Below, one piece after another: positions 1 through 64,000 of a stretch of 64,000 nt of DNA (positions are counted from its first letter, which is position 1; the number at the start of each line of letters is the position of its first letter). The notes below the pieces were generated by a model. That model ran no database searches and was not told where the DNA came from. It worked only from the letters and a program-made list of their open reading frames with translations. The stretch covers positions 32,224 to 96,223 of the forward strand of contig JAFGGO010000108.1 of NCBI GenBank assembly GCA_016930515.1, read 5' to 3'. A program made the translations under genes and the position numbers. The stretch is from Promethearchaeota archaeon. GTDB taxonomy: Archaea; Asgardarchaeota; Lokiarchaeia; Sigyniarchaeales; SOKP01.

Positions 1-1
1 A

Positions 2-343
2 TGGGAGAATTACAAGGGACAACAAATTCTCATATGCGATTATAGAAATTTAAGAGGAAAAGAGTATATAGCCGCAATCGAAGAGAATTTATCTAATGCT
101 AGACGATCTAATAGAACAGATCTCTTGATTTTAACGGATATCAGGGATAGTGTCGTAGATGTAGAGGTTTCTAACAAGTTAAAAGAGTTAGCAGGTGACA
201 TAAAAAAAATCACAAAAAAAATGGCCATTGTTGGATTAACTGGTTTGAAGAAGTTAATGCTGAAATTCCTCAACAAGGTAGCTTCGATGAATATTAAACC
301 TTTCGAGGATATAAATGTTGCTAAAGAGTGGTTAATTCAATAA
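2..343 (+). CDS. STAS/SEC14 (SpoIIAA-like) domain protein, 5' partial
   Basis: Frame 2 is open from the window edge (WENYKGQQILICDYRNL...) into ORF 125..343. The ending AIVG...IKPFEDINVAKEWL is typical of SpoIIAA-like proteins. Confidence 0.6.
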   Translation, partial: WENYKGQQILICDYRNLRGKEYIAAIEENLSNARRSNRTDLLILTDIRDSVVDVEVSNKLKELAGDIKKITKKMAIVGLTGLKKLMLKFLNKVASMNIKPFEDINVAKEWLIQ

Positions 344-413
344 TCCATTGTTTAAAATTTTATTTTTTTATTTCAATTTCAAAGTATGGTAATCTCATAA
401 AAAATGTTCTTTC

Positions 414-1514
414 TCAATTTAAATTTCCATTTAAAAAACCCGCGAGATATTTGGCGTAAAGAGTTTTCCATCGGGCAGGCATGCTTGAAGCTATAGCACA
501 ACCTAATCTACATCCACTACAAAAATCGTAATTATCTTTTACTTTCATCATATCTGCTACTTCTTTTGACCTATATATTCGGGCAATAGAGTATTTTAAA
601 GCGTTGAAACTCCTTACAGGATGGATCTTGCATGGATAATCCACTTTTCCATCGTATCTTACGAATAAATAAGCCTCAACGACGTGACATCTTAAAATAT
701 TTTGGTAATATGTGTGGGTGTTATTTTTTTGTCTTCCAAAACCCCCATTTTCAATAACTTGAATCGTAACGGGATCTGTTATGATGTTCTTATATTCTTT
801 TCTAAGAGATCTCACCGTACTTGCCCACTTGGAAATATCGGGAATCATATCCTTGAGATCGTCTATTTGATAAGTTTCATCCTGAAATTCACGAATGATA
901 TCCTCGCAAGGATCCATTTCGACGCAACAATTTAATTCTTTAGCTAACTCACAAATTTGCCCCAAGTATTTTATATTATCTTTCATGACAACAGTGCTGA
1001 TGACAACTTTAATGTTTTTTTTTGTAGCCAGCTTTATCGATTCGATGACTTTTTCGTAGATATTAAGCCCTCGAAACTCATTGTGAAGGCGTGCCCTTGG
1101 ATAATCTAAGGATAAAACCAAATAATCAAGTTCGTTTATTTTATTCTTTTTTAACAAGCTGGGGAGGAGATATCCGTTGCTGACTAGTCCAGTTAAGAGG
1201 TCTTGCTTTACACTGGAATGGTGAATCAATTCTGGTAAGTCTTTTCTAAGTGTGGGTTCGCCACCAGTAAACGAAAGAGATACAACTCCTAAATCTGCGA
1301 TTTGAGTAGTAATATTTTTAATTTGATCCGTTGTCATTTCTTTACTCTGTTTAACCAGCGACTGAGGTAATGAATGCAACGAACAAAATGAACATTTAGC
1401 GTTGCACCTGAGTGTGATTTCTATTTGAGCGGAATATGGGATTTTTATGTTCGTAAAATTACTTAAAAAGAAATTCTTAACATAATGTAAAGCGTTTTTT
1501 GCACTGATATGCAT
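414..1514 (-). CDS. Radical SAM protein with C-terminal SPASM/twitch-like Cys motif
   Basis: CNAKCSFC (CxxxCxxC), FTGGEPTLR, and C-terminal C...PC...CSGCRLGC. Confidence 0.85.
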   Translation of the reverse strand: MHISAKNALHYVKNFFLSNFTNIKIPYSAQIEITLRCNAKCSFCSLHSLPQSLVKQSKEMTTDQIKNITTQIADLGVVSLSFTGGEPTLRKDLPELIHHSSVKQDLLTGLVSNGYLLPSLLKKNKINELDYLVLSLDYPRARLHNEFRGLNIYEKVIESIKLATKKNIKVVISTVVMKDNIKYLGQICELAKELNCCVEMDPCEDIIREFQDETYQIDDLKDMIPDISKWASTVRSLRKEYKNIITDPVTIQVIENGGFGRQKNNTHTYYQNILRCHVVEAYLFVRYDGKVDYPCKIHPVRSFNALKYSIARIYRSKEVADMMKVKDNYDFCSGCRLGCAIASSMPARWKTLYAKYLAGFLNGNLN

Positions 1515-1775
1515 GGTAGATCTAAAGCTAAATAGTTAGGATCAGAAGGTATCTGTTTATTAAAAATATAATTAATTAAATTATCCACGAGAAAAAATTC
1601 TTCGGATATATTATGCTTTTCTAAACTTTTATATTAGCTTATTTTTATTACAGATTAAAAATAAAATTCAATAATTGAGAATAGATAATCCCATGTTTGT
1701 ACGAAATGGGTTAATTAAAACTTGTCTCAAATAATATTGAATGTATTTTAAACTCGTATATTAAGGAGATTCAAT

Positions 1776-2150
1776 TTGTCAGAATTCGAACAAAATGTAA
1801 TACAAAAATTAAACGAGATAAACCAAAAGCTTGATAAATTATTAATTCAAAAACCCCCTACGCCCGCACCTGCGGTTGCAACCACTGTCCCTGTTTCGCA
1901 AACATCTACTTCAACTCAAGTATCTGCTTCACAACCTACAAATGTGAGCCCATCAGCCGTTGTAGAAAGGCAGATTGAGGAAGAAAAGTTGGTTGAAAAG
2001 CCTCCCGTTGAGGGAAGGCGAGTGTGCCCGGATTGCGGGAACACTACATTTAACCAAATTGAGGATAAGACACAAGTCCTTTCCATGATGGGAGGGATTA
2101 AGATCTATGCTAAAAAATATGTTTGTAAGAAATGCGGTAAAGAGATGTAA
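1776..2150 (+). CDS. Zinc-ribbon protein with N-terminal coiled coil and Pro/Ser/Thr linker
   Basis: CPDC...CKKC pair at the C-terminus; TTG start preceded by AGGAG. Confidence 0.7.
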   Translation: MSEFEQNVIQKLNEINQKLDKLLIQKPPTPAPAVATTVPVSQTSTSTQVSASQPTNVSPSAVVERQIEEEKLVEKPPVEGRRVCPDCGNTTFNQIEDKTQVLSMMGGIKIYAKKYVCKKCGKEM

Positions 2151-2266
2151 GATCACCTAAATTCCACTTTTTTTATTAAGTGTTTTTTTCCCTTTTATAT
2201 TAACATATAAAACATTAAAAACCACCAATCCTTGAGAGATCATACACATTAAATACGGTGAATTAA

Positions 2267-2914
2267 ATGAGTTTGCTATTAGATAAAATTAAAGGCTTAA
2301 TTGGAGGAAACGAACTACAAGAAATCATAAAGGATTTTAGCGATATAATCAAAATTGAAACTAATATGATAAAATCCTCAAAGGAACGGATCTCAAGTCT
2401 TCAAAATTACGCTAAAGTCGAGACACCAACTCTCAGAGAAGCAATAGAGTCCTTAGGAGAAACCTTCGAAAATATCGACGGTGCAAGGGAAGAAAAGATC
2501 GACCAAATGCACGATAAGTTCTTAACACCATTGAACGATTTATTGGAAGAATTTAAGGAGTTATCTACGGAGTTAAAAGAATCGGAGAAGGCCAAAAAAG
2601 ACTTGGAGAAAGCAAAATCCAAGCTTACCAAGCTTAAATCAAAACCCAAGGAAAAATTAAAGCCGGGTCAAATGGAAAGCGCAGAAACTGCCGTAAAGGA
2701 TGGTGAAACAAAAGTACAGAAAGAAGAAACTGAAGCCAAAGAAGCGAGCGTACAATTTAATCGGAAAAAAGTATCAATCTTAAAGGCCGTTCTTGAAGAT
2801 ATTATAACCATCGAAAAAACTTTTCACGAAAAAGTAATTAATTTGATTAATCCCGCCCAAGAAAAAGCTAAAGCAATCGATTTAGATGAAAAACCTGCAG
2901 AAGTTCCTGAATAA
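2267..2914 (+). CDS. BAR-domain-like protein (CIBAR/FAM92-like)
   Basis: 215 aa with a three-helix coiled-coil pattern and a Lys-rich tip. Segments YAKVETPTL...FLTPL and FNRKK...ITIEKTFHEK resemble remembered FAM92/CIBAR BAR motifs. GGTGA RBS upstream. Confidence 0.65.
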   Translation: MSLLLDKIKGLIGGNELQEIIKDFSDIIKIETNMIKSSKERISSLQNYAKVETPTLREAIESLGETFENIDGAREEKIDQMHDKFLTPLNDLLEEFKELSTELKESEKAKKDLEKAKSKLTKLKSKPKEKLKPGQMESAETAVKDGETKVQKEETEAKEASVQFNRKKVSILKAVLEDIITIEKTFHEKVINLINPAQEKAKAIDLDEKPAEVPE

Positions 2915-3194
2915 TATTTTCGGCTAATATTTCAAGCATGTTATTATAACGTTTTATTTTTCTATTCTTTTAGGCACTTTATTTAATAATCATCCCAAGA
3001 TTTAATTTTATATCCATAAACAACAAATCATTATAAAAACAATTTTAACTAATAAAGATTCTTTTTATTTTTCGACATGTTTAAATTAAAGTTGTCTTAT
3101 TAAGTTAGCAACTAAAATATATGGAGTAAATGATAAATCTACAGTTTATTCATATTAATAAAACACTCCTAATTAAAATATGAGGTATTAAAAA

Positions 3195-3707
3195 ATGGAC
3201 AAACAAAATATTGGCCCTTCTATGGCGATAATTGGTGCCCTCCTTTTATTCATAGGTGCAATTTTTTTAATAAGCGAGGGCATAGCTCGTGATTTACTTA
3301 TAGGTGTCTATACATTGACTTGGGATAGAATTAGTGTAGATCCGACACCAATAATCGTTAGTTTCGTAATGACTCTTACCTTAGCAATTCTTACAATAAT
3401 TATTGCATTAATTGCTCATAAAAAAATAAAGATAGGAGGAATTGCTATTGCTATTATAGGTGCTTTTGCAATTATAGCCATGTTTATCCCAATTGGAACA
3501 CTTGACATCTCATCTTATCTATATCCTCCTGGTATTCCCCTTGTTGGTGGTACACCTGTCCTCGGCGAAAAACCTATTCTAACATGTAATCTTGTTGCGA
3601 CGGGAATTGCTAACGGAATTTTACTTTATAGCGTAACTTACATTCTCTATTTAGGGCCATTTCTCATCCTTGGAGGTGGACTTTTAAGTATATTCTTAAA
3701 AGAGTAA
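3195..3707 (+). CDS. Hypothetical multi-pass membrane protein
   Basis: About 4 hydrophobic segments; GAGGT RBS upstream. Confidence 0.7.
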   Translation: MDKQNIGPSMAIIGALLLFIGAIFLISEGIARDLLIGVYTLTWDRISVDPTPIIVSFVMTLTLAILTIIIALIAHKKIKIGGIAIAIIGAFAIIAMFIPIGTLDISSYLYPPGIPLVGGTPVLGEKPILTCNLVATGIANGILLYSVTYILYLGPFLILGGGLLSIFLKE

Positions 3708-3831
3708 TTTCTTTAATAATTGATTCTTCTTTTTTTTAATATATTTTTAGCTTTTTAGATTTCGTTATATTAAAAATTGAATATCAATCTAGAAAGTAAA
3801 TTTAAAAAATAAAAAAATAAAAATTGATATC

Positions 3832-4263
3832 TTATAGTGGTTCAAATCCAAGATCAATTCGTGGATTCTCTCCTGGAAGGGGCGTTTCTAAAAACTTAAC
3901 TTTTACGGGTGTATCTATTTCGATTGTTTCTGGTTTTGACTCGTCCACTCCTACGAGTTGAGCAGACACCATCGGTCCTTCGTCAAGCTTAATAACGCTA
4001 AAACAGTACGGTTTATTTTTCGAATAACCCTTATCAACGAAAAATTTAGTTCCCACGCTAATGCACGTAAAGGCGGCTATTTTTCCCTTTCCCGACATTT
4101 CGGTCCATTCCATCTCAGTAGAACCACATTTCGTACAGAGTTTTCTTGGAGGTGCAAATAATTCCCCGCAACTTTTGCATTTCGAACCCATTAACTTCTT
4201 TTGGTTAATATAATCCAAGTAATTATATACAGTTATTTCTTTTTCAGACATTCTTTGCATCAC
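3832..4263 (-). CDS. DUF35 family Zn-ribbon/OB-fold protein (thiolase partner)
   Basis: CKSC...PPR..CTKC followed by an OB-fold; directly downstream of the thiolase. Confidence 0.9.
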   Translation of the reverse strand: MMQRMSEKEITVYNYLDYINQKKLMGSKCKSCGELFAPPRKLCTKCGSTEMEWTEMSGKGKIAAFTCISVGTKFFVDKGYSKNKPYCFSVIKLDEGPMVSAQLVGVDESKPETIEIDTPVKVKFLETPLPGENPRIDLGFEPL

Positions 4264-4264
4264 C

Positions 4265-5524
4265 TTATTTTTGATATATTGTGACCACGCAAGTTCCTCC
4301 AGAACCTCCTAAATTATGCGTTAAGGCTCTTTCGACATCAAATTTAACTTGACGGTTTCGTTCGGCTCGTCCTCTCATTTGCTTGAAAATCTCGACCGCT
4401 TGTGCGGCACCAGTGGCTCCAACGGGATGCCCCTTCGATTTCAAACCTCCAGAAGTGTTGATAGGGCGCACTCCGTCTCGTCGACTTTCCCCATTCTTCA
4501 CGGCTTCGGCTGCTTTTCCTTTCTCATAAAAACCCAAGTCTTCCATTGCTAATATTTCTGCAATCGTAAAGCAATCGTGTACCTCAGCAATTTGCATGTC
4601 TTTAGGTCCGAGACCGGACATTGAATAGGCTTGCTTTGAAGCTTCTTTCGTTGCGATAAAACTCGTTAAGGTATCTCGGTCGTGTAGCGATAATGCCGCG
4701 CTTCCCTGTCCCGTACCGGTGATCCATAGGGGCGTGTCCGTGAACTTTCTTGCCAACTCTTCCGAGGCGAGGAACACGCACGCTCCGCCGTCCGTAATTA
4801 ATGAACAATCGAACAATCGTAATGGAGAAGCGATATAAGGATTAGCCGAACTTGAAAGAAAATCAATCTCGTCTTTCCAGTAGGGGACTTGCTGACCTTG
4901 ACTTTCCGCTCTTTTTATTTTGCTTTCCATTATGTCTTTTATGCTTTGCTGCATTTGAGCAAAGGGGTTTTCCTTGCCGTTTTCATGGTTTTTTATTCCC
5001 ACTCTCATGAGATCTTCTGGTTTTGTGCCATATTTATGAAAGTGAGCGGACGCAACAGCTGCATATAATCCTGGGAATGTTGCTCCTGCAGGATATTCGT
5101 AAGTTGCATCTGCTGCTGCCGCCAATGCGTCAGTCACCATGGTCGTAGGTACTTCCGACATTGTTTCAATACCACATACGGCAATTAATTCGTGAACACC
5201 GGAAGCTATGCCCAAGATTGCTTGCCTCAAAGCTATTCCGCTGCTTGCGCAAGCACCTTCAAATCGGGGTGCTGGTTTTGGTGTAAGACCTACTAAATTC
5301 GCCATATTTGGACCTAAATGCCCCTGGTGATTAAATAGATCTGCAGTGAAATTTCCCACGTAGCAGGCGTCCACATCTTTGGCTTCAATACCATTATCAA
5401 CACTTTTCACGGCGTCAATCCAAGCATCGACCCACAAATCGGGATTCCTCTTTACGGGAAAGTGCTGTCCGAACTTACTCATTCCGGCACCGATCATCGC
5501 TACTTTTCTTGCTAATTTTCCCAT
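4265..5524 (-). CDS. Archaeal/SCP2-type thiolase (acetyl-CoA C-acyltransferase)
   Basis: EGACASS, AEVHDCF, SGGLKSKGHPVGATG and HNLGG motifs. Confidence 0.93.
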   Translation of the reverse strand: MGKLARKVAMIGAGMSKFGQHFPVKRNPDLWVDAWIDAVKSVDNGIEAKDVDACYVGNFTADLFNHQGHLGPNMANLVGLTPKPAPRFEGACASSGIALRQAILGIASGVHELIAVCGIETMSEVPTTMVTDALAAAADATYEYPAGATFPGLYAAVASAHFHKYGTKPEDLMRVGIKNHENGKENPFAQMQQSIKDIMESKIKRAESQGQQVPYWKDEIDFLSSSANPYIASPLRLFDCSLITDGGACVFLASEELARKFTDTPLWITGTGQGSAALSLHDRDTLTSFIATKEASKQAYSMSGLGPKDMQIAEVHDCFTIAEILAMEDLGFYEKGKAAEAVKNGESRRDGVRPINTSGGLKSKGHPVGATGAAQAVEIFKQMRGRAERNRQVKFDVERALTHNLGGSGGTCVVTIYQK

Positions 5525-5626
5525 TTTTATTTACCAATAATTAATTTTCTAGTTTTAGTAATTGTCCAAAAATTAAAATTCTTACAGTTTTTAATAATAG
5601 TTCTATCTTTTTTTAAAAAAGAGAGT

Positions 5627-7957
5627 TTAATTCCTTTCTTTTACTGGCATAAATATTTTAAAAAAATCCCGTTTTACCTTGACATTACCTTGAAAGTTAA
5701 CAATCATCCGATTACCTGAAAGGTTAACGGCGTGGAAACTACTGTAATTTCGCCCAAATCCTATAAAAGTAACAATATCTCCATTATTTAGATTAGAGTC
5801 CAATTTAGAGGAATCTTTTATTCTTAAAAAGGTTCCAGATTTCAAATCTTCGAGCGAATTGATATTATGAATCGTTGCGAAAGAAAAAGAACCCGAATAA
5901 TTTTCAAAAATGTAATCGTGAAGTTGCTTAAGTGGTTTTTTTTCGATTTTAATGGTTTCTCCCTTGATTCCCCTTTTTGCTATCAATAATGCCGCAATGG
6001 CGTGATCCACGAAACCTTTTGCTCTCACTTCGTTCACCAACTTGCCTTGTTGTAAATGAAACATTGCTTCTTTAGTCGTTTTAAATTCGTCTACTAAAAA
6101 GATATCGGGCGGTTCGAAGCGATTTTTTAGAGGTACATTTTCTTGTTCCATTCCTTCTAAATCGTTCAGGTTAGATTTTACGCAGGATAAATTATCGCAA
6201 GGTATACCAAAATATTCAATGAAAAAATCGATGATAAAATCGGAACCAGGACCGTGCCCCACGAAAATCTTGTTGATCAATTCCTTTTTTTCGCTAAAAA
6301 ACAACCCGAGTTCTTCTTCGATTTGCTGTTTTGCAACGCTTTGAGATCTAAGGTCCTTGATGTTGCTCTTTAAATTCACATACCATAGTTCTGGCAATTC
6401 TCCGTGTTGGATGAGACAAAATCCAAAATGTCTCGTCCCAGGATCTACGGCTAATATCACTTCTTTTTGCTTAAATGTAAAGAGGTTGATGTCTGCCTTT
6501 CCTTTAGATATTTTCATCAATGAATTGAAAAAAGGTTCGAACTCTTGGTTTTTAATTTGTAGAAAAAAATCATGAGCTTGACTTTGGTAAAGCACTTCGA
6601 TGTTGTATTTTTCGATTAAGGAAAAAAGATCGTGGTAATTTTCAACTTTCACAATGATATCTTGGCGAGGATCTATTTTAATTATTTTAACTTTCTCTAC
6701 TGCTTTTGCTATGGCTTGGGCAATGTCGTCCTCGTTCTTTCCCGAAAGAATGTCCACATGAAGTCCGTCTAGATGGAACGCTTCGTAAGCCGTCGAAGCA
6801 CCTAGTAAATCGAAAAGTCTCTTTTCTTGGTTCCCCCCTCTTGAGATTGTTAATTTTTTTCTCGTTCGTGGGAAGATTCTCACGCTTGCCGAGTTATATT
6901 TCCCCTTGCTAGGTGCATTTATCGTGATGACTCCTTTTAATTTTGAACTAATTACTTTAAATTCAATGAGATCTTCTAATTTCTCCTTTATGAAATCGAA
7001 TTGGAGATCGCCAAGAACTAATATGTTAATATTTTTATTGTTTACAAAGAAATCAAAGGATGTAATTACTTTTTTCAGGTTTTCAAGGATCTCTGTCGCA
7101 ATCTTAAATTTTTCGGGATCGTCAATATTAATTACGAATTCCTTGCGAGGATGTAAGTTGGACAAAAGCCCTGTTGTCTTGGGTGGTATGAATTTGCCAT
7201 CATGATATTGGGTTCCTAGTTCAAACTCATTTTTTACATTTAGGCTAATCGTGACAATTTCGCCTTCAAGTGCCTGCTTTAAAGGAGAATTAGCCAGAGA
7301 AACCACTTGTCTTATCTTGATTTTATCGTTTAACCATTGTCCTGATTTTAAGGCTCCAGAAGTAAGACCAATGTTCAGCATCTCGCCAAGACCTTTCCGT
7401 TGTTTAAATCCTAATATTACAAAGGCCAATTCAGAATTTTCAAACTCTCTTTTTTTAAGATGAACGGAAATCCTTTCAATTAAATTCTCAATCCCCGTGA
7501 TCTTTTTTGCAGATGTTTGGATTATCGGAATTCTTTCTTTCCCAAGCTTTTTTAACTCTGAATTGATTCTTTCAACATTCGAATTAGGTAAATCCATTTT
7601 TGTTGCTGCGATGATGATAGGTAAATCTCTTTCCCGAGCTTTTTCGTAAAGCCAGTGTGTTCTAGCTTGGAAACCGTCCGTTCCAGAAATAACCAGTACT
7701 AAAAGGTCTGCAAATTCCAATCCCAAGGCAATACCTCCTTGAAAGTCGGCGTGACCCGGAGTGTCTAAAAAATTAAGCGTTAAGCTTTGTCGTTTCAAAA
7801 CGAACTGAATGACCTTGAGGGACACCGTCGTACCGTGAGAAAGCTCGTAATCTAAATTATCGGGAAACTTTCCTACTATTGCCTCAATCAAGCTTGATTT
7901 GCCGTGTTGAGCGTGTCCAGCAACTAGAACATTTAAAATTCTTTCCTTAGTAACCAT
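5627..7957 (-). CDS. Translational GTPase (EF-G-like domains) fused to YqgF/RNase H-fold nuclease domain
   Basis: G1 GHAQHGKSS, G2 HGTTV, G3 DTPGH, G4 TKMD, G5 SAK. Also LGDLQFDFIKEKL (domain III-like) and FFNSLMKISKGKA (domain V-like), then ILAVDPGTRHFG / VDEFKTTKEA / DHAIAALLIA (YqgF-like). Confidence 0.75.
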   Translation of the reverse strand: MVTKERILNVLVAGHAQHGKSSLIEAIVGKFPDNLDYELSHGTTVSLKVIQFVLKRQSLTLNFLDTPGHADFQGGIALGLEFADLLVLVISGTDGFQARTHWLYEKARERDLPIIIAATKMDLPNSNVERINSELKKLGKERIPIIQTSAKKITGIENLIERISVHLKKREFENSELAFVILGFKQRKGLGEMLNIGLTSGALKSGQWLNDKIKIRQVVSLANSPLKQALEGEIVTISLNVKNEFELGTQYHDGKFIPPKTTGLLSNLHPRKEFVINIDDPEKFKIATEILENLKKVITSFDFFVNNKNINILVLGDLQFDFIKEKLEDLIEFKVISSKLKGVITINAPSKGKYNSASVRIFPRTRKKLTISRGGNQEKRLFDLLGASTAYEAFHLDGLHVDILSGKNEDDIAQAIAKAVEKVKIIKIDPRQDIIVKVENYHDLFSLIEKYNIEVLYQSQAHDFFLQIKNQEFEPFFNSLMKISKGKADINLFTFKQKEVILAVDPGTRHFGFCLIQHGELPELWYVNLKSNIKDLRSQSVAKQQIEEELGLFFSEKKELINKIFVGHGPGSDFIIDFFIEYFGIPCDNLSCVKSNLNDLEGMEQENVPLKNRFEPPDIFLVDEFKTTKEAMFHLQQGKLVNEVRAKGFVDHAIAALLIAKRGIKGETIKIEKKPLKQLHDYIFENYSGSFSFATIHNINSLEDLKSGTFLRIKDSSKLDSNLNNGDIVTFIGFGRNYSSFHAVNLSGNRMIVNFQGNVKVKRDFFKIFMPVKERN

Positions 7958-8008
7958 TTTTATCTTACGACAATGTATTATTTAGTAATTTTAGAATAAG
8001 ATTATTTA

Positions 8009-8485
8009 TTAAATCTCTCTTCGGAACCCTTCAATAGCTTCAAAATAATCCAAGATAGATTCCCTCAACTCAACGGCGGGAACAATGTTCCTAACTCTTC
8101 TTACATATTCAACAGCTTGAGACCAGCTCCATTCTGGATGTTCCTTTAATAACCACGCAACACAAATAGCTCCGCTCCGAGAAATACCCATAGCACAATG
8201 GACCAAAAGTTTTCTATTATCTTCTTTAATCTTCTTGTTGATAAAAGAGAGTACCTCCGCTATTATTTCGTGAGATGGATATGTGTTATCTGGAAAACCT
8301 CTAAATAAATATTCGAACTTTCCTCTAGGGGGTTGATAATGCTTGTATTCCATCAGGTTAACTATAGCAGTAATTCCTTCTTCTTCCATCTTCTTAAAAT
8401 TTAGCCTGGGCCAATACGCACCAATGTATAAATGTTCATTTATCTTGTATATCTCGTCAAGCTCGGGATTTTTATATTCTGACAA
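8009..8485 (-). CDS. Dual-specificity protein phosphatase
   Basis: HCAMGISRS (HCxxGxSRS) active-site loop; LYIG motif. Confidence 0.92.
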   Translation of the reverse strand: MSEYKNPELDEIYKINEHLYIGAYWPRLNFKKMEEEGITAIVNLMEYKHYQPPRGKFEYLFRGFPDNTYPSHEIIAEVLSFINKKIKEDNRKLLVHCAMGISRSGAICVAWLLKEHPEWSWSQAVEYVRRVRNIVPAVELRESILDYFEAIEGFRREI

Positions 8486-8602
8486 TATTCATAAACCAAA
8501 ATTTATTAACCACTCTTACTAAAGAAAAATTTTGAGAAGTAATGAATTTTGCTATTAAACAATGTAAAGAAAAAAATGATGATGATGAAAAAAAAAATGA
8601 GG

Positions 8603-10198
8603 TTATAATTTCTTTTTTCGTATCCTATAGAGGACAAAAGAAATTCCACATAAACCCGCTAATCCAATTAACCAAGGTTCATAACCAGGAATTCCCCCAT
8701 TCTCTCCTGTTATTGCTGATGTATAGGCCGTAAAAGTGGGATCCTGCTCTATTGTCCCTCCAGCCCAATCTGGGAAGCAGGTAACATAATAAAATCCCAC
8801 ACTCACGCTAGATAGATGGCTTAAAATATAAGCAGCTAATAACACCCGAATACCGGCTCTTGTTTCAGTAAGATTTCCAATAAATCCCGCAATAAATGCG
8901 CCAAAACCCAAGATAGTTCCAAAATTAATAGGTGTCGAGACTAAGCCTCTACCCACAACAAATGTTGTAGATTCATGTTCTTCCGTGCCGTCGAGAGTAT
9001 AATTGCTCGTTTCATCAAAGTTTAACTTATAAACTGGATGTCCATTAATATAACAAGTGGCTGCTGGGATTTCATGTGTTATTTGACCGATTGTGGAACC
9101 AGTAGAATTTTGAAATCCTATTTCGCTTCCTGAACCTTCGTCTATGTTGAATCTCATGATATTTACCGTATTGATAACTGCAAGACTAAAACCTGGATAT
9201 ATCCCAAATCCACTTAACCTTGCTCCGATTCCTCCTCCAGCAGAATTGTTATAGTAACCTAGATAATAACCGCTACCTAAATTAAGAGAATCTCCTCCAA
9301 TAGCTGTAGAGATAATTTCTTCCCATTGTGAAAATACCCACAGATTAGTCATTTCACCAATGTTGTATTTGACTCTCGTAGTGACTTTTCCGTTATCTAT
9401 TGTAGTGATATATGTGAAATTGAGCTCCTCTATGACAGAGGCCGCAACAATGTTTCCCAAATTAGTAGACGAACTATCTAAACCTGCTGATACGCTTAAT
9501 GGTTGCCATAAAGTAAATACATTTTTATACGACATTCCATAGCTATATTCTGCACCAGTTGATGTTGTAGTTTTTTTCAAATTTATTGGTATTGCTTCAG
9601 TTTCAATTGAAGGATCGACGTGCATCCACGAAGGGGCTCCTGCATCATTAAGTCTTTCGTTAAGTAAAAGTCTATGATATCCTGAATAAAACGACCATCC
9701 CAAGAACATGTGATTTCTATTGCTAGGAAGTTCCGCTGGATCTGTTTTATAATCATAGTATGCCATCAATCCTAAAAACCTGTTCACAACAAATAAATGC
9801 GTCGCTGGATCGCCTCCAGGATTAAAATGCTGAACTAACAGCTGAAATGGTGCACACGCATATTCGCTTGAGTTATATCCATTGTCAAGATCCCAAGAAA
9901 AATTCTGCATTGCAATATATAGGGATTGAACACCCCCAACATTTGTATAGGTTTGATAGAACTTTGAATCAACATCTGTGATTGAATCGTTGTGAGTTGC
10001 TGTTCCGTTATAAACGCCGGGTTTGTAATCTTCTTCTAATTGAAATCCTAAAAAATCGTATGACACATCCCAATATTCTTCTGCAAACGAATGGTCGTAG
10101 AGGTTCTCTCCTGCAGCAGCTACTAATGGTGTGGCAAACGAAAGCATTAAAATGGATACAATGGTCATGCTTAATAATTTCTGTTTAAAATTTGCCAT
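8603..10198 (-). CDS. Secreted cell-surface glycoprotein with Loki-CTERM-like anchor
   Basis: N-terminal signal peptide, many N-x-S/T sequons, and C-terminal IPGY + TM helix + basic tail RIRKKKL. Confidence 0.8.
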   Translation of the reverse strand: MANFKQKLLSMTIVSILMLSFATPLVAAAGENLYDHSFAEEYWDVSYDFLGFQLEEDYKPGVYNGTATHNDSITDVDSKFYQTYTNVGGVQSLYIAMQNFSWDLDNGYNSSEYACAPFQLLVQHFNPGGDPATHLFVVNRFLGLMAYYDYKTDPAELPSNRNHMFLGWSFYSGYHRLLLNERLNDAGAPSWMHVDPSIETEAIPINLKKTTTSTGAEYSYGMSYKNVFTLWQPLSVSAGLDSSSTNLGNIVAASVIEELNFTYITTIDNGKVTTRVKYNIGEMTNLWVFSQWEEIISTAIGGDSLNLGSGYYLGYYNNSAGGGIGARLSGFGIYPGFSLAVINTVNIMRFNIDEGSGSEIGFQNSTGSTIGQITHEIPAATCYINGHPVYKLNFDETSNYTLDGTEEHESTTFVVGRGLVSTPINFGTILGFGAFIAGFIGNLTETRAGIRVLLAAYILSHLSSVSVGFYYVTCFPDWAGGTIEQDPTFTAYTSAITGENGGIPGYEPWLIGLAGLCGISFVLYRIRKKKL

Positions 10199-10362
10199 TT
10201 TTGTTCAAATTTATTGCTAATAGTTTGGATATATTTTTTATGGAAATTCAAGCATAAAAATATAACCCATAAATTAGAGCCTTAAGTTCTAAACAATGAA
10301 TTAAAACCAAGCAAACATGATTGGTTTTATAAAATACACCTTCTTTACGATTTATTTTTTGA

Positions 10363-10743
10363 TTAGATTTTGGCTAAATCTCGGCTTGCTATCACACTTG
10401 CATCAAGACCCAAAACATCTTTAACGAGCACTTGTCCCATTATTAGCGGTGCTTCAATTTCTAGCGTGGCAATTTCTCTCAAGACATCGTCTAATTTCTC
10501 CTTAGGAATGGGTACATTGGTTCTCACGGGAACGAGAGGCAACAGCCCGTTTTTCACGCGCATCGTGGTAGTTAGAATTCGTTTTGGAGAGATAAATTCC
10601 TCTTTAGCGTATTCTTCACCTCTCTTGCAGGTGTGTCCTTCCACGATGAGCTCTCCATTCACATTTTTCACATGAATCTCGCATCCTGTTGGGCAAACAA
10701 TACAACGCACGGTTTTTTCTCCTTCTGGTAAAACTTCAGTCAT
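10363..10743 (-). CDS. DUF1667 CxxC protein (third subunit of GlpA-like operon)
   Basis: CIVCPTGC...TCKRG motif. GGAGGA RBS at 10753-10758 favours a start at 10743 or 10749 over 10791. Confidence 0.85.
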   Translation of the reverse strand: MTEVLPEGEKTVRCIVCPTGCEIHVKNVNGELIVEGHTCKRGEEYAKEEFISPKRILTTTMRVKNGLLPLVPVRTNVPIPKEKLDDVLREIATLEIEAPLIMGQVLVKDVLGLDASVIASRDLAKI

Positions 10744-10759
10744 TTTCATCATTCCTCCT

Positions 10760-12088
10760 TTATATTGAGTTCCTCCACTTTTCAAAACCATTCCGATTAT
10801 TGATGAGAACTTCTGGTTCTGGAATCACTTCTATCTCCATTGCTTTAGTTTCTTGGTTCAAGCCAATCTCTTCTAAATTCACATTTAATTCGATCATTTC
10901 GCTCGGTAAGACATATCTCCTCTTTTTTTTAAAAAAGACCTTGTTATTGTCGTCTTTAAATTGTATTAAAACCCTTCGTTCGGGGTGTTTTACTCGAAAC
11001 GAAAAAATTACATCCTTTGAAAGGTCTTTCGTGTTTATCAAGTCCGGCTTCACGTAATTCACGTTTTCTCCTGCGCTACACTTTATTTTTCTCTTTTTTT
11101 CGGAACACTTTCCAAACTTGTTGTCGATGTAATCAACAGCATTTAATCCTGCTCGTTTTGCTTCAGCGACCACTAGATCCACGAGGTCGTGTACCTGTAA
11201 TACGTTACCGCACGCAAAAATACCCTCTGAGGTGGTTTGAAGGTTATTATCTATTGTCGGCCCTCCATTTGAAGATATTTCCGCACCGCAATTTTGTGTG
11301 AGTTCGTTTTCTGGAATCAAACCAACTGACAAGAGCAAGGTATCACATTCAATAAAGCGGTCAGTTCCGATGATTCTATCAAACTTGCGATCAACTTTTG
11401 AGATCGTCACCCCCTTGACTCGATTTCTTCCATGAATCTTGGTTACGGTATAACTCGTGATGAGTGGAATGTCGTAATCCTCCAAGCACTGGACTTGATT
11501 TCTTAAGAGTCCGCTGACGTATGGTTGAATCTCGACAACTGCTTTTACTTGACACCCTTCCCATGTCAATCTCCTCGCCATGATCATTCCAATATCCCCG
11601 CTTCCTAAAATCACATAAGTCCTCCCTGGAAGGTAGCCTTCAATGTTGACGAATCTTTGCGCCTGACCTGCCGTATAAATTCCCGAGGGTCTAAATCCTG
11701 GCATGTTAATCGAACCTCGAGTTCTTTCGCGACATCCCATGCTTAGTATGATCGCCTTGGCATTTATCTCAATAAGTCCCTCGTCCTTATTTATAGCGTG
11801 AATGACCTTGTCTTCTGATAGCTTTATGACCATTGTTTCTAACTTGTAGGGAATTTCAAGTCGTTTAACCTCGTTGATGAATCTTTGAACGAACTCAGGT
11901 CCAGTCAGTTCCTCTTTAAATTCGTGAAGTCCAAATCCGTTGTGAATACATTGAAGCGTAATTCCTCCCAATTCCTTGTCTCTTTCGAGTATGAGGACGT
12001 TCTTGTTCTCCTTTTTTACGACTATTGCAGCTGCTAACCCTGCAGAACCACCACCTATGATCGCTACATCTGTCTCGTATTTTTTCAC
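10760..12088 (-). CDS. NAD(P)/FAD-dependent oxidoreductase (partner of GlpA-like dehydrogenase)
   Basis: GGGSAG dinucleotide fold, LQCIHNGFG, GCRERTRG, GSGDIG and GNVLQVHDLVD. Confidence 0.9.
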   Translation of the reverse strand: MKKYETDVAIIGGGSAGLAAAIVVKKENKNVLILERDKELGGITLQCIHNGFGLHEFKEELTGPEFVQRFINEVKRLEIPYKLETMVIKLSEDKVIHAINKDEGLIEINAKAIILSMGCRERTRGSINMPGFRPSGIYTAGQAQRFVNIEGYLPGRTYVILGSGDIGMIMARRLTWEGCQVKAVVEIQPYVSGLLRNQVQCLEDYDIPLITSYTVTKIHGRNRVKGVTISKVDRKFDRIIGTDRFIECDTLLLSVGLIPENELTQNCGAEISSNGGPTIDNNLQTTSEGIFACGNVLQVHDLVDLVVAEAKRAGLNAVDYIDNKFGKCSEKKRKIKCSAGENVNYVKPDLINTKDLSKDVIFSFRVKHPERRVLIQFKDDNNKVFFKKKRRYVLPSEMIELNVNLEEIGLNQETKAMEIEVIPEPEVLINNRNGFEKWRNSI

Positions 12089-12091
12089 GAT

Positions 12092-13609
12092 TTATAAAGC
12101 CCCCTTTCGTTTGAGTTCAGTTAAAATCCTATCCTTTGTCCTGCATACAACTATGTTTGTATCATCTCCTCTTTTAGTGATTTCTTCATATGGGAGGTTT
12201 AATTCCTTGGATAAAAGTTCTATGATTCGTGGTCTGCAAAAACCGCCTTGACATCTTCCCATGCCTGGTCTGCAACGAAACTTTACGCCATCAACAGTTC
12301 TTGCTCCAACAGGAGCTCGAATTGCGTTTAAAATTTCCTTTTCTGGAACCGTTTCGCACCGACACACAATCCTACCCCATGAGGGGTCTTCTTTTATTTT
12401 TAAATCTATTTCATCATTTGAAAAATTCACGAAACGTTCGGGTTTTGGTCGATATGGATTATAATCTTCTTTTTTCTTCATGGTTAAGCCGAGTAGTTCA
12501 AGAAATTCTTGTACTTTCTCGGCAATAGAAAAACAGGAAGAAAGTCCGGGGGATAATATTCCAGCAACATTAATAAATCCGTAAACATCCGTGTTATCAA
12601 TAATAAAATCCATTGATTCTGGTACAGCTCTCAAACCAGCAAAATTTCTAATCGTGCTTTTCAACGGCAAGTTAGGAACGAGTTTCATTCCTCCCTCCAA
12701 TACTTCCTTTAATCCTGCAGTTGTTGTGGACAGATCGTCTATATCAACTATATTTTGGGCGTTTGGTCCTGCAAATGTGTTTCCGTGTATTGTTGGACAT
12801 ACCAAAATACCTTTCGATACTTTAGTCGGGGATGGAAATAGGATTTTATTTAGTCGAATGGAATTTCTATCAAATAAAATATATTCTCCCTTGCGCGGTA
12901 TGATGTCAAAATAATCCAAACCAAGCATCTTGGATATCCTTGAAGAATAAAGTCCCGCAGCGTTGATTAGGTGACTTCCTTGAAACTCTTCCGTTCTGGT
13001 TTTAACGTGAAACACATAATCCTGGTGCTTGATCTTAATTACTTCTTGATTACGGAAAAATTTAACTCCATTTGTAGCGGCATTTTCTGCCAAGGCAAAG
13101 GTCATTTCGTAGGGACTTACGATACCAGCAGAAGGGGCGTGAAGGACAGCAACAACCTCGGGTGTTAAATTTGGTTCCATCTTTAGAATTTTTTCCTTAT
13201 CGAAAATCACTTCCAAACCAGGAATACCGTCTTGTATGCCGTTTTTTCGATAAGTTTCCAATTCTTCTATTTGATAATCTTCCAATGCAACCACGAAAGA
13301 TCCTATCCTTCGAAGAGGAAAATTCAATTCCTCTTGTGCTTTAGTATACAATTGATTACCATGTATACAGAGATTCCGCTTGGTATATTTTCTATCTGCC
13401 GCGTAACCTGCGTGTACCACTCCTGAGTTAGCCTTCGTCGTTCCCGAAGCGATATCTGCTTCTTTTTCCAATAATGCAATGTTAATATCGTACTTCGAAA
13501 GAGTTCGAGCTATAGCACAACCTATTACCCCTCCACCTACGATGATCACGTCATAAATCAATTGAACGATTACCCAATAGTCGAGTGTTTTATTTATCTT
13601 ATGATACAA
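12092..13609 (-). CDS. glpA: FAD-dependent glycerol-3-phosphate dehydrogenase-like protein (GlpA/LhgO family) with BFD-like [2Fe-2S] domain
   Basis: GGGVIG, TTKANSGVVHAG, and C-terminal CRCE...GRCQGGFC. The true start may be the TTG at 13561. Confidence 0.8.
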   Translation of the reverse strand: MYHKINKTLDYWVIVQLIYDVIIVGGGVIGCAIARTLSKYDINIALLEKEADIASGTTKANSGVVHAGYAADRKYTKRNLCIHGNQLYTKAQEELNFPLRRIGSFVVALEDYQIEELETYRKNGIQDGIPGLEVIFDKEKILKMEPNLTPEVVAVLHAPSAGIVSPYEMTFALAENAATNGVKFFRNQEVIKIKHQDYVFHVKTRTEEFQGSHLINAAGLYSSRISKMLGLDYFDIIPRKGEYILFDRNSIRLNKILFPSPTKVSKGILVCPTIHGNTFAGPNAQNIVDIDDLSTTTAGLKEVLEGGMKLVPNLPLKSTIRNFAGLRAVPESMDFIIDNTDVYGFINVAGILSPGLSSCFSIAEKVQEFLELLGLTMKKKEDYNPYRPKPERFVNFSNDEIDLKIKEDPSWGRIVCRCETVPEKEILNAIRAPVGARTVDGVKFRCRPGMGRCQGGFCRPRIIELLSKELNLPYEEITKRGDDTNIVVCRTKDRILTELKRKGAL

Positions 13610-13746
13610 TAAGTAGTAAATAAATTATTAGTTTTTTCTTCGTTTTTTTCTAAATGGTTTAGAATAATCAAAATCTAGAAAATCTTGCTATATCCTAACG
13701 AGTAATTATGGACTTATTTTTAACATGAATTGGGTGTATTCAAATA

Positions 13747-15006
13747 TTACGGGAGGATATAATCCTTTCCAAATGTTTTATCTGTGAAAATATATATTTT
13801 ATCGGCTCCAGAGGTTGTTGGAACTCCATTTACCTTCAATTCAATTATCAAATTTTTCTTATTTGTTCCCCTCGGCGTTTTCTTAACTTCATTTCCCTCG
13901 AGCTTTAACATTTCGACCTTTTGATGAATGTAAGTGTCAGTTGTTCTTCCCATTATTATTATATCGTCATTTTGAGCTAAATAACCGTTATTAAGCGATA
14001 TCAATGCAGTATTAGGTGGTTTATAATCAATCACGCTCCCAACTCTTATGTAACGATAATGTGAAAGGTTAGATGGTGACCTATGCTGTTGATCCTCCTC
14101 CGTTACTCTTTTAAAATAAAAACCCGTTGTAAATCCTCTATTGTACACTTTTTTTAATTCGGTCACCCACTTACCAGCCTTTTTTTTTGAAAAAGATCCA
14201 TCGTAATATGCATCAATAGCTTCTCGATATACCTTGCTCACGACTTCAACATAATGTGGGTGCCTCATCCTTCCTTCTATCTTAAAACAATCAATATTAG
14301 CTTCGATTAATTCGGGTATATGGGCGATCGTACATAACTCACGCGAATTCATAAAGCGAACACCATCGTATATATATTCCGTACCCTCTTCTTCTCTTAC
14401 CCACCACCGCCTTCTGCACGGTTGAACGCAACTTCCCCTATTTGCAGATTTTTCTTCGGTACCACAAATATCCTGCGAAAAATAGCATCTCCCGCTCACC
14501 GAACTACACATGGCCCCGTGAACGAAAACCTCGATTTCAGAACTTGTTAAATTGCGCTTGACTTCCTTGATTTTCTCTAAGGAAAGTTCTCTTGCTAGAA
14601 TGATCCTTCTTGCGCCCAAATTCTCGTAAAATTTAGCTGACAAAGAATTCGAGACATTACATTGCGTAGAAATGTGAAAAGGCACTTCTAATTGTCGTGC
14701 CATTTCTAATATGGCAATATCGTGAATAATAACGGCGTCAATTCCTGCCTCACTCGCTCTTGTTATGAGGTCCCTAATAGATTCGATCTCGTTGTCGTAA
14801 ACAAGGATATTCGTTGCCAAATAGGCTTTAAGCTCGTTATCGTGGCAAAAATTAACAACTTTATTAATATCTTCTAACGAAAAATTTTCAGAACGGATTC
14901 TCATGTTATAATTGTCAACACCAAAATACACGGAATCTGCAAAACCAATTGCCGCCTTAATCGCTTTTAAATTCTTAGCAGGTGCGAGCAGTTCTACCCT
15001 TTTCAT
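13747..15006 (-). CDS. U32 family protein (TrhP/RlhA-like RNA hydroxylase, 'peptidase U32')
   Basis: ELLAPA, HISTQ, EVFVHGAMCSSVSGRC, NRGSCVQPCR and KIEGRM. Confidence 0.9.
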   Translation of the reverse strand: MKRVELLAPAKNLKAIKAAIGFADSVYFGVDNYNMRIRSENFSLEDINKVVNFCHDNELKAYLATNILVYDNEIESIRDLITRASEAGIDAVIIHDIAILEMARQLEVPFHISTQCNVSNSLSAKFYENLGARRIILARELSLEKIKEVKRNLTSSEIEVFVHGAMCSSVSGRCYFSQDICGTEEKSANRGSCVQPCRRRWWVREEEGTEYIYDGVRFMNSRELCTIAHIPELIEANIDCFKIEGRMRHPHYVEVVSKVYREAIDAYYDGSFSKKKAGKWVTELKKVYNRGFTTGFYFKRVTEEDQQHRSPSNLSHYRYIRVGSVIDYKPPNTALISLNNGYLAQNDDIIIMGRTTDTYIHQKVEMLKLEGNEVKKTPRGTNKKNLIIELKVNGVPTTSGADKIYIFTDKTFGKDYILP

Positions 15007-15059
15007 TTTTAGAATCCGTCTTAATCGATAATATAAAGAAAAAGCACGATTTTTTGGTT

Positions 15060-15596
15060 TTAATTCAAATGAATTTTATTTTTTAGAGCAGCTTTTTTTG
15101 TAAGCTCGGTAAAGGCTTCCTCAACGCTTTGACCTGTTTTTGCTGATGTCTGGATGTAAATGCTATTCTTTTCGTTGGCAAACTCAAGAGCCTTGTTTTT
15201 CTTTATTGTAGAACCGATCTCTTTAATTAAATCTAGTTTATTCCCAATCAGAATGAATGGTACATCATTCCCACAGTATTTAAGCAATTCAGGATACCAA
15301 GTATTTATAACTTTTTGAAAGGTGTCTGGACGAGTAAGATCAAAAATTAATAAAGCACCGCTCGTTCCACTATAATAATTACTACGCATGGTTTTAAACC
15401 TTTCCTGTCCTCCAACATCCCAAATTGTTAGCGTAACCTCGTCTTCTTTAAACTTTACCTTTTTATTCAAGAAATCAACGCCCATCGTCATTCTATACGA
15501 TTGACTAAACTGATTGTTGATGAATCGGTTAAGAAGGCTCGTTTTTCCTACTGACCCTGGTCCGAGAAGCGTCAGTTTTAAGTGATATTCTACCAT
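15060..15596 (-). CDS. Rab-like small GTPase
   Basis: GPGSVGKT, TMGVDF, WDVGGQERF, NKLD and TSAK; no C-terminal prenylation Cys. Confidence 0.93.
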   Translation of the reverse strand: MVEYHLKLTLLGPGSVGKTSLLNRFINNQFSQSYRMTMGVDFLNKKVKFKEDEVTLTIWDVGGQERFKTMRSNYYSGTSGALLIFDLTRPDTFQKVINTWYPELLKYCGNDVPFILIGNKLDLIKEIGSTIKKNKALEFANEKNSIYIQTSAKTGQSVEEAFTELTKKAALKNKIHLN

Positions 15597-15772
15597 GTTT
15601 TTCCAAGAATCTCCTGTTTTCTTTTTTGTTATTTTATTAAAGATTTAATAGTATATAAAATCCATATAGAGCAGTAAAAAAATCCGAAAATAAATATTTA
15701 AGTGATATTAAGGATTGAATTTCTCAACTCGATCCGATTTTTTTAAAATCACAATAATAGAGTGGTTAAATT

Positions 15773-16246
15773 ATGGAGGAGCAAAAACATGAGCGCATCT
15801 CTGAAAAAGATTATTTTATGAAAATTGCAGAGGTTGTTGCCCAAAGGTCCACCTGCATAAGAAGATCTGTAGGCGCTGTTCTCGTGAAGGATTCTCATAT
15901 TATTTCGACGGGATACAACGGCGCGCCGTCAGGGTTTAAACATTGTACGGAAGAATCGTGTGTTAGGAAAAACCTCAAGAGTGGAGTGAATCACGAGCTT
16001 TGTCGGGGGGTGCATGCCGAGATCAACTGCATCATTCAAGCGGCACTTCACGGGACTTTGATCCAAGGTAATACAACACTCTATTGTACTACATTTCCTT
16101 GCATGAGTTGTTTGAAACTGATCATTAACGCGGGTATTAAAAACATCGTTTATAAGGAAGGATATAACATGGAAAATCAGATCAAGCAGGATTTGATAAA
16201 AGAATCTGATTTAAACATTGAAAAATATATTCTGGAGGGGCACTAA
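15773..16246 (+). CDS. dCMP deaminase family protein
   Basis: RSTC, STGYNG, HAE and PCMSC zinc motifs. Confidence 0.92.
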   Translation: MEEQKHERISEKDYFMKIAEVVAQRSTCIRRSVGAVLVKDSHIISTGYNGAPSGFKHCTEESCVRKNLKSGVNHELCRGVHAEINCIIQAALHGTLIQGNTTLYCTTFPCMSCLKLIINAGIKNIVYKEGYNMENQIKQDLIKESDLNIEKYILEGH

Positions 16247-16334
16247 TAATTCAACTAACAGAACAGGTCCAACTTAAAAAAACGCCCGAACTATCTCATG
16301 TCTGCCATTTGGCAAAAAACCTTTATAATAGCAG

Positions 16335-16718
16335 TTATTTAATGTATTTTTTCATTATATAGATATCAGCAAGCTCTTCTTTAATAAAAGCAATATGTTC
16401 GATATCCATCATAATTTCATCAATTTTTATTGCATTTTTTAAATTTTCTATGGCCTTATCGTAATTATTTTCTGATTTAAATAGCAATCCAAGGTTAGTA
16501 AATAAAATACGATTATTAAGTTTATTTCCCATTTTATCATTGAGTTTAATTGCTTCCTCGTAAAAAGGTAACGCTTGGTCAGTACCGCCAGCTCGATGAT
16601 AATTAATCGCAATATTTGATAAAATACCAGCTTTCTGTATTAAATCTCCCGTGTTTTCAGGATATTTCAACGCCTTAAAACACTTGTATAAATCAAATTT
16701 TCCTTTATTTAGATTGGT
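16335..16718 (-). pseudogene. Short TPR-repeat protein, probably a truncated remnant
   Basis: About 2-3 TPR-like repeats (LSNIA..., FTNLG...A). The frame continues only to a TAA at 16719-16721 with no ATG. Confidence 0.5.
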
Positions 16719-16757
16719 TTAATTTGTTGAATAAGTCTAATTTTTTTTTAAACTTCA

Positions 16758-17639
16758 CTAATTTATTTTTTCAGCGATGATAAAAATGTGATGCTCGGGG
16801 ACTAATGGTTCGTCAATGCCAACATAATCCGTTTGAATTATTTGAAATCCACACGAATTTAGAATCTTTTTCCACTCCTCTATTTTTAGAAAATTAAGAG
16901 GTACATTGATGTCTTGATGCCCTATCACTCGATTGTAAAACCAGTCAAAAAAACTATTTGTCATGTAAATTTTATCGTCGTCAATATATGCCTCTTTAAT
17001 GATTAACCTATTTTTTGTAACTCTTGTTGCTTCTTCTAATAACTGCTTGGGATTATTCGAATGATGTAAAACAGTATATAAAATTGTAGTGTCTACTTCG
17101 TTATTTTTTAACGGTAATTCCGCTTCTGGTTTGCATAAAATAAGTGGTAAACCAGATTCGTTATAATCGACAACATCAACCAAAATTACTTCTTTTGCAA
17201 GATTTATTTTTATTTGTAAGGCTAATAATCCGTCGCCTGCTCCGAGATCAAGAATTCTTTCCCCGGTGAGATACTTTCTGATATTTTCAAAATTTAATTT
17301 AGCTCTATTGAATGCAATGTGTTTTGTGTTTATTTCTCCGTTAGCACGCTTTTTAATGAATGCACGTAAAATACATTCTATTTCAAGAAGAGATTTTCTT
17401 GCTTTTACGCCCTTGGATATAACTCGATTTACATAAAACCAAAAAATTGAGCTTTTTAAAGAGCTTATATTAGCATTTTTCATTGCTGATAATAATAAGG
17501 ATCTAATTTCTTCCAAATAATGTTTGGTTTGTTTATTTTTTTTAGAAAATATGAGATTTACTAGTTGTTCTGGTTTACTCACATCATTGTTGTCAGTAGG
17601 ATTATTAAATATGATTACTTCTCCTGCCTTTTGAGTCAT
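16758..17639 (-). CDS. Class I SAM-dependent methyltransferase
   Basis: ILDLGAGDG, VLHH and EEATRV motifs. Start placed at MTQKAG (17639) to avoid overlap with the operator region. Confidence 0.85.
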   Translation of the reverse strand: MTQKAGEVIIFNNPTDNNDVSKPEQLVNLIFSKKNKQTKHYLEEIRSLLLSAMKNANISSLKSSIFWFYVNRVISKGVKARKSLLEIECILRAFIKKRANGEINTKHIAFNRAKLNFENIRKYLTGERILDLGAGDGLLALQIKINLAKEVILVDVVDYNESGLPLILCKPEAELPLKNNEVDTTILYTVLHHSNNPKQLLEEATRVTKNRLIIKEAYIDDDKIYMTNSFFDWFYNRVIGHQDINVPLNFLKIEEWKKILNSCGFQIIQTDYVGIDEPLVPEHHIFIIAEKIN

Positions 17640-17671
17640 TTTTTTATAAAATATTATATTGATTTTAGTAA

Positions 17672-17714
17672 ATGAGTTTTTGCTCACTTATAAACTTTAT
17701 GAGCAATTGCTCAT
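17672..17714. promoter_or_regulatory. Twin palindromic operators flanking a TATA box (probable TetR sites)
   Basis: Perfect 16-bp palindrome ATGAGCAATTGCTCAT (17699-17714) and imperfect copy ATGAGTTTTTGCTCAC (17672-17687), on either side of TTATAAA, between divergent genes. Confidence 0.75.
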
Positions 17715-17728
17715 TTAAAGTAATTGTC

Positions 17729-18343
17729 ATGTCAAACAAAAAATTTAGTCGAAATAAAGAGGAAAAAATAGAGCTGATCTATGAAACTTTCTTTAATCTA
17801 GTCCTAAAAAAAGGATATCATAAAATAAGTACAAATCACATAGCTAAAACTGCAAAAATTAGCATTGGTACGATATATAAATATTTTCCTAAAGGGAAAG
17901 AAGATATTATGAGAAAATATTTCGAAACTTCAATGGAAGAAATATTAAATATTAACGATTTAATTGTTATAAATGATGATAATATTAGATCGTTCCTCAA
18001 TCGATTTATTATGGATTTATATAAGAACCATGAAAAAAAGGTAGGATATAATTTAGCTTTAAGATCTGCTATACAAGCTGATAAGCAATTGCTTGAAGCT
18101 CATAAAAACAAGATTGAACTTACATTTAAAGAAATTGCTCAGCATTTGAGAAAGAAAAACAATAATTTTAGGCAAATACCCGAGGAAAAATTGATTGAAA
18201 TTTTTATTTTTTTATATAATCTCATAAATGCGATTATTTACCATCACTTAGCAATAATGAAATTATTTGAAAGTAGTGATAGATTGGTTGTTTACCTTTC
18301 AAACTTAGTGGCTTTTTCCTTGGATTATTTAAGTAAATCTTAA
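17729..18343 (+). CDS. TetR/AcrR family transcriptional regulator
   Basis: GYHKISTNHIAKTAKISIGTIYKYFP HTH; likely start is MSNKK at 17729. Confidence 0.92.
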   Translation: MSNKKFSRNKEEKIELIYETFFNLVLKKGYHKISTNHIAKTAKISIGTIYKYFPKGKEDIMRKYFETSMEEILNINDLIVINDDNIRSFLNRFIMDLYKNHEKKVGYNLALRSAIQADKQLLEAHKNKIELTFKEIAQHLRKKNNNFRQIPEEKLIEIFIFLYNLINAIIYHHLAIMKLFESSDRLVVYLSNLVAFSLDYLSKS

Positions 18344-18519
18344 TCTAGAAACTGCCTTTTTAATGTATTTTATATGAAATTTCTTAGATTCATTGCTCTT
18401 TTTCGTATGATATACTGGGAATATTAATAAATTCAAAAAAACTTCAGTATATGATATTTTGATTATATCAATCAAAAATAACTATAATTATTGCAATTTA
18501 ATATGAAATGAATTTTTAG

Positions 18520-19437
18520 ATGAATGGTAAAAAAGGATTAATTCATAAAGTAGAGAGATTTTCCCTTCACGATGGTCCAGGCATTAGGACTTTGGTCATA
18601 ATGAAAGGATGCCCCTTAAAATGCTCCTGGTGTTCCTCCCCTTATACACAAAGTCCCAATCCCGAAATTCTTTATATAAAGAGTAAATGTACGGGGTGCG
18701 GTCGGTGTATTGAAACCTGCCAACAAAGTGCAATAACATGGGATGTAAATCTCTCTCAAGTAATAACGGATAGAACATTATGTATTGGTTGTGGTAAGTG
18801 CGTCAGTGTTTGTCTTAATGCCGCTCGTGAGTTATCAGGTAGGTCTTATACGATACAGCAATTATTCCAAGAAGTTGAAAAGGATGCGATCTTTTATCGT
18901 CGAAGTGGGGGTGGAATTACCATAGGTGGTGGGGAACCAACATTACAGGCCGAATTTGTTGGTGAATTTCTATCTATATGCCAATCACATTTTTTTCACA
19001 CAGCCATGGAAACATGCGCCCTTACCTCTTGGGAAAAATTTGCCCCCCTCTTGGATTTGCTCGATCTTGTTTATATTGATCTCAAACACATGAATGATAG
19101 TTATCATATTGCATGGACAGGAGCTTCCAATCGTGAGATTCTAAAAAATATTAGAAAAGCCGCCCAGAAAAATCAAATAATATTACGAATTCCCTTAATT
19201 CCTGGATTTAACGATTCTACGGAAAATATCACAGAGAGCGCAAGATTTGCGAAACAACTCGGAAAGAACATTATACGCCTGGAACTTTTACCTTATCATC
19301 AATTCGGTATTCATAAATACGAAGAATTAGAAAGAACATATACAATTGAATCCATTCAACCCCCTTCGGAGGATGATATGGTAAATTTACAGGATATTGT
19401 CAGATCTTTCGGTATTGAAGTAAAAATAGGCGGCTGA
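18520..19437 (+). CDS. Glycyl-radical enzyme activating enzyme with 2x[4Fe-4S] ferredoxin insert
   Basis: HDGPGIRT, GCPLKCSWC, CTGCGRC...C, CIGCGKC...C, GGGEP and ELLPYH. Confidence 0.95.
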   Translation: MNGKKGLIHKVERFSLHDGPGIRTLVIMKGCPLKCSWCSSPYTQSPNPEILYIKSKCTGCGRCIETCQQSAITWDVNLSQVITDRTLCIGCGKCVSVCLNAARELSGRSYTIQQLFQEVEKDAIFYRRSGGGITIGGGEPTLQAEFVGEFLSICQSHFFHTAMETCALTSWEKFAPLLDLLDLVYIDLKHMNDSYHIAWTGASNREILKNIRKAAQKNQIILRIPLIPGFNDSTENITESARFAKQLGKNIIRLELLPYHQFGIHKYEELERTYTIESIQPPSEDDMVNLQDIVRSFGIEVKIGG

Positions 19438-19486
19438 GATGTGACATATCAGAACATCATTAACGAATAAAAAAAAAGGTATTTGT

Positions 19487-21934
19487 ATGAAATTAGGTCA
19501 TAACTATCATAATCTACGGTACCCAGTACCTTCTGAACAATCAGCCGTTTTTTACCAAGAACATATTGAACGATTGAGAGAGAACCATCTGAATACTAAA
19601 AATACAGCTTCTATTGATAGGTTACGGATCGAGACACGTGTGATGAAAGATACAGAAGGTGAACCAATGGCAATCCGCAGGGCCAAGGTCTTTGCTAGGA
19701 TCTGTCGGGAGATGCCAATTGAGATCTGGCCAGATGAACTAATTTTCGGTCATACGGGCGTGCGTCCTCTTTGTCGGGATGTGATTCCCGATGACTGCCC
19801 GGTCCTCCTGAAAGGACAGCGTTTAACGTCCCTCATGGTGGATACAATTGAATTTGAATTAAAAGATTTTGATCCCGCCGACCAGAAGGAATTAATCGAG
19901 GAAATCGCTCCGTATTGGAAGGGAAATGGTGATTGGGAGAGAACTCATGCAGGTAGCAATTTCCAGGCTTTACCGGATTATTTAAAAGATCTTCTCTTCG
20001 AGGATACATGCACCTTTCCCCTGAAACAATCATTAATATACACGCCTTTTTTCATTTCGGGAGGACATTACGGGCATAATTCAATCTCTTACCCTGAGGT
20101 TCTAAAAAAAGGACTCTTAGGTATCAAGAAAGAAGTTGAAGCGAAGTTTAAAACGACAATGGAAAGCGATAATGGTTCAAGAACTTTTTTAAAAGCGGTT
20201 ATCTTAGCCTTGGAAGCGTCCATTGATGTAGGCAAGAGGTTCGCGGATAAAGCAAGGGAAATTGCCAAGAAGATAGAAGATCCCGTACGTAAATCTGAAC
20301 TCGAAAAAATTGCAACGATTTGCGACACTGTTCCTGCTTATCCCGCCCGAACATTTCATGAGGCACTACAATCAATTTTTATGACCCAAGTCCTTCTCAA
20401 TTGGGAATCGCCAATGATTCTTTCACAGACTACAGGGAGGATCGATCAATACCTGCTCCGATACTTTGAAGAAGATATGCAACATGGGATTCTCACGGTT
20501 GATATTGCTCAGGAACTGTTGGACTGTTATCTAATAAAGTTAAATCATATCAACCGAGGGAACCATCTTGCAGTGGGGGGATACAAAGCTAATGGCCGTG
20601 ATGGCACGAATATGCTTTCCTACATGTTGATCGAGGCCATGAAACACGTCCGTCTTGCGCATCCTTTTATAAGCGTGCTTCTCCACGCTCGAACGCCCCA
20701 AAAGTTGCTGATTAAAGCGGCGGAGTTATCTGCTCTCGGAACGGGGCATCCTGTTTTTCTCAATGCTGATACCTTAACTACAATGATGTTGGCACGTGGG
20801 AATATAGGGGGCTTTCCTATCACCCTAGAGCTTGCTCGAACCGCCACACCTGTCGGTTGCTACGAACCAGTCATCATGGGTCTGGATTCAGGATATATGT
20901 ACGGTGGTTATTTCAATTTAGCAGCCATTTGCGAATTAGTTCTCACAAATGGATACAGCAGGCGCTATGGAAAAAACATAGGGCTACAAACTGGTGATCC
21001 TCGGAAATTCACCTCTTTTAAAGAATTTAAAGAAGCTTACAATGCTCAACTTTCATTCATGATAAAGAATTTTTCTTCTGCAACTGATATTTTTGAACGA
21101 GTGTTATCCAATCTCCTGCCAACACCATTCGAATCGAGTCTCATTAAAGATTGTATTTCTAAAGGGAAATCACGTGAAGACGGAGGTGCGCGGTTTAATT
21201 TCAGGACGATAATCGGGGCTGGATCGAGTGATACTGGAGATTCACTAACTGCCATATCTAAACTCATTTTTGATGAGAAGAAAATTACAATGGATGAATT
21301 ATGTCGTGCATTAGAAGCCAATTTTGAAGGATATGAAAATATCCGGAATATTTTATGCGCTGTACCCAAGTTTGGAAATGATGATGATATTGCCGATGAA
21401 CAGGTTGCGTGGGTTAGTCACGTGTTCGCTAAAGAGGTATCTAAGCAAAAAAATACCCGAGGCGGTCACGCCGTTCCTATGGGTGCCCCCTTGCAGTATT
21501 ACATGTTTGGAGGATGGGTTGTAGGGGCCTTACCCTCGGGAAGAAAAGCATGGGAACCATTATCGGACGCTTGGTCACTATGTGCAGGAAGCGATGTTAA
21601 TGGTCCAACGGCCGTTTTTAATAGCATGGGAAAAGTTAACAATGCAGAACTTTCAGCTGGCGTCACTCTCAATCTGCGTTTAGATCCTTCGATTTTCAGA
21701 AGCGATGATGGCATTCTAAGATTCGTTAACTTTATTAGAGCCTTTGTTGATCAAGGAATCTTCCAAGTTCAGTTCAACATCATAGATACAAAAACGCTCC
21801 GAGAGGCGCAAAAAGAGCCGGAAAAATATAGAGATTTAATCGTAAAAGTTGCAGGGTATAGCGCTTATTTTACGCAGCTTATTAAATCATTACAGGATGG
21901 AGTCATTACTAGAACGGAACATAAACTTTTATAA
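19487..21934 (+). CDS. Glycyl radical enzyme 1 (non-PFL, eliminase-like; substrate unknown)
   Basis: Cys loop VGCYEP; Gly loop VKVAGYSAYF. Confidence 0.9.
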   Translation: MKLGHNYHNLRYPVPSEQSAVFYQEHIERLRENHLNTKNTASIDRLRIETRVMKDTEGEPMAIRRAKVFARICREMPIEIWPDELIFGHTGVRPLCRDVIPDDCPVLLKGQRLTSLMVDTIEFELKDFDPADQKELIEEIAPYWKGNGDWERTHAGSNFQALPDYLKDLLFEDTCTFPLKQSLIYTPFFISGGHYGHNSISYPEVLKKGLLGIKKEVEAKFKTTMESDNGSRTFLKAVILALEASIDVGKRFADKAREIAKKIEDPVRKSELEKIATICDTVPAYPARTFHEALQSIFMTQVLLNWESPMILSQTTGRIDQYLLRYFEEDMQHGILTVDIAQELLDCYLIKLNHINRGNHLAVGGYKANGRDGTNMLSYMLIEAMKHVRLAHPFISVLLHARTPQKLLIKAAELSALGTGHPVFLNADTLTTMMLARGNIGGFPITLELARTATPVGCYEPVIMGLDSGYMYGGYFNLAAICELVLTNGYSRRYGKNIGLQTGDPRKFTSFKEFKEAYNAQLSFMIKNFSSATDIFERVLSNLLPTPFESSLIKDCISKGKSREDGGARFNFRTIIGAGSSDTGDSLTAISKLIFDEKKITMDELCRALEANFEGYENIRNILCAVPKFGNDDDIADEQVAWVSHVFAKEVSKQKNTRGGHAVPMGAPLQYYMFGGWVVGALPSGRKAWEPLSDAWSLCAGSDVNGPTAVFNSMGKVNNAELSAGVTLNLRLDPSIFRSDDGILRFVNFIRAFVDQGIFQVQFNIIDTKTLREAQKEPEKYRDLIVKVAGYSAYFTQLIKSLQDGVITRTEHKLL

Positions 21935-21959
21935 TAAATCCATTAAAAAAGTAAAAAAA

Positions 21960-24470
21960 ATGATAGATTTGAACGAAAAATTTATAACAATTCAACCTAC
22001 AGCACGCATGAAAAGGTTAAGAGCATTTTATATTGAAAATTCAAAACAAGATGAACCATTTTACACTATATATTTCGATCGTGCAATCGCTAGAGTCATG
22101 AAGGAGACCGAAGGAGAACCAATGGTTTTACATAGGGCCAAGGCTTTTGCCGCAGCAGTAGAAGCTATACCGGTCGAAATATTTCCTGATGAACCTTTTG
22201 TGGGATGGATTGGAGGTAGTCCTACTGCCATTCCATTGGGCGCAGAACAACTGGGAGCTAGATTAGAAATCGAGCTGGATTTCTATAAAAACATGAATGC
22301 TGAAGATCGGAATATTGTACGAGAGGAAATTATTCCTTATTGGAAGGGTAGTGGTGATTGGAAACGCCATTGGTTCCATCAAAATTATCAGATGCTTCCC
22401 CCTGAGACGCGTAATCTTCTCTACGGAGATCCCGATCCAGACCTTAAAAAAATAGGAATTATAACGCGATCAAGACCACCAGCTTTACCTCGGATCGAGA
22501 TGAATGAAGTTTCGGATGAGACGGATGGTTTGGGGCGGGGATTTATCAGCGATGGCATGAATCGCCACCATATAGGTCATTGTTCCTATGGATACAAAAA
22601 GGTGCTGAAAAAAGGTTTTCTTGGTATTAAAAAGGATGCAGAGGATCGACTGGCTCGAATTGATTGGACCAATACAGAAGATCAAAAAAAGGTACCTTTC
22701 CTCAAGAGCGTGATAATTGCAATGGATGCTGCTGCGAAAGTTGGGACGAAATTTGCAGTTAGCGCTCGAAAAACAGCCGAAAAAGAAACGGAACTGGGCC
22801 GTAAAGGCGAATTGGAAAAGATCGCCCGGATATGTGAGCGTGTTCCTGCTCTTCCTGCTCGTACTTTTCATGAAGCCCTCCAATCTGTCTGGTTTACTCA
22901 AATTTTAAATTGGTGTGAAGTTCCAATAATTTTTGCTGTATCTCCAGGCAAAGTTGATCAATACCTTTATCCGTTTTACGAAAAAGATATTCGTGAAGGT
23001 AATCTAACAAAGCAGGACGCCCAGGAATTAATTGATTGCTGGCTAATGAGATTCACGCAGGGGGTGTCGCCGTTCATTCCCCAATCCGGTGCCGCCTATC
23101 ACATGGATGTCGGGGGTTTAAAAGAAGATGGGAGCGATGCTACCAACGAATTATCATACATGTTTATTGAAGCCATGATCCACACGCGAATGGTCGAACC
23201 AAATTTCGGAGTTTTTGTCCATAGTAAAACTCCAGAGGATTTGTTGATTAAGGCCTGTCAACTCTGCGTTCTAGGAACAGGACATCCCATGTTTCTAAAT
23301 AATGATGTTTTTGTCGAAAACTTTTTAGCACGTGGGACTTTGGGCGGACCTTCCGTTCCGCTGGAGTTAGCTCGAACTAGTGGTGCTATTGGTTGTAATG
23401 AACCTCATGTGACAAATTACGACTCTGAATTCAATGTGGGGCCATTTCTCCTCTTACCACATGTTTTAGAATTGACCCTATCGAATGGATGGAGTCGAAT
23501 CCATAATAAATATATGGGTCTGCGTACCGGAGATCCAAGGGAATTCAAAACTTTTGCTGACCTACAAGACGCTTACTTAAAACAATTGGCGTATTTAACA
23601 ACACAATGCGAGATCGCTAATAATAATTCTGAAATTACTCTAGCCCAGCGATATCCTACAATTTACGCATCTGCGTTAATTGAAGATTGCATCGAAAATG
23701 GGCTTACACGAGAAGAGGGTGGGGCACGGTTTAATTTTGGTCCTTGTATCGCCACAGCTGGTGCAACGGATGTTGGAGACTCCCTTGCTGTAATCAAAAT
23801 GCTAGTATACGATAAGCAGGAGATAACAATGTCTGAACTTCTCGACGCCTTAAAGACTAATTTTGAAGAACACAATTCATTGCGTGAAAAACTACTTCAG
23901 GTGCCTAAGTTTGGAAACGATATAGATTATGTCGACGAGATTGTCTCTTGGGTCATGAAAACCTATTGCGATGAAATCATCAAACACGAAAACACGCGTG
24001 GGGGACATTTAGTTCCTTATCAAAATCCTCTTGCTTGGTATGTGAGTACCGGCAGATCTGTCGGAGCTCTTCCTTCGGGAAGAAAAGCTGGAGAACCACT
24101 TTCAGACGGGATCTCCCCTACACGCGGGGTGGATGTCAGTGGACCCACGGCCGTGTTTAATTCCGTCAGTAAAATTGATAACATCTCAATTTTTTTTGGA
24201 GAGACCCTAAACATGCGGCTCAACATGGATGTTTTCGCAAATGACGCAGGAATCCATAGGCTGGCTACAATGATTAGGACCTTTGTCGATCTTAAGATTC
24301 ATCATTGCCAATTTAATCTTGTCTCTTCAGAAATTCTAAGGAAAGCACAGCAGAATCCAAGTGAATATCAAGATCTTACAGTACGAGTGGCTGGTTATGT
24401 TGCTTACTTCACTAGGTTAAGCAAGTCAGTACAAGACAGCATAATCGCCCGTACAGAGCATGGTGGTTAA
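21960..24470 (+). CDS. Glycyl radical enzyme 2 (paralog of GRE1; substrate unknown)
   Basis: Cys loop IGCNEP; Gly loop VRVAGYVAYF. Start set at ATG 21960, after the GRE1 stop. Confidence 0.9.
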   Translation: MIDLNEKFITIQPTARMKRLRAFYIENSKQDEPFYTIYFDRAIARVMKETEGEPMVLHRAKAFAAAVEAIPVEIFPDEPFVGWIGGSPTAIPLGAEQLGARLEIELDFYKNMNAEDRNIVREEIIPYWKGSGDWKRHWFHQNYQMLPPETRNLLYGDPDPDLKKIGIITRSRPPALPRIEMNEVSDETDGLGRGFISDGMNRHHIGHCSYGYKKVLKKGFLGIKKDAEDRLARIDWTNTEDQKKVPFLKSVIIAMDAAAKVGTKFAVSARKTAEKETELGRKGELEKIARICERVPALPARTFHEALQSVWFTQILNWCEVPIIFAVSPGKVDQYLYPFYEKDIREGNLTKQDAQELIDCWLMRFTQGVSPFIPQSGAAYHMDVGGLKEDGSDATNELSYMFIEAMIHTRMVEPNFGVFVHSKTPEDLLIKACQLCVLGTGHPMFLNNDVFVENFLARGTLGGPSVPLELARTSGAIGCNEPHVTNYDSEFNVGPFLLLPHVLELTLSNGWSRIHNKYMGLRTGDPREFKTFADLQDAYLKQLAYLTTQCEIANNNSEITLAQRYPTIYASALIEDCIENGLTREEGGARFNFGPCIATAGATDVGDSLAVIKMLVYDKQEITMSELLDALKTNFEEHNSLREKLLQVPKFGNDIDYVDEIVSWVMKTYCDEIIKHENTRGGHLVPYQNPLAWYVSTGRSVGALPSGRKAGEPLSDGISPTRGVDVSGPTAVFNSVSKIDNISIFFGETLNMRLNMDVFANDAGIHRLATMIRTFVDLKIHHCQFNLVSSEILRKAQQNPSEYQDLTVRVAGYVAYFTRLSKSVQDSIIARTEHGG

Positions 24471-24647
24471 ATTAGTATTTAAAACATTCATTCATTCTTT
24501 TTATTAATTATTTTTCTAAGAATCTTTAGCTATTTCTAAATGAAATATGAAATCTAAAGTTCATTTATTAGAATATAAAAAAACCAGACTACATAACGAA
24601 ATATTCGATCTTTATATTAAATAATTAAAAAAAAAGGTAATTATTGT

Positions 24648-27101
24648 CTAAAATTCACTGAAAACGGTTCTTGCGATGATATCGTCTTGAAGGTTTTTAC
24701 TAAGATCTATAAAACGAGCAGAATAACCCGAAACCTTGACTGAAAGATCGGGGTATCTTTCTGGATGAGCCTGTGCGTCCTTCAACGTTTCAGAGCTTAC
24801 AGGATTAATCTGAAGTTCTCTCCCTCCTAATTCAAAGTATGCTTCAACTATAGAAGTGAGTTGGTCTATTCCTTTGTCATTATCTATCAAGCTTGGATTA
24901 ATTCTCACGTTTAACGCAACTCCATTGGTAAGAAGGGCATCGCGCGAAGCTAAAGCTACTGATCGGAGTGCCATGGTAAGACCATTCTTTTCCGTGCCGT
25001 TTACGGGAGAAAGTCCATTCGATACGGCTTCGCCTTGTATTCTTCCATCTGGAGTGGCTCCTAACATTTTACCCTCCAAAACCTGCGTTCCCGCTGCAGA
25101 TACGAGGCTAGATCGATATATACCATCACCCCCCCTCACGTGATATTTTCTTGGAATGTTGCTAAAAAGCTCCATGACCCATTTTGCAAGTTCGTCTACC
25201 TCTTCGTCGCCATTACCGTATTTGGGCGCTTTATTTCTTAATTGTTGCTTGAGTGCTTCTGCGCCCTTGAAATTATTACGAAGATGTTTAACCAATTCTT
25301 CCATTGTTATCAATTTTTGCTCGAAAACTGCCCAACGAATTGCCGCAAGCGAGTTAACAACCGTTCCTAAGGCTTGTCCATTCATACAACTATTATTGTA
25401 GCGTGCCCCGCTTCGGGTAATATCGTTTCCACTCTCCAAACAACCCTCTATCGTGGATGATATTAATGGAGAAGGAAATTCTTCTGCAAATACCTTGTCT
25501 TTCAATTCTGCCATTTTCACGACTTTATCTATTGAAAAAGCAAGTTGATCAGCAAAGGCTTTCTTTACATCTTCAAAAGATTTAAAAGTACTTGGATCGG
25601 GGGTTTTTGCACCTACTTGTTTTTCTCCCAATAAAAGAACCCTTCCCTCGTTTAAAGCCATGTTAAGAACGACCGCCATAAAAATACCGTTACCTCCGGT
25701 ATAGGAAAAATCGTTACCTGTACCTGTGGGTTCTACACACCCCACGATTGAATAATCTCGAGCATCTTCTAGTGAATAACCGTCTTTTTGAAGTTGTGGT
25801 ATTAATATCTCGTCGTTATGAATGGCCATTCCCGCAGTAAATCGAAAAGTTTCAATAACTCTTTTAAAAAATTCCCGTGGCGTTTTAGAAGAGATCCGTA
25901 TTGACAAAGTGTTTAATAAACTTTTTACGTTTGCAATAGCTTCAAGAAACATGAAAGATACATCGTTTGTTGCGTCGTTTCCGTCATTATCTACGCCCCC
26001 AATCGTTATGTTATTCTGTCCTGCTATGACAACGGAAGCAAGTTTAACTAAATATTCTTCAATCGCTCCTAAAGCTTGCTTATAAGTAATCCTTCCTTCT
26101 TCTAAATCCGCTGCGTAAAAAGGATAAAGATATTGGTCCACTCGTCCTTGAGAAAATATGTTCATGTCGCCATAACTCATTTCCATGACGACATTAGTCA
26201 TCCATACGGATTGAATTGCTTCCATGAAAGATGTAGGTGGGAGTGCTGGCACTCTTCTTGCACGTTCTGCAATTTTTAAAAGTACTACTTTTCTTTCTTC
26301 GTTAGCATTTTCAGCCATTTTCACGGCAAGTTCCGCATATCGGTTTGAATAATCGCAAACGGCTTTAGAAGTTACCAAAACTGCTTCGTAAAAATCTTTG
26401 CGTTGTTCGTAATTCTCGTCCGTTTCTTTGAGTTTCGCAAGACCTTCGGTCGCCATTTTTTCTATTCCTTTAAATCCTAGTTCTAATACTCGTTTATATC
26501 CTGGAATGACATGTCCTTGCATGTCGGCTAATAATGCATAAGTACCGGGATTTTGTGCAAGTAATCTACCGAGTATTGCGGCCATTGGTCCTGTCAAATC
26601 TTCAAATAATCCTGCTTCTTTCAAGCGTTCAACTTTCCGATTACTTAAAGTTTTACCCTTCCAGAACGGAATGATGTTATTTTTCAAATCATTGCGCTCT
26701 TGTTCTGTAAAAGGAGCATAACGTTCAAGGTGATTCAACTGTCCCATTAACATTTTTTTAATGCTTTCATCGACTTGATCGCTTAAGAGAACTTCGTATA
26801 TGCTAACATGGGTTCCAAGTTCTATTTCGAATGGATCAGCTCTGATTTTACTAGATTTTTTTCCTACAAGCAGCTCATTATCATCAATCCTTATCGGAAG
26901 ACACCGTAAGAATTCCTCTAATGCTTTAGCTTTCCGCAGGCAAGGTGGTGATCCCTCCATTTGCTTCCAGATTCTTGTATAACATCGAGCTCGCTCAATG
27001 TCATATTCAAAAGGACTAGATAACATCTTATCCCTTATTTTTCGAACCCTCTCTGAAGGTATCCCTTGTAGAGGTTTCATGGTTAATTCTTGGATCGTCA
27101 T
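24648..27101 (-). CDS. Glycyl radical enzyme 3 (GCVE-type eliminase/PflD-like; substrate unknown)
   Basis: Cys loop VGCVEP; Gly loop VKVSGYSARF; convergent with GRE1/2. Start is 27101 or 27080. Confidence 0.9.
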   Translation of the reverse strand: MTIQELTMKPLQGIPSERVRKIRDKMLSSPFEYDIERARCYTRIWKQMEGSPPCLRKAKALEEFLRCLPIRIDDNELLVGKKSSKIRADPFEIELGTHVSIYEVLLSDQVDESIKKMLMGQLNHLERYAPFTEQERNDLKNNIIPFWKGKTLSNRKVERLKEAGLFEDLTGPMAAILGRLLAQNPGTYALLADMQGHVIPGYKRVLELGFKGIEKMATEGLAKLKETDENYEQRKDFYEAVLVTSKAVCDYSNRYAELAVKMAENANEERKVVLLKIAERARRVPALPPTSFMEAIQSVWMTNVVMEMSYGDMNIFSQGRVDQYLYPFYAADLEEGRITYKQALGAIEEYLVKLASVVIAGQNNITIGGVDNDGNDATNDVSFMFLEAIANVKSLLNTLSIRISSKTPREFFKRVIETFRFTAGMAIHNDEILIPQLQKDGYSLEDARDYSIVGCVEPTGTGNDFSYTGGNGIFMAVVLNMALNEGRVLLLGEKQVGAKTPDPSTFKSFEDVKKAFADQLAFSIDKVVKMAELKDKVFAEEFPSPLISSTIEGCLESGNDITRSGARYNNSCMNGQALGTVVNSLAAIRWAVFEQKLITMEELVKHLRNNFKGAEALKQQLRNKAPKYGNGDEEVDELAKWVMELFSNIPRKYHVRGGDGIYRSSLVSAAGTQVLEGKMLGATPDGRIQGEAVSNGLSPVNGTEKNGLTMALRSVALASRDALLTNGVALNVRINPSLIDNDKGIDQLTSIVEAYFELGGRELQINPVSSETLKDAQAHPERYPDLSVKVSGYSARFIDLSKNLQDDIIARTVFSEF

Positions 27102-27107
27102 ATATAA

Positions 27108-27147
27108 ATTAATGACCGTCGTGCATTTAAAGATTTTTGTCATTAAT
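27108..27147. promoter_or_regulatory. Inverted repeat straddling a TATA-like box upstream of GRE3
   Basis: ATTAATGAC (27108-27116), N22, GTCATTAAT (27139-27147), with TTTAAA at 27126-27131. Confidence 0.5.
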
Positions 27148-27339
27148 GCAAGATTTAAAAATTCGATTTTATATTTTCAAAGCTGATTTTGAAAAAATGG
27201 CTATATTTTCTTAATAAAATGATGATTTAGGTCATATAATATCTTAAAAACCAAACGAGTAAAAAGATTCTTTGAGTGGTAAGTTTTTTTGTGAACCTCT
27301 CTTATGTTTAAGAAAAATTCACTTGTATTAAAACGATAT

Positions 27340-28434
27340 TTAAAATAAATGATCTTCTATTATTTTTGAACCATAGTCCGCTTGTTTTACTTTCACGATA
27401 TCGCTTTCAGGAATTCCAATGTCTCCTAAAAAACCTTGAACTCCTTCAATATCTTCAGTTCTGCAAAAACAATGGATGTTTGGTCCCGCATCGACAGTAA
27501 AATAGCATTCGATTCCCTCTTTTTCTTTTTGTTTCACGCCTTCTTTAAGTAATTTAGCAGTTTGAAAATATTGATATCTTAGTTTTGTAACCCGTTTCAT
27601 AACTCGTAAAGTGTTAGGATTCCAATAAAACAAGGGCGGATCAGATGTCATCATCACACTATGCATGTACAAGCAATTTTTCTCTGTTATTTTCCCCACC
27701 GTAGTAAAATCGTCGTTCATGATTGCTTCCCTGATTTCCACGCATTGTCTTTCGGATTCTTTAATTTTTATGGGATTAAACACGCTCGAATGTGCTGAAT
27801 CGTGTCCAACATTTGATATGACTTCTTTTTCCTCTCGGTTTATTACAGCTATGACGGCGGCAATGTTAAATTCGTTGCAGGCACATATTTGTTCAGCGTA
27901 AGATGTGTCATGAGAGTTTCCCTTTTTCCACCATACAAACCCGCCGTGAATCGAGCGAGCTGCAGAACCAGAACCCAGTCGTGCGTATTTTGATAGTTCG
28001 GTATTGTCTAAACCTAGATTTAAAGCATTACTAGTACACGTCGCAAGTGCTGCAAACGCTGAAGCCGAAGAAGCTAAACCCGCTGCCGTTGGGAACTTGT
28101 TCTCGCTTACCATTTTAAAATGTAGATCTACATTAGCTAACTCTTTTAATGGATTTACCACTGCCAAAATTCGTTTCATTTGGCTTTGATCAAACACGCT
28201 CAATTCATTATTTGTTTTTAAAAAAGCAGTGTCTTTGCTAAAGTTTTCTGAAAATTCTATTGTTGTGTGTGTGATAAGGTCAATTCCCGTTTTGGAACTT
28301 TCAATGGATTCTTTCGTCATGCTAACAGTATCGTTCGTGGGAATGTTAAGGTACGATGGATGATCGACGGCGCGACCCCAATATTTTATTAAGGCTATAT
28401 TTGGATGTGCTACAGCTGAAGATTTCAATTTCAT
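27340..28434 (-). CDS. mvaD: (Di)phosphomevalonate decarboxylase
   Basis: NIALIKYWG, FPTAAGLASSAS, RLGSGSAARS and TVDAGPNIH. Confidence 0.9.
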   Translation of the reverse strand: MKLKSSAVAHPNIALIKYWGRAVDHPSYLNIPTNDTVSMTKESIESSKTGIDLITHTTIEFSENFSKDTAFLKTNNELSVFDQSQMKRILAVVNPLKELANVDLHFKMVSENKFPTAAGLASSASAFAALATCTSNALNLGLDNTELSKYARLGSGSAARSIHGGFVWWKKGNSHDTSYAEQICACNEFNIAAVIAVINREEKEVISNVGHDSAHSSVFNPIKIKESERQCVEIREAIMNDDFTTVGKITEKNCLYMHSVMMTSDPPLFYWNPNTLRVMKRVTKLRYQYFQTAKLLKEGVKQKEKEGIECYFTVDAGPNIHCFCRTEDIEGVQGFLGDIGIPESDIVKVKQADYGSKIIEDHLF

Positions 28435-28558
28435 GTTAAACCACTTTTATATTATAGAAATTTGTATTCAAGGAATTATAAATTTGGTTTTGTTTTTAAA
28501 GAAACTGTTTATAGATTAGAACTTAATCTTTAAATAACAAGGAAAAATAAATGCAAGT

Positions 28559-29722
28559 ATGAACGAGTATTCTTCAGAGATATCGGGTTTCCATAAGCTC
28601 TCTATCGAAGAGAGGTTAAAAATAATCAAGGAAAAAGTAGGTCTTAACGACGAGGAAACTGATATTCTCCAGAATTTTGGATATTTTGAACCCCAAGCAA
28701 TGGACATGCTCATTGAAAATGTTATAGGAAGTTATCAATTACCTTATTCAATCGCATGCAACTTTAAAATAAATGGAAACGATTACCTCGTTCCAATGGT
28801 CTTGGAAGAACCTTCGGTTGTAGCTGCTGCTTCAAATGTGGCGAGGATGGCGAGAAAATATGGTGGGTTTCACTGCGAAAAAATTCGTCAAGTCATGATA
28901 GGTCAAATTCAGATCGTGAATCTTAAAGCAGTTGAAGATGCTGTAAAAAATATTGAGGTAAACAAGGAAAAAATTATTCGTCTCGCAAACGACCAAGATC
29001 CTATTCTCATTAAATTTGGAGGAGGTGCAGTTGATTTAGAAGTAAGACCAATCGATACTATTAAAGGACCGATGATAATCGTCCACTTGCTCGTCAATGT
29101 ACTGGATGCAATGGGTGCTAACGCCGTGAACACGATGGCCGAGGCAATAGCACCGCTTTTGGAAGAATTATCCCGTGGAAAAGTCTTGCTCAGGATTATT
29201 TCGAATCTTGCTACTCATAGAATCGCAAAATGCAAGGCTACTTTTGATAAGGACATGCTAGGGGGTGCTGAAGTGGTTGAGGGCATATTAAATGCTTATG
29301 CGTTTGCTAAGGCAGATCCTTTCAGATGTGCAACTCATAATAAAGGAATAATGAACGGGATAATAGCTCTTACTTTAGCAACGGGAAACGATACACGGGC
29401 TATCGAGGCAGGAGCGCACGCTTATGCGGCTTTAAACGGATATTCCCCTCTCAGTTGTTTTGAAGTGGATCCTTTTGGTAATCTAGTAGGAGAACTTGAG
29501 CTTCCAATGGCGTTGGGAATCATTGGAGGACTCACGAAAACGCATCCGTTAGCAAGGATTTCGCTAAAGATTCTGGGGATAAAAAAAGCAGAAGAATTGG
29601 CTCAAGTTGCCGTTGCGCTTGGGCTCTGCCAGAATGTGGCGGCTTTAAGGGCACTTGCTGCCGAAGGCATACAAGCGGGGCACATGAAGTTGCACAAAAG
29701 AAAAGCAGAAAAAATAGATTGA
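28559..29722 (+). CDS. mvaA: HMG-CoA reductase, class II
   Basis: ENVIG, EEPSVVAA, DAMGAN, THNKGIMNG and GHMKLH. Confidence 0.95.
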   Translation: MNEYSSEISGFHKLSIEERLKIIKEKVGLNDEETDILQNFGYFEPQAMDMLIENVIGSYQLPYSIACNFKINGNDYLVPMVLEEPSVVAAASNVARMARKYGGFHCEKIRQVMIGQIQIVNLKAVEDAVKNIEVNKEKIIRLANDQDPILIKFGGGAVDLEVRPIDTIKGPMIIVHLLVNVLDAMGANAVNTMAEAIAPLLEELSRGKVLLRIISNLATHRIAKCKATFDKDMLGGAEVVEGILNAYAFAKADPFRCATHNKGIMNGIIALTLATGNDTRAIEAGAHAYAALNGYSPLSCFEVDPFGNLVGELELPMALGIIGGLTKTHPLARISLKILGIKKAEELAQVAVALGLCQNVAALRALAAEGIQAGHMKLHKRKAEKID

Positions 29723-29767
29723 TATCCATTATTATTGACTTGTATTTGCTTAATAAGGCTTAAAGGA

Positions 29768-30154
29768 TCATATGATTGAAAGACTCCTTGTTTTTTCAAG
29801 ACCTTTTGCAAATTTAGACATTTTAAATTGGACGCAATCGTTTGTTTGAATGATCTTTATCGCCCATTGGGGAATAAAGCTATTATACTTTACTTCCATG
29901 ATGCATGTTCCCGGAGGAACGATAAATTTTGAACCTCCTCCGTAATGAAGATCGAGATTATAATTTCGAACTACCATGTTTGTGTCAAAAGTAAGCCTGA
30001 AATTTCTTTCCATTATCGATACATACGGTTGTCTTTTATAAGAAACACAACATTCGGGTTTCAAGTTTAATCTTTTTATAAGAAACCAATTCTCTTCCAA
30101 TGTTTTTTTATCTTGATTGGTATTAAATTCAAGCCAAAATTGAAAAATGAATCT
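29768..30154 (-). pseudogene. C-terminal fragment of a VTC/polyphosphate-polymerase domain gene
   Basis: YKRQPY...RLTFD...IMEVKY...SKF are VTC C-half motifs. The frame ends at TGA 30155-30157 and the N-terminal half is absent. Confidence 0.65.
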
Positions 30155-30328
30155 TCAATGAATTTAATGAAAAGATCTTCAATCATATGTTTAGAAATTG
30201 AAATATTATTTAAAAACCAGTTGGAGTGTTGCTGGAATATTGATATGTTCTATTCTCTTATTCTGAAAATACAAAAACATTATATAAATATCTTCGTGTT
30301 GGAATAAATGATAAAAATGAGAGAAGAT

Positions 30329-31840
30329 TCATTTATTTTTTTTCATTGCTACCTTTTTAACATCTTTTGTGATCTTTTCACAAGCAAGTTGAGCAGAAAT
30401 GATGGAAACTGGGACTCCCACACCGGGATGAGTATAATGTCCGGCGTAATACAGGTTTTTAACCTTCTTGCTTTTATGATGAGGTCTAAACACGGCAGTT
30501 TGTCGCAAGGTATGAGCTAATCCAAGTGCCGTACCCTTGAAAGCGTGAAATGTATTTTTAAAATGCTCGTGCGCAACAATCCGTTTTACAACGATAGAGT
30601 CCTTAATCGATTCTCCCGTTAGTTTTTCAACCTTTTCAAGGACTTTATCAAAATATTGCTCTCGGAAGGATTCAATATCGTCAAGATCGGGAGAAACTAA
30701 AACAAGAATGGTCATGAGCTCTCCTCCCTCAGGAATTAGGGACGGATCTGACTTTGAAGGGACGGTAATATAAATAGATGGATCTTCTGGCCATTGTGGG
30801 TTTGATCCAAAAATCTTATTGAAGTAATCGTCCCAATCGGGGTTAAAATAAAAATTATGATGCAAGAAATTGTTTAATTTCTTGTTCAACCCAAGATAAA
30901 CCAAGAACGCCGCTGGAGCAATTATTTTCTTCTTCCAATACTTCTCTTTATATGTTCTATATTTTTCCTCTATTAATTTCATTTCTCCATGTTCGTAATC
31001 TCCTGTGTTTAAAATGATGTCCGCTTGAAAATTTCCATTACTTGTTAGCAATCTCTTTCCCATTTTGTCTTTTACTTCTATTTTAAACACTTCAGTATTA
31101 AACTTGAAATCTACTCCTTTTTCTACTCCTAAATTTTTAATTGCGTCAACAATGGCTCCAAAACCCCCCAATGGATACCAAATTCCAAGGTTCATATCAC
31201 AATGAGCTAAAATAGAATAAACCGCGGGGCTAATGGGCGGGGAGGCACCAACAAAAGCTACGCTATATTGGACAATTTTTTGAGCTTTATCGCTTTTAAA
31301 ATATTTTTTTACGAACTTATCAAGTTTCGTGAGAATTTTAAGCTTTAATCCCTTAAAAATCAGCGATCTATCCAAAAAATCAAGGATATTCCAATAATCC
31401 TTATAGAGAAAATGATCGAAAACGATATCGTACATTGCTTTCGAGCGTTCGATAAATTTTCGTAATTTTTTACCTCCTTCCTTTTCGAATGTATCAAAAA
31501 GTTTGTAATTTTCGTTTATATCTGCCTTGATATCTAAAGAATCGTTTTCACCGAAATGAACTCGATAAGAGGGATCTATACGCACTGTTTTATAATAATC
31601 TTCGGGTTTTTTTCCAAAGAGGGCGAAAAAATTGTCAAACGCATCAATCATCATGTACCACGAGGGTCCCATATCAAAGACGTAACCTTTTTCTTGCCAA
31701 ACCATGCCTCGACCTCCAGGCTTGTCGTTTTTCTCGAGTACCGTGACTTCGAAGCCTTCTTTTGCTAAAATAGCTGCTGCTGATAAACCAGTAAAACCGG
31801 CTCCTATAACCATTACTTTTCTTCCTTTTATTTCTTTCAT
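30329..31840 (-). CDS. crtI: Phytoene desaturase
   Basis: GAGFTGL, FDMGPSWY, GIWYPLGG, LAHTLRQTAVFRP and THPGVGVP; directly downstream of crtB. Confidence 0.92.
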   Translation of the reverse strand: MKEIKGRKVMVIGAGFTGLSAAAILAKEGFEVTVLEKNDKPGGRGMVWQEKGYVFDMGPSWYMMIDAFDNFFALFGKKPEDYYKTVRIDPSYRVHFGENDSLDIKADINENYKLFDTFEKEGGKKLRKFIERSKAMYDIVFDHFLYKDYWNILDFLDRSLIFKGLKLKILTKLDKFVKKYFKSDKAQKIVQYSVAFVGASPPISPAVYSILAHCDMNLGIWYPLGGFGAIVDAIKNLGVEKGVDFKFNTEVFKIEVKDKMGKRLLTSNGNFQADIILNTGDYEHGEMKLIEEKYRTYKEKYWKKKIIAPAAFLVYLGLNKKLNNFLHHNFYFNPDWDDYFNKIFGSNPQWPEDPSIYITVPSKSDPSLIPEGGELMTILVLVSPDLDDIESFREQYFDKVLEKVEKLTGESIKDSIVVKRIVAHEHFKNTFHAFKGTALGLAHTLRQTAVFRPHHKSKKVKNLYYAGHYTHPGVGVPVSIISAQLACEKITKDVKKVAMKKNK

Positions 31841-31851
31841 TATGATAATAC

Positions 31852-32676
31852 CTATCTTCTAATTTTAATCGAGTTTTTTATTATTTCTAAAATTATCCTC
31901 CGTTTAGAAGGTTTAACTCTCTGATCGTACACGATAAACGGATTTTCTCTTATTTTTAACGCAGTCCATTTATACATGTCCGAAGCAGTTTTAATGGGAA
32001 TTAAATATCTTTTTGGAATGTATTTATATCCGTTTTCTGCTTCTTTTACCCATTTAAAGTAAAGATCAATTTGGTCCGAGATGAATCTTATGAACTCTTC
32101 TCTGTTTTTGGTTGTTTCTTCTCTTGTCAAATTTTTCAAATCATACCCATTTAAGGGAAGATAACGCCTTCCTAGCTTAATATCTTCTAGTATATCTCGA
32201 ATAAAATTAATGTATTGCATGGATGTACCAAGTCTTTCTGCTGCGAAATAAGATCTTTCAGGCAAATCAAGGATTTTTGCCATGAATAAACCGATAACTT
32301 CGGCAGAACCGTGAATGTATTTGAGTGTTTCGACTAAGGTATCGTAATTTTTCTTTGTAAGATCCATCTCCATTGCCCATAGAAAATCGTCGACCCAAAT
32401 ACTCTCGAATTGTTTTCTACGCATCAATTCGACGAAAGAATCGATAATAATATCGTTGCTTTTCTTCCCATTGAGGGATAGTCTATACTTGTCGCAAAAA
32501 TTTAAAAAAGCCTCCTTGTTTTGTGGAATCGCATCTACATAATTATCTGCAACTCTCACGAATCCATATAAAACGAATACATCTCTTCTCACATTCTTGG
32601 GAAAGAAAATGCTACTATTGAAATAGGTCTTGCTTCCTTCCTTGAAAATAGTATGATGAATGTGTGATATTGACAT
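31852..32676 (-). CDS. crtB: Phytoene synthase
   Basis: SKTYF, YGFVRVADNYVD, YIHGSAEVIGL and NFIRDILED...GRRYLP. Confidence 0.93.
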   Translation of the reverse strand: MSISHIHHTIFKEGSKTYFNSSIFFPKNVRRDVFVLYGFVRVADNYVDAIPQNKEAFLNFCDKYRLSLNGKKSNDIIIDSFVELMRRKQFESIWVDDFLWAMEMDLTKKNYDTLVETLKYIHGSAEVIGLFMAKILDLPERSYFAAERLGTSMQYINFIRDILEDIKLGRRYLPLNGYDLKNLTREETTKNREEFIRFISDQIDLYFKWVKEAENGYKYIPKRYLIPIKTASDMYKWTALKIRENPFIVYDQRVKPSKRRIILEIIKNSIKIRR

Positions 32677-32919
32677 GTTGTAGAATGATAAATTTCATTT
32701 ATTTTATATATTTTGCATTTAAAATATTAATAGATTTTATATATTAGTAGAGAGATAAGTTTTCCTTGGATACTATCTATTTATTCAATTATAGGTTGTG
32801 GATCTTTTTCTTCTCATTAGTTGGAACTAATTAACTTGAACTTTTATAGTATTATATAAATCTAATTTATACTTTAGGGACAAAAGATTTATAAAATAAA
32901 ATGAAATCATTTACTACAT

Positions 32920-34542
32920 ATGACCGAAATAACAAATAACGATTTTTTCTTCAATGTTGGCATTGATTCTATGGGTTTTTACACTTCAAAATATTATGTT
33001 GATCTAAGAGAATTAGCAGAAGTTCGAAATGTCGATCCAGACAAGTATTTAAGGGGGTTGTTAACCACCGAGATGAGGATTCCTGGACCTGGGGAGGATA
33101 TAGTAAGCATGGCAGTAAAAGCAGGGCACTATGCCTTACATAAAGGAAATATAAACCCTGAGGAAATCGACGCCATTTTTCTAGGCACGGAAACCATGAC
33201 TTACGCCGTTAAGTCAATTGCTAATGTTCTTTCAGAGATTTTTGGTACTACCATAAATTGCGTCACTCAAGATGTATATAACGCTTGTGCTGGAGCAACA
33301 CTTGCGGTTTTAAACGCGATAGGCTTAATAAATAATGGAATAATCAACAAGGCTTTAATTATTGGGGCTGATATTAGTCATTATAAATTAGAAAGCCCAG
33401 GAGAACCAACTCAAGGTGCGGCAGCAGCAGCAGTGGTTATCTCTAAAAATCCCCGGGTCGCCGCTTTTGGAAAGAATTTTGGAAAATATACCGCTAATAT
33501 TTACGATTTCTATAGATTACCCTATGAGGATTATCCCGTTGTATTTGGAAAATATTCGATCGATTCCTATCTTAAATTCCAACTTGGGGCATTCGACGAT
33601 TTCTTCAAAAATGCTAGAAACATTCTACCCGATTATCTGGCTTTCCACTCGCCTTTTGCGAAGTTACCTCTTAAAAACATCCAAAATCTATTATTAAATA
33701 GATGGGAAACGCTGAAAAAAATCTTGCTCGATAAACAATCGCCAAATGCCTGTCCCGTGATGATTCACGATCAAGCCTGCGATGTGATGAAAGATATGAT
33801 CGAACCAATTTTTGAAAATATGAAAGTAGATGATAAATATCAAAATATTGAATCAATGAAAATTGATTTAATCAATAGTCTCACAAACAGGTTTCTTCCG
33901 ACTCTTAATGTACCGATGTCAATTGGAAATATGTATTCAGCGTCAATTTGGGCTCAATTAATTTATCTTTTAGAGAATATTGTTAATCAAAATGACCTGA
34001 TTTATTTTGGGTCTTACGGTTCTGGAGCAACATGCATTTCTGGAATGCTAAAAGTCATGCCAAGTTTTAAACAAATCGTTGAAAAAGGTCCCAAAGTAAT
34101 GAATTTCATAGAAAACAAGGAGCGTAAAACCGTTCAAGAATACGAAGAAATGAGGGAAAAAATTGACGCGAAAAAAATTCATCATGCACGAATCGAACCC
34201 CACCCATCTCCAAAAAATTATTTCGTGGAAATTGGCGTTTGCGAGGGAGGTTGCTTGGTGTCAAAATTAGAAGGGCTTGATTTTTGCCCTCGTGGTACCA
34301 ATAAAACTCATAAAAAAAGGCTTCCAATGTACGCCGTAGTGGCAACTGATCCTACTCACGATATGAATGAGAATGAATTGTCTGCAGATGATGTTGTTCG
34401 AGTTTCTCCAGATGTAAAAAAAGGTCAAACCGTTGAATACAACATGCTTCGGGCGGGAAAAAACGAATCTGCTCATTGTGTTCAAACTGGATTTATAACT
34501 TGGATTCCGACTTATAAACCTATAAATTATCCTATAGAATAA
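32920..34542 (+). CDS. mvaS: HMG-CoA synthase with C-terminal DUF35-like extension
   Basis: GTET, NACAG, GEPTQGA, HSPF, GNMYSAS and SYGSG, plus an extra ~120 aa Cys-containing tail. Confidence 0.88.
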   Translation: MTEITNNDFFFNVGIDSMGFYTSKYYVDLRELAEVRNVDPDKYLRGLLTTEMRIPGPGEDIVSMAVKAGHYALHKGNINPEEIDAIFLGTETMTYAVKSIANVLSEIFGTTINCVTQDVYNACAGATLAVLNAIGLINNGIINKALIIGADISHYKLESPGEPTQGAAAAAVVISKNPRVAAFGKNFGKYTANIYDFYRLPYEDYPVVFGKYSIDSYLKFQLGAFDDFFKNARNILPDYLAFHSPFAKLPLKNIQNLLLNRWETLKKILLDKQSPNACPVMIHDQACDVMKDMIEPIFENMKVDDKYQNIESMKIDLINSLTNRFLPTLNVPMSIGNMYSASIWAQLIYLLENIVNQNDLIYFGSYGSGATCISGMLKVMPSFKQIVEKGPKVMNFIENKERKTVQEYEEMREKIDAKKIHHARIEPHPSPKNYFVEIGVCEGGCLVSKLEGLDFCPRGTNKTHKKRLPMYAVVATDPTHDMNENELSADDVVRVSPDVKKGQTVEYNMLRAGKNESAHCVQTGFITWIPTYKPINYPIE

Positions 34543-34611
34543 TATTTTTAAATCCAATAGGAAAATTTACATCTTTGGAATATTATCTTGAAAAGGATGA
34601 TAGTAAATCGA

Positions 34612-35715
34612 TTATAATCGTTTGAAATCTACTTTTCTTTCTTTTAACCATCCTTTCAGCGAAGAACTAATCACTATAGGTGATTTTTTAAGTTCCTCAA
34701 TAGATTTACTTCCAGTTAAAAGCATTGTAATCCTTAGTTCTCCAATGATTTTATCAATGAAGTTATCAATTGAACCTTGGCCCTCTAATGCAGCCATGAG
34801 AAAGGGTCTTGCCAAGGCTGCGTAATCTGCACCAATCCTTATCGTTTTTGCAATGTCTATTCCGTTTCTTATCCCGCCACTACCTATAATTTTTCTGTCA
34901 GTATATCCATTTGAAGCATAATTTACTTCAATAATACTCGCAGCAGTAGGAATCCCCCAGTCCCAGAATAACTCACCAAAATCCATATTAACCTTGATAT
35001 CGTGTTTTTTTGCTCTATAATATTCAACTGCAATCCAGCTTGTTCCACCCACACCTGCTACATCAATGTATTTTATTCCTATATTGAATAATTTTTTCGC
35101 TATTTCTTTGGAAATACCGCAACCTGTTTCTTTGATAACTATTGGGATATCAATTTGATCTTTTAGTTCTGCGATTTTATCAAGAGTGCCAGAGAACGCT
35201 TTATCGCCTTCTGGTTGTACTAATTCTTGGATCACGTTGAGATGTATTGCAAGAGCGTTTGCATTGATATTATTGATGATTTCTTCAATGTATTCAAATT
35301 TATCAGAATTTGCTACTTGTGCCATGCCAATATTTCCAACAATAGGGACATCGGGAGCACACTTTCTAACCGCAGAAAAGGATTCTTTCGTTTCTGGATG
35401 CCTTATTATGACTCGTTGACTTCCAACCATCATTGGTATTCGATATTTTTGGGCAGCTTTTGCTAAGGAAACATTTATTTTTTTTGTTAATTCCGTTCCA
35501 CCGGTCATTGCTCCAATTATAATTGGAGCAGACAAGGACTTGCCAAGAAATTCGCAAGATAAATTGATGTCGTCTAAATCTAATTCGGGTAAGGTATTAT
35601 GAACGAATCTCACGTGTTCGAGCCAAGTTGAATCGTGACTTTCTACATTTTCCGTACTTACCAGAACGATATGCTCGTCTTTTCTGTTTTGTATGGGTAT
35701 TTTTGAGATATCCAC
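34612..35715 (-). CDS. fni: Type 2 isopentenyl-diphosphate isomerase
   Basis: RKDEH, AMTGG, GSQR, HLN..QE..QPEGD, KETGCG and GGTSW. Confidence 0.96.
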   Translation of the reverse strand: MDISKIPIQNRKDEHIVLVSTENVESHDSTWLEHVRFVHNTLPELDLDDINLSCEFLGKSLSAPIIIGAMTGGTELTKKINVSLAKAAQKYRIPMMVGSQRVIIRHPETKESFSAVRKCAPDVPIVGNIGMAQVANSDKFEYIEEIINNINANALAIHLNVIQELVQPEGDKAFSGTLDKIAELKDQIDIPIVIKETGCGISKEIAKKLFNIGIKYIDVAGVGGTSWIAVEYYRAKKHDIKVNMDFGELFWDWGIPTAASIIEVNYASNGYTDRKIIGSGGIRNGIDIAKTIRIGADYAALARPFLMAALEGQGSIDNFIDKIIGELRITMLLTGSKSIEELKKSPIVISSSLKGWLKERKVDFKRL

Positions 35716-35819
35716 TTTAACACCATTTTAAAATCGATTTTAATAATAGAAGGTATGAAAACACCATTAATAAGTCTTTTAGGATAAATAATTTCGGAAT
35801 TAATCCTTATTTTTCCCAT

Positions 35820-36533
35820 TTATTTTAAAACTACGAAAATTCTGGTTGCGATAAAAAATACCGTTTGAATTAAAACAAACCACGGACTCTGTGGGCTTTC
35901 TCTTAGAGAGCATCTTTTAATTTTGGGAATTATCAAATAAGATATTGCAAATAGAAAAGATATTAAAAACCACGCAATATAATTTTGTATTGGGACTATC
36001 ATTGGATTGTTCGTTAGTGTCCAAGTCCAGTAGTTCAATCCAATCGCTGCTGGTTCCATGATATAATCAAATAATGTCGCAAGGATGGCAGTAAAGAGCG
36101 ATATAAAAAAAATCCTCATCTTATTGTTGAAACTCGGTTTGATTAATCGATCAAAAGCCCATTCAGAAAATAGTACCAACGAAAGAATGATTATTACCCA
36201 ATTCAAGCCAATAACGACGGGTACATTTAATATTTTAGGTCCAAGCACTTCTCCATAATAATATGGGCCAAAAAAGAGAGAAAATGCCACGCCAAGTGCT
36301 TCCAAGGTAAATGTAATAATATATGCAACGATGATCCAAAAAACAACATTCCACTTTTTGAAACACTTGTGAATGGCCCAGAGACCTGAGATCAAGATCA
36401 CGAGCGGAGTGATTAACATCATGAAAGAAAATGTATATTCCCAAAGATGGAACAATATTCCGATTCCATAAAAAATTGCAATTATTATCGTCTGGAACTT
36501 CCAGTCAGTTATTTTTATTTCTTTCTCTCTCAA
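35820..36533 (-). CDS. cruF: Carotenoid 1,2-hydratase (CruF family)
   Basis: Multi-pass protein with EALGV...FGPYYY..LGPK...VP, D..MEP and W...VPIQNYIAWF; abuts the crtD-like gene. Confidence 0.85.
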   Translation of the reverse strand: MREKEIKITDWKFQTIIIAIFYGIGILFHLWEYTFSFMMLITPLVILISGLWAIHKCFKKWNVVFWIIVAYIITFTLEALGVAFSLFFGPYYYGEVLGPKILNVPVVIGLNWVIIILSLVLFSEWAFDRLIKPSFNNKMRIFFISLFTAILATLFDYIMEPAAIGLNYWTWTLTNNPMIVPIQNYIAWFLISFLFAISYLIIPKIKRCSLRESPQSPWFVLIQTVFFIATRIFVVLK

Positions 36534-38024
36534 TCATTTTCTCCTCGAGTATTTATCCACGAGTTCAGCACAGATTTTTCCCGATAACAATACTAAAGGC
36601 ATTCCTCCTCCTGGATGGGCACTTCCTCCGCAAAAATACAAGCCTTTTATCTTAATACTCCTGTTTCTATGGCGCATGAATGCGGCTGATTTAGTGTTTG
36701 AACTTATGCCATAAAGACTACCACGGGTGGATCCAGTTCGTCTCTCTATTTCTGGTGGCGTGAGAATCCCTTCTGCAACAATATGATTTTCTATGTTAAC
36801 GCCCAATCGCTCGGATAAAAGGTTAATGGTGGCTTTTCTAGTTTTAGAGGCAAATTCGTCCCAATCTTGACCGTAATCTGCTGGCGCGTTAATGAGTACA
36901 AACCAGTTTTCGCAACCTTTTGGAGCATCCGCGGGGGTGAGTTTTGATGTAATGTTGACATAAACCGTTGGCTTTTCAGGTATGTTTTTATCCTCGAACA
37001 TAGCCTTAAATTCCGCTTCATAATTAGAGGAGAAGAATATATTATTTACGGATAATTCCTCAAATATCCTATTAATTCCCCAATAAAAAACGATACCACT
37101 CGAACTTGGTTCCAGCTTCTTATATCTTCGTGCTTTTTTCGAGTTTGGTAAATTTAGAAGTGAATCGTAAGTTGAAATGACATCTGCGTTAGAAATTACG
37201 GCATCGTAGGTCTTTTCTTCTAATACGGTTTTGATGCCAATAACCTTCCTTTTTTTTATCGTAATTCCTCCTACACTCTGATTGAAATAAAAGCGCACGC
37301 CTAGATCTTTTGCAGCTTGGTAAAGTTTTTTAGGAATTTCAAAAATACCTTCTTTAATTCCAAATCCCCCGCCTATATATTCGATAAACGGTATGATAAT
37401 CATGGTTGCGGGAGTTTGATATGGATTCGAACCGTTATAGGTTGCGTACCTATTAAAAAGCTGTACGATGCGAGGATCCTTGAAATATTTCTGGTTAATC
37501 TTGTTCAAAGTGCTAAATGGGTGGATACGAGCGAGCTGGAGGAACTTGTAAAGAAAGGAAGGTTTTAACAATCTTTTTAACTCGTGAATCGGTTGGGTTA
37601 AAAATAGGGTTCCACCGAGTTCATAAGCTTTTTTAGATTCCTTCAAATATGTTTCTAATGATTTTAGGCCATGAGGAACGATTCTTTCCAATTCTTTTCC
37701 AAATTTTTCCAGATCTGACCAGGCTTTTAGATAACTTCCATCCGATAGAAAATAAGTACAGATCTCGTTTAATTTTATAAAAGTAAGTTCTTGAATCATG
37801 TTCTTGCCCGCAGTCTTAAATAAGTCTTCAAATACCCAAGGCATTGTCACCAAGGAAGGTCCTGTATCAAATCTATAACCGTCATAGTACTCTTCAGCGG
37901 CTTTTCCCCCAGGAAACGATTGAGTCTCGTAGACATCCACTTCCCATCCCTTTCTTTTTAGATAAATCGATGCCGACAAGCCTCCTAATCCAGAACCTAC
38001 TATCGCAGCTTTATTCGAGTCCAT
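36534..38024 (-). CDS. crtD: CrtI-family desaturase, probably hydroxycarotenoid 3,4-desaturase
   Basis: GSGLGGL, FDTGPSL, FNRYATYNGSNPY, GSLYGISSN and HPGGGMPL. It is the second desaturase of the cluster and sits next to cruF. Confidence 0.75.
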   Translation of the reverse strand: MDSNKAAIVGSGLGGLSASIYLKRKGWEVDVYETQSFPGGKAAEEYYDGYRFDTGPSLVTMPWVFEDLFKTAGKNMIQELTFIKLNEICTYFLSDGSYLKAWSDLEKFGKELERIVPHGLKSLETYLKESKKAYELGGTLFLTQPIHELKRLLKPSFLYKFLQLARIHPFSTLNKINQKYFKDPRIVQLFNRYATYNGSNPYQTPATMIIIPFIEYIGGGFGIKEGIFEIPKKLYQAAKDLGVRFYFNQSVGGITIKKRKVIGIKTVLEEKTYDAVISNADVISTYDSLLNLPNSKKARRYKKLEPSSSGIVFYWGINRIFEELSVNNIFFSSNYEAEFKAMFEDKNIPEKPTVYVNITSKLTPADAPKGCENWFVLINAPADYGQDWDEFASKTRKATINLLSERLGVNIENHIVAEGILTPPEIERRTGSTRGSLYGISSNTKSAAFMRHRNRSIKIKGLYFCGGSAHPGGGMPLVLLSGKICAELVDKYSRRK

Positions 38025-38703
38025 CTCCTCCTTTAAAACTATATTTTCTGAAAAAGAAATACGTGAATAAGTAAAGAGCGATGAGTGAAAAGCTATAAAA
38101 GAAGTCTTCGATGGGTATGGTAACGATTCTGAGTCCTATTATTGCCTCCTCATTGTATATCACTATGGGTAAACCAGTAAAAATACCGTTGAAGATTAAA
38201 AAAGGAATATAGCTCAAGAATAATGCTATAATTGTCCAACTAGATTGGAAATTTCTGAACTTCAATGTGCTTATCAATAGCATTGTGATAAAAAACATGA
38301 TTCCAATGATGATCGTATATCCTTTATTAAGAAAAAATAAAAGGGGGGTAAAACCTATTGAGCCGATACAGATAAGAATATATCTGGAATATTCAAGTAT
38401 TTTTTCTTTAAAATACGCACGAACGCACTCGTAAATAAAAATGGTTGCGTAGGGGACCGCTATAAAAAAAAACCACTCTCCTATTGGAAGATTAAATAAC
38501 TTCAATGTTCCTGCGTATTGTTCTGAAAACGACCAATGACCTAACTCCGTCACGACCATGTCCCAAATTATGAAGCCAGTACTAACCACCAAAATGCTCA
38601 AAAATAATGCAGGCCACCTGCGCCAAAAAGCAACTTTCTTATCAAAAGATAAAAGAAAGGGCGCTATAATAACAAAAAAATTTAACCAGAAATATAGAGA
38701 CAT
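38011..38703 (-). CDS. crtY: Membrane-type lycopene beta-cyclase (fused CrtYc/Yd)
   Basis: Two hydrophobic repeats with PIGEWFFF and PIEDFFY motifs; overlaps the crtD start by 14 nt. Confidence 0.85.
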   Translation of the reverse strand: MSLYFWLNFFVIIAPFLLSFDKKVAFWRRWPALFLSILVVSTGFIIWDMVVTELGHWSFSEQYAGTLKLFNLPIGEWFFFIAVPYATIFIYECVRAYFKEKILEYSRYILICIGSIGFTPLLFFLNKGYTIIIGIMFFITMLLISTLKFRNFQSSWTIIALFLSYIPFLIFNGIFTGLPIVIYNEEAIIGLRIVTIPIEDFFYSFSLIALYLFTYFFFRKYSFKGGDGLE

Positions 38704-38887
38704 TGTGAAGAAAATCTTGATATTTAATTCTCAAAAGAATTTATCTTAATTAAAATAATTTTTAGTTATAAAGCATAAATAATAATGCAAATAACCTGAA
38801 AAATATAAATCTAAAAGGTAATATCGATAAAAGATATTACAAAGGAAATATTTTCACACTTACTTATTATTTTTTTGAGTTATTAAA

Positions 38888-39085
38888 TTGAAAGGAACAA
38901 GGCGAGCTGAGGTCATACCGGGAAAAAGTGTATTAATCGTGTTGAAAAAGGATCAACATTCAGGGAAATTAACCCAAGGTATTGTAAAAGATGTGCTAAC
39001 AAATTCGCAAAATCACCATCACGGAATTAAAGTCAGGCTGGTTGATGGGAAAATTGGAAGGGTTAAACAAATAATGAAATCTTAA
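38888..39085 (+). CDS. YwbE (DUF2196) family small protein
   Basis: VLKKDQ.SGKLTQG.V...LTNS..H.HGIKVRL.DG.IGRV. Confidence 0.85.
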   Translation: MKGTRRAEVIPGKSVLIVLKKDQHSGKLTQGIVKDVLTNSQNHHHGIKVRLVDGKIGRVKQIMKS

Positions 39086-39372
39086 TGTGGATTAATTTCA
39101 AAATATTACTCAACAATACAAGAGTATTTAGGTGATGTAACTCTTTTCTCCTCTAGCATGGGTTTTTTAGTAATTATTACTTCTATGTTTTGAAGATTTT
39201 TTCATTAAACAGGGCGATGCTCTCTTAAACTGCGCCTATATTGATTTGTTCTTCTAAGTGGGGTACCTAATTATTATATGAGATTCCCCGCACCATTGTC
39301 TTTAAAAAGAAAACAATTTGTTTTTTCTATCGTGAAAAAGGGAACGAACCCACTAAAATAAGAAAACAAGAA

Positions 39373-40803
39373 ATGAAAATAAGAATGTTAAAAGAAACAA
39401 GAAGAATGACCGGAACGGTCAAATGGTATGACGAAAAGAAGGGATTTGGATTCGTAACACCCGATGTAGAGGGAAAAGACGTGTTTCTACATCATACTGC
39501 CCTGCAACCTTCAGAAAGTGAATTTTTTATTACAGGAGACCGAATCACCTTCACAATCGAAAGTAAAGATAAAGGGCTTACTGCTCTCGAAGTAAGGCGA
39601 TTCGAAGAAAAAAAAGAGGGTGTTCCGTCCTTGAAAAAAGAGGATCTTAATGGAGCGGCATTCAAGAATCTCGATCTTAACTCTGACATCTTACGAGCTA
39701 TTGAAGATATTGGCTATGCTTTCCCAACGCCAATTCAAGCTCGAGCAATTCCCGTAATCTTAGAAGGAAAAGATTTATTGGGATGTGCTCAAACTGGAAC
39801 TGGAAAAACAGCGGCCTTTGCACTTCCCCTCCTCCACCGATTATGTCAATCCTTACGATGCGAGAAAAAACAAATTAGAAATAATCGTCGTATAAAAGCC
39901 TTAATTTTATCTCCCACGAGGGAGTTGGCAATTCAAATAGGAAATAATTTCAATATTCTTGGAAAATATACGGGACTTAAATCCACGGTAGTTTACGGTG
40001 GAGTAGGACAAAATCCACAAGTTAACGCATTAAAAAGAGGAGTTGATATTTTGGTCGCCACGCCTGGACGATTGCTTGATCTGAATAGACAGGGTCACTT
40101 GGATTTAAGCTACATCGAGGTGCTAGTCTTAGACGAAGGGGATAGGATGCTCGATATGGGTTTCATTCACGACATCCGAACAATCGTAGACATGGTTCCT
40201 AAAATAAATCGGCAAACAATGCTCTTTTCGGCGACGATCCCTAAAGAAATTAAACAATTTGCACGTGCTATATTAATAGATCCTATAGAAATTGATATAT
40301 CTCCCGAACAACCTACCTTGGATGTTATCGAACAAGCGGCTTACATCGTTACGAAATCTAAAAAACAGGTTCTATTGGAATCATTACTAAGAGATCCATC
40401 AATGGAAAAAACCTTGGTTTTCACTCGTACCAAGCATGGCGCAAATAAAGTCGTTAAAAGCTTATTGAGAAAAAGATTTTTAGCCGAAACAATTCACGGG
40501 GATAAGTCACAAACCGCCCGTCAAGCAGCCTTAAAGAATTTTCGCTCTGGAAAGACTCGAGTACTCGTGGCAACTGATGTAGCCTCGCGCGGGATCGATG
40601 TGGCTGATATTTCACACGTAATTCAGTTTGATTTACCAGACACTCCAGAAACTTACGTGCATCGAATAGGACGTACAGCACGTGCAGGTGCTAAGGGTAC
40701 GGCCCTTGCCTTCTGCGAGCACGACCAGCATAAAGACCTAAAAGAAATCGAGCAGTTAATCCAAATGCGCGTGAAAATCGTTAAAAATCATCATCATTTT
40801 TAA
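39373..40803 (+). CDS. DEAD-box RNA helicase (RhlE-like) with N-terminal cold-shock domain
   Basis: CSD: GTVKWY..KKGFGFV..DVFLH. Helicase: PTPIQ, AQTGTGKT, PTRELA, TPGRL, DEGD, SAT and HRIGRTAR. Start may be 39406. Confidence 0.9.
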   Translation: MKIRMLKETRRMTGTVKWYDEKKGFGFVTPDVEGKDVFLHHTALQPSESEFFITGDRITFTIESKDKGLTALEVRRFEEKKEGVPSLKKEDLNGAAFKNLDLNSDILRAIEDIGYAFPTPIQARAIPVILEGKDLLGCAQTGTGKTAAFALPLLHRLCQSLRCEKKQIRNNRRIKALILSPTRELAIQIGNNFNILGKYTGLKSTVVYGGVGQNPQVNALKRGVDILVATPGRLLDLNRQGHLDLSYIEVLVLDEGDRMLDMGFIHDIRTIVDMVPKINRQTMLFSATIPKEIKQFARAILIDPIEIDISPEQPTLDVIEQAAYIVTKSKKQVLLESLLRDPSMEKTLVFTRTKHGANKVVKSLLRKRFLAETIHGDKSQTARQAALKNFRSGKTRVLVATDVASRGIDVADISHVIQFDLPDTPETYVHRIGRTARAGAKGTALAFCEHDQHKDLKEIEQLIQMRVKIVKNHHHF

Positions 40804-41106
40804 TTATCTTAAAATTTTTATATTCTCTATCAAGAAAAAATAACAATAGTAAGAATCCTACTCAACCAATACCGATGAGGATATATCTGAAGTAATCAAC
40901 TATTTTTTCTTTAAATTATCTTCGAAACGCAATCATGAATACACGATTGAATAGATATAAAATATGATTATTAAAATCTACGCGATATGGTTTTGATACA
41001 TTAATCATCTAAAGACTACTTTAATTTAGGTTTTAGAGGTGCTAAAAAATTAAAGAATAAAAATTATTGAAGATGTTTACTATCGCAAGATTCCATTCAA
41101 TGGAAT

Positions 41107-41478
41107 TTAGCAATTACAATTACATTGCCCCTTCGTCTTTCCAGTTATGAAAAGAACTGAAAATAATAGCACCAATCCGATTACCATGATCGTAAGCGTT
41201 AATTGCCTTATGTCTTCGGGAAGCGATGGAACCAGGAATAACATCAAAATTGAAATGAGAAACATTAAAAAACCTATTACTCCAATAACGATTACTACTG
41301 GTTTTACTATTCTACCTATTCTTTCAGAAAAATTGTTTCTTTTTTCCTCTCCTTTTCCTTTATGGGTGTATTGTGGGACTTCTGAAGGAGTGGATTTTGA
41401 AACTTGCGACTCTTTAGCACAATAAGGGCAATCTGTTAAACCTTGGGATAGTTCTCTTCCGCAATTCTTGCAATATAT
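41107..41478 (-). CDS. Unannotated zinc-ribbon membrane protein with ATA start and C-terminal CNCNC
   Basis: Manual translation gives (I/M)YCKNCGRELSQGLTDCPYC, two TM helices, then GQCNCNC*. GGTGA RBS just upstream of the ATA; no in-frame ATG/GTG/TTG before the upstream TAA. Confidence 0.7.
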   Translation of the reverse strand: MYCKNCGRELSQGLTDCPYCAKESQVSKSTPSEVPQYTHKGKGEEKRNNFSERIGRIVKPVVIVIGVIGFLMFLISILMLFLVPSLPEDIRQLTLTIMVIGLVLLFSVLFITGKTKGQCNCNC

Positions 41479-41662
41479 TTTTTTTTCACCTTTACCTAAA
41501 GTAATACCTAACGAGATTTATCATATTAATGATGGTATAAAATTTTTGTGAAAATCTAAAGGCGTTATGTGCTCTTTCTATTAGAATAATTATAAATCCA
41601 ATATGGCTTAAAGAATTGCCTTGATACGAAGTATTATTATAAAAGAAAAAAAAAGGAGATAA

Positions 41663-43570
41663 TTATTGTTTATTTTTGCTCCTCAAACGTTTTAGAGCAA
41701 CCAGGATTGATATTGAAGAAACACCAACGAGAGGAATAAAAGCGTAACCGTTAATAGCCTCATTAGAAAGAGTTGGGGTTGCGTAATACGCGATAAATGT
41801 TGGATCGTGTACTATCCTGCGTCCCGACCAGGTGGGGTAGTTTACCGTTTCAATACCATAATAACTGTAAAAATCGTCAAAAGCGGGATTGTCCGATACG
41901 AGGTCTTCAAGGGAAAAGAGAAGGCTGGAAAACGGATCCATGCTGTTTCCCCCGTAAAGTGGCCCCATGTTCTGCTCGGCTAAAGACGTGATGATCTTGG
42001 CGATGGTTCCTCCTTTAGACTCTTTTACGGAATTCATCCCTGGTGCTGGAAAGTCATATATCGTGTAATTCTTTTTTAAAGGATTTACCATGTCAATCTC
42101 GCCGATGGGAACTCCTCCCACCTCGAAGTTAAAAATATCTGCAGGCTTACTTAGCATGGTATTTGTTGTCTGGTTAATATCTGAAGAAGCCATAAAATAG
42201 GTGTAATGTGGCATCGATAACGATAATCCTAGGTCATTGACTCCCTGGTAAAAAGATTCGTTTGTTATCCTTGGAAGGTCTACGGTGTAATCCAAACTCG
42301 AATTAGTGTTTTCAATAGTATAATCGAAGCCAAAAGAGAAGTTGCCTGGAGAGGCTTCAGCGTAATTCAAACCTCGTATTGAATAATCCTCCATATTGAT
42401 ATATGGTAAGGAATTGTAGATCGGTTCTGTCATATAGCTACTAAAATCATAAACAGCACCATAGATGGGATATTCTGGATATAAAATGTCCCAGGAAATG
42501 GTGTCTCCCTCGTTCGTTGGTGGATTAAAAACAATACCATTCGATATATCATCGATTGACTTATCGGCAGGGAATATAATTGAAATGTTTTGATTGTATG
42601 CCATCGCTAATATGTCATCATCTTCTATTTCGCTGAAATTCTCCTTGTAATATGATTTGAGTATTTGATTTCCATATAATCCTAGAGGCATTATGGACCC
42701 CATATATTCCGCTGATGAATACAAGGAAGGTCCAGCATAGATTGAACTTCCAGATCCCCCAGAGGGATTTGACATTCCTGCTGAATATATACCATTTCTG
42801 TCAGTATCGTTAAAAACCATATAGTTGTAAAACATGTCCATCCAGGCAATGTTATCTCCATTTTCGGTTGTAAATATTTGGGTTGTTAATATCATCGGCA
42901 TGGTGAATTCATAATCCACTTGTTGATGCAATATGAGCGGTGTCGTATAAGAATAGTCCGATGAATAGTTATACTGATCCTCGTAGTGATATATTGAATT
43001 ATAGCCTCCATCTACTATTGAATCGTTCTCGTAATATTTTTCCACCATCGTATAGGTATCGTTGTAATAAGTATCGTAAGTATAATTATAAATAGTGGAT
43101 TGGTCTAAAATCCACATGTCAATGTACCAATCGAATTTTTTTCCCGCCATCCAAATTAATTGAACGCTATCACCATATGTGGCTTCCACGCGATAAACAT
43201 CAATGTTCATCTCATTTGTATAATTTCCAGACATTGTGATCTTGTTATAACTGCTATAATTCGACTTACTATAACCTTCTGAATGACATTCTAGATAAGA
43301 TAACGGATTACCACTTGAATCTAGGGTGTAGTTGTCGCAATAATAAATATAACTGTAAGTGTATTCATCGCTTCCAGTATAATTGGATTCCACTATTTCG
43401 TTTTCCCAAATGCTGACTTGATATACATTGAACATTTCTTCGCCCCAGTTGTAAATCGCATTGATTGGGGTCTTTGCTGCCTTAACCGGAGGAATTAAAA
43501 AACAAAGGCTTGCGATTATCAATATTGGAATAAATCCAATTGAAATTGATTTTGGTTTCATTTTTGTCAC
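41663..43570 (-). CDS. Secreted Tyr/Asn-rich surface glycoprotein with Loki-CTERM-like anchor
   Basis: Signal peptide; C-terminal INGY + TM + basic tail. Shares W.G..I..DPTF.AY with 8603..10198. Confidence 0.8.
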   Translation of the reverse strand: MTKMKPKSISIGFIPILIIASLCFLIPPVKAAKTPINAIYNWGEEMFNVYQVSIWENEIVESNYTGSDEYTYSYIYYCDNYTLDSSGNPLSYLECHSEGYSKSNYSSYNKITMSGNYTNEMNIDVYRVEATYGDSVQLIWMAGKKFDWYIDMWILDQSTIYNYTYDTYYNDTYTMVEKYYENDSIVDGGYNSIYHYEDQYNYSSDYSYTTPLILHQQVDYEFTMPMILTTQIFTTENGDNIAWMDMFYNYMVFNDTDRNGIYSAGMSNPSGGSGSSIYAGPSLYSSAEYMGSIMPLGLYGNQILKSYYKENFSEIEDDDILAMAYNQNISIIFPADKSIDDISNGIVFNPPTNEGDTISWDILYPEYPIYGAVYDFSSYMTEPIYNSLPYINMEDYSIRGLNYAEASPGNFSFGFDYTIENTNSSLDYTVDLPRITNESFYQGVNDLGLSLSMPHYTYFMASSDINQTTNTMLSKPADIFNFEVGGVPIGEIDMVNPLKKNYTIYDFPAPGMNSVKESKGGTIAKIITSLAEQNMGPLYGGNSMDPFSSLLFSLEDLVSDNPAFDDFYSYYGIETVNYPTWSGRRIVHDPTFIAYYATPTLSNEAINGYAFIPLVGVSSISILVALKRLRSKNKQ

Positions 43571-43827
43571 AAAAATAATAGGTTATTGAAAAACAATTCA
43601 AGCTAGTTAATAAACCTATCCTCAAAATGAGGAATACATTATTGATGATTTAGGGGATATTTATTTTGATGTGAGTAAAACAGAATTAGTAGGTAAAAAT
43701 ATTAATTAAAAATCTTGAAGAGATGCTTTGTTTCTGCTTTAAAAAAACAGTTTAAGGGAAAAAAAGAAAAAGTAAAATTAGTTTATATCTGGTTTTTTAG
43801 AAATTACTCTCTTTTTTTCAACGCTCT

Positions 43828-45879
43828 TTACTTCAGTCTTCGTTTTTTTTCCGAAATTGGTTTCGCTATTACGTGTTTTGTTCTTTTGTTTCTCGATAAC
43901 AATCCAAATAAGACTAAAGCAATAGATATAATAATCGCTCCAATAATTACAGATAGAAAAAGATGTTCTGAGAGTTGATTTAAAGCCTTCAAAACGCCAG
44001 AAGTATTACTATTATCTTCTTCTGTCTCTAAAACCTTAATAATAACTATATCGCTTGCAGAACTCCCATAACCGTCTTGAATTACGATTAAGAATGCGTA
44101 TTCGCCAGTAAACAAGTAATTTAAGGAAAGCGAAATATTTTCTCCAGGTTGACACGATTGATCAGCAACTACGGAGATACCATCGTGATAAATTGTGAAG
44201 GTAGGATCCAGCGTGCTAATGTCCGAGAAAATCCAATTTAATTCGATTGAATCAGTGATATTTAAAGTCAAATCTTCTGGTTTTTGCGTGAAAACTGGTA
44301 TTTCGTTCGTGACTGACACGTCAACAAAATCGATGTACGAATCCATGCCATCAGTGATTTCAAAAGAGTAAGTATGGGTTCCTTCCCCTAATCCATCAAT
44401 GTTCAAACTTATTTTAAAATATCGAGAATAAATACAGTCATCTTGTAATAAAATTCCATCCCTGTAAATTGCATAAGATTTGAGGAACGGCGAATAATCC
44501 ACGACGGTCCAATTCAATTCCCCTCCTTCGGTGCCTACCTCGTATTCGACGTCTTCTGGAGAATCTAAAACAAATGGTTCAACATTCATTAAAGGAAACC
44601 TATCTTGACCAGATCCCGAACCAGTAATATTGTAGGGATCGTCTCCAATTCCATCGTGATTAGCGTCGACTCCAGCATAATCGCTCCAATAATTTCCTAT
44701 TAACCCATTGTCCCACTCATTATTCGGCGAATCTTCGTCTGCGTTTTCACCGTTTTCCACGAAGGTATTAAAATATACTATATTATCGTAAGTACTTATA
44801 TCGCTGTAAATCCCTTTTGAATTATTGTAAATGATGTTTTTATATACAACATTTTCGAATCCATTATGAAAGTATATTGCACTCCCCGAATGATTTTCTA
44901 TCACATTCTCACTTATGAAGAAGTGATGTCCAAGCCCATTTATATCTATTCCATCTTGACCGTTATTCCGAATGGTATTCCCCGTTATTTCGTTTTTACG
45001 CGTTCCCTGCAAGTTAATCGCGTCTAGCGCGTTATTCCATATAATATTCTGTGAAATACTATTTAAATTAGAACCAAACAGGAAGATCGCGTTGTGATGA
45101 TTTGAATAAATGGTGTTTTTTAAGATAATGCACGAATCAGAAGCACCTAAATAAATGGCTTGATTTGTCGATTCAAATATTTCGTTTTCAGAGATAGACA
45201 AGTTGTTAGAACTCGAGCTGTATATCCCGTGAGATTGGCTAAATGCGATCGTGTTTTTTGTAATGTTATTAAAAGAGTTGTAGTTAAATTGAAGGCGCAT
45301 GCCATAACTTGAATCGTTAATGTAATTATTTGAAATGAGATTCCTCTGGCAATAGCTACTTAAATATATGGCACTTTCGGAACGAAATATGTTATTTTCT
45401 GAAATCACATTATCTATTGAATAGAAATACAACATGACTCCATAAGTGTTATCAAAAAGAGTATTGTCAACTACTTCTCCTCGTGAAGAGTTCTCTATCC
45501 AAATTCCTGCATCAGCCGCATTAGTAACCGTGCAATTTCGTACCTGATAATACTCATTTTTCGAGTTGACGATAAACACCCCATTGCTTGATGGAGAATT
45601 GCTTGCGTTTATCACGCAATTTTCTATAACATAAGGATCGCTCTCGGTTCCCGAACCGCTACACCATGGATATAATGTAGCTGTATTCGACCAATTCCCG
45701 GGAATGCTTCCGTCGATATATATATAATCAGGATAATAAACTGCTGATGCCTTAATGCTTTTCAACTTTCCATCTGACGAAATAGTCCTTGTTTGAGAAT
45801 GCATAATAAGTCCCAATACTCCTGAGAGACAAAAGCTTGCTATTAAAATCAAATTAAGTATCTTTTTTTTCATTTTCAT
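43828..45879 (-). CDS. NosD/parallel beta-helix repeat surface protein with Ig-like domains and C-terminal TM
   Basis: GSGTESDPYVIE, many N.I..N PbH1 repeats, GNYWSDY.G.D...DGIGD.PY and D.FPL; likely start MKMKKK. Confidence 0.88.
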   Translation of the reverse strand: MKMKKKILNLILIASFCLSGVLGLIMHSQTRTISSDGKLKSIKASAVYYPDYIYIDGSIPGNWSNTATLYPWCSGSGTESDPYVIENCVINASNSPSSNGVFIVNSKNEYYQVRNCTVTNAADAGIWIENSSRGEVVDNTLFDNTYGVMLYFYSIDNVISENNIFRSESAIYLSSYCQRNLISNNYINDSSYGMRLQFNYNSFNNITKNTIAFSQSHGIYSSSSNNLSISENEIFESTNQAIYLGASDSCIILKNTIYSNHHNAIFLFGSNLNSISQNIIWNNALDAINLQGTRKNEITGNTIRNNGQDGIDINGLGHHFFISENVIENHSGSAIYFHNGFENVVYKNIIYNNSKGIYSDISTYDNIVYFNTFVENGENADEDSPNNEWDNGLIGNYWSDYAGVDANHDGIGDDPYNITGSGSGQDRFPLMNVEPFVLDSPEDVEYEVGTEGGELNWTVVDYSPFLKSYAIYRDGILLQDDCIYSRYFKISLNIDGLGEGTHTYSFEITDGMDSYIDFVDVSVTNEIPVFTQKPEDLTLNITDSIELNWIFSDISTLDPTFTIYHDGISVVADQSCQPGENISLSLNYLFTGEYAFLIVIQDGYGSSASDIVIIKVLETEEDNSNTSGVLKALNQLSEHLFLSVIIGAIIISIALVLFGLLSRNKRTKHVIAKPISEKKRRLK

Positions 45880-46427
45880 TATATTTTCCTCAATTTTTTG
45901 GAATTTTAATGCAAATTTATAATTTTCATTAAAACATGCATTTAACTTATAACAAAAAAAAATCAAATAACTTATAAAATACTCTGGTGCAAATTTGAGA
46001 TACTTGGGTTTCAGGACGAGCCAAATTTACATCCTTGAAATTCAAGAATTATGATGTCGCTTAAATAATACCAATATTATTAGATTCTGAATTTAATAGA
46101 AAAATTAATACTTATAATTCATAAAATACCTTAAGATTTCCAATTCTTTCATAAAATCCTTTATCTTCAAGATATTGCCTGAGACTGGAACTATTTAGTA
46201 AACATAATCCATTTATGTATGTTTTTAAATCAAAGAGTTTTCAATGATGAAGTCGTATTTCCTAATATTCTCTCAGAATTCATTAAAATAAAGATTTTCT
46301 AATACTAAAGGTTTGTTTTGTATAATTGGAATTGTAGTTTGATTTATTTTTTAAAATCTCTAATTTTTTTTTGTTTGTTATTTTACTAACTTTAACAATT
46401 GAATAACTTGATATATGTGCATAATTA

Positions 46428-46703
46428 ATGACCGAACAAAAAAAAGTTGGACACGCTCAACACTTAAAAGCGGTTAATAATCCCATTCGAAAAGAGATGC
46501 TCAAGCGAGTCAATGCCGTTAATCAAATATTAGAAGTTGACCTGTTGAATGGATTAAAAAAGGATGATATACTTAACGACGAAAACACATTTCAATATCA
46601 TGCAAGTTTTCTCACTCAAGCCTTATGCATGGAGAAGGTTGAAACTGAAGGTGAAGTATATTATAAGATCCTCCCTGGTGGCAAAGTCGTTGAGAATTTC
46701 TAA
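46428..46703 (+). CDS. Small ArsR-like winged-helix protein
   Basis: LKAVNNPIRKEML...FQYH...L...Y.I...G pattern. Confidence 0.7.
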   Translation: MTEQKKVGHAQHLKAVNNPIRKEMLKRVNAVNQILEVDLLNGLKKDDILNDENTFQYHASFLTQALCMEKVETEGEVYYKILPGGKVVENF

Positions 46704-46744
46704 TTCTTATTTAGATAGATATTTCGCATTATTGCTAAATGAAA

Positions 46745-47626
46745 TTAAGTAATTATTTTTCGAATGGTATCCCTAACAAGCGGAGAATTCTCGCAATTTT
46801 TCACGACGATTGAAAGCCTGTTATTTTTTATCTCGTTTCTTGAAGCAATCCTTTCGTACATGAGGTAAATTTCCGATATATTTTTTCCGTAAAGAAATAA
46901 TACAATGGATGGTGATACGGAACCTGCGATTCTCCAGTATTTAAGACTCTGCTCTTTCTTAATGTTTTCATATATAGCTTTTGAGGGACCAATTGTTTCA
47001 AACGACGCAATTCCAGTGGACATCTCCGTAATCGCCTCAAAGTTTATCACGGGGGTGTATTTAACGAGGCGCATGTTGTCAAATCTTTTTAATCGACGGC
47101 TTATTGTCTTTTCGCTCACTCCCAATTCTGCTGCTATATCTCCAATTGATACCCTGCTATTATCCAACAATTGGTAAATAATTTTCCAATCGAGCCTTGA
47201 AAAAGGGATGTCGGAGGGCAGGTGCATTCGAACTTCCGCTCTTCCTGTTAAATTCGCTCCGATCTTAAGGAGAGCGACATTAATCTCTTCGATATGCTTT
47301 GCGTCCTTGCTAAAAAGTGTAAAAGTATAACTTCCATCTAATTGTTGCCATATGCGTTCTATTTCTGGAATCCCTTGTAAATCCTTAAAAAACTCATCAG
47401 ATGACTTATAGGGGGGAGGTCGTAGAAAAACGATATGCTGACGAAATCCTAGTCTATTATAATTGAAATTTACCTTAAACCTCTCAATCACTCCATCTTG
47501 GATCATCAAATCTACTCGGCGAGATACGCTTCTAACTGAAACGTCTAAATTGTTTGCAACCTCTGAATATGATATCCTGCAATTCTTGTCCAAGATTTTT
47601 AAAATTTGAAAGTCAAGGTTATTCAT
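46745..47626 (-). CDS. Lrp/AsnC-family regulator with tandem duplicated HTH modules
   Basis: Two LD..I...L..N.R.S...A..L.VS...V/ISRR units. Confidence 0.88.
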   Translation of the reverse strand: MNNLDFQILKILDKNCRISYSEVANNLDVSVRSVSRRVDLMIQDGVIERFKVNFNYNRLGFRQHIVFLRPPPYKSSDEFFKDLQGIPEIERIWQQLDGSYTFTLFSKDAKHIEEINVALLKIGANLTGRAEVRMHLPSDIPFSRLDWKIIYQLLDNSRVSIGDIAAELGVSEKTISRRLKRFDNMRLVKYTPVINFEAITEMSTGIASFETIGPSKAIYENIKKEQSLKYWRIAGSVSPSIVLFLYGKNISEIYLMYERIASRNEIKNNRLSIVVKNCENSPLVRDTIRKIIT

Positions 47627-47796
47627 ATAAAATTCAGTGTCCGATTTGATCGTTATCGATAAAAAAAATGGACATTTTTAGGATTAAAACTTTCGGATTT
47701 TTTATTGATTAGGGTGATAAAAAAATAAATTCAGCGCTCGATTATGATAGAATAATCATTTGTAATTATAATTTAAAACTATGAGAGATTAAAAAA

Positions 47797-48357
47797 ATGA
47801 TAAAAGATTATAAAATAACGACTTGTGGTTTAAGTTGCGATTTATGTGATGCTAATACTACGAAGATTCAAGATCAAGCCAAGTACCTTCTAAGGGTTTT
47901 TGAAGATCCCATGTTTCTGGGAATTTTATCTATGACGAATCCAGAATTTAACATTAAAAACATTCCCCCGTTCAAGGAAGTCTTGGATATTCTCATGAAA
48001 TTTATGCCTTGTCCGGGCTGTGAAGATAGGGGCGATTGTCCAATTAATTCATGTGCTCGAGAGAAAAATATTTCAGATTGTAGCGCTTGTAAGTTCATTG
48101 ATGTTGAAAATGAAATCTGTGCTGCACCGCCGGAACCTTCCAAGATGCCTTTTATGCCGCCCGCACCGATATTCTTCAATGGTATCTCTAAAAGGTACAA
48201 AAAATGGAACTTGAAGAACTTAAAATTGATGAAAGATGGTAAAAAATCAGAAATAAACAAGGAAATTGAATCAATGATAAAAAAAGACAAATCCAACCGC
48301 GATCTAATTGATACGACCGTAAATTTATTCAATCAAATGAAGGAAAACCCTCCTTAA
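47797..48357 (+). CDS. DUF3795-like Cys-rich protein
   Basis: CGLSCDLC...CPGC...CPINSC...CSAC. Confidence 0.75.
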   Translation: MIKDYKITTCGLSCDLCDANTTKIQDQAKYLLRVFEDPMFLGILSMTNPEFNIKNIPPFKEVLDILMKFMPCPGCEDRGDCPINSCAREKNISDCSACKFIDVENEICAAPPEPSKMPFMPPAPIFFNGISKRYKKWNLKNLKLMKDGKKSEINKEIESMIKKDKSNRDLIDTTVNLFNQMKENPP

Positions 48358-48370
48358 TTTAACTATTATT

Positions 48371-49501
48371 ATGGTATCTCCTGAATTAAAGACTAAAATA
48401 GAAGAAGAGCAAGAATGGATTCGCCTTCTTCCAAACGATCCCCGTAGGTTTCTTATCGAATCAAGCGAATCCTTTACGCGATATAAGACTCTGGTTGATT
48501 TATTTGAGTTTCCACTCAACCATCCAGAAGTCTTAATCGCACATGATGCCATCCTTCAAGATAAGTTAGTAAACAATTTATTAAATCAATTGTCGGATTG
48601 GGAAAAAGACATCGTTACGGGTCACGATAAACCCGAATATCTGCTTAATCAACTCTGGCTTCTTCTTGATTGGGGAATAAAACCCGAAGACGATCAGAGA
48701 ATGAAGTCCGCAATAGAAACGATATTGAATCATCAAGACGATGAAACTGGACAATTTCTTGCTTATTCGATAACCTACAATAAAGAAACCAAAGAAAAAT
48801 ATCCCATGTGGACAAGTGCTTTATGTGACCATAATTTAATAGTTAGTGTTTTGCTACTCGCAGGTCTAAAGGAGGATAAACGAGTGAAAAAAGGGCTGAT
48901 GAGGTTAAACGAGCTTCTCACCGAAACTACTCAGGGAATGGGATGGAAATGCGTTCCCTGGTTATATCAAAAACGACGGGGGCCAGGTAGGGTTAACGAT
49001 GTATGCCCAATGATCGTTGTAGACGCCCTAAGGGGTTACTACATCTTACCACTCAAAGATAGACCGAAAAAACTGATTGATGCGGGAAAAACGCTATTAA
49101 ATTGCTGGATCAATAGAACCAAAGAAAAACCTTACATGTTTGGACACGGAAAACACTTCAGACAACCCCGTGCTCCTTTTTTTTGGTACAACATTGGTAC
49201 AGTCTTAGATGCGTGTCGGCACTACCCCGAACTAGTTAGGACTCAAGCTTTTCAAGAACTTATTGCAGTTAGTCTCTTAGAATTTCCTTCGAGTGATGGA
49301 TTCATCCCAAAAACTATATATCGCTACTTTAATCAATATTCTTTCGGACAGAAAAAAATGCCCTCCCCTTGGTTAACGCTTTTCTTGTCTAGAATCTATA
49401 AAGACGCTGTGAAAGTAGAACATAGTATTGTTAATTATGTAAAGAACATTGATGCTAGGCAATTTAAAGGATCTAAAGGCGGAGAGAAACATAAAAAATA
49501 A
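48371..49501 (+). CDS. Hypothetical alpha/alpha-toroid (prenyltransferase/squalene-cyclase-like) protein
   Basis: Helical protein with Q..D.G-type repeats, GW.C, and a C-terminal FGQKK..SPWLT; co-oriented with the DUF3795 gene. Confidence 0.5.
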   Translation: MVSPELKTKIEEEQEWIRLLPNDPRRFLIESSESFTRYKTLVDLFEFPLNHPEVLIAHDAILQDKLVNNLLNQLSDWEKDIVTGHDKPEYLLNQLWLLLDWGIKPEDDQRMKSAIETILNHQDDETGQFLAYSITYNKETKEKYPMWTSALCDHNLIVSVLLLAGLKEDKRVKKGLMRLNELLTETTQGMGWKCVPWLYQKRRGPGRVNDVCPMIVVDALRGYYILPLKDRPKKLIDAGKTLLNCWINRTKEKPYMFGHGKHFRQPRAPFFWYNIGTVLDACRHYPELVRTQAFQELIAVSLLEFPSSDGFIPKTIYRYFNQYSFGQKKMPSPWLTLFLSRIYKDAVKVEHSIVNYVKNIDARQFKGSKGGEKHKK

Positions 49502-49520
49502 CCTATTAAGATTTTGATTA

Positions 49521-50189
49521 CTAAAAATAATCATCAATCTTTTTGTTTCCTGGAGTAAAAAGTCTTTCCACTCCTTTTTTCATGCCTGGTAGTCTAAAAC
49601 AATGTTCGGGAATCATATTTTTAAAATAGCGAGCATTTTCTCGTTCAGAAATGTGTTGAGACTTGTATAATGTCTCAAAAATCTCTTTATTTGAGAATTG
49701 AATATCGCTAAAATAGGGTGATTTGGACCGATTTTTACTAATCCTGCTAACAACTTCATCAAGGGGAAGGTCATATTCCATAATATTGCCTTTTTCGCTT
49801 ATCATAAAGGTCTTTTGTGAAAGATTATTAAAGAGGCAAACAACACCCTGAGGCCATCTTTCGTGAAAATAATGCAACACATTATCCATTACTTTGTGCT
49901 TGATAGAGACTACCCCAAATAAAACGCCATGATCGTTAATTTCCGTCCGCGTAAATTGCTTGGCTCTATAAGCCTCCTTTGAAATTTCTCGCATCATTTT
50001 AATTACTTTTTTTGCCAGGATAGATCCCGAATACCTCAATTCTGCTTCTGATAATCTTCCGAGTTGCCATAATAAATAAGGGGAGAAATTTGCGTGTCGT
50101 GGCAAGTAATTTTCTATCTCATTTTTCGAAAACCCTCTTGCTCTTCCAAGAATTTCCAAGGGATCCCTATTTTTATTATTTGAGGTCAT
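49521..50189 (-). CDS. DUF4130 (TIGR03915-like) DNA metabolism protein
   Basis: E...KQFTR, F.ER.P, Y..SQ.I.EREN and IP motifs; ATGA overlap with the upstream radical SAM gene. Confidence 0.8.
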   Translation of the reverse strand: MTSNNKNRDPLEILGRARGFSKNEIENYLPRHANFSPYLLWQLGRLSEAELRYSGSILAKKVIKMMREISKEAYRAKQFTRTEINDHGVLFGVVSIKHKVMDNVLHYFHERWPQGVVCLFNNLSQKTFMISEKGNIMEYDLPLDEVVSRISKNRSKSPYFSDIQFSNKEIFETLYKSQHISERENARYFKNMIPEHCFRLPGMKKGVERLFTPGNKKIDDYF

Positions 50190-51514
50190 TTTACCGCTCC
50201 TGTTAAAGTCTTGTTGGTACAATTACCTAAAAATTCCGATAGAGTTTTTTGTTGCTTCCCATTTAAGTTTAAAAAAGGATCTGCCCTCTTCAACATCACA
50301 CCTATCGATTTTAAATCTTCTCTCTTATTCAATTGAAAACCTTTGGTTCGTAAATTTATGATTCTTTTAGCAGAAATTGGTCCGATTCCCGGCACTCGTA
50401 ATAGTTCGGAATATGATGCCTTGTTTGGATCTACCTTTTTTCGCTCCTTAAAATATTCTCGAGCAAAATGAATCTTGGGATCTCCTTTTGGCAAATTTCC
50501 GTTTTCACTCAAGACCTCTTGCACGTCTTCAAGCTTGAAGTGGTATATTCTAAGCAACCAATCAACTTGATATAGTCGATGTTCTCTTTCTAACGATTCT
50601 GCACGCTTGCTTTCGAATGGTGTGCCGGAAATTGGGATGAAACTTGAGAAATAGGCTCGTCTCATGTCAACATTTTTATACTGCCAATCGATTCTTTTTA
50701 AAAGGTCCCAATCAGTTTCTTGCTCTGCGGCACCTACAACGAATTGTGTGGTTTGCCCGCTATTTAAAATAGGAGCCTCGTCCCATCGAAATTTTTTATA
50801 TCCATTTGCTCTCCGTTCTTTTAACATCCTTTCTTGAAAATTTATTTTTCCATCCTGCTTTATGTCGTTTAAAGTCCTTAAGGCTTGTTGGTTGTGCTGG
50901 ATACGCATTGATTTAAGCCAACGTTGACGTGTGAGGATGTCGTTATTGAAATCCTTTTGTTCCGCGATTTCAGCCAAATATTCTTTATTAGACGCTTCTG
51001 AATTAACAGAAATGCGATCCGATAAGGATATTGCTTCTTTAAGAAGGTGTTGGGATAATCCTGGCAGGCACTTGAAATGCACGTAGCCTCGAAAGTTGTA
51101 CTTGAATCTGAGTAATCTTATTGCTTCTAACATTTCTTCAGTTATTTCGTCAGCGCTTCGAGTAACTCCTGAAGATATGAATACACCTTCCACGACATTC
51201 ATGGCGTATAGTTTCATAAAAGTACGCGCATATTCTTCGGGTGTGAAACTTACTTTTTGCTTGCAACTATGAGAAAAACAATATTTACAATTATAAATAC
51301 ACTTGTTGGAGTATAATGTTTTGAACAAACTCACGCACCTTCCGTCTGGAGTATAACTATGACATATTCCTCCAGCTGCCGTAGCACCAATCCAATCTGT
51401 TGAATTACCAAATGTTTTTGGATATTTTTTAGTTCGACTAGATGCTGTACTTGCACAAATATCGTATTTGGAGTTTCTTCCTAATATTTTAATTTTCTCT
51501 ATCGTTGAAGGCAT
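50186..51514 (-). CDS. Putative DNA modification/repair radical SAM protein (TIGR03916-like) with HhH
   Basis: KYDICAS, GICHSYTPDGRCVSL, CIYNCKYC, REHRLYQ.DWL and LLRVPGIG. Confidence 0.92.
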   Translation of the reverse strand: MPSTIEKIKILGRNSKYDICASTASSRTKKYPKTFGNSTDWIGATAAGGICHSYTPDGRCVSLFKTLYSNKCIYNCKYCFSHSCKQKVSFTPEEYARTFMKLYAMNVVEGVFISSGVTRSADEITEEMLEAIRLLRFKYNFRGYVHFKCLPGLSQHLLKEAISLSDRISVNSEASNKEYLAEIAEQKDFNNDILTRQRWLKSMRIQHNQQALRTLNDIKQDGKINFQERMLKERRANGYKKFRWDEAPILNSGQTTQFVVGAAEQETDWDLLKRIDWQYKNVDMRRAYFSSFIPISGTPFESKRAESLEREHRLYQVDWLLRIYHFKLEDVQEVLSENGNLPKGDPKIHFAREYFKERKKVDPNKASYSELLRVPGIGPISAKRIINLRTKGFQLNKREDLKSIGVMLKRADPFLNLNGKQQKTLSEFLGNCTNKTLTGAVK

Positions 51515-51775
51515 TCCAATAGTCCCTTTTAGATAATTCAAATAATACTTGATTTTTAATTAATATAAAAAAGAAGGGATAGGCGAATTTTTAGATATAA
51601 AAAAAATATAATAGAACTTAAAAATATCCTCTAATTTGATATTCAGAAGAGCAAGAAACCAATTTATCGAAAAATCACCTTTCAACATTGACAAAACCCA
51701 CCGATATACTAAATTTTAAATTTATAAAAGTGTATTATATTTTTATAACTAAAAATTATTTAGCATGAGACTTTC

Positions 51776-52138
51776 ATGTCTGACGAGCAACTATTATTCT
51801 TATTACAAAACATCAGGGACAACATTGATGGCGTCCGATCGGCGGCGATCGTTTCGATGGAAGGACTTATTGTTCAGGCCATCTTAGAAGAAGGAATATC
51901 TGACATCAAACTAGCAGCGATGACTGCCACCATCCTCTCTGTTGCAGAGCGCGTCTTAGTGGAACTAAAGTCGGGAGTGCTAGATGTCTGCATTTTGCAG
52001 GGCGATGAAGGTAATTTTGCAGTAATGGAGGCGGGAAAGGAGTTGATCGTGGCGGTATGCTTGGATGTTGACGCTCGAATGGACACCGCCTTTATTGAAA
52101 TGAGAAAAGTATCTGAACAAATTAAGGCTCTACAATAA
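51776..52138 (+). CDS. Roadblock/LC7 domain protein
   Basis: AAIVSMEGL...LAAMTATILSVAERV..EL..G. Confidence 0.92.
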   Translation: MSDEQLLFLLQNIRDNIDGVRSAAIVSMEGLIVQAILEEGISDIKLAAMTATILSVAERVLVELKSGVLDVCILQGDEGNFAVMEAGKELIVAVCLDVDARMDTAFIEMRKVSEQIKALQ

Positions 52139-52294
52139 TTCAAATGAATGCTCTTCTTTTTCATGTAAATTGAGTTATCATTAATCCCATAAATTTAATT
52201 CAAAAAAGAATTAGTTTAAAAAAGCCGAAAAACCTATTTAGTGTGCTTACTTTTCGTATTCATATCTTATTAAGGATTTAAATGAGCGTTATAA

Positions 52295-53722
52295 ATGTCG
52301 GAGAAGAAACATAGTGTAGTTGTGATGAAATTCGGTGGATCCTGCTTACAAGACGCCAAATCTTTCGAGCAAACTACCCATAACATCAATCTCTATAAAC
52401 AAAACAATAAGATTATCATTGTCGCCTCTGCCATTAAGGGAATTACCGATAAATTAATAAATTTTTACCACCGATCTTGTGACGAACAACCAGAATGCGA
52501 AAGCATCTTAGAGGATCTATTTATAACTCATCAGAGCGTGATTAAAGAGATTATCAATGATAAAAAACCTGAATATAAATACGCAATCGATTTCCTTCAA
52601 AATAACATGGAAGAACTAACTCAATTAGGCCGGGTTATTGGATTGATTCGACCAAGTGTGGACATTCAAGATATTATCGTATCGTATGGAGAAAAACTGA
52701 GTACTTTCATCGTCACCCAATATCTTAACTCGATTGGATATAAGTCTGAGTTCGTATCTTCTGACGAAATAATACGTACTGATGATAATTTCGGACGTGC
52801 TTTACCCATACTTGATGAGACTGAACTATTAGTTAGAGATAGGGTTGGGCCTATTCTTGAATCAAGCGATAACATAATTGTATGTGTTACAGGTTTTTAT
52901 GGATCCACCAAAGATAAAAAAATTACCACTTTAGGTAGGGGTGGGTCGGATCTGACCGCTGCTATAATGGCTTATTGCTTTCAACCCACCTACAATTGTA
53001 AAGTGATTTATTGGAAGGATGTGAATGGTTTTTTGAACGCTGATCCACGAATAGCACACAAGACAGCACTTTTGAAAAATATAAGCTATCTCGAAGCCAA
53101 GGAATTGGCGTTCTTTGGATCTAAGGTACTCCACCCAGTCTGCTTGGATGTAAACGAAAAGAGGGAAATACCTTCGGAAATAAGACCTTTTGAGGATCCT
53201 GAATCAAACGAATTTACTATCATTACTAAGGAGATCGTGAAGGACGACAAGATCATCAAGGCTATCACTTCCATCCAGAAAATCTCGATGGTAACTATAG
53301 CCAGTGGCACGATGGTCTCCTTACCAGGAACTGTTTCGAAATTATTCTCTCTCTTAGGTGATAATAATGTCAACATCATTTTTATCTCCCAAAGTTCTTC
53401 TGAAAACAATATTACATTTGGTATTGATTACGAAGATGCCATGAAAGTCAGTTTCTTGCTAAGAAACTCGTCTTTATTCGGGAAGCAGTGGTTTAACATC
53501 AAGATAGATCACGAAATATCGCTTATCGCGGTTATTGGTGCTGGCATGCTTCACACGCCAGGAGTTGCGGGAAAGATCTTTTCCACACTTGGAGAAAACA
53601 ATGTTAATGTGATGGCGATCGCTCAAGGTTCTTCTGAATTAAATATAACTATAATTATAGAGCGCAAGGATTGTACAAAAGCAATTAATGTTCTCTATGA
53701 CGCCTTTGTAAATAATAGTTAG
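52295..53722 (+). CDS. lysC: Aspartate kinase with two ACT domains
   Basis: VMKFGGS, TTLGRGGSD, ADPR, EL..FG.KVLHP and ACT repeats. Confidence 0.93.
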   Translation: MSEKKHSVVVMKFGGSCLQDAKSFEQTTHNINLYKQNNKIIIVASAIKGITDKLINFYHRSCDEQPECESILEDLFITHQSVIKEIINDKKPEYKYAIDFLQNNMEELTQLGRVIGLIRPSVDIQDIIVSYGEKLSTFIVTQYLNSIGYKSEFVSSDEIIRTDDNFGRALPILDETELLVRDRVGPILESSDNIIVCVTGFYGSTKDKKITTLGRGGSDLTAAIMAYCFQPTYNCKVIYWKDVNGFLNADPRIAHKTALLKNISYLEAKELAFFGSKVLHPVCLDVNEKREIPSEIRPFEDPESNEFTIITKEIVKDDKIIKAITSIQKISMVTIASGTMVSLPGTVSKLFSLLGDNNVNIIFISQSSSENNITFGIDYEDAMKVSFLLRNSSLFGKQWFNIKIDHEISLIAVIGAGMLHTPGVAGKIFSTLGENNVNVMAIAQGSSELNITIIIERKDCTKAINVLYDAFVNNS

Positions 53723-53859
53723 AATATGTTCAAAAAATTTTTTCAATTAAACTTTCTTTTAATTTTAAAAGCGTCAGTATCACGAAGTTATCCTATATGA
53801 ATTAGAGAGTTAATTTTTAGTTATTTTCTTTAGATATTTCAAAAAAGAAAAAAAAGTAT

Positions 53860-54606
53860 TTACTTACTTTTTATTTTGCATGTTTTTTTAAAGATTAAAA
53901 CCACGGATATAGTACCAGCAAGAGCTATGATTAGATATGGGTTATATCCTGGAACGAGTCGTTCAATTCCAAAATCGATGGTTGTAGATTCAAATAACAT
54001 GGTCCAAACAACCCCACTTGCCGCATTAATTACTGTTGAATTGGTTATGATGCCTCTTGAGTCTCTTTCTAATATTGTGGTATAACTAAGTCTTGCTGCG
54101 GCAGCAGCATAGAAACCATCACCATAAGTTACGATTAAAACATTATCATTGACAGTATAATTATTGAATCCAACTTGTTTGTAACTCTCGCCAACATTTA
54201 TAAGGTTAAAACTAAGGGGAATCATGCCGAACAAACCAAAACGATTGATTATCGTATTATTCGATATAATTAATTCACCTGAACTTAGATTGTGGCCAAA
54301 AATCGGAGTACTTGAATTGAACAATATGTAAAGCGATTCTCCAGATGTACGATTCAAGATCTCTGCTTTAGCGGTTATATATGTCGTTTCTATTTGAGCT
54401 ATAGCCCCATCGAAAGTTAATACGAGTTGTTGTCCAATATATAGTGTATTTGATGATGTTATATTGTATGTTATCGTATCTCCTGGTGAAGCTAGAATGC
54501 TAATCCCATTATTCAACTCGATAGTTGCCCGGGTTGAGGGTACCAAAAAAAAACCTATAAAAAAGCATGCAACTAGAATTCCACCAAATTTTAAACTTTT
54601 TTTCAT
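53860..54606 (-). CDS. Secreted surface protein with Loki-CTERM-like anchor
   Basis: Signal peptide from MKKSL; C-terminal VPGY + TM + basic tail. Confidence 0.8.
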   Translation of the reverse strand: MKKSLKFGGILVACFFIGFFLVPSTRATIELNNGISILASPGDTITYNITSSNTLYIGQQLVLTFDGAIAQIETTYITAKAEILNRTSGESLYILFNSSTPIFGHNLSSGELIISNNTIINRFGLFGMIPLSFNLINVGESYKQVGFNNYTVNDNVLIVTYGDGFYAAAAARLSYTTILERDSRGIITNSTVINAASGVVWTMLFESTTIDFGIERLVPGYNPYLIIALAGTISVVLIFKKTCKIKSK

Positions 54607-54762
54607 GTCAAATCCTTTAAAAAAATATAATCTAACTATTTGCATAAATGATCAATAGTTATTATGTATTTCATCAAAATGATCTTGAATACCAAATTAA
54701 AAATTTAATTATCGAAAAGTCATATAAAATGAGAATAAAAAAATTTCTTTTTCATAAGGTAC

Positions 54763-56072
54763 CTATTTTTTAATACCTTGAACGAAAAGGAATCCTTTTT
54801 GTCCCGCATTTCTGCCCATATCGTGTTCTTCGGCAAATGAACATTCCACAAGCCAACCCGTTTTAGCCATAAAAGAAGGGGTATTCTTAATGTTAATGCC
54901 CCATTTAATATGCTTTGAGAACGGGTCGTCAAAAAGTCCGTTAGATGCGTAAAGATCATCGTACCACCTGGTTATGTGCAACATGTCGAGAAAGATTTGA
55001 CTGGGGCGAGGAGAAATCTGCGATGCGACGGTCAAGAGATTTTTTCTTTTTTCTTTTTCAATATAATAAATAAGACCTTCTAATATCCAAAAAGTTTGTA
55101 AGTCAGTAGAAAATCCTTTTTCCATCAATTTATTAATCCACGAATCATCCGAGAGGTCCGCAGGAACGCGAGTGATATAACATAAACTCTTGAAATCTTT
55201 TAATAAAGTTTCCTTATAGTGGATTATAACTGGTAAATCAATTTCAAATAGCTTATGAAAATTTTGTCCCAATAGTTCGAATCGATACGCACGTGCGTCT
55301 AAACCGCTCCTAATAAGACAATCTGGGACTTAACGCGTGTTTCACACCAAGGTTTTAATAATTCTTCATCGATATATCTTGAACGAACGATTGGGTAATC
55401 CATTTCAGATATCCGTAATTTACTTTCAATGTAAGCACTTAAATCGCCCGCAAGTCGTTCAGCTAATGGGTCTAATATGAGAGGATTCTCTTTCTTTTCT
55501 TCAAGAGAACGATAATATGCCATTAGCCGTGCTGTAAGAGGAACGCCCTCATTAAGGTTAATTGACTTGCAATTTTTTTTAGTCTCAGAATTGTCTCTCA
55601 GAGATTTTTCTTCATTTTTATTCCCTAAATTAATGAAATCCAATACTAAATTCATTGGATCTCCTTCTGTCTGGTGTTTTAAGTGTTTTTCATATAGTTT
55701 TATGGCACCTAGGGCTTTTACAAACTCCGAAATTGTAAAAGGAATCACGCCATCGTATTCGATTAATCCTAAAACGATTTTTTCGTCATTCCTTATACCT
55801 ATAAGGTGTTCTCCTTTTTTTAGAGAAGACGCAACCAATCTGTCTTTCGTGCAAACTCGAACGATGTATTTAATATTATTGATATTAATCGGGCGAACAG
55901 TGTTTGAATCCCAAGAATCTCTAATCTGCTTGATCTCTTCTCGTGCTAGAAGATCCGAATTAGAATAAATGATGTTTAAATTTTATTGAATAAACCAATA
56001 AGAATTTAAAAAAGGCAGGACATCCCATAGATATTTCCCGATATTTTCAAATATTGACACGTTTAACGCCAT
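54763..56072 (-). pseudogene. Disrupted fusion of a profilin-like domain and an LCM-family (leucine carboxyl methyltransferase-like) SAM methyltransferase
   Basis: ATG at 56072 is in frame, through one TAA (55983-55985), with ORF 55299..55838. A 1-nt deletion at about 55304 breaks GAGLDARAYR and continues into ORF 54763..55272 (FEID, DL, EGL..Y). Confidence 0.7.
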
Positions 56073-56088
56073 TTAATTTAGTAAAAAA

Positions 56089-57321
56089 CTAAAAAGAATT
56101 AAATTTTTTATCGGCAATTTTTACTCTTATTTTTTTCCTTTCGGAAGCGCTTAGATTCTGTTCAAGGGCCTTGTTACATATCTTTTTTCCAATGACAACT
56201 TTTGGATTATCTGCCCAATTAACACCTATCAACAAGCACAAGTAATAGATGGCGGATTGAAGGAACGCAATCAGATGGCCTATATTGTGTTCTGCAGAAG
56301 TGGAGAGACTAATCTTTGCTGAAGGAACACCTTGTTCGATTAATGCTTGAAAAGTTGCGTCAGCTTGATAATCGATTATGCTATGTGCCGTTTGACCGTT
56401 AATATAATCTATGGTTGATTCTAGTGAAATATCACTAATATCGCTATCAATGGACCAAATTAATGGAACCACCGCTCCTTTAAAACCCCCTAATAAATAT
56501 TCTAAAACGGAATGTTGGCAAAGTGGTGCAGGTTGCATTGCGCCCATCATCCCCTTATTATCCTTTCCAGTGCTTTCAGATAATTCTTGGACAAATAAAC
56601 CAACTGATCCTTCAAGGTATTGAGAGTAGGGCATTGAGAAAGCTATTTTATAGTTTCTTTTATAAGTCTCGTGTAAAAATGTAGCAAACTCTACGGCGAG
56701 ATTCATATTATTGTTCATGTAGTATTCGTAGCCTTCTCTTAATCCATCCAAAAAATTTTCTATATTAATGCCTGCTATGTGAGCTGGTACGATTCCAACA
56801 TTTGAGATCGATCCTGCGAAGCGACCGGAAAGATCGGGAACATCCATGATTGGACCGCCGAACTCCTTTAAAATCTGATTTAATGTTCCCTTTGTCGATA
56901 AACCTAAAACTTTATAACCCCTCCTGGCAAATATTTCTATTGTAGAATTTACATCTAATGTTTCTCCTGCCCGAGAGATCGCTATGACTACAGAATTGTC
57001 CGGACTAGTGCTTTCAAGGCAATTTTTTAGTTCCGCTGGACGAGAACTATATATTGGAAATATTTTTTTTTTTGCCAAGTGTTCGAGAGCGAGTAGGGTT
57101 TGTATTGAACCGCCCGTTCCTAAAACGATGATATTTTTCGTGGAGTCGAGCATGAATTCAGAAGTCTTGTTAATTATTTCTGTCATGTCTATAAATGACG
57201 AAGTGTCGATAAAAAATGGAGCGTCCCATTTTTCTTTATTTGCTTTAATCTTTTGTATTGAATCTTTTAAAATTTGATTATTTATATTAGGATAATATTC
57301 TAATTCCAATCTGATTGTCAA
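56089..57321 (-). CDS. Glucose-6-phosphate isomerase-like double SIS-domain protein
   Basis: VLGTGGS, ISRAGET, GRF, QELSESTGK, QHS and P.V..GK, all divergent PGI motifs. Confidence 0.75.
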   Translation of the reverse strand: MTIRLELEYYPNINNQILKDSIQKIKANKEKWDAPFFIDTSSFIDMTEIINKTSEFMLDSTKNIIVLGTGGSIQTLLALEHLAKKKIFPIYSSRPAELKNCLESTSPDNSVVIAISRAGETLDVNSTIEIFARRGYKVLGLSTKGTLNQILKEFGGPIMDVPDLSGRFAGSISNVGIVPAHIAGINIENFLDGLREGYEYYMNNNMNLAVEFATFLHETYKRNYKIAFSMPYSQYLEGSVGLFVQELSESTGKDNKGMMGAMQPAPLCQHSVLEYLLGGFKGAVVPLIWSIDSDISDISLESTIDYINGQTAHSIIDYQADATFQALIEQGVPSAKISLSTSAEHNIGHLIAFLQSAIYYLCLLIGVNWADNPKVVIGKKICNKALEQNLSASERKKIRVKIADKKFNSF

Positions 57322-57477
57322 AAATTATTCACTTAGTTTTTTTATATTGAAAATTAAATAACAAATAACCCATAAAAAAATAAAATTATTTTGGTTATTT
57401 GATTAAATTAGGATATTTTAAAACAGAAAAGATAAAATGAAGAAAAAGATTTAATAATCCTTGAATTTTTAAGTGTT

Positions 57478-58740
57478 TTAACCTTCTTTAATGCCTTCTT
57501 CGGTAATGCTAAAAACCGCTTCTCCTTCTGGTAAATTGGGGGCATCAACGATTTTTGCGACCCTTTGAACTCCTTTTCCTTTTCTAAGGTAAATTCTAAT
57601 TGTCGAACCGTGCGCTACGACATTACCACCTGCGGCCTGTAAGGGATTACCGTAAAAAACATCAGGTTTTGCTTGAACTTGGTTAGTAACGATTACTGCT
57701 AGATCTGAGTGAATGTCTGCTAGTCTCAATAAGTCATGGATGTGCTGATTAATTGTTTGTTGCCTGTTTGCCAGCGTTCCTCGGCCAATATATTCACTCC
57801 TGAAATGACCAATTAGAGAGTCAACAATGATCAATTTAATATTCCTTTCCTTGATTAGGTTCGCTGCTTCTTTAACGAGTATGATTTGGTGGTCAGAGTT
57901 ATAAGCTCGACCAAAAATGATATTCTTAAGAACTTTTTTTGCGTCTAAATCGAGTGATTCTGCCATTTGGATAATTCTTTCTGGTCTGAAGGTACCTTCC
58001 GTGTCTATATATAAGGCGTTTCCTTCTAAACCTCCGAGCTCCTTTGGAAGTTGAACATTAACACATAGTTGGTGCATGATTTGAGTTTTGCCCGTTCGAA
58101 ATTCTCCAAAAAACTCAATAATGCTGCCCGTTTCTACTCCTCCGCCCAGGATCTCATCCAATTCTGGACTTCCTGTCGTGATACGGGCAATATTCTTCCT
58201 GTGCTCCCAAACATCTTCGGCAGATTTAAAACCAATCTTTAATTTTTCCATTGATGCTTTAATAAGTTTTGCAGTCGTTTTCTCTCCAAGGCCACTTTCG
58301 TTAATGATAATACTAGGGGGAGTATAGGCTATGGCTTCCAAGCTGTTAAAACCAGATTTTATTAATTTCGTAAGCGTGGCTTCTCCTACACCAGGAAGAC
58401 TTTTTACATCGTTAATACAAGAATCTCTATCATCTATAATTGATTCGTCGATATCCTCATCATTAATTTCTTGTTCATCGATACCGTCTTCGTTAATGTC
58501 ATCTTCAGATCCATCATCATTTCCATAAGATTCGTCTTCTAACTCTAAAGTGTCGTACTCCTCGTTAGCATCTTCAAATTCTGCAGTAATCTGCTCATCT
58601 TCACTTGGCACTCCGTTTAGAATGTATTTTAAATGATCTTTATAGATTTTGCCCTTCGTGTGATTTCTTTTACATTCCGGACAATAATACTCTTCACCCT
58701 CAACAAATCCATCGTTGTTCATTTCTACAACCTTTGCCAT
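57478..58740 (-). CDS. radA: DNA repair and recombination protein RadA with N-terminal Zn-finger/acidic extension
   Basis: LPGVG Hh[36 protein letters not shown] and LPEGEA. Confidence 0.95.
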
Positions 58741-58920
58741 GATAAATCACGTTTTAAACATAAATATTGTGCTTTTTTTAAATTTGAGTTTATAATAATC
58801 AATATAAGCAATACTATCTATTTTAAAGGAAATACGGTAAGGATTTTTTAATTTGTAATTTTTCTAAAAAGCATTAAAAGGGAATTATAGTATTTTTCAA
58901 AAATCTCTTAACTAATCTTG

Positions 58921-59205
58921 TTAGCGTTTCTTTCCTACCTTAGATATGAATGAAGGAATGTTTACAGGTTCTTTTTTCTTAATTTTATAGGTTTTAGGAT
59001 TGTTCATTCCATTTTTCTCTAGAATTGACCCCTCTTCTTCGAGGAACTTTAAAGATCTCCAAATGAAATTAATCTTCGATCGATCACTTGATTTCACATT
59101 GTTGCATCTTCGTATTCTTTTTGTGTTGATGAGATATACATCTTTCTCAATACACTTATTTATTGCGTCGAGCGTCTCTTTCAAATTCTTTAAAAAAAAA
59201 TCCAT
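58921..59205 (-). CDS. Small basic hypothetical protein (winged-helix-like)
   Basis: 94 aa, Lys/Arg-rich, with helix-helix-wing pattern FIWRSL..L...G.L...Y. Confidence 0.6.
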   Translation of the reverse strand: MDFFLKNLKETLDAINKCIEKDVYLINTKRIRRCNNVKSSDRSKINFIWRSLKFLEEEGSILEKNGMNNPKTYKIKKKEPVNIPSFISKVGKKR

Positions 59206-59547
59206 GATTTTAAGTCATTCTCCTAATTAAATCATGATGGAAAATAATATCCACTGAGAAGTTTAACAATTTTTGTTTAGTTCTTGTGAAGTAATATAAG
59301 ATATGTCTTTGTTCTATATAAATTTTTTTTATTTTACATCATATTTATCCGATTCATAATTCTATTTCTTATAATAACTAAAGCGCGCATTAAACGGCAT
59401 TTATAATTGAAAACCAATATTGGGAAAGATTCAAAAAAGAACGACCGTTTTTGAAAATAATTACTTTGTACAAAAACGACATATTTTCTACAAAAAAAAT
59501 AATGTAAATATAAAGTAGGTTCAGCTTTCACGATTAGCTCGCATATA

Positions 59548-61152
59548 TTAATGTCTAAATACTCGCTTGCCACAAAAAACTAGAGCACATCCTAATTCGT
59601 CAGCTCTCTGAATAACTATATCGTCCTTTATGGATCCACCTGGATTTAATATTGCTTTCGCACCGTGATTAACGGCTGCTTCTAATCCGTCTGGAAATGG
59701 GAAAAAGGAGTCCGTTCCCATGACTGAATTCTTAAGTTCTTCTTTGTGTCCAAATTCTATTGCTTTTTGGATCGCAAGCTTGACAACGTGCACTCTACTT
59801 TGTTGTCCCGCTCCGATTCCAATTGTATAATATCCATCTTCGTAGATTTGAGCAAAACAAGCAGAATTAGACTTTGCCCATTTTGAGACCCTATAAGCAA
59901 AAATCAACGCTTCTTTTTCTTCCTCCGATACTTGCCGCTTGCTTACGACATTCCATTCCTTAATTATGGGTTTATAATCGTATACTTGGACAACAGCCCC
60001 ACCTAAAGTAGATCTGAATTCAAGATTCTTGTATATCTCGTCTTTTTTGTCTAAAAGGTCTCCAAATTCTAGGATTCGCATGTTTCCTTTTGTCTGAAGT
60101 ATTTTTAAAGCGGTTTCTTCGAACGAGGGTGCCATGATAACTTCGATAAAAATCTTTTCTTTATTTACTATGAAGTCTGCAACTTCCTCTGTAAGCTCTT
60201 TATTCACGCCCCAGATACCTCCAAAAGCAGACAATGGATCGCAACTAAAAGCCTTTCTCACGGATGTTAGCTGGCTTTTCTTATCGAGCGCAATTCCGTT
60301 TGGTGATGTATGCTTTAAAATTGCTGTAACATGATGTTCCTTGCCGAAGTCCAACAACATCTGCATGCAAGAGTCAATATCCAGATAATTGTTAAAGGAA
60401 ATTTCTTTACCTCCTAATTGTTTCATGTTGTGAAGTCCGTATTTTGCCGATACATCCTTGTAATAAGCAGCGTCTTGATCCCAGTTTTCACCATATCGAC
60501 AATCCTGAACTTTTTGAAATACTTTTATGATCTGATCGCCCATTTTAAGGCCTGGATTGTAATATTGCTGCAAGAAATTAGCAATTGCTAAATTATAATC
60601 TGCCATTATAGTAAATACTTGTTGAGCAAGCGTGGCGCGAGTTTTTTCCGTAATGGCACCTTTATTTTTACGCATTTCTTGAAGAATTTCATCGTAGTAT
60701 TCTGGTCCTGGTACAACGATAACATCTGGGAAATTCTTTGCTGCAGCACGGATCATTGTCGGTCCACCAATATCGATCATTTCTAAAGCTTCTTCTAAAG
60801 TTATTCCAGGTTTCTCTATTGCTTCTTTAAATTGATATAGGTTACACACGACCATGTCGATTGGTGGGACATCGTACTTTTCAGCATCTTCAACATCTTT
60901 TTGCAGGCTCCTGCGATACAATATACCTCCTTCTACCTTAGGATGCAAGGTTTTTACTCGTCCATCGAACATTTCGGGGGATTCTGTATAATCTGAAATC
61001 TTGGTAACCTTAATGTCGTTTTTTTCTAATAACTTGGCAGTTCCTCCCGTAGATAAGACTTCCACCCTATATTCTTTGACTAGTGTTTTAACAAAATCAA
61101 GAACTCCCGTTTTGTCGTAGACGGACACTAAAATTCTTTCAATTTTTTTCAT
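59548..61152 (-). CDS. purH: Bifunctional AICAR transformylase/IMP cyclohydrolase
   Basis: SVYDKTG, STGGT, GRVKTLHP, IDIGGPTM, KH..P.G, KSN, FFPF.D and RVFRH. Confidence 0.96.
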   Translation of the reverse strand: MKKIERILVSVYDKTGVLDFVKTLVKEYRVEVLSTGGTAKLLEKNDIKVTKISDYTESPEMFDGRVKTLHPKVEGGILYRRSLQKDVEDAEKYDVPPIDMVVCNLYQFKEAIEKPGITLEEALEMIDIGGPTMIRAAAKNFPDVIVVPGPEYYDEILQEMRKNKGAITEKTRATLAQQVFTIMADYNLAIANFLQQYYNPGLKMGDQIIKVFQKVQDCRYGENWDQDAAYYKDVSAKYGLHNMKQLGGKEISFNNYLDIDSCMQMLLDFGKEHHVTAILKHTSPNGIALDKKSQLTSVRKAFSCDPLSAFGGIWGVNKELTEEVADFIVNKEKIFIEVIMAPSFEETALKILQTKGNMRILEFGDLLDKKDEIYKNLEFRSTLGGAVVQVYDYKPIIKEWNVVSKRQVSEEEKEALIFAYRVSKWAKSNSACFAQIYEDGYYTIGIGAGQQSRVHVVKLAIQKAIEFGHKEELKNSVMGTDSFFPFPDGLEAAVNHGAKAILNPGGSIKDDIVIQRADELGCALVFCGKRVFRH

Positions 61153-61257
61153 TTTCGATCAAAATAATTTGTTTTATTTGGTACAGAAATAAATATGATG
61201 AAATTTTGAAATACTTTTTTAATGAGTATTTAATAAAATAGGAAATTAAAATTAGGA

Positions 61258-62727
61258 TTAATACCTACCCATAAGGTCGTGTGGTCGTTGTTCGATTTGA
61301 CCTGCGTTTGAAATAATACCAACTTTTGCTTTTTTCATGTTCGAGATGTTATTAGCTCCCGCATATATCATTCCGTTCCTTAAACCTTCTTTTAAGGTTG
61401 ATAGAACTCCCGAAACCGATCCTACGAACGGAACATAATCACTAACACCTTCTGGGAGTGTTTTTGAACTTTCTCCTTCAATATATCGATCAAGAATAAA
61501 TTCAGATGTTCTGGCCTCTTTTGAACCCATTCCTCGATATACTTTTACCTTACGCCCTTGAATCGTGTCGACATAACCTGGAGATTCTTCGCAACCCGCA
61601 AAGAAATGACCAGACATGATTAGATCAGCCCCTACGGCTATAGCTTTGGGTAAATCTCCCGGATTCTTAAAGCCTCCATCGGCAATCAAGCCAATTTTCG
61701 GGTTGTAATCTGCGATGGCATCAGCAACTTGTGCGGTTGCGTATAATGTGGGGGCTCCTACTCCTGTTTGAATTGAAGTTGAACAGATCGAACCACTTCC
61801 CATTCCAACCTTGAGTCCAATGAATTGTTCGGAAAAATCACACTTAGTTAAAAGGAACTCTGCAGCCTCGTAGGTTCCAATGTTTCCAAGCACGAAATCA
61901 GATTCCAAGGATTCCATGAGATTCTTTGTTCCTCGAATGTCTACATCCTTGTAAAAGGCGGCTACATCTATGAAAAAAATATCCGTATAATGGTCGATCT
62001 CTTTGAGTAGTTTTAACGAAGATATATTTTCGGGAAACTTTGGGCTCAATGCTAATGCACATAAGAGTCTTCCTTCCTCGTCTTTTGATGCTAAAGGAAA
62101 TTCGGGTTTCAGATCCTTAGTTGTTATCAATCCCTTCAAATGTCCATTTTCCGTAATTGGAAGTTTTTCTATTCTATGTTGGAATAACATTTCGAGTGCT
62201 TCTTCTCTAGATGCCCCAGGATCGATCGAAACCACATTCTTGGTCATATAATCCTTAACATCTCCCGTATTCATTATTTCTTCCTTGTAGGGAAAGTCTC
62301 TTTTTGTGAATATGCCGCATACCTTGTTTTCATCGTTAATTACGACTATTCCGCTAATACCATCCTTTTCCATTCTCATTTTCGCTTCAGCAAGCTTTGC
62401 GTCCACTTTGATAGTTGCAACGTCGTCAATTACAAACGATCTTGCCCTTTTTACCTTCCTTACCATCTCTAGCTGTTTTTGAAGGCTACAGTTCCTATGA
62501 AGCACCCCTAATCCTCCTAACAAGGCCATTTTAATGGCCATTTCCTCTGCCGTTACTGTATCCATTGCTGAACTAATTATTGGTACATGAAATTCATATT
62601 TACCTAATTTTGAACTTATATCAATTTTATCAATATCAAAATTAGTATATCCCGGTATGATGAGCATGTCGTCAAATGTGGCAATTATCTCATCGGAATG
62701 AACCTTTTTGCGGAAATAATCTGTCAT
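61258..62727 (-). CDS. guaB: IMP dehydrogenase with CBS pair
   Basis: SAMDTVT, KVGMGSGSICST, IADGG, YRGMGS and PEGV. Confidence 0.93.
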   Translation of the reverse strand: MTDYFRKKVHSDEIIATFDDMLIIPGYTNFDIDKIDISSKLGKYEFHVPIISSAMDTVTAEEMAIKMALLGGLGVLHRNCSLQKQLEMVRKVKRARSFVIDDVATIKVDAKLAEAKMRMEKDGISGIVVINDENKVCGIFTKRDFPYKEEIMNTGDVKDYMTKNVVSIDPGASREEALEMLFQHRIEKLPITENGHLKGLITTKDLKPEFPLASKDEEGRLLCALALSPKFPENISSLKLLKEIDHYTDIFFIDVAAFYKDVDIRGTKNLMESLESDFVLGNIGTYEAAEFLLTKCDFSEQFIGLKVGMGSGSICSTSIQTGVGAPTLYATAQVADAIADYNPKIGLIADGGFKNPGDLPKAIAVGADLIMSGHFFAGCEESPGYVDTIQGRKVKVYRGMGSKEARTSEFILDRYIEGESSKTLPEGVSDYVPFVGSVSGVLSTLKEGLRNGMIYAGANNISNMKKAKVGIISNAGQIEQRPHDLMGRY

Positions 62728-62822
62728 TTTTTCTCTGTTAAAATATTATTCTGCTAATTTGGTTGTTTTTAATAATAAAGATAATTCAAATTTTAAAGTT
62801 TTGTTGATCTATATTAAGGACT

Positions 62823-63734
62823 TCATAAATTTGTCCGATTTTCGCGAGGTAAGTTCTGTATTCTGGGATCGTTTATAAAAGCATTTAAGGTTTGAAGAAA
62901 CATTTCTCGGTCTTTTTGAATATTCGAGGATTCTATTGAACAAAAATTACTTACATGGTCGTTAAAAACTTGAGAAGTAACATTTGGGCCCAAATTTGCG
63001 ATAATCTCTCTTTCCTCTCTTATACAATCAACGGGCTTTAGTAATTCGAATTTACCCTTCTTCCAATCGTCCCAAAGGGGCGTGTTGGGTAATATATTTA
63101 ATGTTCTAAACCGAAAGATTGTGGGATTTATCTCTGTTAAGACACGAGCGGTTTCTTTCACATGTTCATTAGATAATTCATAGCTACCTAATCCAAGCAA
63201 GATATACATGCTTAACTTAATACCTGCGTTCAATATTCTTTTTCCTGCTTTAATAAATGATTCTGCATTAGTTCCCTTCTTCATTATTCGTAATATTTTA
63301 CTTGATCCGCTTTCTAATCCCATATAAACAATATCAAGTCCTGCCTCCGCTAAAGCCTTTAACTCCTCGTCGCTCTTTCTTATAACATCCAAGGCCTTGC
63401 AATAACAACTAATTCGGGGGATCTCTCTCATTTTACCTCGAACATACTTGAGTATCTTTACAAGATATTCTGTTGGCGCGGATGTTGGATTCCCACCTGC
63501 TAGAAATACGGGATATCCATGGTAATTGTTTGCCGCAAAAGCATCGATATCCCTAAGAACGTCCTCCAGTGGTCTTATTGCGTAATCCTGAGGTTTTTCT
63601 CCGAGTATTCCTTTGTATGTCGCGCAAAACTTACATTTATTCCATGAACACCCTCCAGTAACAGCAATGAGCACAGAAAATGCTTCAACGGGGGGTCTTA
63701 TTAATATTACGGAGGGTGGTAAAGATGAATCCAT
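62823..63734 (-). CDS. Radical SAM protein of unknown function
   Basis: IRPP.E..S, GCSWNKCKFC, YMGLESGS and DH.SN. Confidence 0.85.
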   Translation of the reverse strand: MDSSLPPSVILIRPPVEAFSVLIAVTGGCSWNKCKFCATYKGILGEKPQDYAIRPLEDVLRDIDAFAANNYHGYPVFLAGGNPTSAPTEYLVKILKYVRGKMREIPRISCYCKALDVIRKSDEELKALAEAGLDIVYMGLESGSSKILRIMKKGTNAESFIKAGKRILNAGIKLSMYILLGLGSYELSNEHVKETARVLTEINPTIFRFRTLNILPNTPLWDDWKKGKFELLKPVDCIREEREIIANLGPNVTSQVFNDHVSNFCSIESSNIQKDREMFLQTLNAFINDPRIQNLPRENRTNL

Positions 63735-64000
63735 TTAAATCAATTACATATCTATTTTGTAATTATAATTTATGAAAGAAAAAATTTAGATTTTATTCTT
63801 ATTTTCAATAATGAAAAATATGTTATAGCCTTAGCGATTTCGTTTGAATTCTATTTTATTTTTTCACAATTTTTAAATATCTTTTATATTATTTTTATAA
63901 CAACAGTCTATTTCAAGAGTAAGAAAAAGGTCATTTTTTTTAATTAAGCACAATTCATTTCAAATATACTTTAATATATATCAAATATTTTCTACCTTCA

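Follow-up and report, generated by a model that had tools for sequence, protein, structure and literature searches.

A conserved archaeal fusion of an EF-G-like translational GTPase with a YqgF/RuvX-type domain, a candidate ribosome-docked RNA nuclease

Introduction

What is the function of a protein that carries the body of a translation factor and an RNase H-fold domain of the YqgF/RuvX type in the same chain? The question was raised by a gene in the window, a stretch of 64,000 nucleotides of contig JAFGGO010000108.1 from a Promethearchaeota archaeon. The first-pass annotation of this DNA had claimed such a fusion without a characterised precedent, and literature searches on the fusion, on the accession of its Methanopyrus kandleri relative and on an Asgard GTPase-YqgF protein found no paper either. 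To our knowledge, no translational GTPase with a nuclease has been known. The fusion family is absent from a 2015 survey of 57 subfamilies, seven of which were archaeal, and the word "nuclease" does not occur in the text of that survey (PMC4342817).

Gene and domain organization

The reading frame starts at an ATG and, as had been claimed, is single and unbroken, its 776-aa product being termed P0001. All motifs quoted from it earlier were located in the translation, and the anatomy that had been proposed, consisting of a translational G domain, EF-G-type domains III and V, a YqgF/RNase H-fold domain and a beta-rich tail, proved to be right. The features are collected in Table 1.

Table 1. Features of the fusion gene and its upstream neighbour (positions in the window; residues of P0001)
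Feature	Residues	Position	Strand	Basis or remark
Whole gene	1-776	5627..7957	-	776 codons + stop, stop codon 5627-5629; ORF list, translation
G domain	1-175	7433..7957	-	Pfam GTP_EFTU E 6.4e-29
Domain II beta barrel	176-262	7172..7432	-	all-beta in model
Domain III	268-340	6938..7156	-	beta-alpha-beta-beta-alpha-beta, contains LGDLQF motif
Compact domain IV-like module	341-432	6662..6937	-	beta4-alpha-beta-alpha-beta
Domain V	433-495	6473..6661	-	beta-alpha-beta-beta-alpha-beta, contains SKGKA motif
YqgF/RuvX-type RNase H-fold domain	496-670	5948..6472	-	Pfam RuvX, structure matches
Helical linker	671-700	5858..5947	-	low model confidence
C-terminal small beta barrel	701-776	5630..5857	-	pLDDT 87-91
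Dual-specificity phosphatase, upstream of GTPase		8009..8485	-	Pfam DSPc E 5.4e-19

A fusion of this kind could have arisen from a chimeric assembly or a mis-called reading frame. However, no evidence in favour of a chimera was found, and 30 genomic copies of the gene were free of any stops. The 98 full-length relatives, which include proteins 57-88% identical to P0001, come from many independent assemblies, including the complete 1.69-Mb genome of the cultured Methanopyrus kandleri AV19. The chimera was therefore rejected and the probability of either artefact is negligible. It was concluded that the fusion of an EF-G-like GTPase with a YqgF domain is real and conserved.

The translational GTPase body

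The G domain was recognised by PF00009 (GTP_EFTU) with 101.3 bits against a cut-off of 26.5. It contains the P-loop (14-21, within GHAQHGKSS at 14-22), switch I with T44 (HGTTV, 41-45), DTPGH (65-69), TKMD (119-122) and SAK (149-151), and it has no G' insertion. Residues D65, G68, H69, K120, D122 and S149 were invariant in all 98 relatives, the catalytic His69 being encoded at nt 7751-7753. Hence, the G1-G5 motifs and the histidine of DxPGH are present together with a domain II barrel, which places the protein among the translational GTPases. The glutamine noted earlier in the P-loop is real (Q17), but it is not a trait of the whole family. It was found in 80 of the 98 relatives and belongs to the Lokiarchaeial lineage, whose members lack the P-loop Asp, whereas 13 deep-branching members keep it. 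This Asp binds a monovalent cation in most translational GTPases (PMC4342817), and its loss in the Lokiarchaeial members speaks against the function proposed below.

Domain II and the domain IV-like module, neither of which was named in the first-pass annotation, were observed as well. Domain II was all-beta at residues 178-257 of the predicted model and fell within the structural alignments with EF-G and aEF-2. Profile matches of IF-2, SelB and LepA extended to residues 208-240, and a precomputed match to PF22042 (EF-G_D2) exists for the Methanopyrus members. The segment LGDLQFDFIKEKL (315-327) lies in domain III, for which the family profile matched domain III of TetO/TetM with E values of 0.0016-0.002, EF-2 and RF3 being weaker. 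Domain V, which includes FFNSLMKISKGKADINLF (476-493), was aligned by hhalign with residues 598-698 of the aEF-2 encoded by the same genome at E 1e-3, this weak alignment also taking in the end of the IV-like module. Weak Pfam matches over domain V were recorded for EFG_C in two members and for RF3_C in five, and the profile of the family without its G domain matched an EF-2 paralogue of the same genome (P0133) at E 4e-4. Thus the ferredoxin-like domains III and V of the EF2 type are represented by a topology that occurs twice, by the matches to TetM/TetO and aEF-2 and by structural Z scores of 32. The module between them is basic (pI about 9.8). Its predicted topology fits domain IV and the aEF-2 alignment covers 426 residues, other alignments being weak, and it is a putative domain IV.

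The model of full-length P0001 was of moderate quality (pLDDT 74, pTM 0.55), and the relative placement of its domains is unreliable. In a Foldseek search with this model the best matches were LepA, EF-G and aEF-2, with E values of 1e-27 to 1e-22 over 600-745 columns. VIA-align gave Z 32.3 for both EF-G (334 aa, 3.0 A) and aEF-2 (426 aa, 5.2 A, model residues 1-601), and Z 31.7, tied with EF-G, for Snu114. It was concluded that residues 1-495 constitute a compact translational GTPase with domains G, II, III, IV-like and V.

This order and the catalytic histidine are shared with the EF2 family, which comprises EF-G/aEF-2 and also Tet(M)/Tet(O) and Snu114. However, the body is about 495 residues long compared with about 700 in EF-G/aEF-2, it lacks G', and it is followed by a nuclease domain and a barrel. 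The IV-like domain is compact and, judged by its residues, appears to be devoid of GGxGQ-type tip loops. Curated EF2-family cut-offs were missed by P0001, with scores of 65.9 against 583 for the EF-G subfamily and 30.7 against 659.4 for TIGR00484. LepA (EF4) was the top Foldseek match of the whole model (E 3e-27), and LepA and BipA/TypA are likewise compact, free of G' and extended by a C-terminal domain after domain V. They differ from P0001 in that domain IV is missing and the C-terminal domain is of a non-nuclease type; they are also bacterial or organellar (PMC4342817). Identity with LepA was rejected, since TIGR01393 scored 71.7 against 533.9 and covered residues 8-207 only. Identity with IF-2/aIF5B was rejected as well: TIGR00487 gave 83 bits against 424.4 and covered the G domain and no more than the beginning of domain II (9-208), while PF11987 (IF2 domain) had no match in P0001.

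On a tree of the G and II domains the family formed its own clade with 100/99 support, outside IF2, EF1/SelB and EF2. Its place beside EF2 had a support of only 77/61, and the AU test left a grouping with IF2 (p 0.46) or with EF1/SelB (p 0.125) unrejected. The same genome also encodes aEF1A, aEF-2, the aEF-2 paralogue, aIF5B, aIF2-gamma and a SelB-like protein. On balance, the gene probably represents an additional translational GTPase, from an archaeal subfamily that had not been classified before. A complex prediction of the G and II domains with the C-terminal 45 residues of the aP1 stalk protein of this genome gave a score of 0.00; it was run without controls and is no evidence either way.

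The YqgF/RuvX domain and the C-terminal barrel

The YqgF stretch had been placed at about 5970-6460, a close match to the extent found here. Pfam RuvX (PF03652) matched 28 of 28 members of the family with a best E value of 1.9e-8. The score of P0001 itself, 18.7 bits, was below the Pfam cut-off of 29.2, and that of the Asgardarchaeum orthologue, 32.4 bits, was above it. In an exhaustive structure search with the domain, YqgF domains were on top. The Z scores in VIA-align were 11.9 for Tex, 11.2 for DrYqgF, 10.4 for Spt6, 10.1 for 1vhx, 10.0 for 7ess and 9.4 for 1nmn, and standalone YqgF entries of the Atlas gave TM values of 0.73-0.75. No RuvX chain was matched among the solved structures by phmmer with one RuvX domain or by hmmsearch with the domain profile, and hhalign of this profile with one bacterial RuvX aligned the DE..TT motif alone (E 0.13). 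The domain was the sole RuvX-like match in the genome. We know of no other RuvX in archaea.

The predicted catalytic residues are D505 (nt 6443-6445, in ILAVDPGTRHFG, 501-512), E624 (nt 6086-6088, in VDEFKTTKEA, 622-631) and D651-H652 (nt 6002-6007, in DHAIAALLIA, 651-660), and the motif KIFVG is at 563-567. The acidic residues had been described as retained, and indeed D505, E624 and D651, together with E630 and H652, were invariant in 98 of 98 relatives; both catalytic centres of the protein are therefore conserved. In the model one Asp is in beta1, the Glu just after beta5 and the other Asp where the last helix begins, with no acid in beta4, and the same three-carboxylate arrangement has been described for YqgF (PMC3985635; PMC9601230). 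The fold (Z 9.4-11.2), this layout and a motif series of DxG in beta1, DE..(S/T)T..EA and D..AA in the last helix are shared with YqgF/RuvX of D. radiodurans and E. coli. However, the known YqgF/RuvX proteins are standalone, bacterial and about 140 aa long, whereas here the domain is fused and archaeal, with an invariant His beside the last Asp and, in Lokiarchaeial members, a variable insertion of 20-30 aa (residues 597-617 in P0001). The domain is apparently intact as a nuclease, of the monomer type and with a complete active-site arrangement. A precedent for RNA cutting is the D. radiodurans protein DrYqgF, second among the structural matches, which is a monomeric Mn-dependent RNA exo/endonuclease without junction-resolving activity (PMC9601230).

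The C-terminal barrel is basic, with a pI of about 10. Pfam and PDB profile searches with this region returned noise only and no known family, and an Atlas feature search with residues 672-776 gave no usable match. Matches to a retroviral integrase core with its SH3-like C-terminal domain hint that the barrel may be SH3-like. P0124 (253 aa), considered as a standalone RuvX-plus-barrel protein, was rejected because it is truncated by a contig end.

The high rank of Tex and Spt6 raised the possibility of a ribosome-associated GTPase whose YqgF domain would bind RNA without cutting it, acting as a rescue, hibernation or assembly factor. Tex was the best structural match, and a nucleic-acid-binding barrel is downstream of YqgF in Tex/Spt6 as a barrel is here. 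Tex entries of the Atlas aligned through model residue 201, into the helices after the YqgF domain, and so the order of YqgF, helices and barrel loosely recalls the YqgF-HhH-S1 order of Tex; profiles of Tex_N, HHH and S1 had no match in P0001. The YqgF domains of Tex and Spt6 are not known as nucleases, Spt6 has no known nuclease role, and as of 2014 nuclease activity was unshown for Tex or YqgF (PMC3985635). However, Tex lacks the third carboxylate (PMC3985635), whereas all three are invariant in the family across lineages that are only ~30% identical. In addition, an acid in strand 1 marks the enzymatic clades of the RNase H fold (PMC6514570), and DrYqgF is an active RNase (PMC9601230). Such a non-cutting role is rather unlikely.

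A DNA enzyme working off the ribosome was also considered, namely a GTP-regulated resolvase or branched-DNA nuclease in which the EF-G-like body would serve as a clamp or a switch. Holliday junctions are cut by certain bacterial YqgF homologues, and the RuvX proteins of M. tuberculosis and H. pylori resolve them in vitro (PMC9601230). RuvC, MOC1 and poxvirus resolvases matched the nuclease domain with Z 10-11, and one fragment of the family is labelled "Holliday junction resolvase RuvX" by NCBI. Resolvases are dimeric, whereas here a large factor of the monomer type carries a single nuclease domain; His69, which is ribosome-activated in translational GTPases, is invariant, and no DNA-repair genes are conserved beside the fusion gene. 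We consider a DNA enzyme unlikely. Snu114 in the spliceosome is a precedent for an EF-2 body reused away from the ribosome, which speaks for such an enzyme and counts against a ribosomal role.

Distribution and genomic neighbourhood

Members of the family occur in a single family of Lokiarchaeia, in a few further Asgard lineages and in Methanopyri, and nowhere else, the member of cultured M. kandleri AV19 being Q8TV36. The gene was present in 36 of 400 Asgard genomes (11 of 90 among the high-quality ones), always in a single copy. Across deep divergence the G domain (42-49% identity) and RuvX domain (35-46%) were kept best, compared with 19-36% for domains II-V. In a genome of the same genus, G154, the flanking genes are identical and the GTPase gene is cleanly absent. 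Hence, the fusion gene is dispensable. The intergenic DNA at the locus of G154 is AT-rich, and its alignment with the flanks in the window was uninformative on a remnant.

A GTP-gated, ribosome-targeted RNase in rRNA maturation or stalled-ribosome quality control had been suggested earlier. Most relatives, G154 among them, do not have the gene, so it is unlikely to be essential for rRNA maturation; it is the GTP-gated, ribosome-targeted RNase that we retain as the best inference.

Conserved neighbours were of the housekeeping type: an FAD oxidoreductase, a DUF1667 protein, the phosphatase and a thiolase. The phosphatase gene, 51 nt from the start of the GTPase gene, is syntenic in most Lokiarchaeial loci. 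It is probably not a partner and was rejected as such, because G154 retains it without the GTPase and the two genes are not neighbours in distant lineages.

A patchy distribution and a clean presence or absence inside one genus could point to a toxin-like or defence effector, whose GTPase would guide the nuclease to cut rRNA or tRNA and halt translation on infection or stress. However, P0001 had no match in PADLOC, and two of its relatives matched LeoA alone, through a generic G-domain similarity. Neither a mobile-element gene nor an immunity gene adjoins the fusion gene in its housekeeping neighbourhood, and its single copy and same position across genera fit descent with losses. A defence effector is therefore very unlikely. 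Patchiness as such is compatible with many possible roles.

Proposed function

As the most likely function, and one that we favour with modest confidence, we proposed that the protein cuts RNA as a GTP-gated nuclease docked on the ribosome, in an accessory role. Its ribosome binding, RNA substrate, nuclease position and biological role are all proposed from the features described above. In its GTP form the protein would bind a ribosome or a subunit whose A site is empty, residues 1-495 docking at the ribosomal factor-binding site, and the sarcin-ricin loop would trigger GTP hydrolysis by way of His69. In LepA and BipA the C-terminal domains are located in or near the cleft of the A site and the GTPase centre. 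The nuclease and barrel of the fusion protein may similarly be held in or next to this cleft, with the basic IV-like module and the barrel gripping RNA. The nuclease would cut RNA there (an rRNA precursor, mRNA or tRNA), and GTP hydrolysis would time the release. The biological role would be quality control or conditional processing rather than core maturation. More tentatively, and with less than an even chance of being correct, the family may add an eighth to the archaeal subfamilies of translational GTPases, one that brings its own endonuclease to the factor site and cuts mRNA, tRNA or rRNA bound to ribosomes that are stalled, vacant or immature.

Related concepts are known in which an NTPase or the state of the ribosome positions an endonuclease on ribosome-bound RNA. 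The 80S-like complexes driven by eIF5B license the cleavage of pre-18S rRNA by Nob1, and the Cue2/SmrB nucleases act at collided ribosomes. However, those are separate polypeptides with nucleases of unrelated folds (PIN, SMR), whereas here the GTPase and nuclease are in one chain. If the proposal is true, the protein would be the first GTPase among the translation factors to have a nuclease built in, and one chain would do what eIF5B and Nob1, or collision sensors and SMR nucleases, do separately. Mimicry of an elongation factor would be a new way of aiming a nuclease. A general archaeal mechanism is excluded, since the gene is dispensable and narrowly distributed. Nevertheless, the family would offer a testable handle on RNA cutting on archaeal ribosomes, where the enzymes are poorly known, and the presence of Q8TV36 in cultured M. 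kandleri makes both the protein and native ribosomes obtainable.

Architecture of the GTPase Half

It was concluded that P0001, the 776-aa protein under study, joined an EF-G-like translational GTPase (trGTPase) to a YqgF/RuvX nuclease domain. The gene, read from the window's ORF listing and translation, was located on a 96 kb contig of a 4.0 Mb, 94% complete Lokiarchaeial genome. All motifs quoted in the first-pass annotation were found in the translation at the expected positions. Alignments to the NCBIfam IF-2, LepA, Tet, SelB and EF-G models took in nothing beyond the G domain and the first part of domain II, with scores far under the cut-offs (the highest, IF-2, 83 bits versus 424). Hence P0001 falls outside the named trGTPase subfamilies.

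Coordinates of P0001, its parts and neighbouring features
Feature	P0001 residues	Window position (strand)	Basis or remark
P0001 gene		5627-7957 (-)	Single uninterrupted ORF
Translation-factor G domain	5-167		Pfam GTP_EFTU, 101.3 bits
Domain II-like beta barrel	178-257		AlphaFold2 model
Domain III-like beta-alpha-beta-beta-alpha-beta module	272-340		AlphaFold2 model
Domain IV-like beta4-alpha-beta-alpha-beta module	343-428		AlphaFold2 model
Domain V-like beta-alpha-beta-beta-alpha-beta module (second such)	434-493		AlphaFold2 model
RuvX-domain insertion	597-617	6107-6169 (-)	Low-confidence region of model
C-terminal five-strand barrel	701-776		pLDDT 87-91
Thiolase and DUF35/ChsH2-type OB-fold/zinc-ribbon gene pair		3832-5524 (-)	One base apart, directly downstream
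531-aa protein		8603-10198 (-)	Between DUF1667 and phosphatase

In an AlphaFold2 prediction that used 28 relatives (pLDDT 74), the four modules after the G domain followed EF-G domains II, III, IV and V in both order and topology; a domain IV is likely, and the IV-like module is basic (pI about 9.8). LepA, EF-G and aEF-2 ranked on top in Foldseek (E 1e-27 to 1e-22, 600-745 columns aligned). VIA-align gave Z 32.3 for both EF-G (334 residues, 3.0 A) and aEF-2 (426 residues, 5.2 A, covering model residues 1-601), with Snu114 tying with them. A profile of residues 262-500 matched domain III of TetO/TetM (E 0.0016-0.002) as well as EF-2 and RF3, and hhalign aligned residues 403-490 to 598-698 of the host genome's aEF-2, with SKGKA opposite TSGKA; these sequence matches agreed weakly with the structure. 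Since model topology, structural matches and sequence matches concurred, the EF-G domains III and V claimed earlier were confirmed.

Nuclease Domain and C-Terminal Barrel

The YqgF-type domain that had been annotated in the C-terminal part was borne out by Pfam, structure search and active-site layout. Pfam RuvX matched 28 of the 28 family members tested, the family being P0001 and its full-length relatives (best E 1.9e-8). P0001 itself scored 18.7 bits, under the cut-off of 29.2, which the Asgardarchaeum abyssi orthologue cleared (32.4).

Residues 496-776 were modelled separately (pLDDT 74.6) and compared with 48,161 PDB representatives. The top matches were YqgF domains: Tex (Z 11.9, 126 aa, 3.1 A), D. 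radiodurans YqgF (11.2), Spt6 (10.4), B. subtilis 1vhx (10.1), M. tuberculosis RuvX (10.0) and E. coli YqgF (9.4), and RuvC-type resolvases ranked among them. Standalone YqgF clusters in the Atlas reached TM 0.73-0.75. The nearest solved standalone relative was D. radiodurans YqgF.

From sequence and model, a putative active site was placed at Asp505 in beta1, Glu624 just past beta5 and Asp651 opening the last helix, and beta4 (KIFVG) carried no acidic residue. This site follows the YqgF layout, not that of RuvC; the matching YqgF arrangement has been described (PMC3985635, PMC9601230). With Tex as the first structural match, the domain might act as a Tex-like module binding RNA without cutting, which we consider unlikely beside the predicted catalytic residues. 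A DNA-directed, resolvase-like enzyme acting off the ribosome is quite improbable. D. radiodurans YqgF is a monomeric Mn-dependent RNA exo/endonuclease without junction-resolving activity (PMC9601230).

Most Loki members carried a variable 20-30-residue insertion between the second helix and beta5 of the RuvX domain, often with a C-x4-C pair (IPCD..SC); the other Loki members, like the Asgardarchaeum and Methanopyrus proteins, had a short version or none. The helical linker leading to the barrel was poorly modelled. The barrel was basic (pI about 10), and no sequence relatives of it were found in Pfam or PDB.

Conservation and Distribution

In an alignment of 98 full-length relatives, D65, G68, His69, K120, D122 and S149 of the GTPase and D505, G507, G512, E624, E630, D651 and H652 of the nuclease were invariant. 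Between lineages, proteins were ~30% identical overall (G domain 42-49%, RuvX domain 35-46%, domains II-V 19-36%). As the G and RuvX domains were the best conserved parts across deep divergence, both catalytic centres are under selection. With so many full-length relatives, an artefactual fusion is hardly credible.

The P-loop Gln noted in the first-pass annotation was present in 80 of the 98 relatives but was not family-wide, deep-branching members having Asp, the canonical residue. In two Loki members a P-loop Ser was accompanied by Asn in place of the switch-I Gly. These Asp and Gly positions bind a monovalent cation in most trGTPases (PMC4342817). Because deep-branching members retained Asp and Loki members were altered, the cation site seems, from the alignment, to have been lost within Lokiarchaeia, the loss being no family feature.

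An exhaustive HMMER search of 1.84 billion representatives with a non-G profile retrieved 15 proteins, comprising some seven full-length clusters together with fragments. The sole non-family match, via domains II-III (E 4e-4), was P0133, a truncated EF-2-like protein (660 aa, ENA metagenome) to which the aEF-2 model matched only up to position 462 of 720. Family hosts were Promethearchaeota/Lokiarchaeia, 'Asgardarchaeia'/Odin-like MAGs and Methanopyrus; the Methanopyri clade comprised four 90%-identity clusters, and the M. kandleri AV19 member (AAM02777.1, WP_011019932.1, Q8TV36) was annotated 'Translation initiation factor 2, GTPase'. The gene occurred in 36 of 400 Asgard species genomes (11 of the 90 high-quality ones), with 33 carriers among 134 genomes of the window's own family and one each in two other families.

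Phylogeny

A G+II tree was inferred by maximum likelihood (38 rows, 267 columns) from ten family members, six canonical factors of the host genome, the factors of Asgardarchaeum abyssi, and EF-G, EF-G2, LepA, BipA, EF-Tu and IF2 of two Planctomycetota genomes. IF2, EF1/SelB and EF2 each formed a starred clade, and the ten family members formed a fourth (100/99), in which the Asgard members had Methanopyri as their sister group. The family adjoined EF2 at 77/61 support only, and alternatives placing it with IF2 (p 0.46) or with EF1/SelB (p 0.125) were not rejected by the AU test. A 2015 trGTPase survey listed seven archaeal subfamilies (aEF2, aEF1A, aGTPBP, aIF2g, aSelB, aSelBL and aIF5B), none bearing a nuclease (PMC4342817); the family would be the eighth.

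Outside the window, a second EF-2 paralogue was found in two genomes, the host's (G000:C40:28767-31019, L038, 750 aa) and G401 (G401:C96, L059), under the aEF-2 equivalog cut-off (643.7 versus 738.45 bits). The two made up a starred pair of their own in the G+II tree, and PMC6143161 probably discusses this same Asgard EF-2 paralogue. The host aIF2-gamma (G000:C70:20292-21890, L042, also outside the window, 532 aa) matched its family only from residue 116, its N-terminal extension resembling helix-hairpin-helix repeats (GIGKTTADRL, IKGFSEAKA); that of Asgardarchaeum was an ordinary 434-aa open frame.

Gene Neighbourhood and Proposed Function

The Loki gene order was fixed: FAD oxidoreductase, DUF1667, dual-specificity phosphatase and GTPase-nuclease, with thiolase and its DUF35 partner often coming next. 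In G154, a 96% complete genome of the same genus, the neighbouring genes ran in the order oxidoreductase, DUF1667, phosphatase, thiolase and DUF35 and were 68-89% identical, with just 97 nt at the expected GTPase-nuclease site. The gene is therefore dispensable, its flanking order being intact in its absence. The phosphatase, retained there, is not tied to the GTPase-nuclease; the thiolase-DUF35 pair likewise follows the phosphatase in G154.

We favour, with moderate confidence, a GTP-gated, ribosome-docked RNA nuclease. The ribosomal factor site is the most likely docking place, given that the trGTPase catalytic machinery is intact, that the body plan is that of EF-G and that two modules are basic and RNA-facing. 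In LepA and BipA the C-terminal domains occupy the A-site/GTPase-centre cleft, and by analogy the nuclease following domain V would sit there. Because the gene is dispensable, the role is probably conditional, for example in quality control, in rescue or in processing that certain conditions call for. Dispensability might also suit a defence or toxin-like effector, which is very unlikely; PADLOC returned no defence-family match for P0001 and, for two relatives, just a generic G-domain match to LeoA. The parts of P0001 are known and their combination is uncharacterised, the literature search having found no paper on a GTPase-YqgF fusion.

The 531-aa protein, with signal-like N-terminal and membrane-anchor-like C-terminal segments, had no Pfam match. 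Its gene looks like a lineage-specific insertion, since DUF1667 and the phosphatase were much nearer each other in most related loci. The Asgardarchaeum-like and Methanopyrus neighbourhoods were unrelated to the Loki one. In Methanopyrus sp. (L044:8229-9921), the GTPase-nuclease gene overlapped a downstream 227-aa ORF without Pfam match by 4 nt, followed by dCTP deaminase and metallo-beta-lactamase-fold genes. This downstream set was not common to the Asgard loci; as each gene overlapped its predecessor, they may form an operon.

Follow-up and report, generated by a model that had tools for sequence, protein, structure and literature searches.

A cluster of nine genes at positions 27340-38703 of the window (the whole 64,000-nt stretch of DNA that was analysed) probably encoded an intact C40 carotenoid pathway joined to precursor genes of Lokiarchaeial stock, and the best reading of its gene set was a predicted product of the 1'-hydroxytorulene type. 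The nine genes specified an MVD-like decarboxylase, a class II HMGR, CrtI, CrtB, HMG-CoA synthase (HMGCS), a type 2 IPP isomerase (Idi2), CruF, CrtD and a fused CrtYcd cyclase. All of them were intact ORFs that family models spanned from end to end, so that the genes, coordinates and tight coupling described in an earlier note on this DNA were confirmed. The predicted pigment would be ring-bearing, hydroxylated and orange, and its host was a sediment-dwelling Loki-type Asgard archaeon. No new kind of enzyme or system was involved, since all the enzymes belonged to known families; the ring-forming pigment pathway was rare and unstudied in this lineage. Our literature search found no published description of the Lokiarchaeia cluster, in line with the earlier note, which knew of no characterised one. 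Lokiarchaeia are regarded as strictly anaerobic inhabitants of dark sediments, and the nature of their lipids bears on ideas about the origin of eukaryotic membranes. An intact pathway in a few lineages, assembled from several outside sources and native precursor genes, predicts an unobserved class of lipid in these cells.

The carotenoid genes formed two groups. In the first, crtYcd (38011..38703, minus strand) was the leading gene of a crtYcd-crtD-cruF run and encoded a fused CrtYc-CrtYd lycopene cyclase of 230 aa with two PF18916 domains (TIGR03462, 92 bits against a cut-off of 39). It overlapped by 14 nt the gene for the 1-hydroxycarotenoid 3,4-desaturase CrtD (36534..38024, minus strand; NF042421, 505 bits against 500), which in turn abutted the gene for the carotenoid 1,2-hydratase CruF (35820..36533, minus strand). 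CruF matched PF04240 with 92 bits against a cut-off of 25, this match notwithstanding it reached no equivalog cut-off (TIGR03460, 52 bits against 155), and it was 58-64% identical across seven sister clusters. The gene for a second type 2 IPP isomerase, Idi2/Fni (34612..35715, minus strand; TIGR02151, 422 bits), was possibly cotranscribed after cruF. In the second group, the phytoene synthase gene crtB (31852..32676, minus strand; PF00494, 158 bits, full length) was located 11 nt upstream of the phytoene desaturase gene crtI (30329..31840, minus strand; TIGR02734, 437 bits against 238).

The route can be proposed from the known activities of each enzyme family. GGPP would be supplied by the only polyprenyl synthase of the genome and converted by CrtB to phytoene, which CrtI would desaturate to lycopene, and CrtYcd would close one end of lycopene to a beta-ring, giving gamma-carotene. 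At the remaining open end, CruF would then hydrate the 1',2' bond, and 3',4' desaturation by CrtD would yield 1'-hydroxytorulene (3',4'-didehydro-1',2'-dihydro-beta,psi-caroten-1'-ol). Oxygen would not be a substrate at any of these steps. As listed in the earlier note, the gene set was that known for monocyclic 1'-hydroxy-3',4'-didehydro C40 carotenoids, with family matches for CrtB, CrtI, the cyclase, CruF and CrtD, the product itself being predicted. CruF and CrtD have the proposed activities in Nonlabens spongiae, a myxol maker (PMC11855829). The pathway also contained two FAD desaturases that need an electron acceptor, which we counted as a difficulty for the pathway reading; genes for MqnA/D (the futalosine route to menaquinone) or cytochrome bd were not found in the genome.

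Products of other chain lengths were considered as well. A C30 (diapo- or squalene-derived) pathway was rejected, given the strong matches of the desaturase to C40 CrtI/CrtD models and the presence of a lycopene cyclase. The synthase alone gave no such signal: its matches to CrtM, HpnC, HpnD and the curated CrtB models were all similarly weak, and those to solved structures were too faint to tell C30 from C40. A C50 product such as bacterioruberin was not expected because no LyeJ-like elongase was found in the genome, as the earlier note had proposed from the window. Namely, the four UbiA proteins of the genome were one like DGGGP synthase, one like decaprenyl-phosphate phosphoribosyltransferase and two without an assignment, and none was located on this contig or matched a LyeJ-type model.

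Within C40 chemistry, there was a smaller but appreciable chance that the pathway was active with other main products, either beta-carotene, with both ends cyclised, acyclic hydroxycarotenoids like rhodopin or didehydrorhodopin, formed from lycopene by CruF and CrtD, or a mixture of these, since the same five enzyme families could yield them. Both mono- and bicyclases are known among cyclases of the CrtYcd type, and whether this one forms one ring or two was not readable from its sequence. Moreover, CrtI scored just under the cut-off of NF058655 'CrtID' (627 against 640 bits), a name that corresponds to two bifunctional Haloarcula japonica enzymes (PMC11946383). The desaturation steps may therefore overlap, and CrtI, which by its family would convert phytoene to lycopene, possibly carries out 3,4-desaturation too. 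On the other hand, the retention of CruF and CrtD alongside the cyclase within a single run, in this cluster as in many bacteria, fits a carotenoid with one open end, and the characterised myxol pathway is arranged likewise (PMC11855829). We favoured the monocyclic product.

The phylogenetic trees pointed to a mixed ancestry for these genes. CrtB, CrtYcd and CrtD grouped with Spirochaetota, Verrucomicrobiota and Kiritimatiellia, in the case of CrtYcd with Spirochaetales among the Spirochaetota. In the CrtD tree, the Lokiarchaeia clade (support 100) was sister (support 93) to Spirochaetota and allies, and Bacteroidota and Ignavibacteria stood apart. The nearest named relatives of CrtB were from Salinispira pacifica, Spirochaetales and Alkalispirochaetaceae, with 59-60% identity. 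The Lokiarchaeia clade of CrtI was sister to a Bathyarchaeota-labelled sequence and grouped with an uncultured clade, the whole being partly archaeal. These trees did not support the Bacteroidota connection drawn in the earlier note; Lokiarchaeia acquired the crt genes from at least two outside sources.

Operons with the run crtI-crtB-crtYcd-crtD-cruF were common among Spirochaetales, Kiritimatiellia, Verrucomicrobiota and Ignavibacteria. The operons of Spirochaetota type, such as those of Spirochaetaceae bacterium UBA5200 (locus L031) and Salinispira pacifica, comprised the same five enzyme families and held the nearest relatives of CrtD (49-53% identity), CrtB (58-60%) and CrtYcd. The UBA5200 operon was likewise flanked by Idi2, HMGCS, HMGR and MVD genes. 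In contrast to these operons, the Lokiarchaeial genes were split into crtB-crtI and crtYcd-crtD-cruF, and the Lokiarchaeial CrtI was not of the Spirochaetota operon type. Greenberg and Canale-Parola reportedly established in 1975 that Spirochaeta aurantia makes a 1',2'-dihydro-1'-hydroxytorulene glycoside. Salinispira pacifica, whose CrtB was 59% identical, is a fermenter that lacks quinones and cytochromes and produces a carotenoid-like pigment when grown anaerobically (PMC4511686).

With the Bacteroidota makers of myxol, saproxanthin and flexixanthin, the cluster would share the open-end chemistry (1',2'-hydration by CruF and then 3',4'-desaturation by CrtD) and the monocyclic C40 backbone. 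The cluster of Nonlabens spongiae contains CrtB, CrtI, CrtY, CruF, CrtD, CrtA-OH and CrtZ (PMC11855829); it differed in having CrtY rather than the fused CrtYcd, and CrtZ and CrtA-OH, neither of which was present in our cluster. The Bacteroidota CrtD formed a separate, well-supported clade, and the Lokiarchaeial CrtD passed the cut-off of NF042421. The haloarchaeal bacterioruberin pathway uses CrtB, bifunctional CrtI/CrtD desaturases, LyeJ and CruF (PMC11946383), likewise in an archaeal host with GGPP from the mevalonate route, and CruF and fused CrtY occur in haloarchaea too. Here, however, no LyeJ-like elongase was found and the CruF equivalog models were not reached. Among Asgard archaea, carotenoid genes have otherwise been described in the Heimdallarchaeia 'Ca. 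Kariarchaeum', namely crtB, crtI, lyeJ and crtD (PMC12137139). In that set lyeJ is putative, no cyclase is listed and the genes are not interleaved with mevalonate genes; the lineage is planktonic, lives in the photic zone and has proton-pumping rhodopsins.

The mevalonate genes had a different history from the crt genes. The MVD-like gene (27340..28434, minus strand; PF22700 and PF18376; TIGR01240, 238 bits) was present in the genome as a single copy according to tblastn, inside the cluster. Divergent from it was the gene for the class II (NAD-type) HMGR (28559..29722, plus strand; TIGR00532, 461 bits), which was also the only class II copy, the only other HMGR being a class I-like gene on contig C22 with 25% identity. 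Class II HMGR occurred in 134 of 161 Lokiarchaeia genomes and was the usual enzyme of the class. The HMGCS gene (32920..34542, plus strand; 540 aa, PF01154 and PF08540) was a second copy, 46% identical over its full length to the 545-aa housekeeping copy in a full archaeal mevalonate operon on contig C178. The cluster Idi2 and its housekeeping counterpart on C178 shared 39% identity, and the type of the cluster copy was limited to the cluster carriers, one further genome (G149) and the family f3 (50-52% identity). In another genome (G056), the native mevalonate operon itself included a class II HMGR and an MVD-like gene. The mevalonate genes of the cluster were 53-87% identical to Lokiarchaeial ones and only 29-40% identical to those of UBA5200. 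Because of these identities, single transfer of the whole block from a spirochaete, mevalonate genes included, was rejected; all four mevalonate genes derive from Lokiarchaeia and were not imported. The idea that they were a dedicated, imported supply for the pigment also had to be abandoned: since the class II HMGR and the MVD-like enzyme were the only copies in the genome, they would also serve membrane-lipid synthesis.

The MVD-like enzyme was probably a phosphomevalonate decarboxylase (PMD). Its best solved relative was the Anaerolinea PMD (AthPMD, 6N0X) with 213 bits, compared with at most 186 bits for DMDs; it reached no equivalog cut-off, scoring 156 bits against 475 with the haloarchaeal PMD model NF040704. 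The genome encoded five GHMP kinases, none of which was identified as a PMK, and gave no match to PF04275, and MVK (TIGR00549, 227 bits against 163) and IPK (NF040647, 208 against 120) were both encoded on C178. The haloarchaea-type mevalonate route consists of MVK, phosphomevalonate decarboxylase and IPK (PMC9254496). Our genome had in common with it MVK and IPK, a DMD-family enzyme nearest to a PMD structure and the apparent lack of PMK, but the components coexisted with a complete archaeal route. The MVD-like enzyme would decarboxylate mevalonate 5-phosphate and, together with MVK and IPK from elsewhere in the genome, provide a one-enzyme bypass of phosphomevalonate dehydratase and the UbiD-type decarboxylase. 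With a probable PMD beside the complete archaeal route, this archaeon would allow the coexistence of two mevalonate routes to be tested.

The two-domain fused cyclase was found in only 8 of 400 Asgard genomes, contrary to the possibility, raised in the earlier note, that such clusters are widespread in the lineage. The cluster was present in eight Lokiarchaeia genomes from three genera, that is, in seven besides this one, on contigs of up to 604 kb, and the whole block was confined to a small minority of Lokiarchaeia. One genome (G113) had the same nine genes in identical order, two (G154 and G152) had all nine co-located with the blocks rearranged, and one (G137) kept eight of them and lacked the MVD-like gene. 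No additional pathway gene was conserved adjoining the cluster across the genomes compared.

This distribution bore on whether the stretch was bacterial DNA misjoined or misbinned into an archaeal genome. Several crt genes did have bacterial nearest relatives, and the independent contigs that were examined reached the left edge and not the right-hand junction at 38703-39373. Nevertheless, such an artefact was extremely improbable given the seven sister genomes, the Lokiarchaeial origin of the interleaved mevalonate genes, a GC content that agreed with the remainder of the contig and the Asgard marker genes on both sides. Moreover, an independently assembled 15-kb contig was identical to positions 24500-32776 of the window without a single difference, spanning the GRE/MVD junction. 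The contig was almost certainly not chimeric, and its continuity, which the earlier note had wished to see checked, was judged sound. The host was an archaeon of the class Lokiarchaeia; the flanking genes on the same contig encoded a Ras-family GTPase, a BAR/FAM92 protein, Rad51/RadA and a thiolase and DUF35 pair, and the nearest homologues of the cluster genes bore Lokiarchaeota/Promethearchaeota names.

One difference from the sister clusters concerned the hydroxylase. A crtZ-like di-iron hydroxylase gene was present in all seven of them, and ours was the only crtZ-less cluster of the eight. In G113, G137, G152 and G154, a crtZ-like ORF (159-171 aa, PF04116, four intact His motifs) was located between crtB and HMGCS; in G151, G153 and G155, the gene was on the same contig, between the crtI and Idi2 matches. 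Here the divergent spacer between crtB and HMGCS was 243 nt (32677..32919) with no crtZ-like gene inside, and neither a PF04116 match nor a tblastn remnant of CrtZ was detected in the 94%-complete genome. Since the 3-hydroxylase was missing, the predicted product would be the 3-deoxy form of the saproxanthin-type product of the sisters. The earlier statement that oxygenase-type genes were lacking thus held for this genome, where neither CrtZ nor Blh/Brp was found, and failed for the cluster family, as did the argument that their lack fits an anaerobe. Indeed, a crtZ-like gene occurred even in a sister from methanic sediment at 238-263 cm depth (PMC8027215). An oxygen-dependent hydroxylase in such clusters suggests that the lineage met oxygen in the past or meets it intermittently, with the crtZ-less copy as a natural comparison case.

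That only this genome has lost crtZ could also mark the beginning of decay. If so, the pigment part would be a silent or decaying remnant and the block would be held only by the need for the embedded HMGR and MVD-like genes. A VTC-domain gene fragment inside the cluster and five other genomes of the same genus without crtD were in keeping with this. We regarded it as unlikely, since all five crt ORFs were full length and free of stops, fitted their models from end to end and preserved the overlapping and abutting starts. The five genes were also intact in seven other Lokiarchaeia genomes with 58-77% identity, which suggested that they were being maintained. No RNA run was listed as containing the stretch, and in two metatranscriptome runs of the same study, only 20-nt chance matches to it were obtained, which had no bearing on expression.

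A likely role for the pigment would be membrane protection or stiffening; a light-linked role was doubtful because one sister cluster came from dark methanic sediment (PMC8027215). The genome search for rhodopsins proposed earlier yielded a heliorhodopsin, on contig C45, and heliorhodopsin was present in seven of nine crtD carriers. It was nonetheless very unlikely that the cluster supplied beta-carotene for retinal, the chromophore of this protein. CruF and CrtD play no part in making retinal, 76 cluster-free Lokiarchaeia genomes had heliorhodopsin, which was not seen in two carriers, and no cleavage enzyme of the Blh/Brp (PF15461) or CCD (PF03055) type matched in the genome, the PF15461 negative being weak as control genomes gave no match either. 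More speculatively, and with a rather low probability, a strictly fermentative Lokiarchaeon, in which neither quinones nor an O2-dependent enzyme of the pathway were detected, may make the monocyclic hydroxy-carotenoid in the dark and without oxygen. The carotenoid would then order the membrane, whether archaeal or mixed, and would draw its precursors from a second mevalonate branch that consists of a single enzyme. If true, the prokaryotes most closely related to eukaryotes would have in the carotenoid a functional counterpart of sterols or hopanoids.

Two minor features of the locus should be mentioned. Among the four AT-rich promoter regions searched, a 12-mer, ATATAAATCTAA, was shared upstream of crtB/HMGCS and of crtYcd and was the only shared motif; it may be due to chance because these regions were only 20-29% GC. 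The VTC-domain fragment of 110 aa (29768..30100, minus strand) covered only profile positions 134-233 of 235 in PF09359 and was absent from the gene list of the earlier note. It was located between HMGR and crtI, where the sister clusters had about 70 nt, and was likely a rearrangement scar outside the pathway.

ORF reading placed nine intact genes and one gene fragment at window positions 27340-38703, and Pfam and NCBIfam models spanned every one of the nine proteins end to end. The MVD-family decarboxylase gene, crtB followed by crtI, Idi2 and the run crtYcd-crtD-cruF were located on the minus strand, and the genes for class II HMG-CoA reductase (HMGR) and HMG-CoA synthase (HMGCS, 540 aa) on the plus strand. 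With a gap of 11 nt between crtB and crtI, a 14-nt overlap between crtYcd and crtD, and crtD abutting cruF, the genes and tight spacing described in the earlier note were present as stated. CrtD exceeded the equivalog cut-off for 1-hydroxycarotenoid 3,4-desaturase (505 bits vs 500), CruF was matched by a Pfam model only, and CrtI fell just short of the 'CrtID' model (627 bits; cut-off 640), whose name matches the dual CrtI/CrtD activity demonstrated in two enzymes of Haloarcula japonica (PMC11946383). The fragment was a VTC-domain gene remnant between HMGR and crtI (29768-30100, minus strand; a 110-aa ORF corresponding to C-terminal profile positions 134-233 of 235). It was probably a rearrangement scar; the same gap measured about 70 nt in the sister clusters, the counterparts of this cluster in seven other Lokiarchaeia genomes. 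The 12-mer ATATAAATCTAA was common to the promoter regions of crtB/HMGCS (32677-32919) and crtYcd (38704-39372), and in sequence of 20-29% GC it may be a chance match or a common promoter element.

The contig measured 96 kb and belonged to a genome of 4.0 Mb in 190 contigs (94% complete, 5.3% contamination). A chimeric contig, one of the concerns raised earlier, was not what we found. The same contig encoded a Ras-family GTPase, a BAR/FAM92 protein, Rad51/RadA and a thiolase+DUF35 pair, GC content was level across the cluster, and the closest relatives of the cluster proteins bore Lokiarchaeota or Promethearchaeota names. Moreover, a separately assembled contig of 15,161 bases, from the probable source run, had zero differences to window positions 24500-32776 and thus bridged the left edge of the cluster. 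The thiolase and DUF35 (ChsH2-type zinc ribbon + OB) pair (3832-5524, minus strand) lay 23 kb from the cluster, set apart from both HMGCS genes of the genome, each encoding about 540 aa. Directly adjoining the cluster were genes for a glycyl-radical activase and for three glycyl-radical enzymes (18520-27143). Since an activase and a glycyl-radical enzyme likewise adjoined a cluster-type HMGR in another genome of the same genus (G033, locus L118), this adjacency may be older than the arrival of the crt genes.

Among the 161 genomes of the class, close CrtD orthologues (72-76% identity) were found in seven other genomes, and an eighth had a CrtD relative at 47% identity. The window's genus had no further carrier among its five other genomes, whereas a second genus had 2 of 42 and a third 5 of 7. 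Two-domain CrtYcd occurred in 8/400 Asgard genomes, which were exactly the cluster carriers. All nine genes were together in the order of the window in G113, and together with rearranged blocks in G152 and, on a contig of 604 kb, in G154. In G137, the order was kept but a divergent GHMP-family gene (L023:4263-5465; 28% protein identity to its MVD-like counterpart in G113) replaced the MVD-like gene. The cluster flanks varied from genus to genus. G149, from the same genus as G137, had a divergent GHMP/MVD-family protein (L119:8015-8980; 23% identical to that of the window) in the slot beside its cluster-type HMGR; both divergent proteins may represent a different mevalonate-pathway decarboxylase or kinase.

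The interleaving of carotenoid and mevalonate genes, prominent in the earlier note, needed a different explanation. Class II HMGR was the normal Lokiarchaeial enzyme, found in 134 of 161 genomes (38 of 40 among those of high quality). MVD-like genes were found in 24/161, and in G056 the native operon ran HMGCS, HMGR, AMPD, PMDh-L, PMDh-S, MVD-like, MVK, IPK, Idi2. A supply module that arrived together with the crt genes was therefore rejected. The window's genome had a complete archaeal mevalonate operon on another contig (C178: HMGCS, UbiD-type decarboxylase, both phosphomevalonate dehydratase subunits, MVK, IPK and Idi2) and a class I-like HMGR on a further one (C22; L003:5760-7010, plus strand; 416 aa; TIGR00533 294 bits, under the cut-off of 442). 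Its class II HMGR and MVD-like gene were confined to the crt cluster, and HMGCS and Idi2 were duplicated, the cluster copies being 46% and 39% identical to the housekeeping copies. G152 had a native HMGR in addition to the cluster copy. In G149, a cluster-type HMGR (82% identity) and Idi2 (69-70%) were located inside the native mevalonate operon (L119, C4:137000-156000) and no crt genes were present; this was either the precursor state of the supercluster or the remainder after crt loss. The interleaving thus reflects crt genes that became attached to a segment of the isoprenoid locus native to the lineage, either split off or duplicated. Spirochaetaceae UBA5200 likewise had a crt operon between Idi2/HMGCS and HMGR/MVD. 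However, its mevalonate proteins were only 29-40% identical to those of the window, so the arrangement looked like convergence.

The best solved relative of the MVD-like protein was 6N0X (213 bits), confirmed as the Anaerolinea thermophila phosphomevalonate decarboxylase (PMC9254496), whereas diphosphomevalonate decarboxylases reached 186 bits or less. The cut-off of the haloarchaeal PMD model was not attained. Of the genome's five GHMP-family genes, none encoded a PMK (the products were MVK, the MVD-like enzyme, a heptose-kinase-like protein, pantoate kinase and RFAP synthase), and PF04275 had no match. The enzyme was probably a mevalonate 5-phosphate decarboxylase, a reading that fitted the presence of MVK and IPK.

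In quick IQ-TREE runs, the Lokiarchaeia sequences formed a single well-supported clade in every crt tree, which is consistent with a single entry or assembly. CrtD was sister to a Spirochaetota/Verrucomicrobiota clade (support 93), apart from Bacteroidota (99) and Ignavibacteria; CrtYcd grouped with Spirochaetales, Verrucomicrobiota and Kiritimatiellia (99); and the nearest named relatives of CrtB were Salinispira, Spirochaetales and Alkalispirochaetaceae (59-60% identity). Accordingly, the likeness to Bacteroidota drawn earlier had to be revised with respect to the donor. CrtI was nearest to a Bathyarchaeota-labelled sequence (62% identity) and one further clade, followed by an unresolved group of Thermoplasmatota, Methanofastidiosum, Altiarchaeota, WOR-3 and Spirochaetales. 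The stems of the Lokiarchaeia clades were long (0.5-0.9 changes per site), so there was no close donor among the sampled sequences. A published survey noted a few Lokiarchaeia sequences in the CrtI-family subtree as likely lateral transfers (PMC9907078); we found no paper describing the cluster or its product, in agreement with the first impression that no Lokiarchaeia carotenoid cluster had been characterised. The enzymes and the pathway logic were already known, and it was the lineage that was unexpected.

The window's copy added the sole version of the cluster without crtZ. In the sister clusters, the crtB-HMGCS spacer was longer and held an ORF of 159-171 aa with an FA_hydroxylase match and all four CrtZ-type histidine motifs. 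A search over the class recovered it from the seven other carriers and from no further genome; the closest sequences among the loci compared were Ignavibacteriaceae and Flavobacteriaceae genes (34-41% identity). The window's genome had no PF04116 match and no crtZ remnant, and its spacer was 243 nt. Thus, the claim that oxygenase genes were absent held for this genome and failed for the cluster as a family, which includes an O2-dependent step, and the argument for an anaerobe-adapted pathway has to be corrected accordingly. In the CrtD tree, the window's sequence was the first branch among those of Lokiarchaeia; either loss of crtZ from this genome or its later acquisition by the other carriers may account for the difference.

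In the myxol pathway characterised from Nonlabens, the open end is hydrated at 1',2' by CruF and desaturated at 3',4' by CrtD (PMC11855829). LyeJ, whose absence from the window had been noted earlier, was not found anywhere in the window's genome, and no extra pathway gene was kept beside the cluster across genomes. Without CrtZ, LyeJ or another conserved neighbour, 1'-hydroxytorulene would be the expected end product given the gene set; beta-carotene and acyclic hydroxy-carotenoids might be made alongside it or in its place. Two points were of bench interest, namely the predicted pigment and the probable phosphomevalonate decarboxylase. As predicted, the pathway in this genome has no O2-dependent step, and cytochrome bd, MqnA/D, Blh/Brp and CCD genes were not found there. 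Salinispira pacifica forms a carotenoid-like pigment anaerobically and lacks quinones and cytochromes (PMC4511686); by analogy, anaerobic desaturation by the two FAD desaturases would be feasible in a quinone-free cell.

The genome also encoded a heliorhodopsin (C45:34309-35163, minus strand, L112; PF18761 291 bits) and no retinal-forming enzyme that we could find. The link to the cluster was weak because the family occurred in 83/161 Lokiarchaeia genomes, half of the class having it but no cluster, and because two carriers gave no match to it. Carriers Baja_Loki1 and Baja_Loki3 were recovered from the uppermost 1 cm in a salt lagoon (PMC6737245), and Hel238.bin105 from the methanic zone of North Sea mud at 238-263 cm depth (PMC8027215). 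Since one carrier came from deep methanic sediment, a light-tied role was doubtful. Protection or stiffening of the membrane was the likeliest function.

Genes with matches to carotenoid enzyme families occurred elsewhere in Asgard archaea. G160, from another Lokiarchaeia family, had a CrtD-like gene (L026, C400:6506-7594; 47% identity) and a CrtI-family paralogue without CrtYcd, and may therefore possess a different carotenoid gene set. In another Asgard family (f16, genus g49), 10 of 22 genomes encoded a protein, some 276 aa long, that weakly matched a single Lycopene_cyc domain (22-31 bits; e.g., G233:C13:34082-34291 and G227:C1:1538323-1538523), distinct from the fused cyclase.

Follow-up and report, generated by a model that had tools for sequence, protein, structure and literature searches.

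A probable pseudogene in a Promethearchaeota genome belongs to an Asgard family that fuses a profilin-like domain to a methyltransferase

Profilin, a eukaryote-signature protein, is among the links between the Asgard archaea and the way in which the actin cytoskeleton originated. To our knowledge, archaeal profilin has so far been known only as a small stand-alone binder of actin monomers. The Asgard profilins of solved structure—Odin (PDB 5ZZA), Loki-1 (5YED and 5YEE), Loki-2 (5ZZB), Thor (7PBH) and Heimdall (6YRR)—are each a stand-alone protein of ∼120–145 residues, and they have been found experimentally to bind actin monomers.

The second set of described proteins that bears on the present work is the LCM-fold methyltransferases. 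Those of the OPCMT-like branch (ML2640c, PDB 2UYQ and 2CKD; Rv0731c, 6ID6; NCBIfam TIGR00027) are single-domain bacterial proteins of ∼300 residues that combine an N-terminal helical cap with a Rossmann core and have no profilin-like head. ML2640c-type enzymes are small-molecule carboxyl methyltransferases, with Thr20 and Tyr/Phe194 as their landmarks (PMC10193983). The eukaryotic leucine carboxyl methyltransferases LCMT1 and PPM1 (3IEI, 3P71 and 1RJD), together with TYW4, have the same fold and the same Pfam family, PF04072.

Here we report a gene family in which these two kinds of domain are joined. We came to it through a broken copy on the minus strand (56072..54763) of a 64,000-nucleotide stretch of contig JAFGGO010000108.1, from a Promethearchaeota archaeon (assembly GCA_016930515.1); this whole stretch is hereafter called the window. 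We consider it probable, taking the claim together with a genomic insertion and with the function that we propose for intact relatives, that the window copy is a pseudogene, inactivated recently, and that the fusion family to which it belongs is a real one of Loki/Hel-type Asgard archaea. The parts of the family are known; its domain architecture is new. It had been called undescribed in an initial annotation of this DNA, and we agree: literature searches on profilin with methyltransferase, with domain fusion and with TrmB or winged helix found no description of the fusion architecture. The features of the window copy are as follows.

55986..56072, minus strand: first 29 codons, which cover the N-terminal helix of the profilin-like domain and its first strand (translation and alignment; AF2 helix 5–18, strand 22–28)
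55983..55985, minus strand: in-frame TAA nonsense codon (codon 30) within the profilin-like domain (translation)
55671..56072, minus strand: profilin-like domain, residues 1–134 of the read-through protein (AF2, Foldseek and HMM profiles)
55536..55670, minus strand: charged, poorly conserved linker of ∼45 residues (alignment; low pLDDT in the model of an intact relative)
55305..55535, minus strand: N-terminal part of the methyltransferase, from the (F/L)TARLMAYYR motif to LLGA, ending in the glycine-rich SAM loop (Pfam LCM positions 3–92)
55299..55307, minus strand: frameshift site and the TAG at 55301–55299 (translation and alignment)
54763..55305, minus strand: C-terminal part of the methyltransferase, 180 codons and a stop, with the EID, ADL and WILEGLIYY motifs (Pfam LCM positions 94–184)

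The window copy is a single gene in three pieces, of 29, 227 and 180 codons. An ATG at 56072 opens the minus-strand frame, which meets an in-frame TAA at codon 30 (55985–55983) and then stays open for 227 codons, to a TAG at 55301–55299. A second frame (54766–55305, with its stop at 54765–54763) carries the protein onward if base 55305 is read twice. One G is absent around 55305, at the junction of GGAGCG and GTTTAGAC, and adding a G restores LLGAGLDARAYRF; here the first frame reads GCG GTT TAG, versus (G)GT TTA in the continuing frame. This layout of ATG, in-frame stop, missing base and continuing ORF had been set out in the initial annotation, and re-translation reproduced it to the base. 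The copy is indeed broken, at codon 30 and by a one-base gap at ∼55305.

The frameshift lies within the SAM-binding glycine loop (GxG), a site at which intact relatives read GAGL(D/C)(T/A)RAY in 14 of 14 cases. It also cuts the Pfam LCM profile (PF04072) exactly: residues 153–226 of the 227-codon piece correspond to profile positions 3–92, and residues 1–91 of the 180-codon piece to positions 94–184 (E 1.9e-19). Translation and this split profile bear out the earlier proposal that the frame is continuous from the profilin-like part, through a linker, into an LCM-family methyltransferase.

The 29 codons that precede the TAA align with the N-termini of intact relatives, including a conserved LPF(L/I)N motif, and therefore the TAA sits inside the ancestral coding frame. 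Intact relatives carry N, I or S in the alignment column that it occupies. After the TAA, the first in-frame ATG, GTG or TTG is a TTG at 55838, and starting there removes about half of the profilin-like domain. As translated, the domain is incomplete, cut at codon 30 and with no alternative start before residue 79. The ORFs that remain in the window encode 179 and 169 residues, and neither of them can form a complete domain. Read through both lesions, the three frames amount to 436 open codons in DNA of 34% GC, and the resulting protein aligns end to end with intact proteins of 423–433 residues at 42–47% identity. Open frames and end-to-end alignment together argue for more than chance.

Both sequence profiles and predicted fold indicate that the N-terminal ∼134 residues of the window protein are homologous to Asgard profilins. 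A profile made from fusion-type domains alone matches 5ZZA, 5YED, 5ZZB and 7PBH at E values of 5e-7 to 9e-5, and finds nothing else below E 0.2; with paralogues added to the profile, the Asgard profilin match stands at E 1e-15. The AF2 model of the window domain (pLDDT 90.2, pTM 0.84) starts with a helix, continues with seven strands among which a further helix is inserted, and ends in a long C-terminal helix. Its length and its order of secondary structures agree with those of the Asgard profilins. Its top Foldseek matches are the Odin, Loki-2 and Loki-1 profilins (E 5e-7 to 1e-6, TM 0.70–0.78). Yeast, Acanthamoeba and plant profilins follow lower down, and the best 40 matches are almost all profilins, Asgard first. 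The head of an intact relative, taken from its full-length model, superposes on 5ZZA with a TMt of 0.87 and an rmsd of 1.7 Å. The initial annotation had reached the profilin assignment by comparison with a segment of Loki profilin-1. Alignment places that segment in PDB 5YED, where it is truly present, and the region does model as a profilin fold.

The Pfam Profilin family (PF00235) gave no match above threshold on the window pieces or on a 207-residue paralogue. Such failure is normal for Asgard profilins, and we therefore do not count it against homology. A Roadblock/LC7 identity for the domain was considered and rejected: in Foldseek, structures of that kind appear only at E ∼1e-3 with rmsd values of 6–8 Å, far below the profilins.

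The read-through domain also aligns over its whole length with the intact fusion proteins and with a conserved paralogue of ∼205 residues, which itself matches the solved Asgard profilins directly (5ZZA at 6e-10, then 7PBH, 5ZZB and 5YED). This 'long profilin' is a profilin domain with a C-terminal extension of ∼80 residues and is present in nearly every genome of the family. The copy in the window's own genome (L013:1411–2031, contig C31) gives the strongest match to a PDB profilin in that genome, again to 5ZZA at 6e-10; further copies are found at L007–L012, and the gene is syntenic with TFB, a zinc-ribbon protein and argC.

Whereas the solved Asgard profilins stand alone and have experimentally established actin binding, the window-type domain forms the head of an enzyme of ∼430 residues. 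The side branch in which it falls also includes domains joined to TrmB, SIR2 and Ras partners. The window copy departs further, in the stop that truncates it and in the loss of an invariant Trp.

The C-terminal part has the LCM methyltransferase fold and belongs to the TIGR00027/OPCMT-like branch. PF04072 is matched in the window copy over positions 3–92 and 94–184, but on two frames; in intact relatives it is matched in one piece, at 103–116 bits. Two intact relatives (P0001 and P0002) score 137.4 and 143.9 bits against TIGR00027, for which the cut-off is 93.55 bits, these being scores of intact proteins and not of the broken window copy. The nearest solved structures by sequence are the mycobacterial ML2640c (E 8e-14) and Rv0731c (E 3e-12), with LCMT1 at 1e-5. 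Foldseek with an intact relative repeats this order, placing ML2640c and Rv0731c first and LCMT1, PPM1 and TYW4 second, the second tier scoring ∼1e-5 by sequence and ∼1e-9 by Foldseek. Orthology with LCMT1/PPM1 was rejected on the ground that the match is much weaker than that to the TIGR00027 branch, and nothing in the analysis pointed to a substrate of PP2A type. The greater closeness to ML2640c and Rv0731c than to LCMT1 also weakens a reading of the enzyme as one that methylates proteins.

Identity between the fusion enzyme and the OPCMT-like enzymes is only 20–24%, yet the helical cap and Rossmann core are common to both and the functional positions are conserved: Thr20, Tyr194 and the SAM contacts (Arg28, the glycine loop, Asp135, Asp164-Leu165 and Glu189-Gly190). 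In the HMM alignment to ML2640, FTARLMAYYR falls on Thr20 and Arg28, GAGLD on the glycine loop, EID on Asp135, ADL on Asp164-Leu165, and EGL(V/I)YY on Glu189-Gly190 and Tyr194. All landmark and SAM-contact residues are kept in the window copy. Its first motif reads LTARLMAYYR, with Thr and Arg in place, and its glycine loop retains its residues though split by the frameshift.

Stand-alone LCM-fold methyltransferases of ∼285 residues (for example L004:955–1809 and L005:1429–2283) occur in Asgard archaea as well. They are 44–58% identical to the fusion over the whole enzyme part and have no profilin-like head. These enzyme-only relatives are spread across the Thor, Hod, Heimdall, Borr, Jord and Sif lineages, and next come cyanobacterial and actinomycete proteins at 28–37%. 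A 442-residue protein (L006:976–2301, genome G019) carries an LCM-fold enzyme of the same kind behind a different N-terminal extension of ∼190 residues.

A word-indexed protein search gave only two fusions, and it was an exhaustive profile search, covering 1.84 billion representatives, together with a genome scan that revealed the family. The profile search found two fusion clusters at 50% identity (P0004 and the high-GC P0086) and returned the window's own 179-residue ORF as P0024. The scan, with one genome per species, found 13 loci that span both domains: 12 are uninterrupted ORFs of 411–457 residues and one contains a run of N. Intact fusions in this size range are thus present in at least 12 other species-level genomes of Loki/Hel type, which argues that the profilin–methyltransferase architecture is real. 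Intact fusions were also identified in G013, P0002, P0004 and P0086, and the first to be found were proteins of 433 and 423 residues. They also dispose of the alternative, raised with the original proposal, that relatives always encode the two parts separately.

The MAGs that hold fusion loci are titled Promethearchaeota, Promethearchaeia, Helarchaeota or 'uncultured archaeon', and one contig is probably misbinned. The 106-kb contig of L079 (DATKTP010000204.1), which bears an intact fusion, has been assigned to 'Candidatus Deferrimicrobium' but is probably a misplaced Asgard contig; an Rce1-like gene of the CAAX-protease family follows, and its start overlaps the stop of the fusion.

A maximum-likelihood tree from a quick search, on 130 columns and with 91 profilin-like domains, places the methyltransferase-fused heads in one supported group (SH-aLRT 97), which a single fusion event could explain. 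Within the head, a DGIIPF segment is conserved. An intact relative, modelled at full length, has two confident domains, joined by a linker of ∼40 residues (131–171) at pLDDT <50. No family-wide conserved neighbourhood was found around the 13 fusion loci: a DUF4184/YdjM membrane protein lies downstream in four, a class-I methyltransferase nearby in three and an overlapping Rce1-like gene in one.

Broken or divided members occur elsewhere in the family. A genome of the same genus as the window's (G004, contig C181; L063:2297–2733) contains remains of the methyltransferase, spanning its last ∼150 residues, that are more decayed than the window copy, with two TAG codons, two TAA codons and a frameshift. 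At L065:1335–2658 the head (172 residues) and the LCM enzyme (283 residues) are two ORFs in different frames that overlap by 47 nucleotides, a state that either fission or a frameshift could have produced. At L066:872–1270 the head is truncated in its last, C-terminal helix and is followed by an unrelated ACT-domain gene. Three other candidates were set aside: a 'truncated' copy in G016 simply runs off its contig, and the 'interrupted' copies at L069 and L073 are intact.

Is the window copy broken in the organism, or only in its assembly? The initial annotation had left the choice at a pseudogene or sequencing errors. Of these, the pseudogene is the better favoured and the window copy is most likely a true one. 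A Logan assembly contig of SRR13394437, the product of a different assembler, has the same gene order, identical 179- and 169-residue products with the same spacing, and the same 250-nucleotide gap after the upstream gene. That contig may share reads with the MAG, so that it excludes an assembler artefact and not a systematic read error, and it backs the TAA only indirectly, via the same short gene call. Moreover, both lesions fall in one gene of 1.3 kb, and no other broken gene was seen in the window's other ∼55 kb of coding sequence; a general error rate is therefore no explanation. Coding sequence makes up 88% of the window, the median ORF is 309 residues long, and all 13 of its other close same-strand ORF pairs are distinct, complete genes. 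The substitution that creates the TAA is not a typical homopolymer error. The protein sequence itself bears marks beyond the two lesions: a Trp invariant in 21 related domains is lost, the copy keeps 75–78% of the columns invariant in other intact copies (an intact copy keeps 78–90%), and its end branch is the longest in its clade (1.27 versus 0.42–0.81 in the quick tree). Against this stand the origin of the sequence in a MAG of 190 contigs, the position of the deletion in a short run of G (GCGG where GCGGG is expected), and the good preservation of the rest of the gene, in which every methyltransferase motif is kept. On balance we think it unlikely that the gene is intact in the organism and that the TAA and missing G are errors of sequencing or assembly.

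Two other readings would leave the locus with a working product. One is that the whole protein is made by programmed recoding, through read-through of the TAA and a −1 ribosomal frameshift. Reading base 55305 twice does restore the frame exactly, and two other members are interrupted too, one split in the linker (L065) and one truncated (L066). However, a slippery heptamer is absent at GGAGCGGTTTAG, TAA ends other genes in the window normally, and two unrelated events would be needed in a single gene; the three interrupted copies, moreover, do not share a break point, and 12 relatives have no interruption. We hold recoding to be extremely improbable. The other reading is that each piece works on its own as a small protein, the one of 179 residues comprising half a profilin, the linker and the helical cap, and the one of 169 residues a methyltransferase core. 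The two complete, overlapping ORFs at L065 indicate that the domains are separable, but the breaks in the window lie inside domains and not between them: the 179-residue ORF begins at residue 79 of the profilin fold, and the 169-residue ORF begins after the glycine loop and lacks the N-terminal cap that bears Thr20. This reading too is very unlikely. For the pseudogene that we prefer, the retention of all catalytic motifs and the otherwise open run of 436 codons indicate that inactivation was very recent, and the population may still include an intact allele. Further support for a pseudogene comes from the window's own genome (94% complete), in which no intact second copy was found, and from the decay of the family elsewhere, at L063, L065 and L066.

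The surroundings of the pseudogene have the following features.

53723..56088, unstranded: 2,366-bp segment with the broken fusion gene and a gene for a 261-residue membrane protein (comparison with 22 related genomes; segment in this genome alone)
53860..54645, minus strand: predicted membrane protein of 261 residues, with no Pfam family, co-inserted with the fusion gene (ORF list and Pfam)
52295..53722, plus strand: flanking aspartokinase-like gene with AA_kinase and ACT domains (Pfam and synteny)
56089..57321, minus strand: flanking conserved gene of 410 residues with only a weak SIS-domain match (Pfam and synteny)

The two flanking genes are convergent in 22 related genomes, with 3′ ends 15–108 bp apart (505 bp in one). 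These genomes comprise five of the same genus and seventeen others of the family (11 genera), and some carry an intact fusion elsewhere. Since the flanking genes abut in all 22, the 53723–56088 segment is best read, on gene order, as a derived insertion found in this lineage only. Searches at its ends for terminal repeats returned only A/T-rich chance matches, and no GC anomaly was found in the segment. The 261-residue membrane protein has one paralogue in the window's own genome (31% identical), and no orthologue was found in the 40 relatives searched.

We propose that the fusion gene arrived with the membrane-protein gene in this 2.4-kb insertion between two convergent housekeeping genes, and then decayed. 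The TAA at codon 30 would sever the profilin fold after its first helix and strand, and the one-base deletion would split the glycine-rich SAM-binding loop. In intact relatives, by homology, a methyl group would pass from SAM to a carboxylate held by the conserved Thr/Tyr pair. The tethered profilin-like head would either direct the enzyme to a protein partner, of which actin and its paralogues are possible examples, or gate its activity; a floppy linker suits a targeting or gating module of this kind. Our working model of the intact protein is partner-directed or partner-gated carboxyl methylation, and actin is one candidate partner. The initial annotation had suggested that the fusion could target methylation to actin or polyproline partners, both of them hypothetical, or use the profilin fold as a sensor.

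The case for actin comes from the sister branches of the profilin-like clade. Their fusion partners are TrmB winged-helix regulators (many clusters), SIR2 (P0016, 408 residues) and Ras-family GTPases, where the profilin-like domain is at the C-terminus (P0026, P0028 and P0089, 323–390 residues). An actin gene lies immediately upstream of the TrmB fusion, on the same strand, in four of the six lineages examined (G006, G007, P0010 and P0040), and this adjacency makes an actin link plausible for the clade. Around the 15 methyltransferase-fusion loci, no actin gene lies within 3 kb. The profilin-like–TrmB protein could be an actin-sensing transcription factor.

One may go further and read the side-branch domain as a portable sensor of actin state, mounted on TrmB, carboxyl methyltransferase, SIR2 deacylase or Ras-type GTPase outputs; in the methyltransferase version, the monomer pool would then be coupled to the methylation of actin itself or of a partner or metabolite bound to it. 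We regard this as doubtful. If it were true, the TrmB version would be an archaeal counterpart of G-actin-controlled transcription, and the dead window copy would be one lineage discarding that module.

A profilin fold at the head of an enzyme would mean either an unrecognised layer of actin-linked regulation or an actin tool reused for other jobs, and the sister fusions that head a transcription factor beside an actin gene point the same way. The window adds the evolutionary side: here the fusion gene appears accessory, mobile within a 2.4-kb insertion, and in the course of being lost, and the relic in a genome of the same genus, with the split and truncated copies elsewhere, is evidence that such loss is recurrent. 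Its locus records gene decay, not a working enzyme, and the intact orthologues, such as P0004 or the 435-residue ORF L067:3010–4314, are better suited to experiments.

Some further observations were made along the way. The distance from the actin gene to the TrmB fusion is 35–260 nucleotides and the fusion is ∼400–420 residues long (L057:1408–3807 in G006; L058:1591–4223 in G007; L175:1740–4263; L177/L178). A Lokiactin ORF of 413 residues in G013 (L026:1474–2715) has an aberrant tail after about residue 387, where relatives that are 97–99% identical end at ∼381 residues; the tail may reflect a frameshift near the 3′ end. Elsewhere in the window, the minus strand at 30329–38703 carries a carotenoid-type set of a phytoene/squalene synthase, two amine-oxidase-type desaturases, a 'Caroten_synth' protein and a lycopene cyclase, and the plus strand at 19487–24470 encodes two tandem pyruvate-formate-lyase-like glycyl-radical enzymes (815 and 873 residues), each with its own Gly_radical domain.
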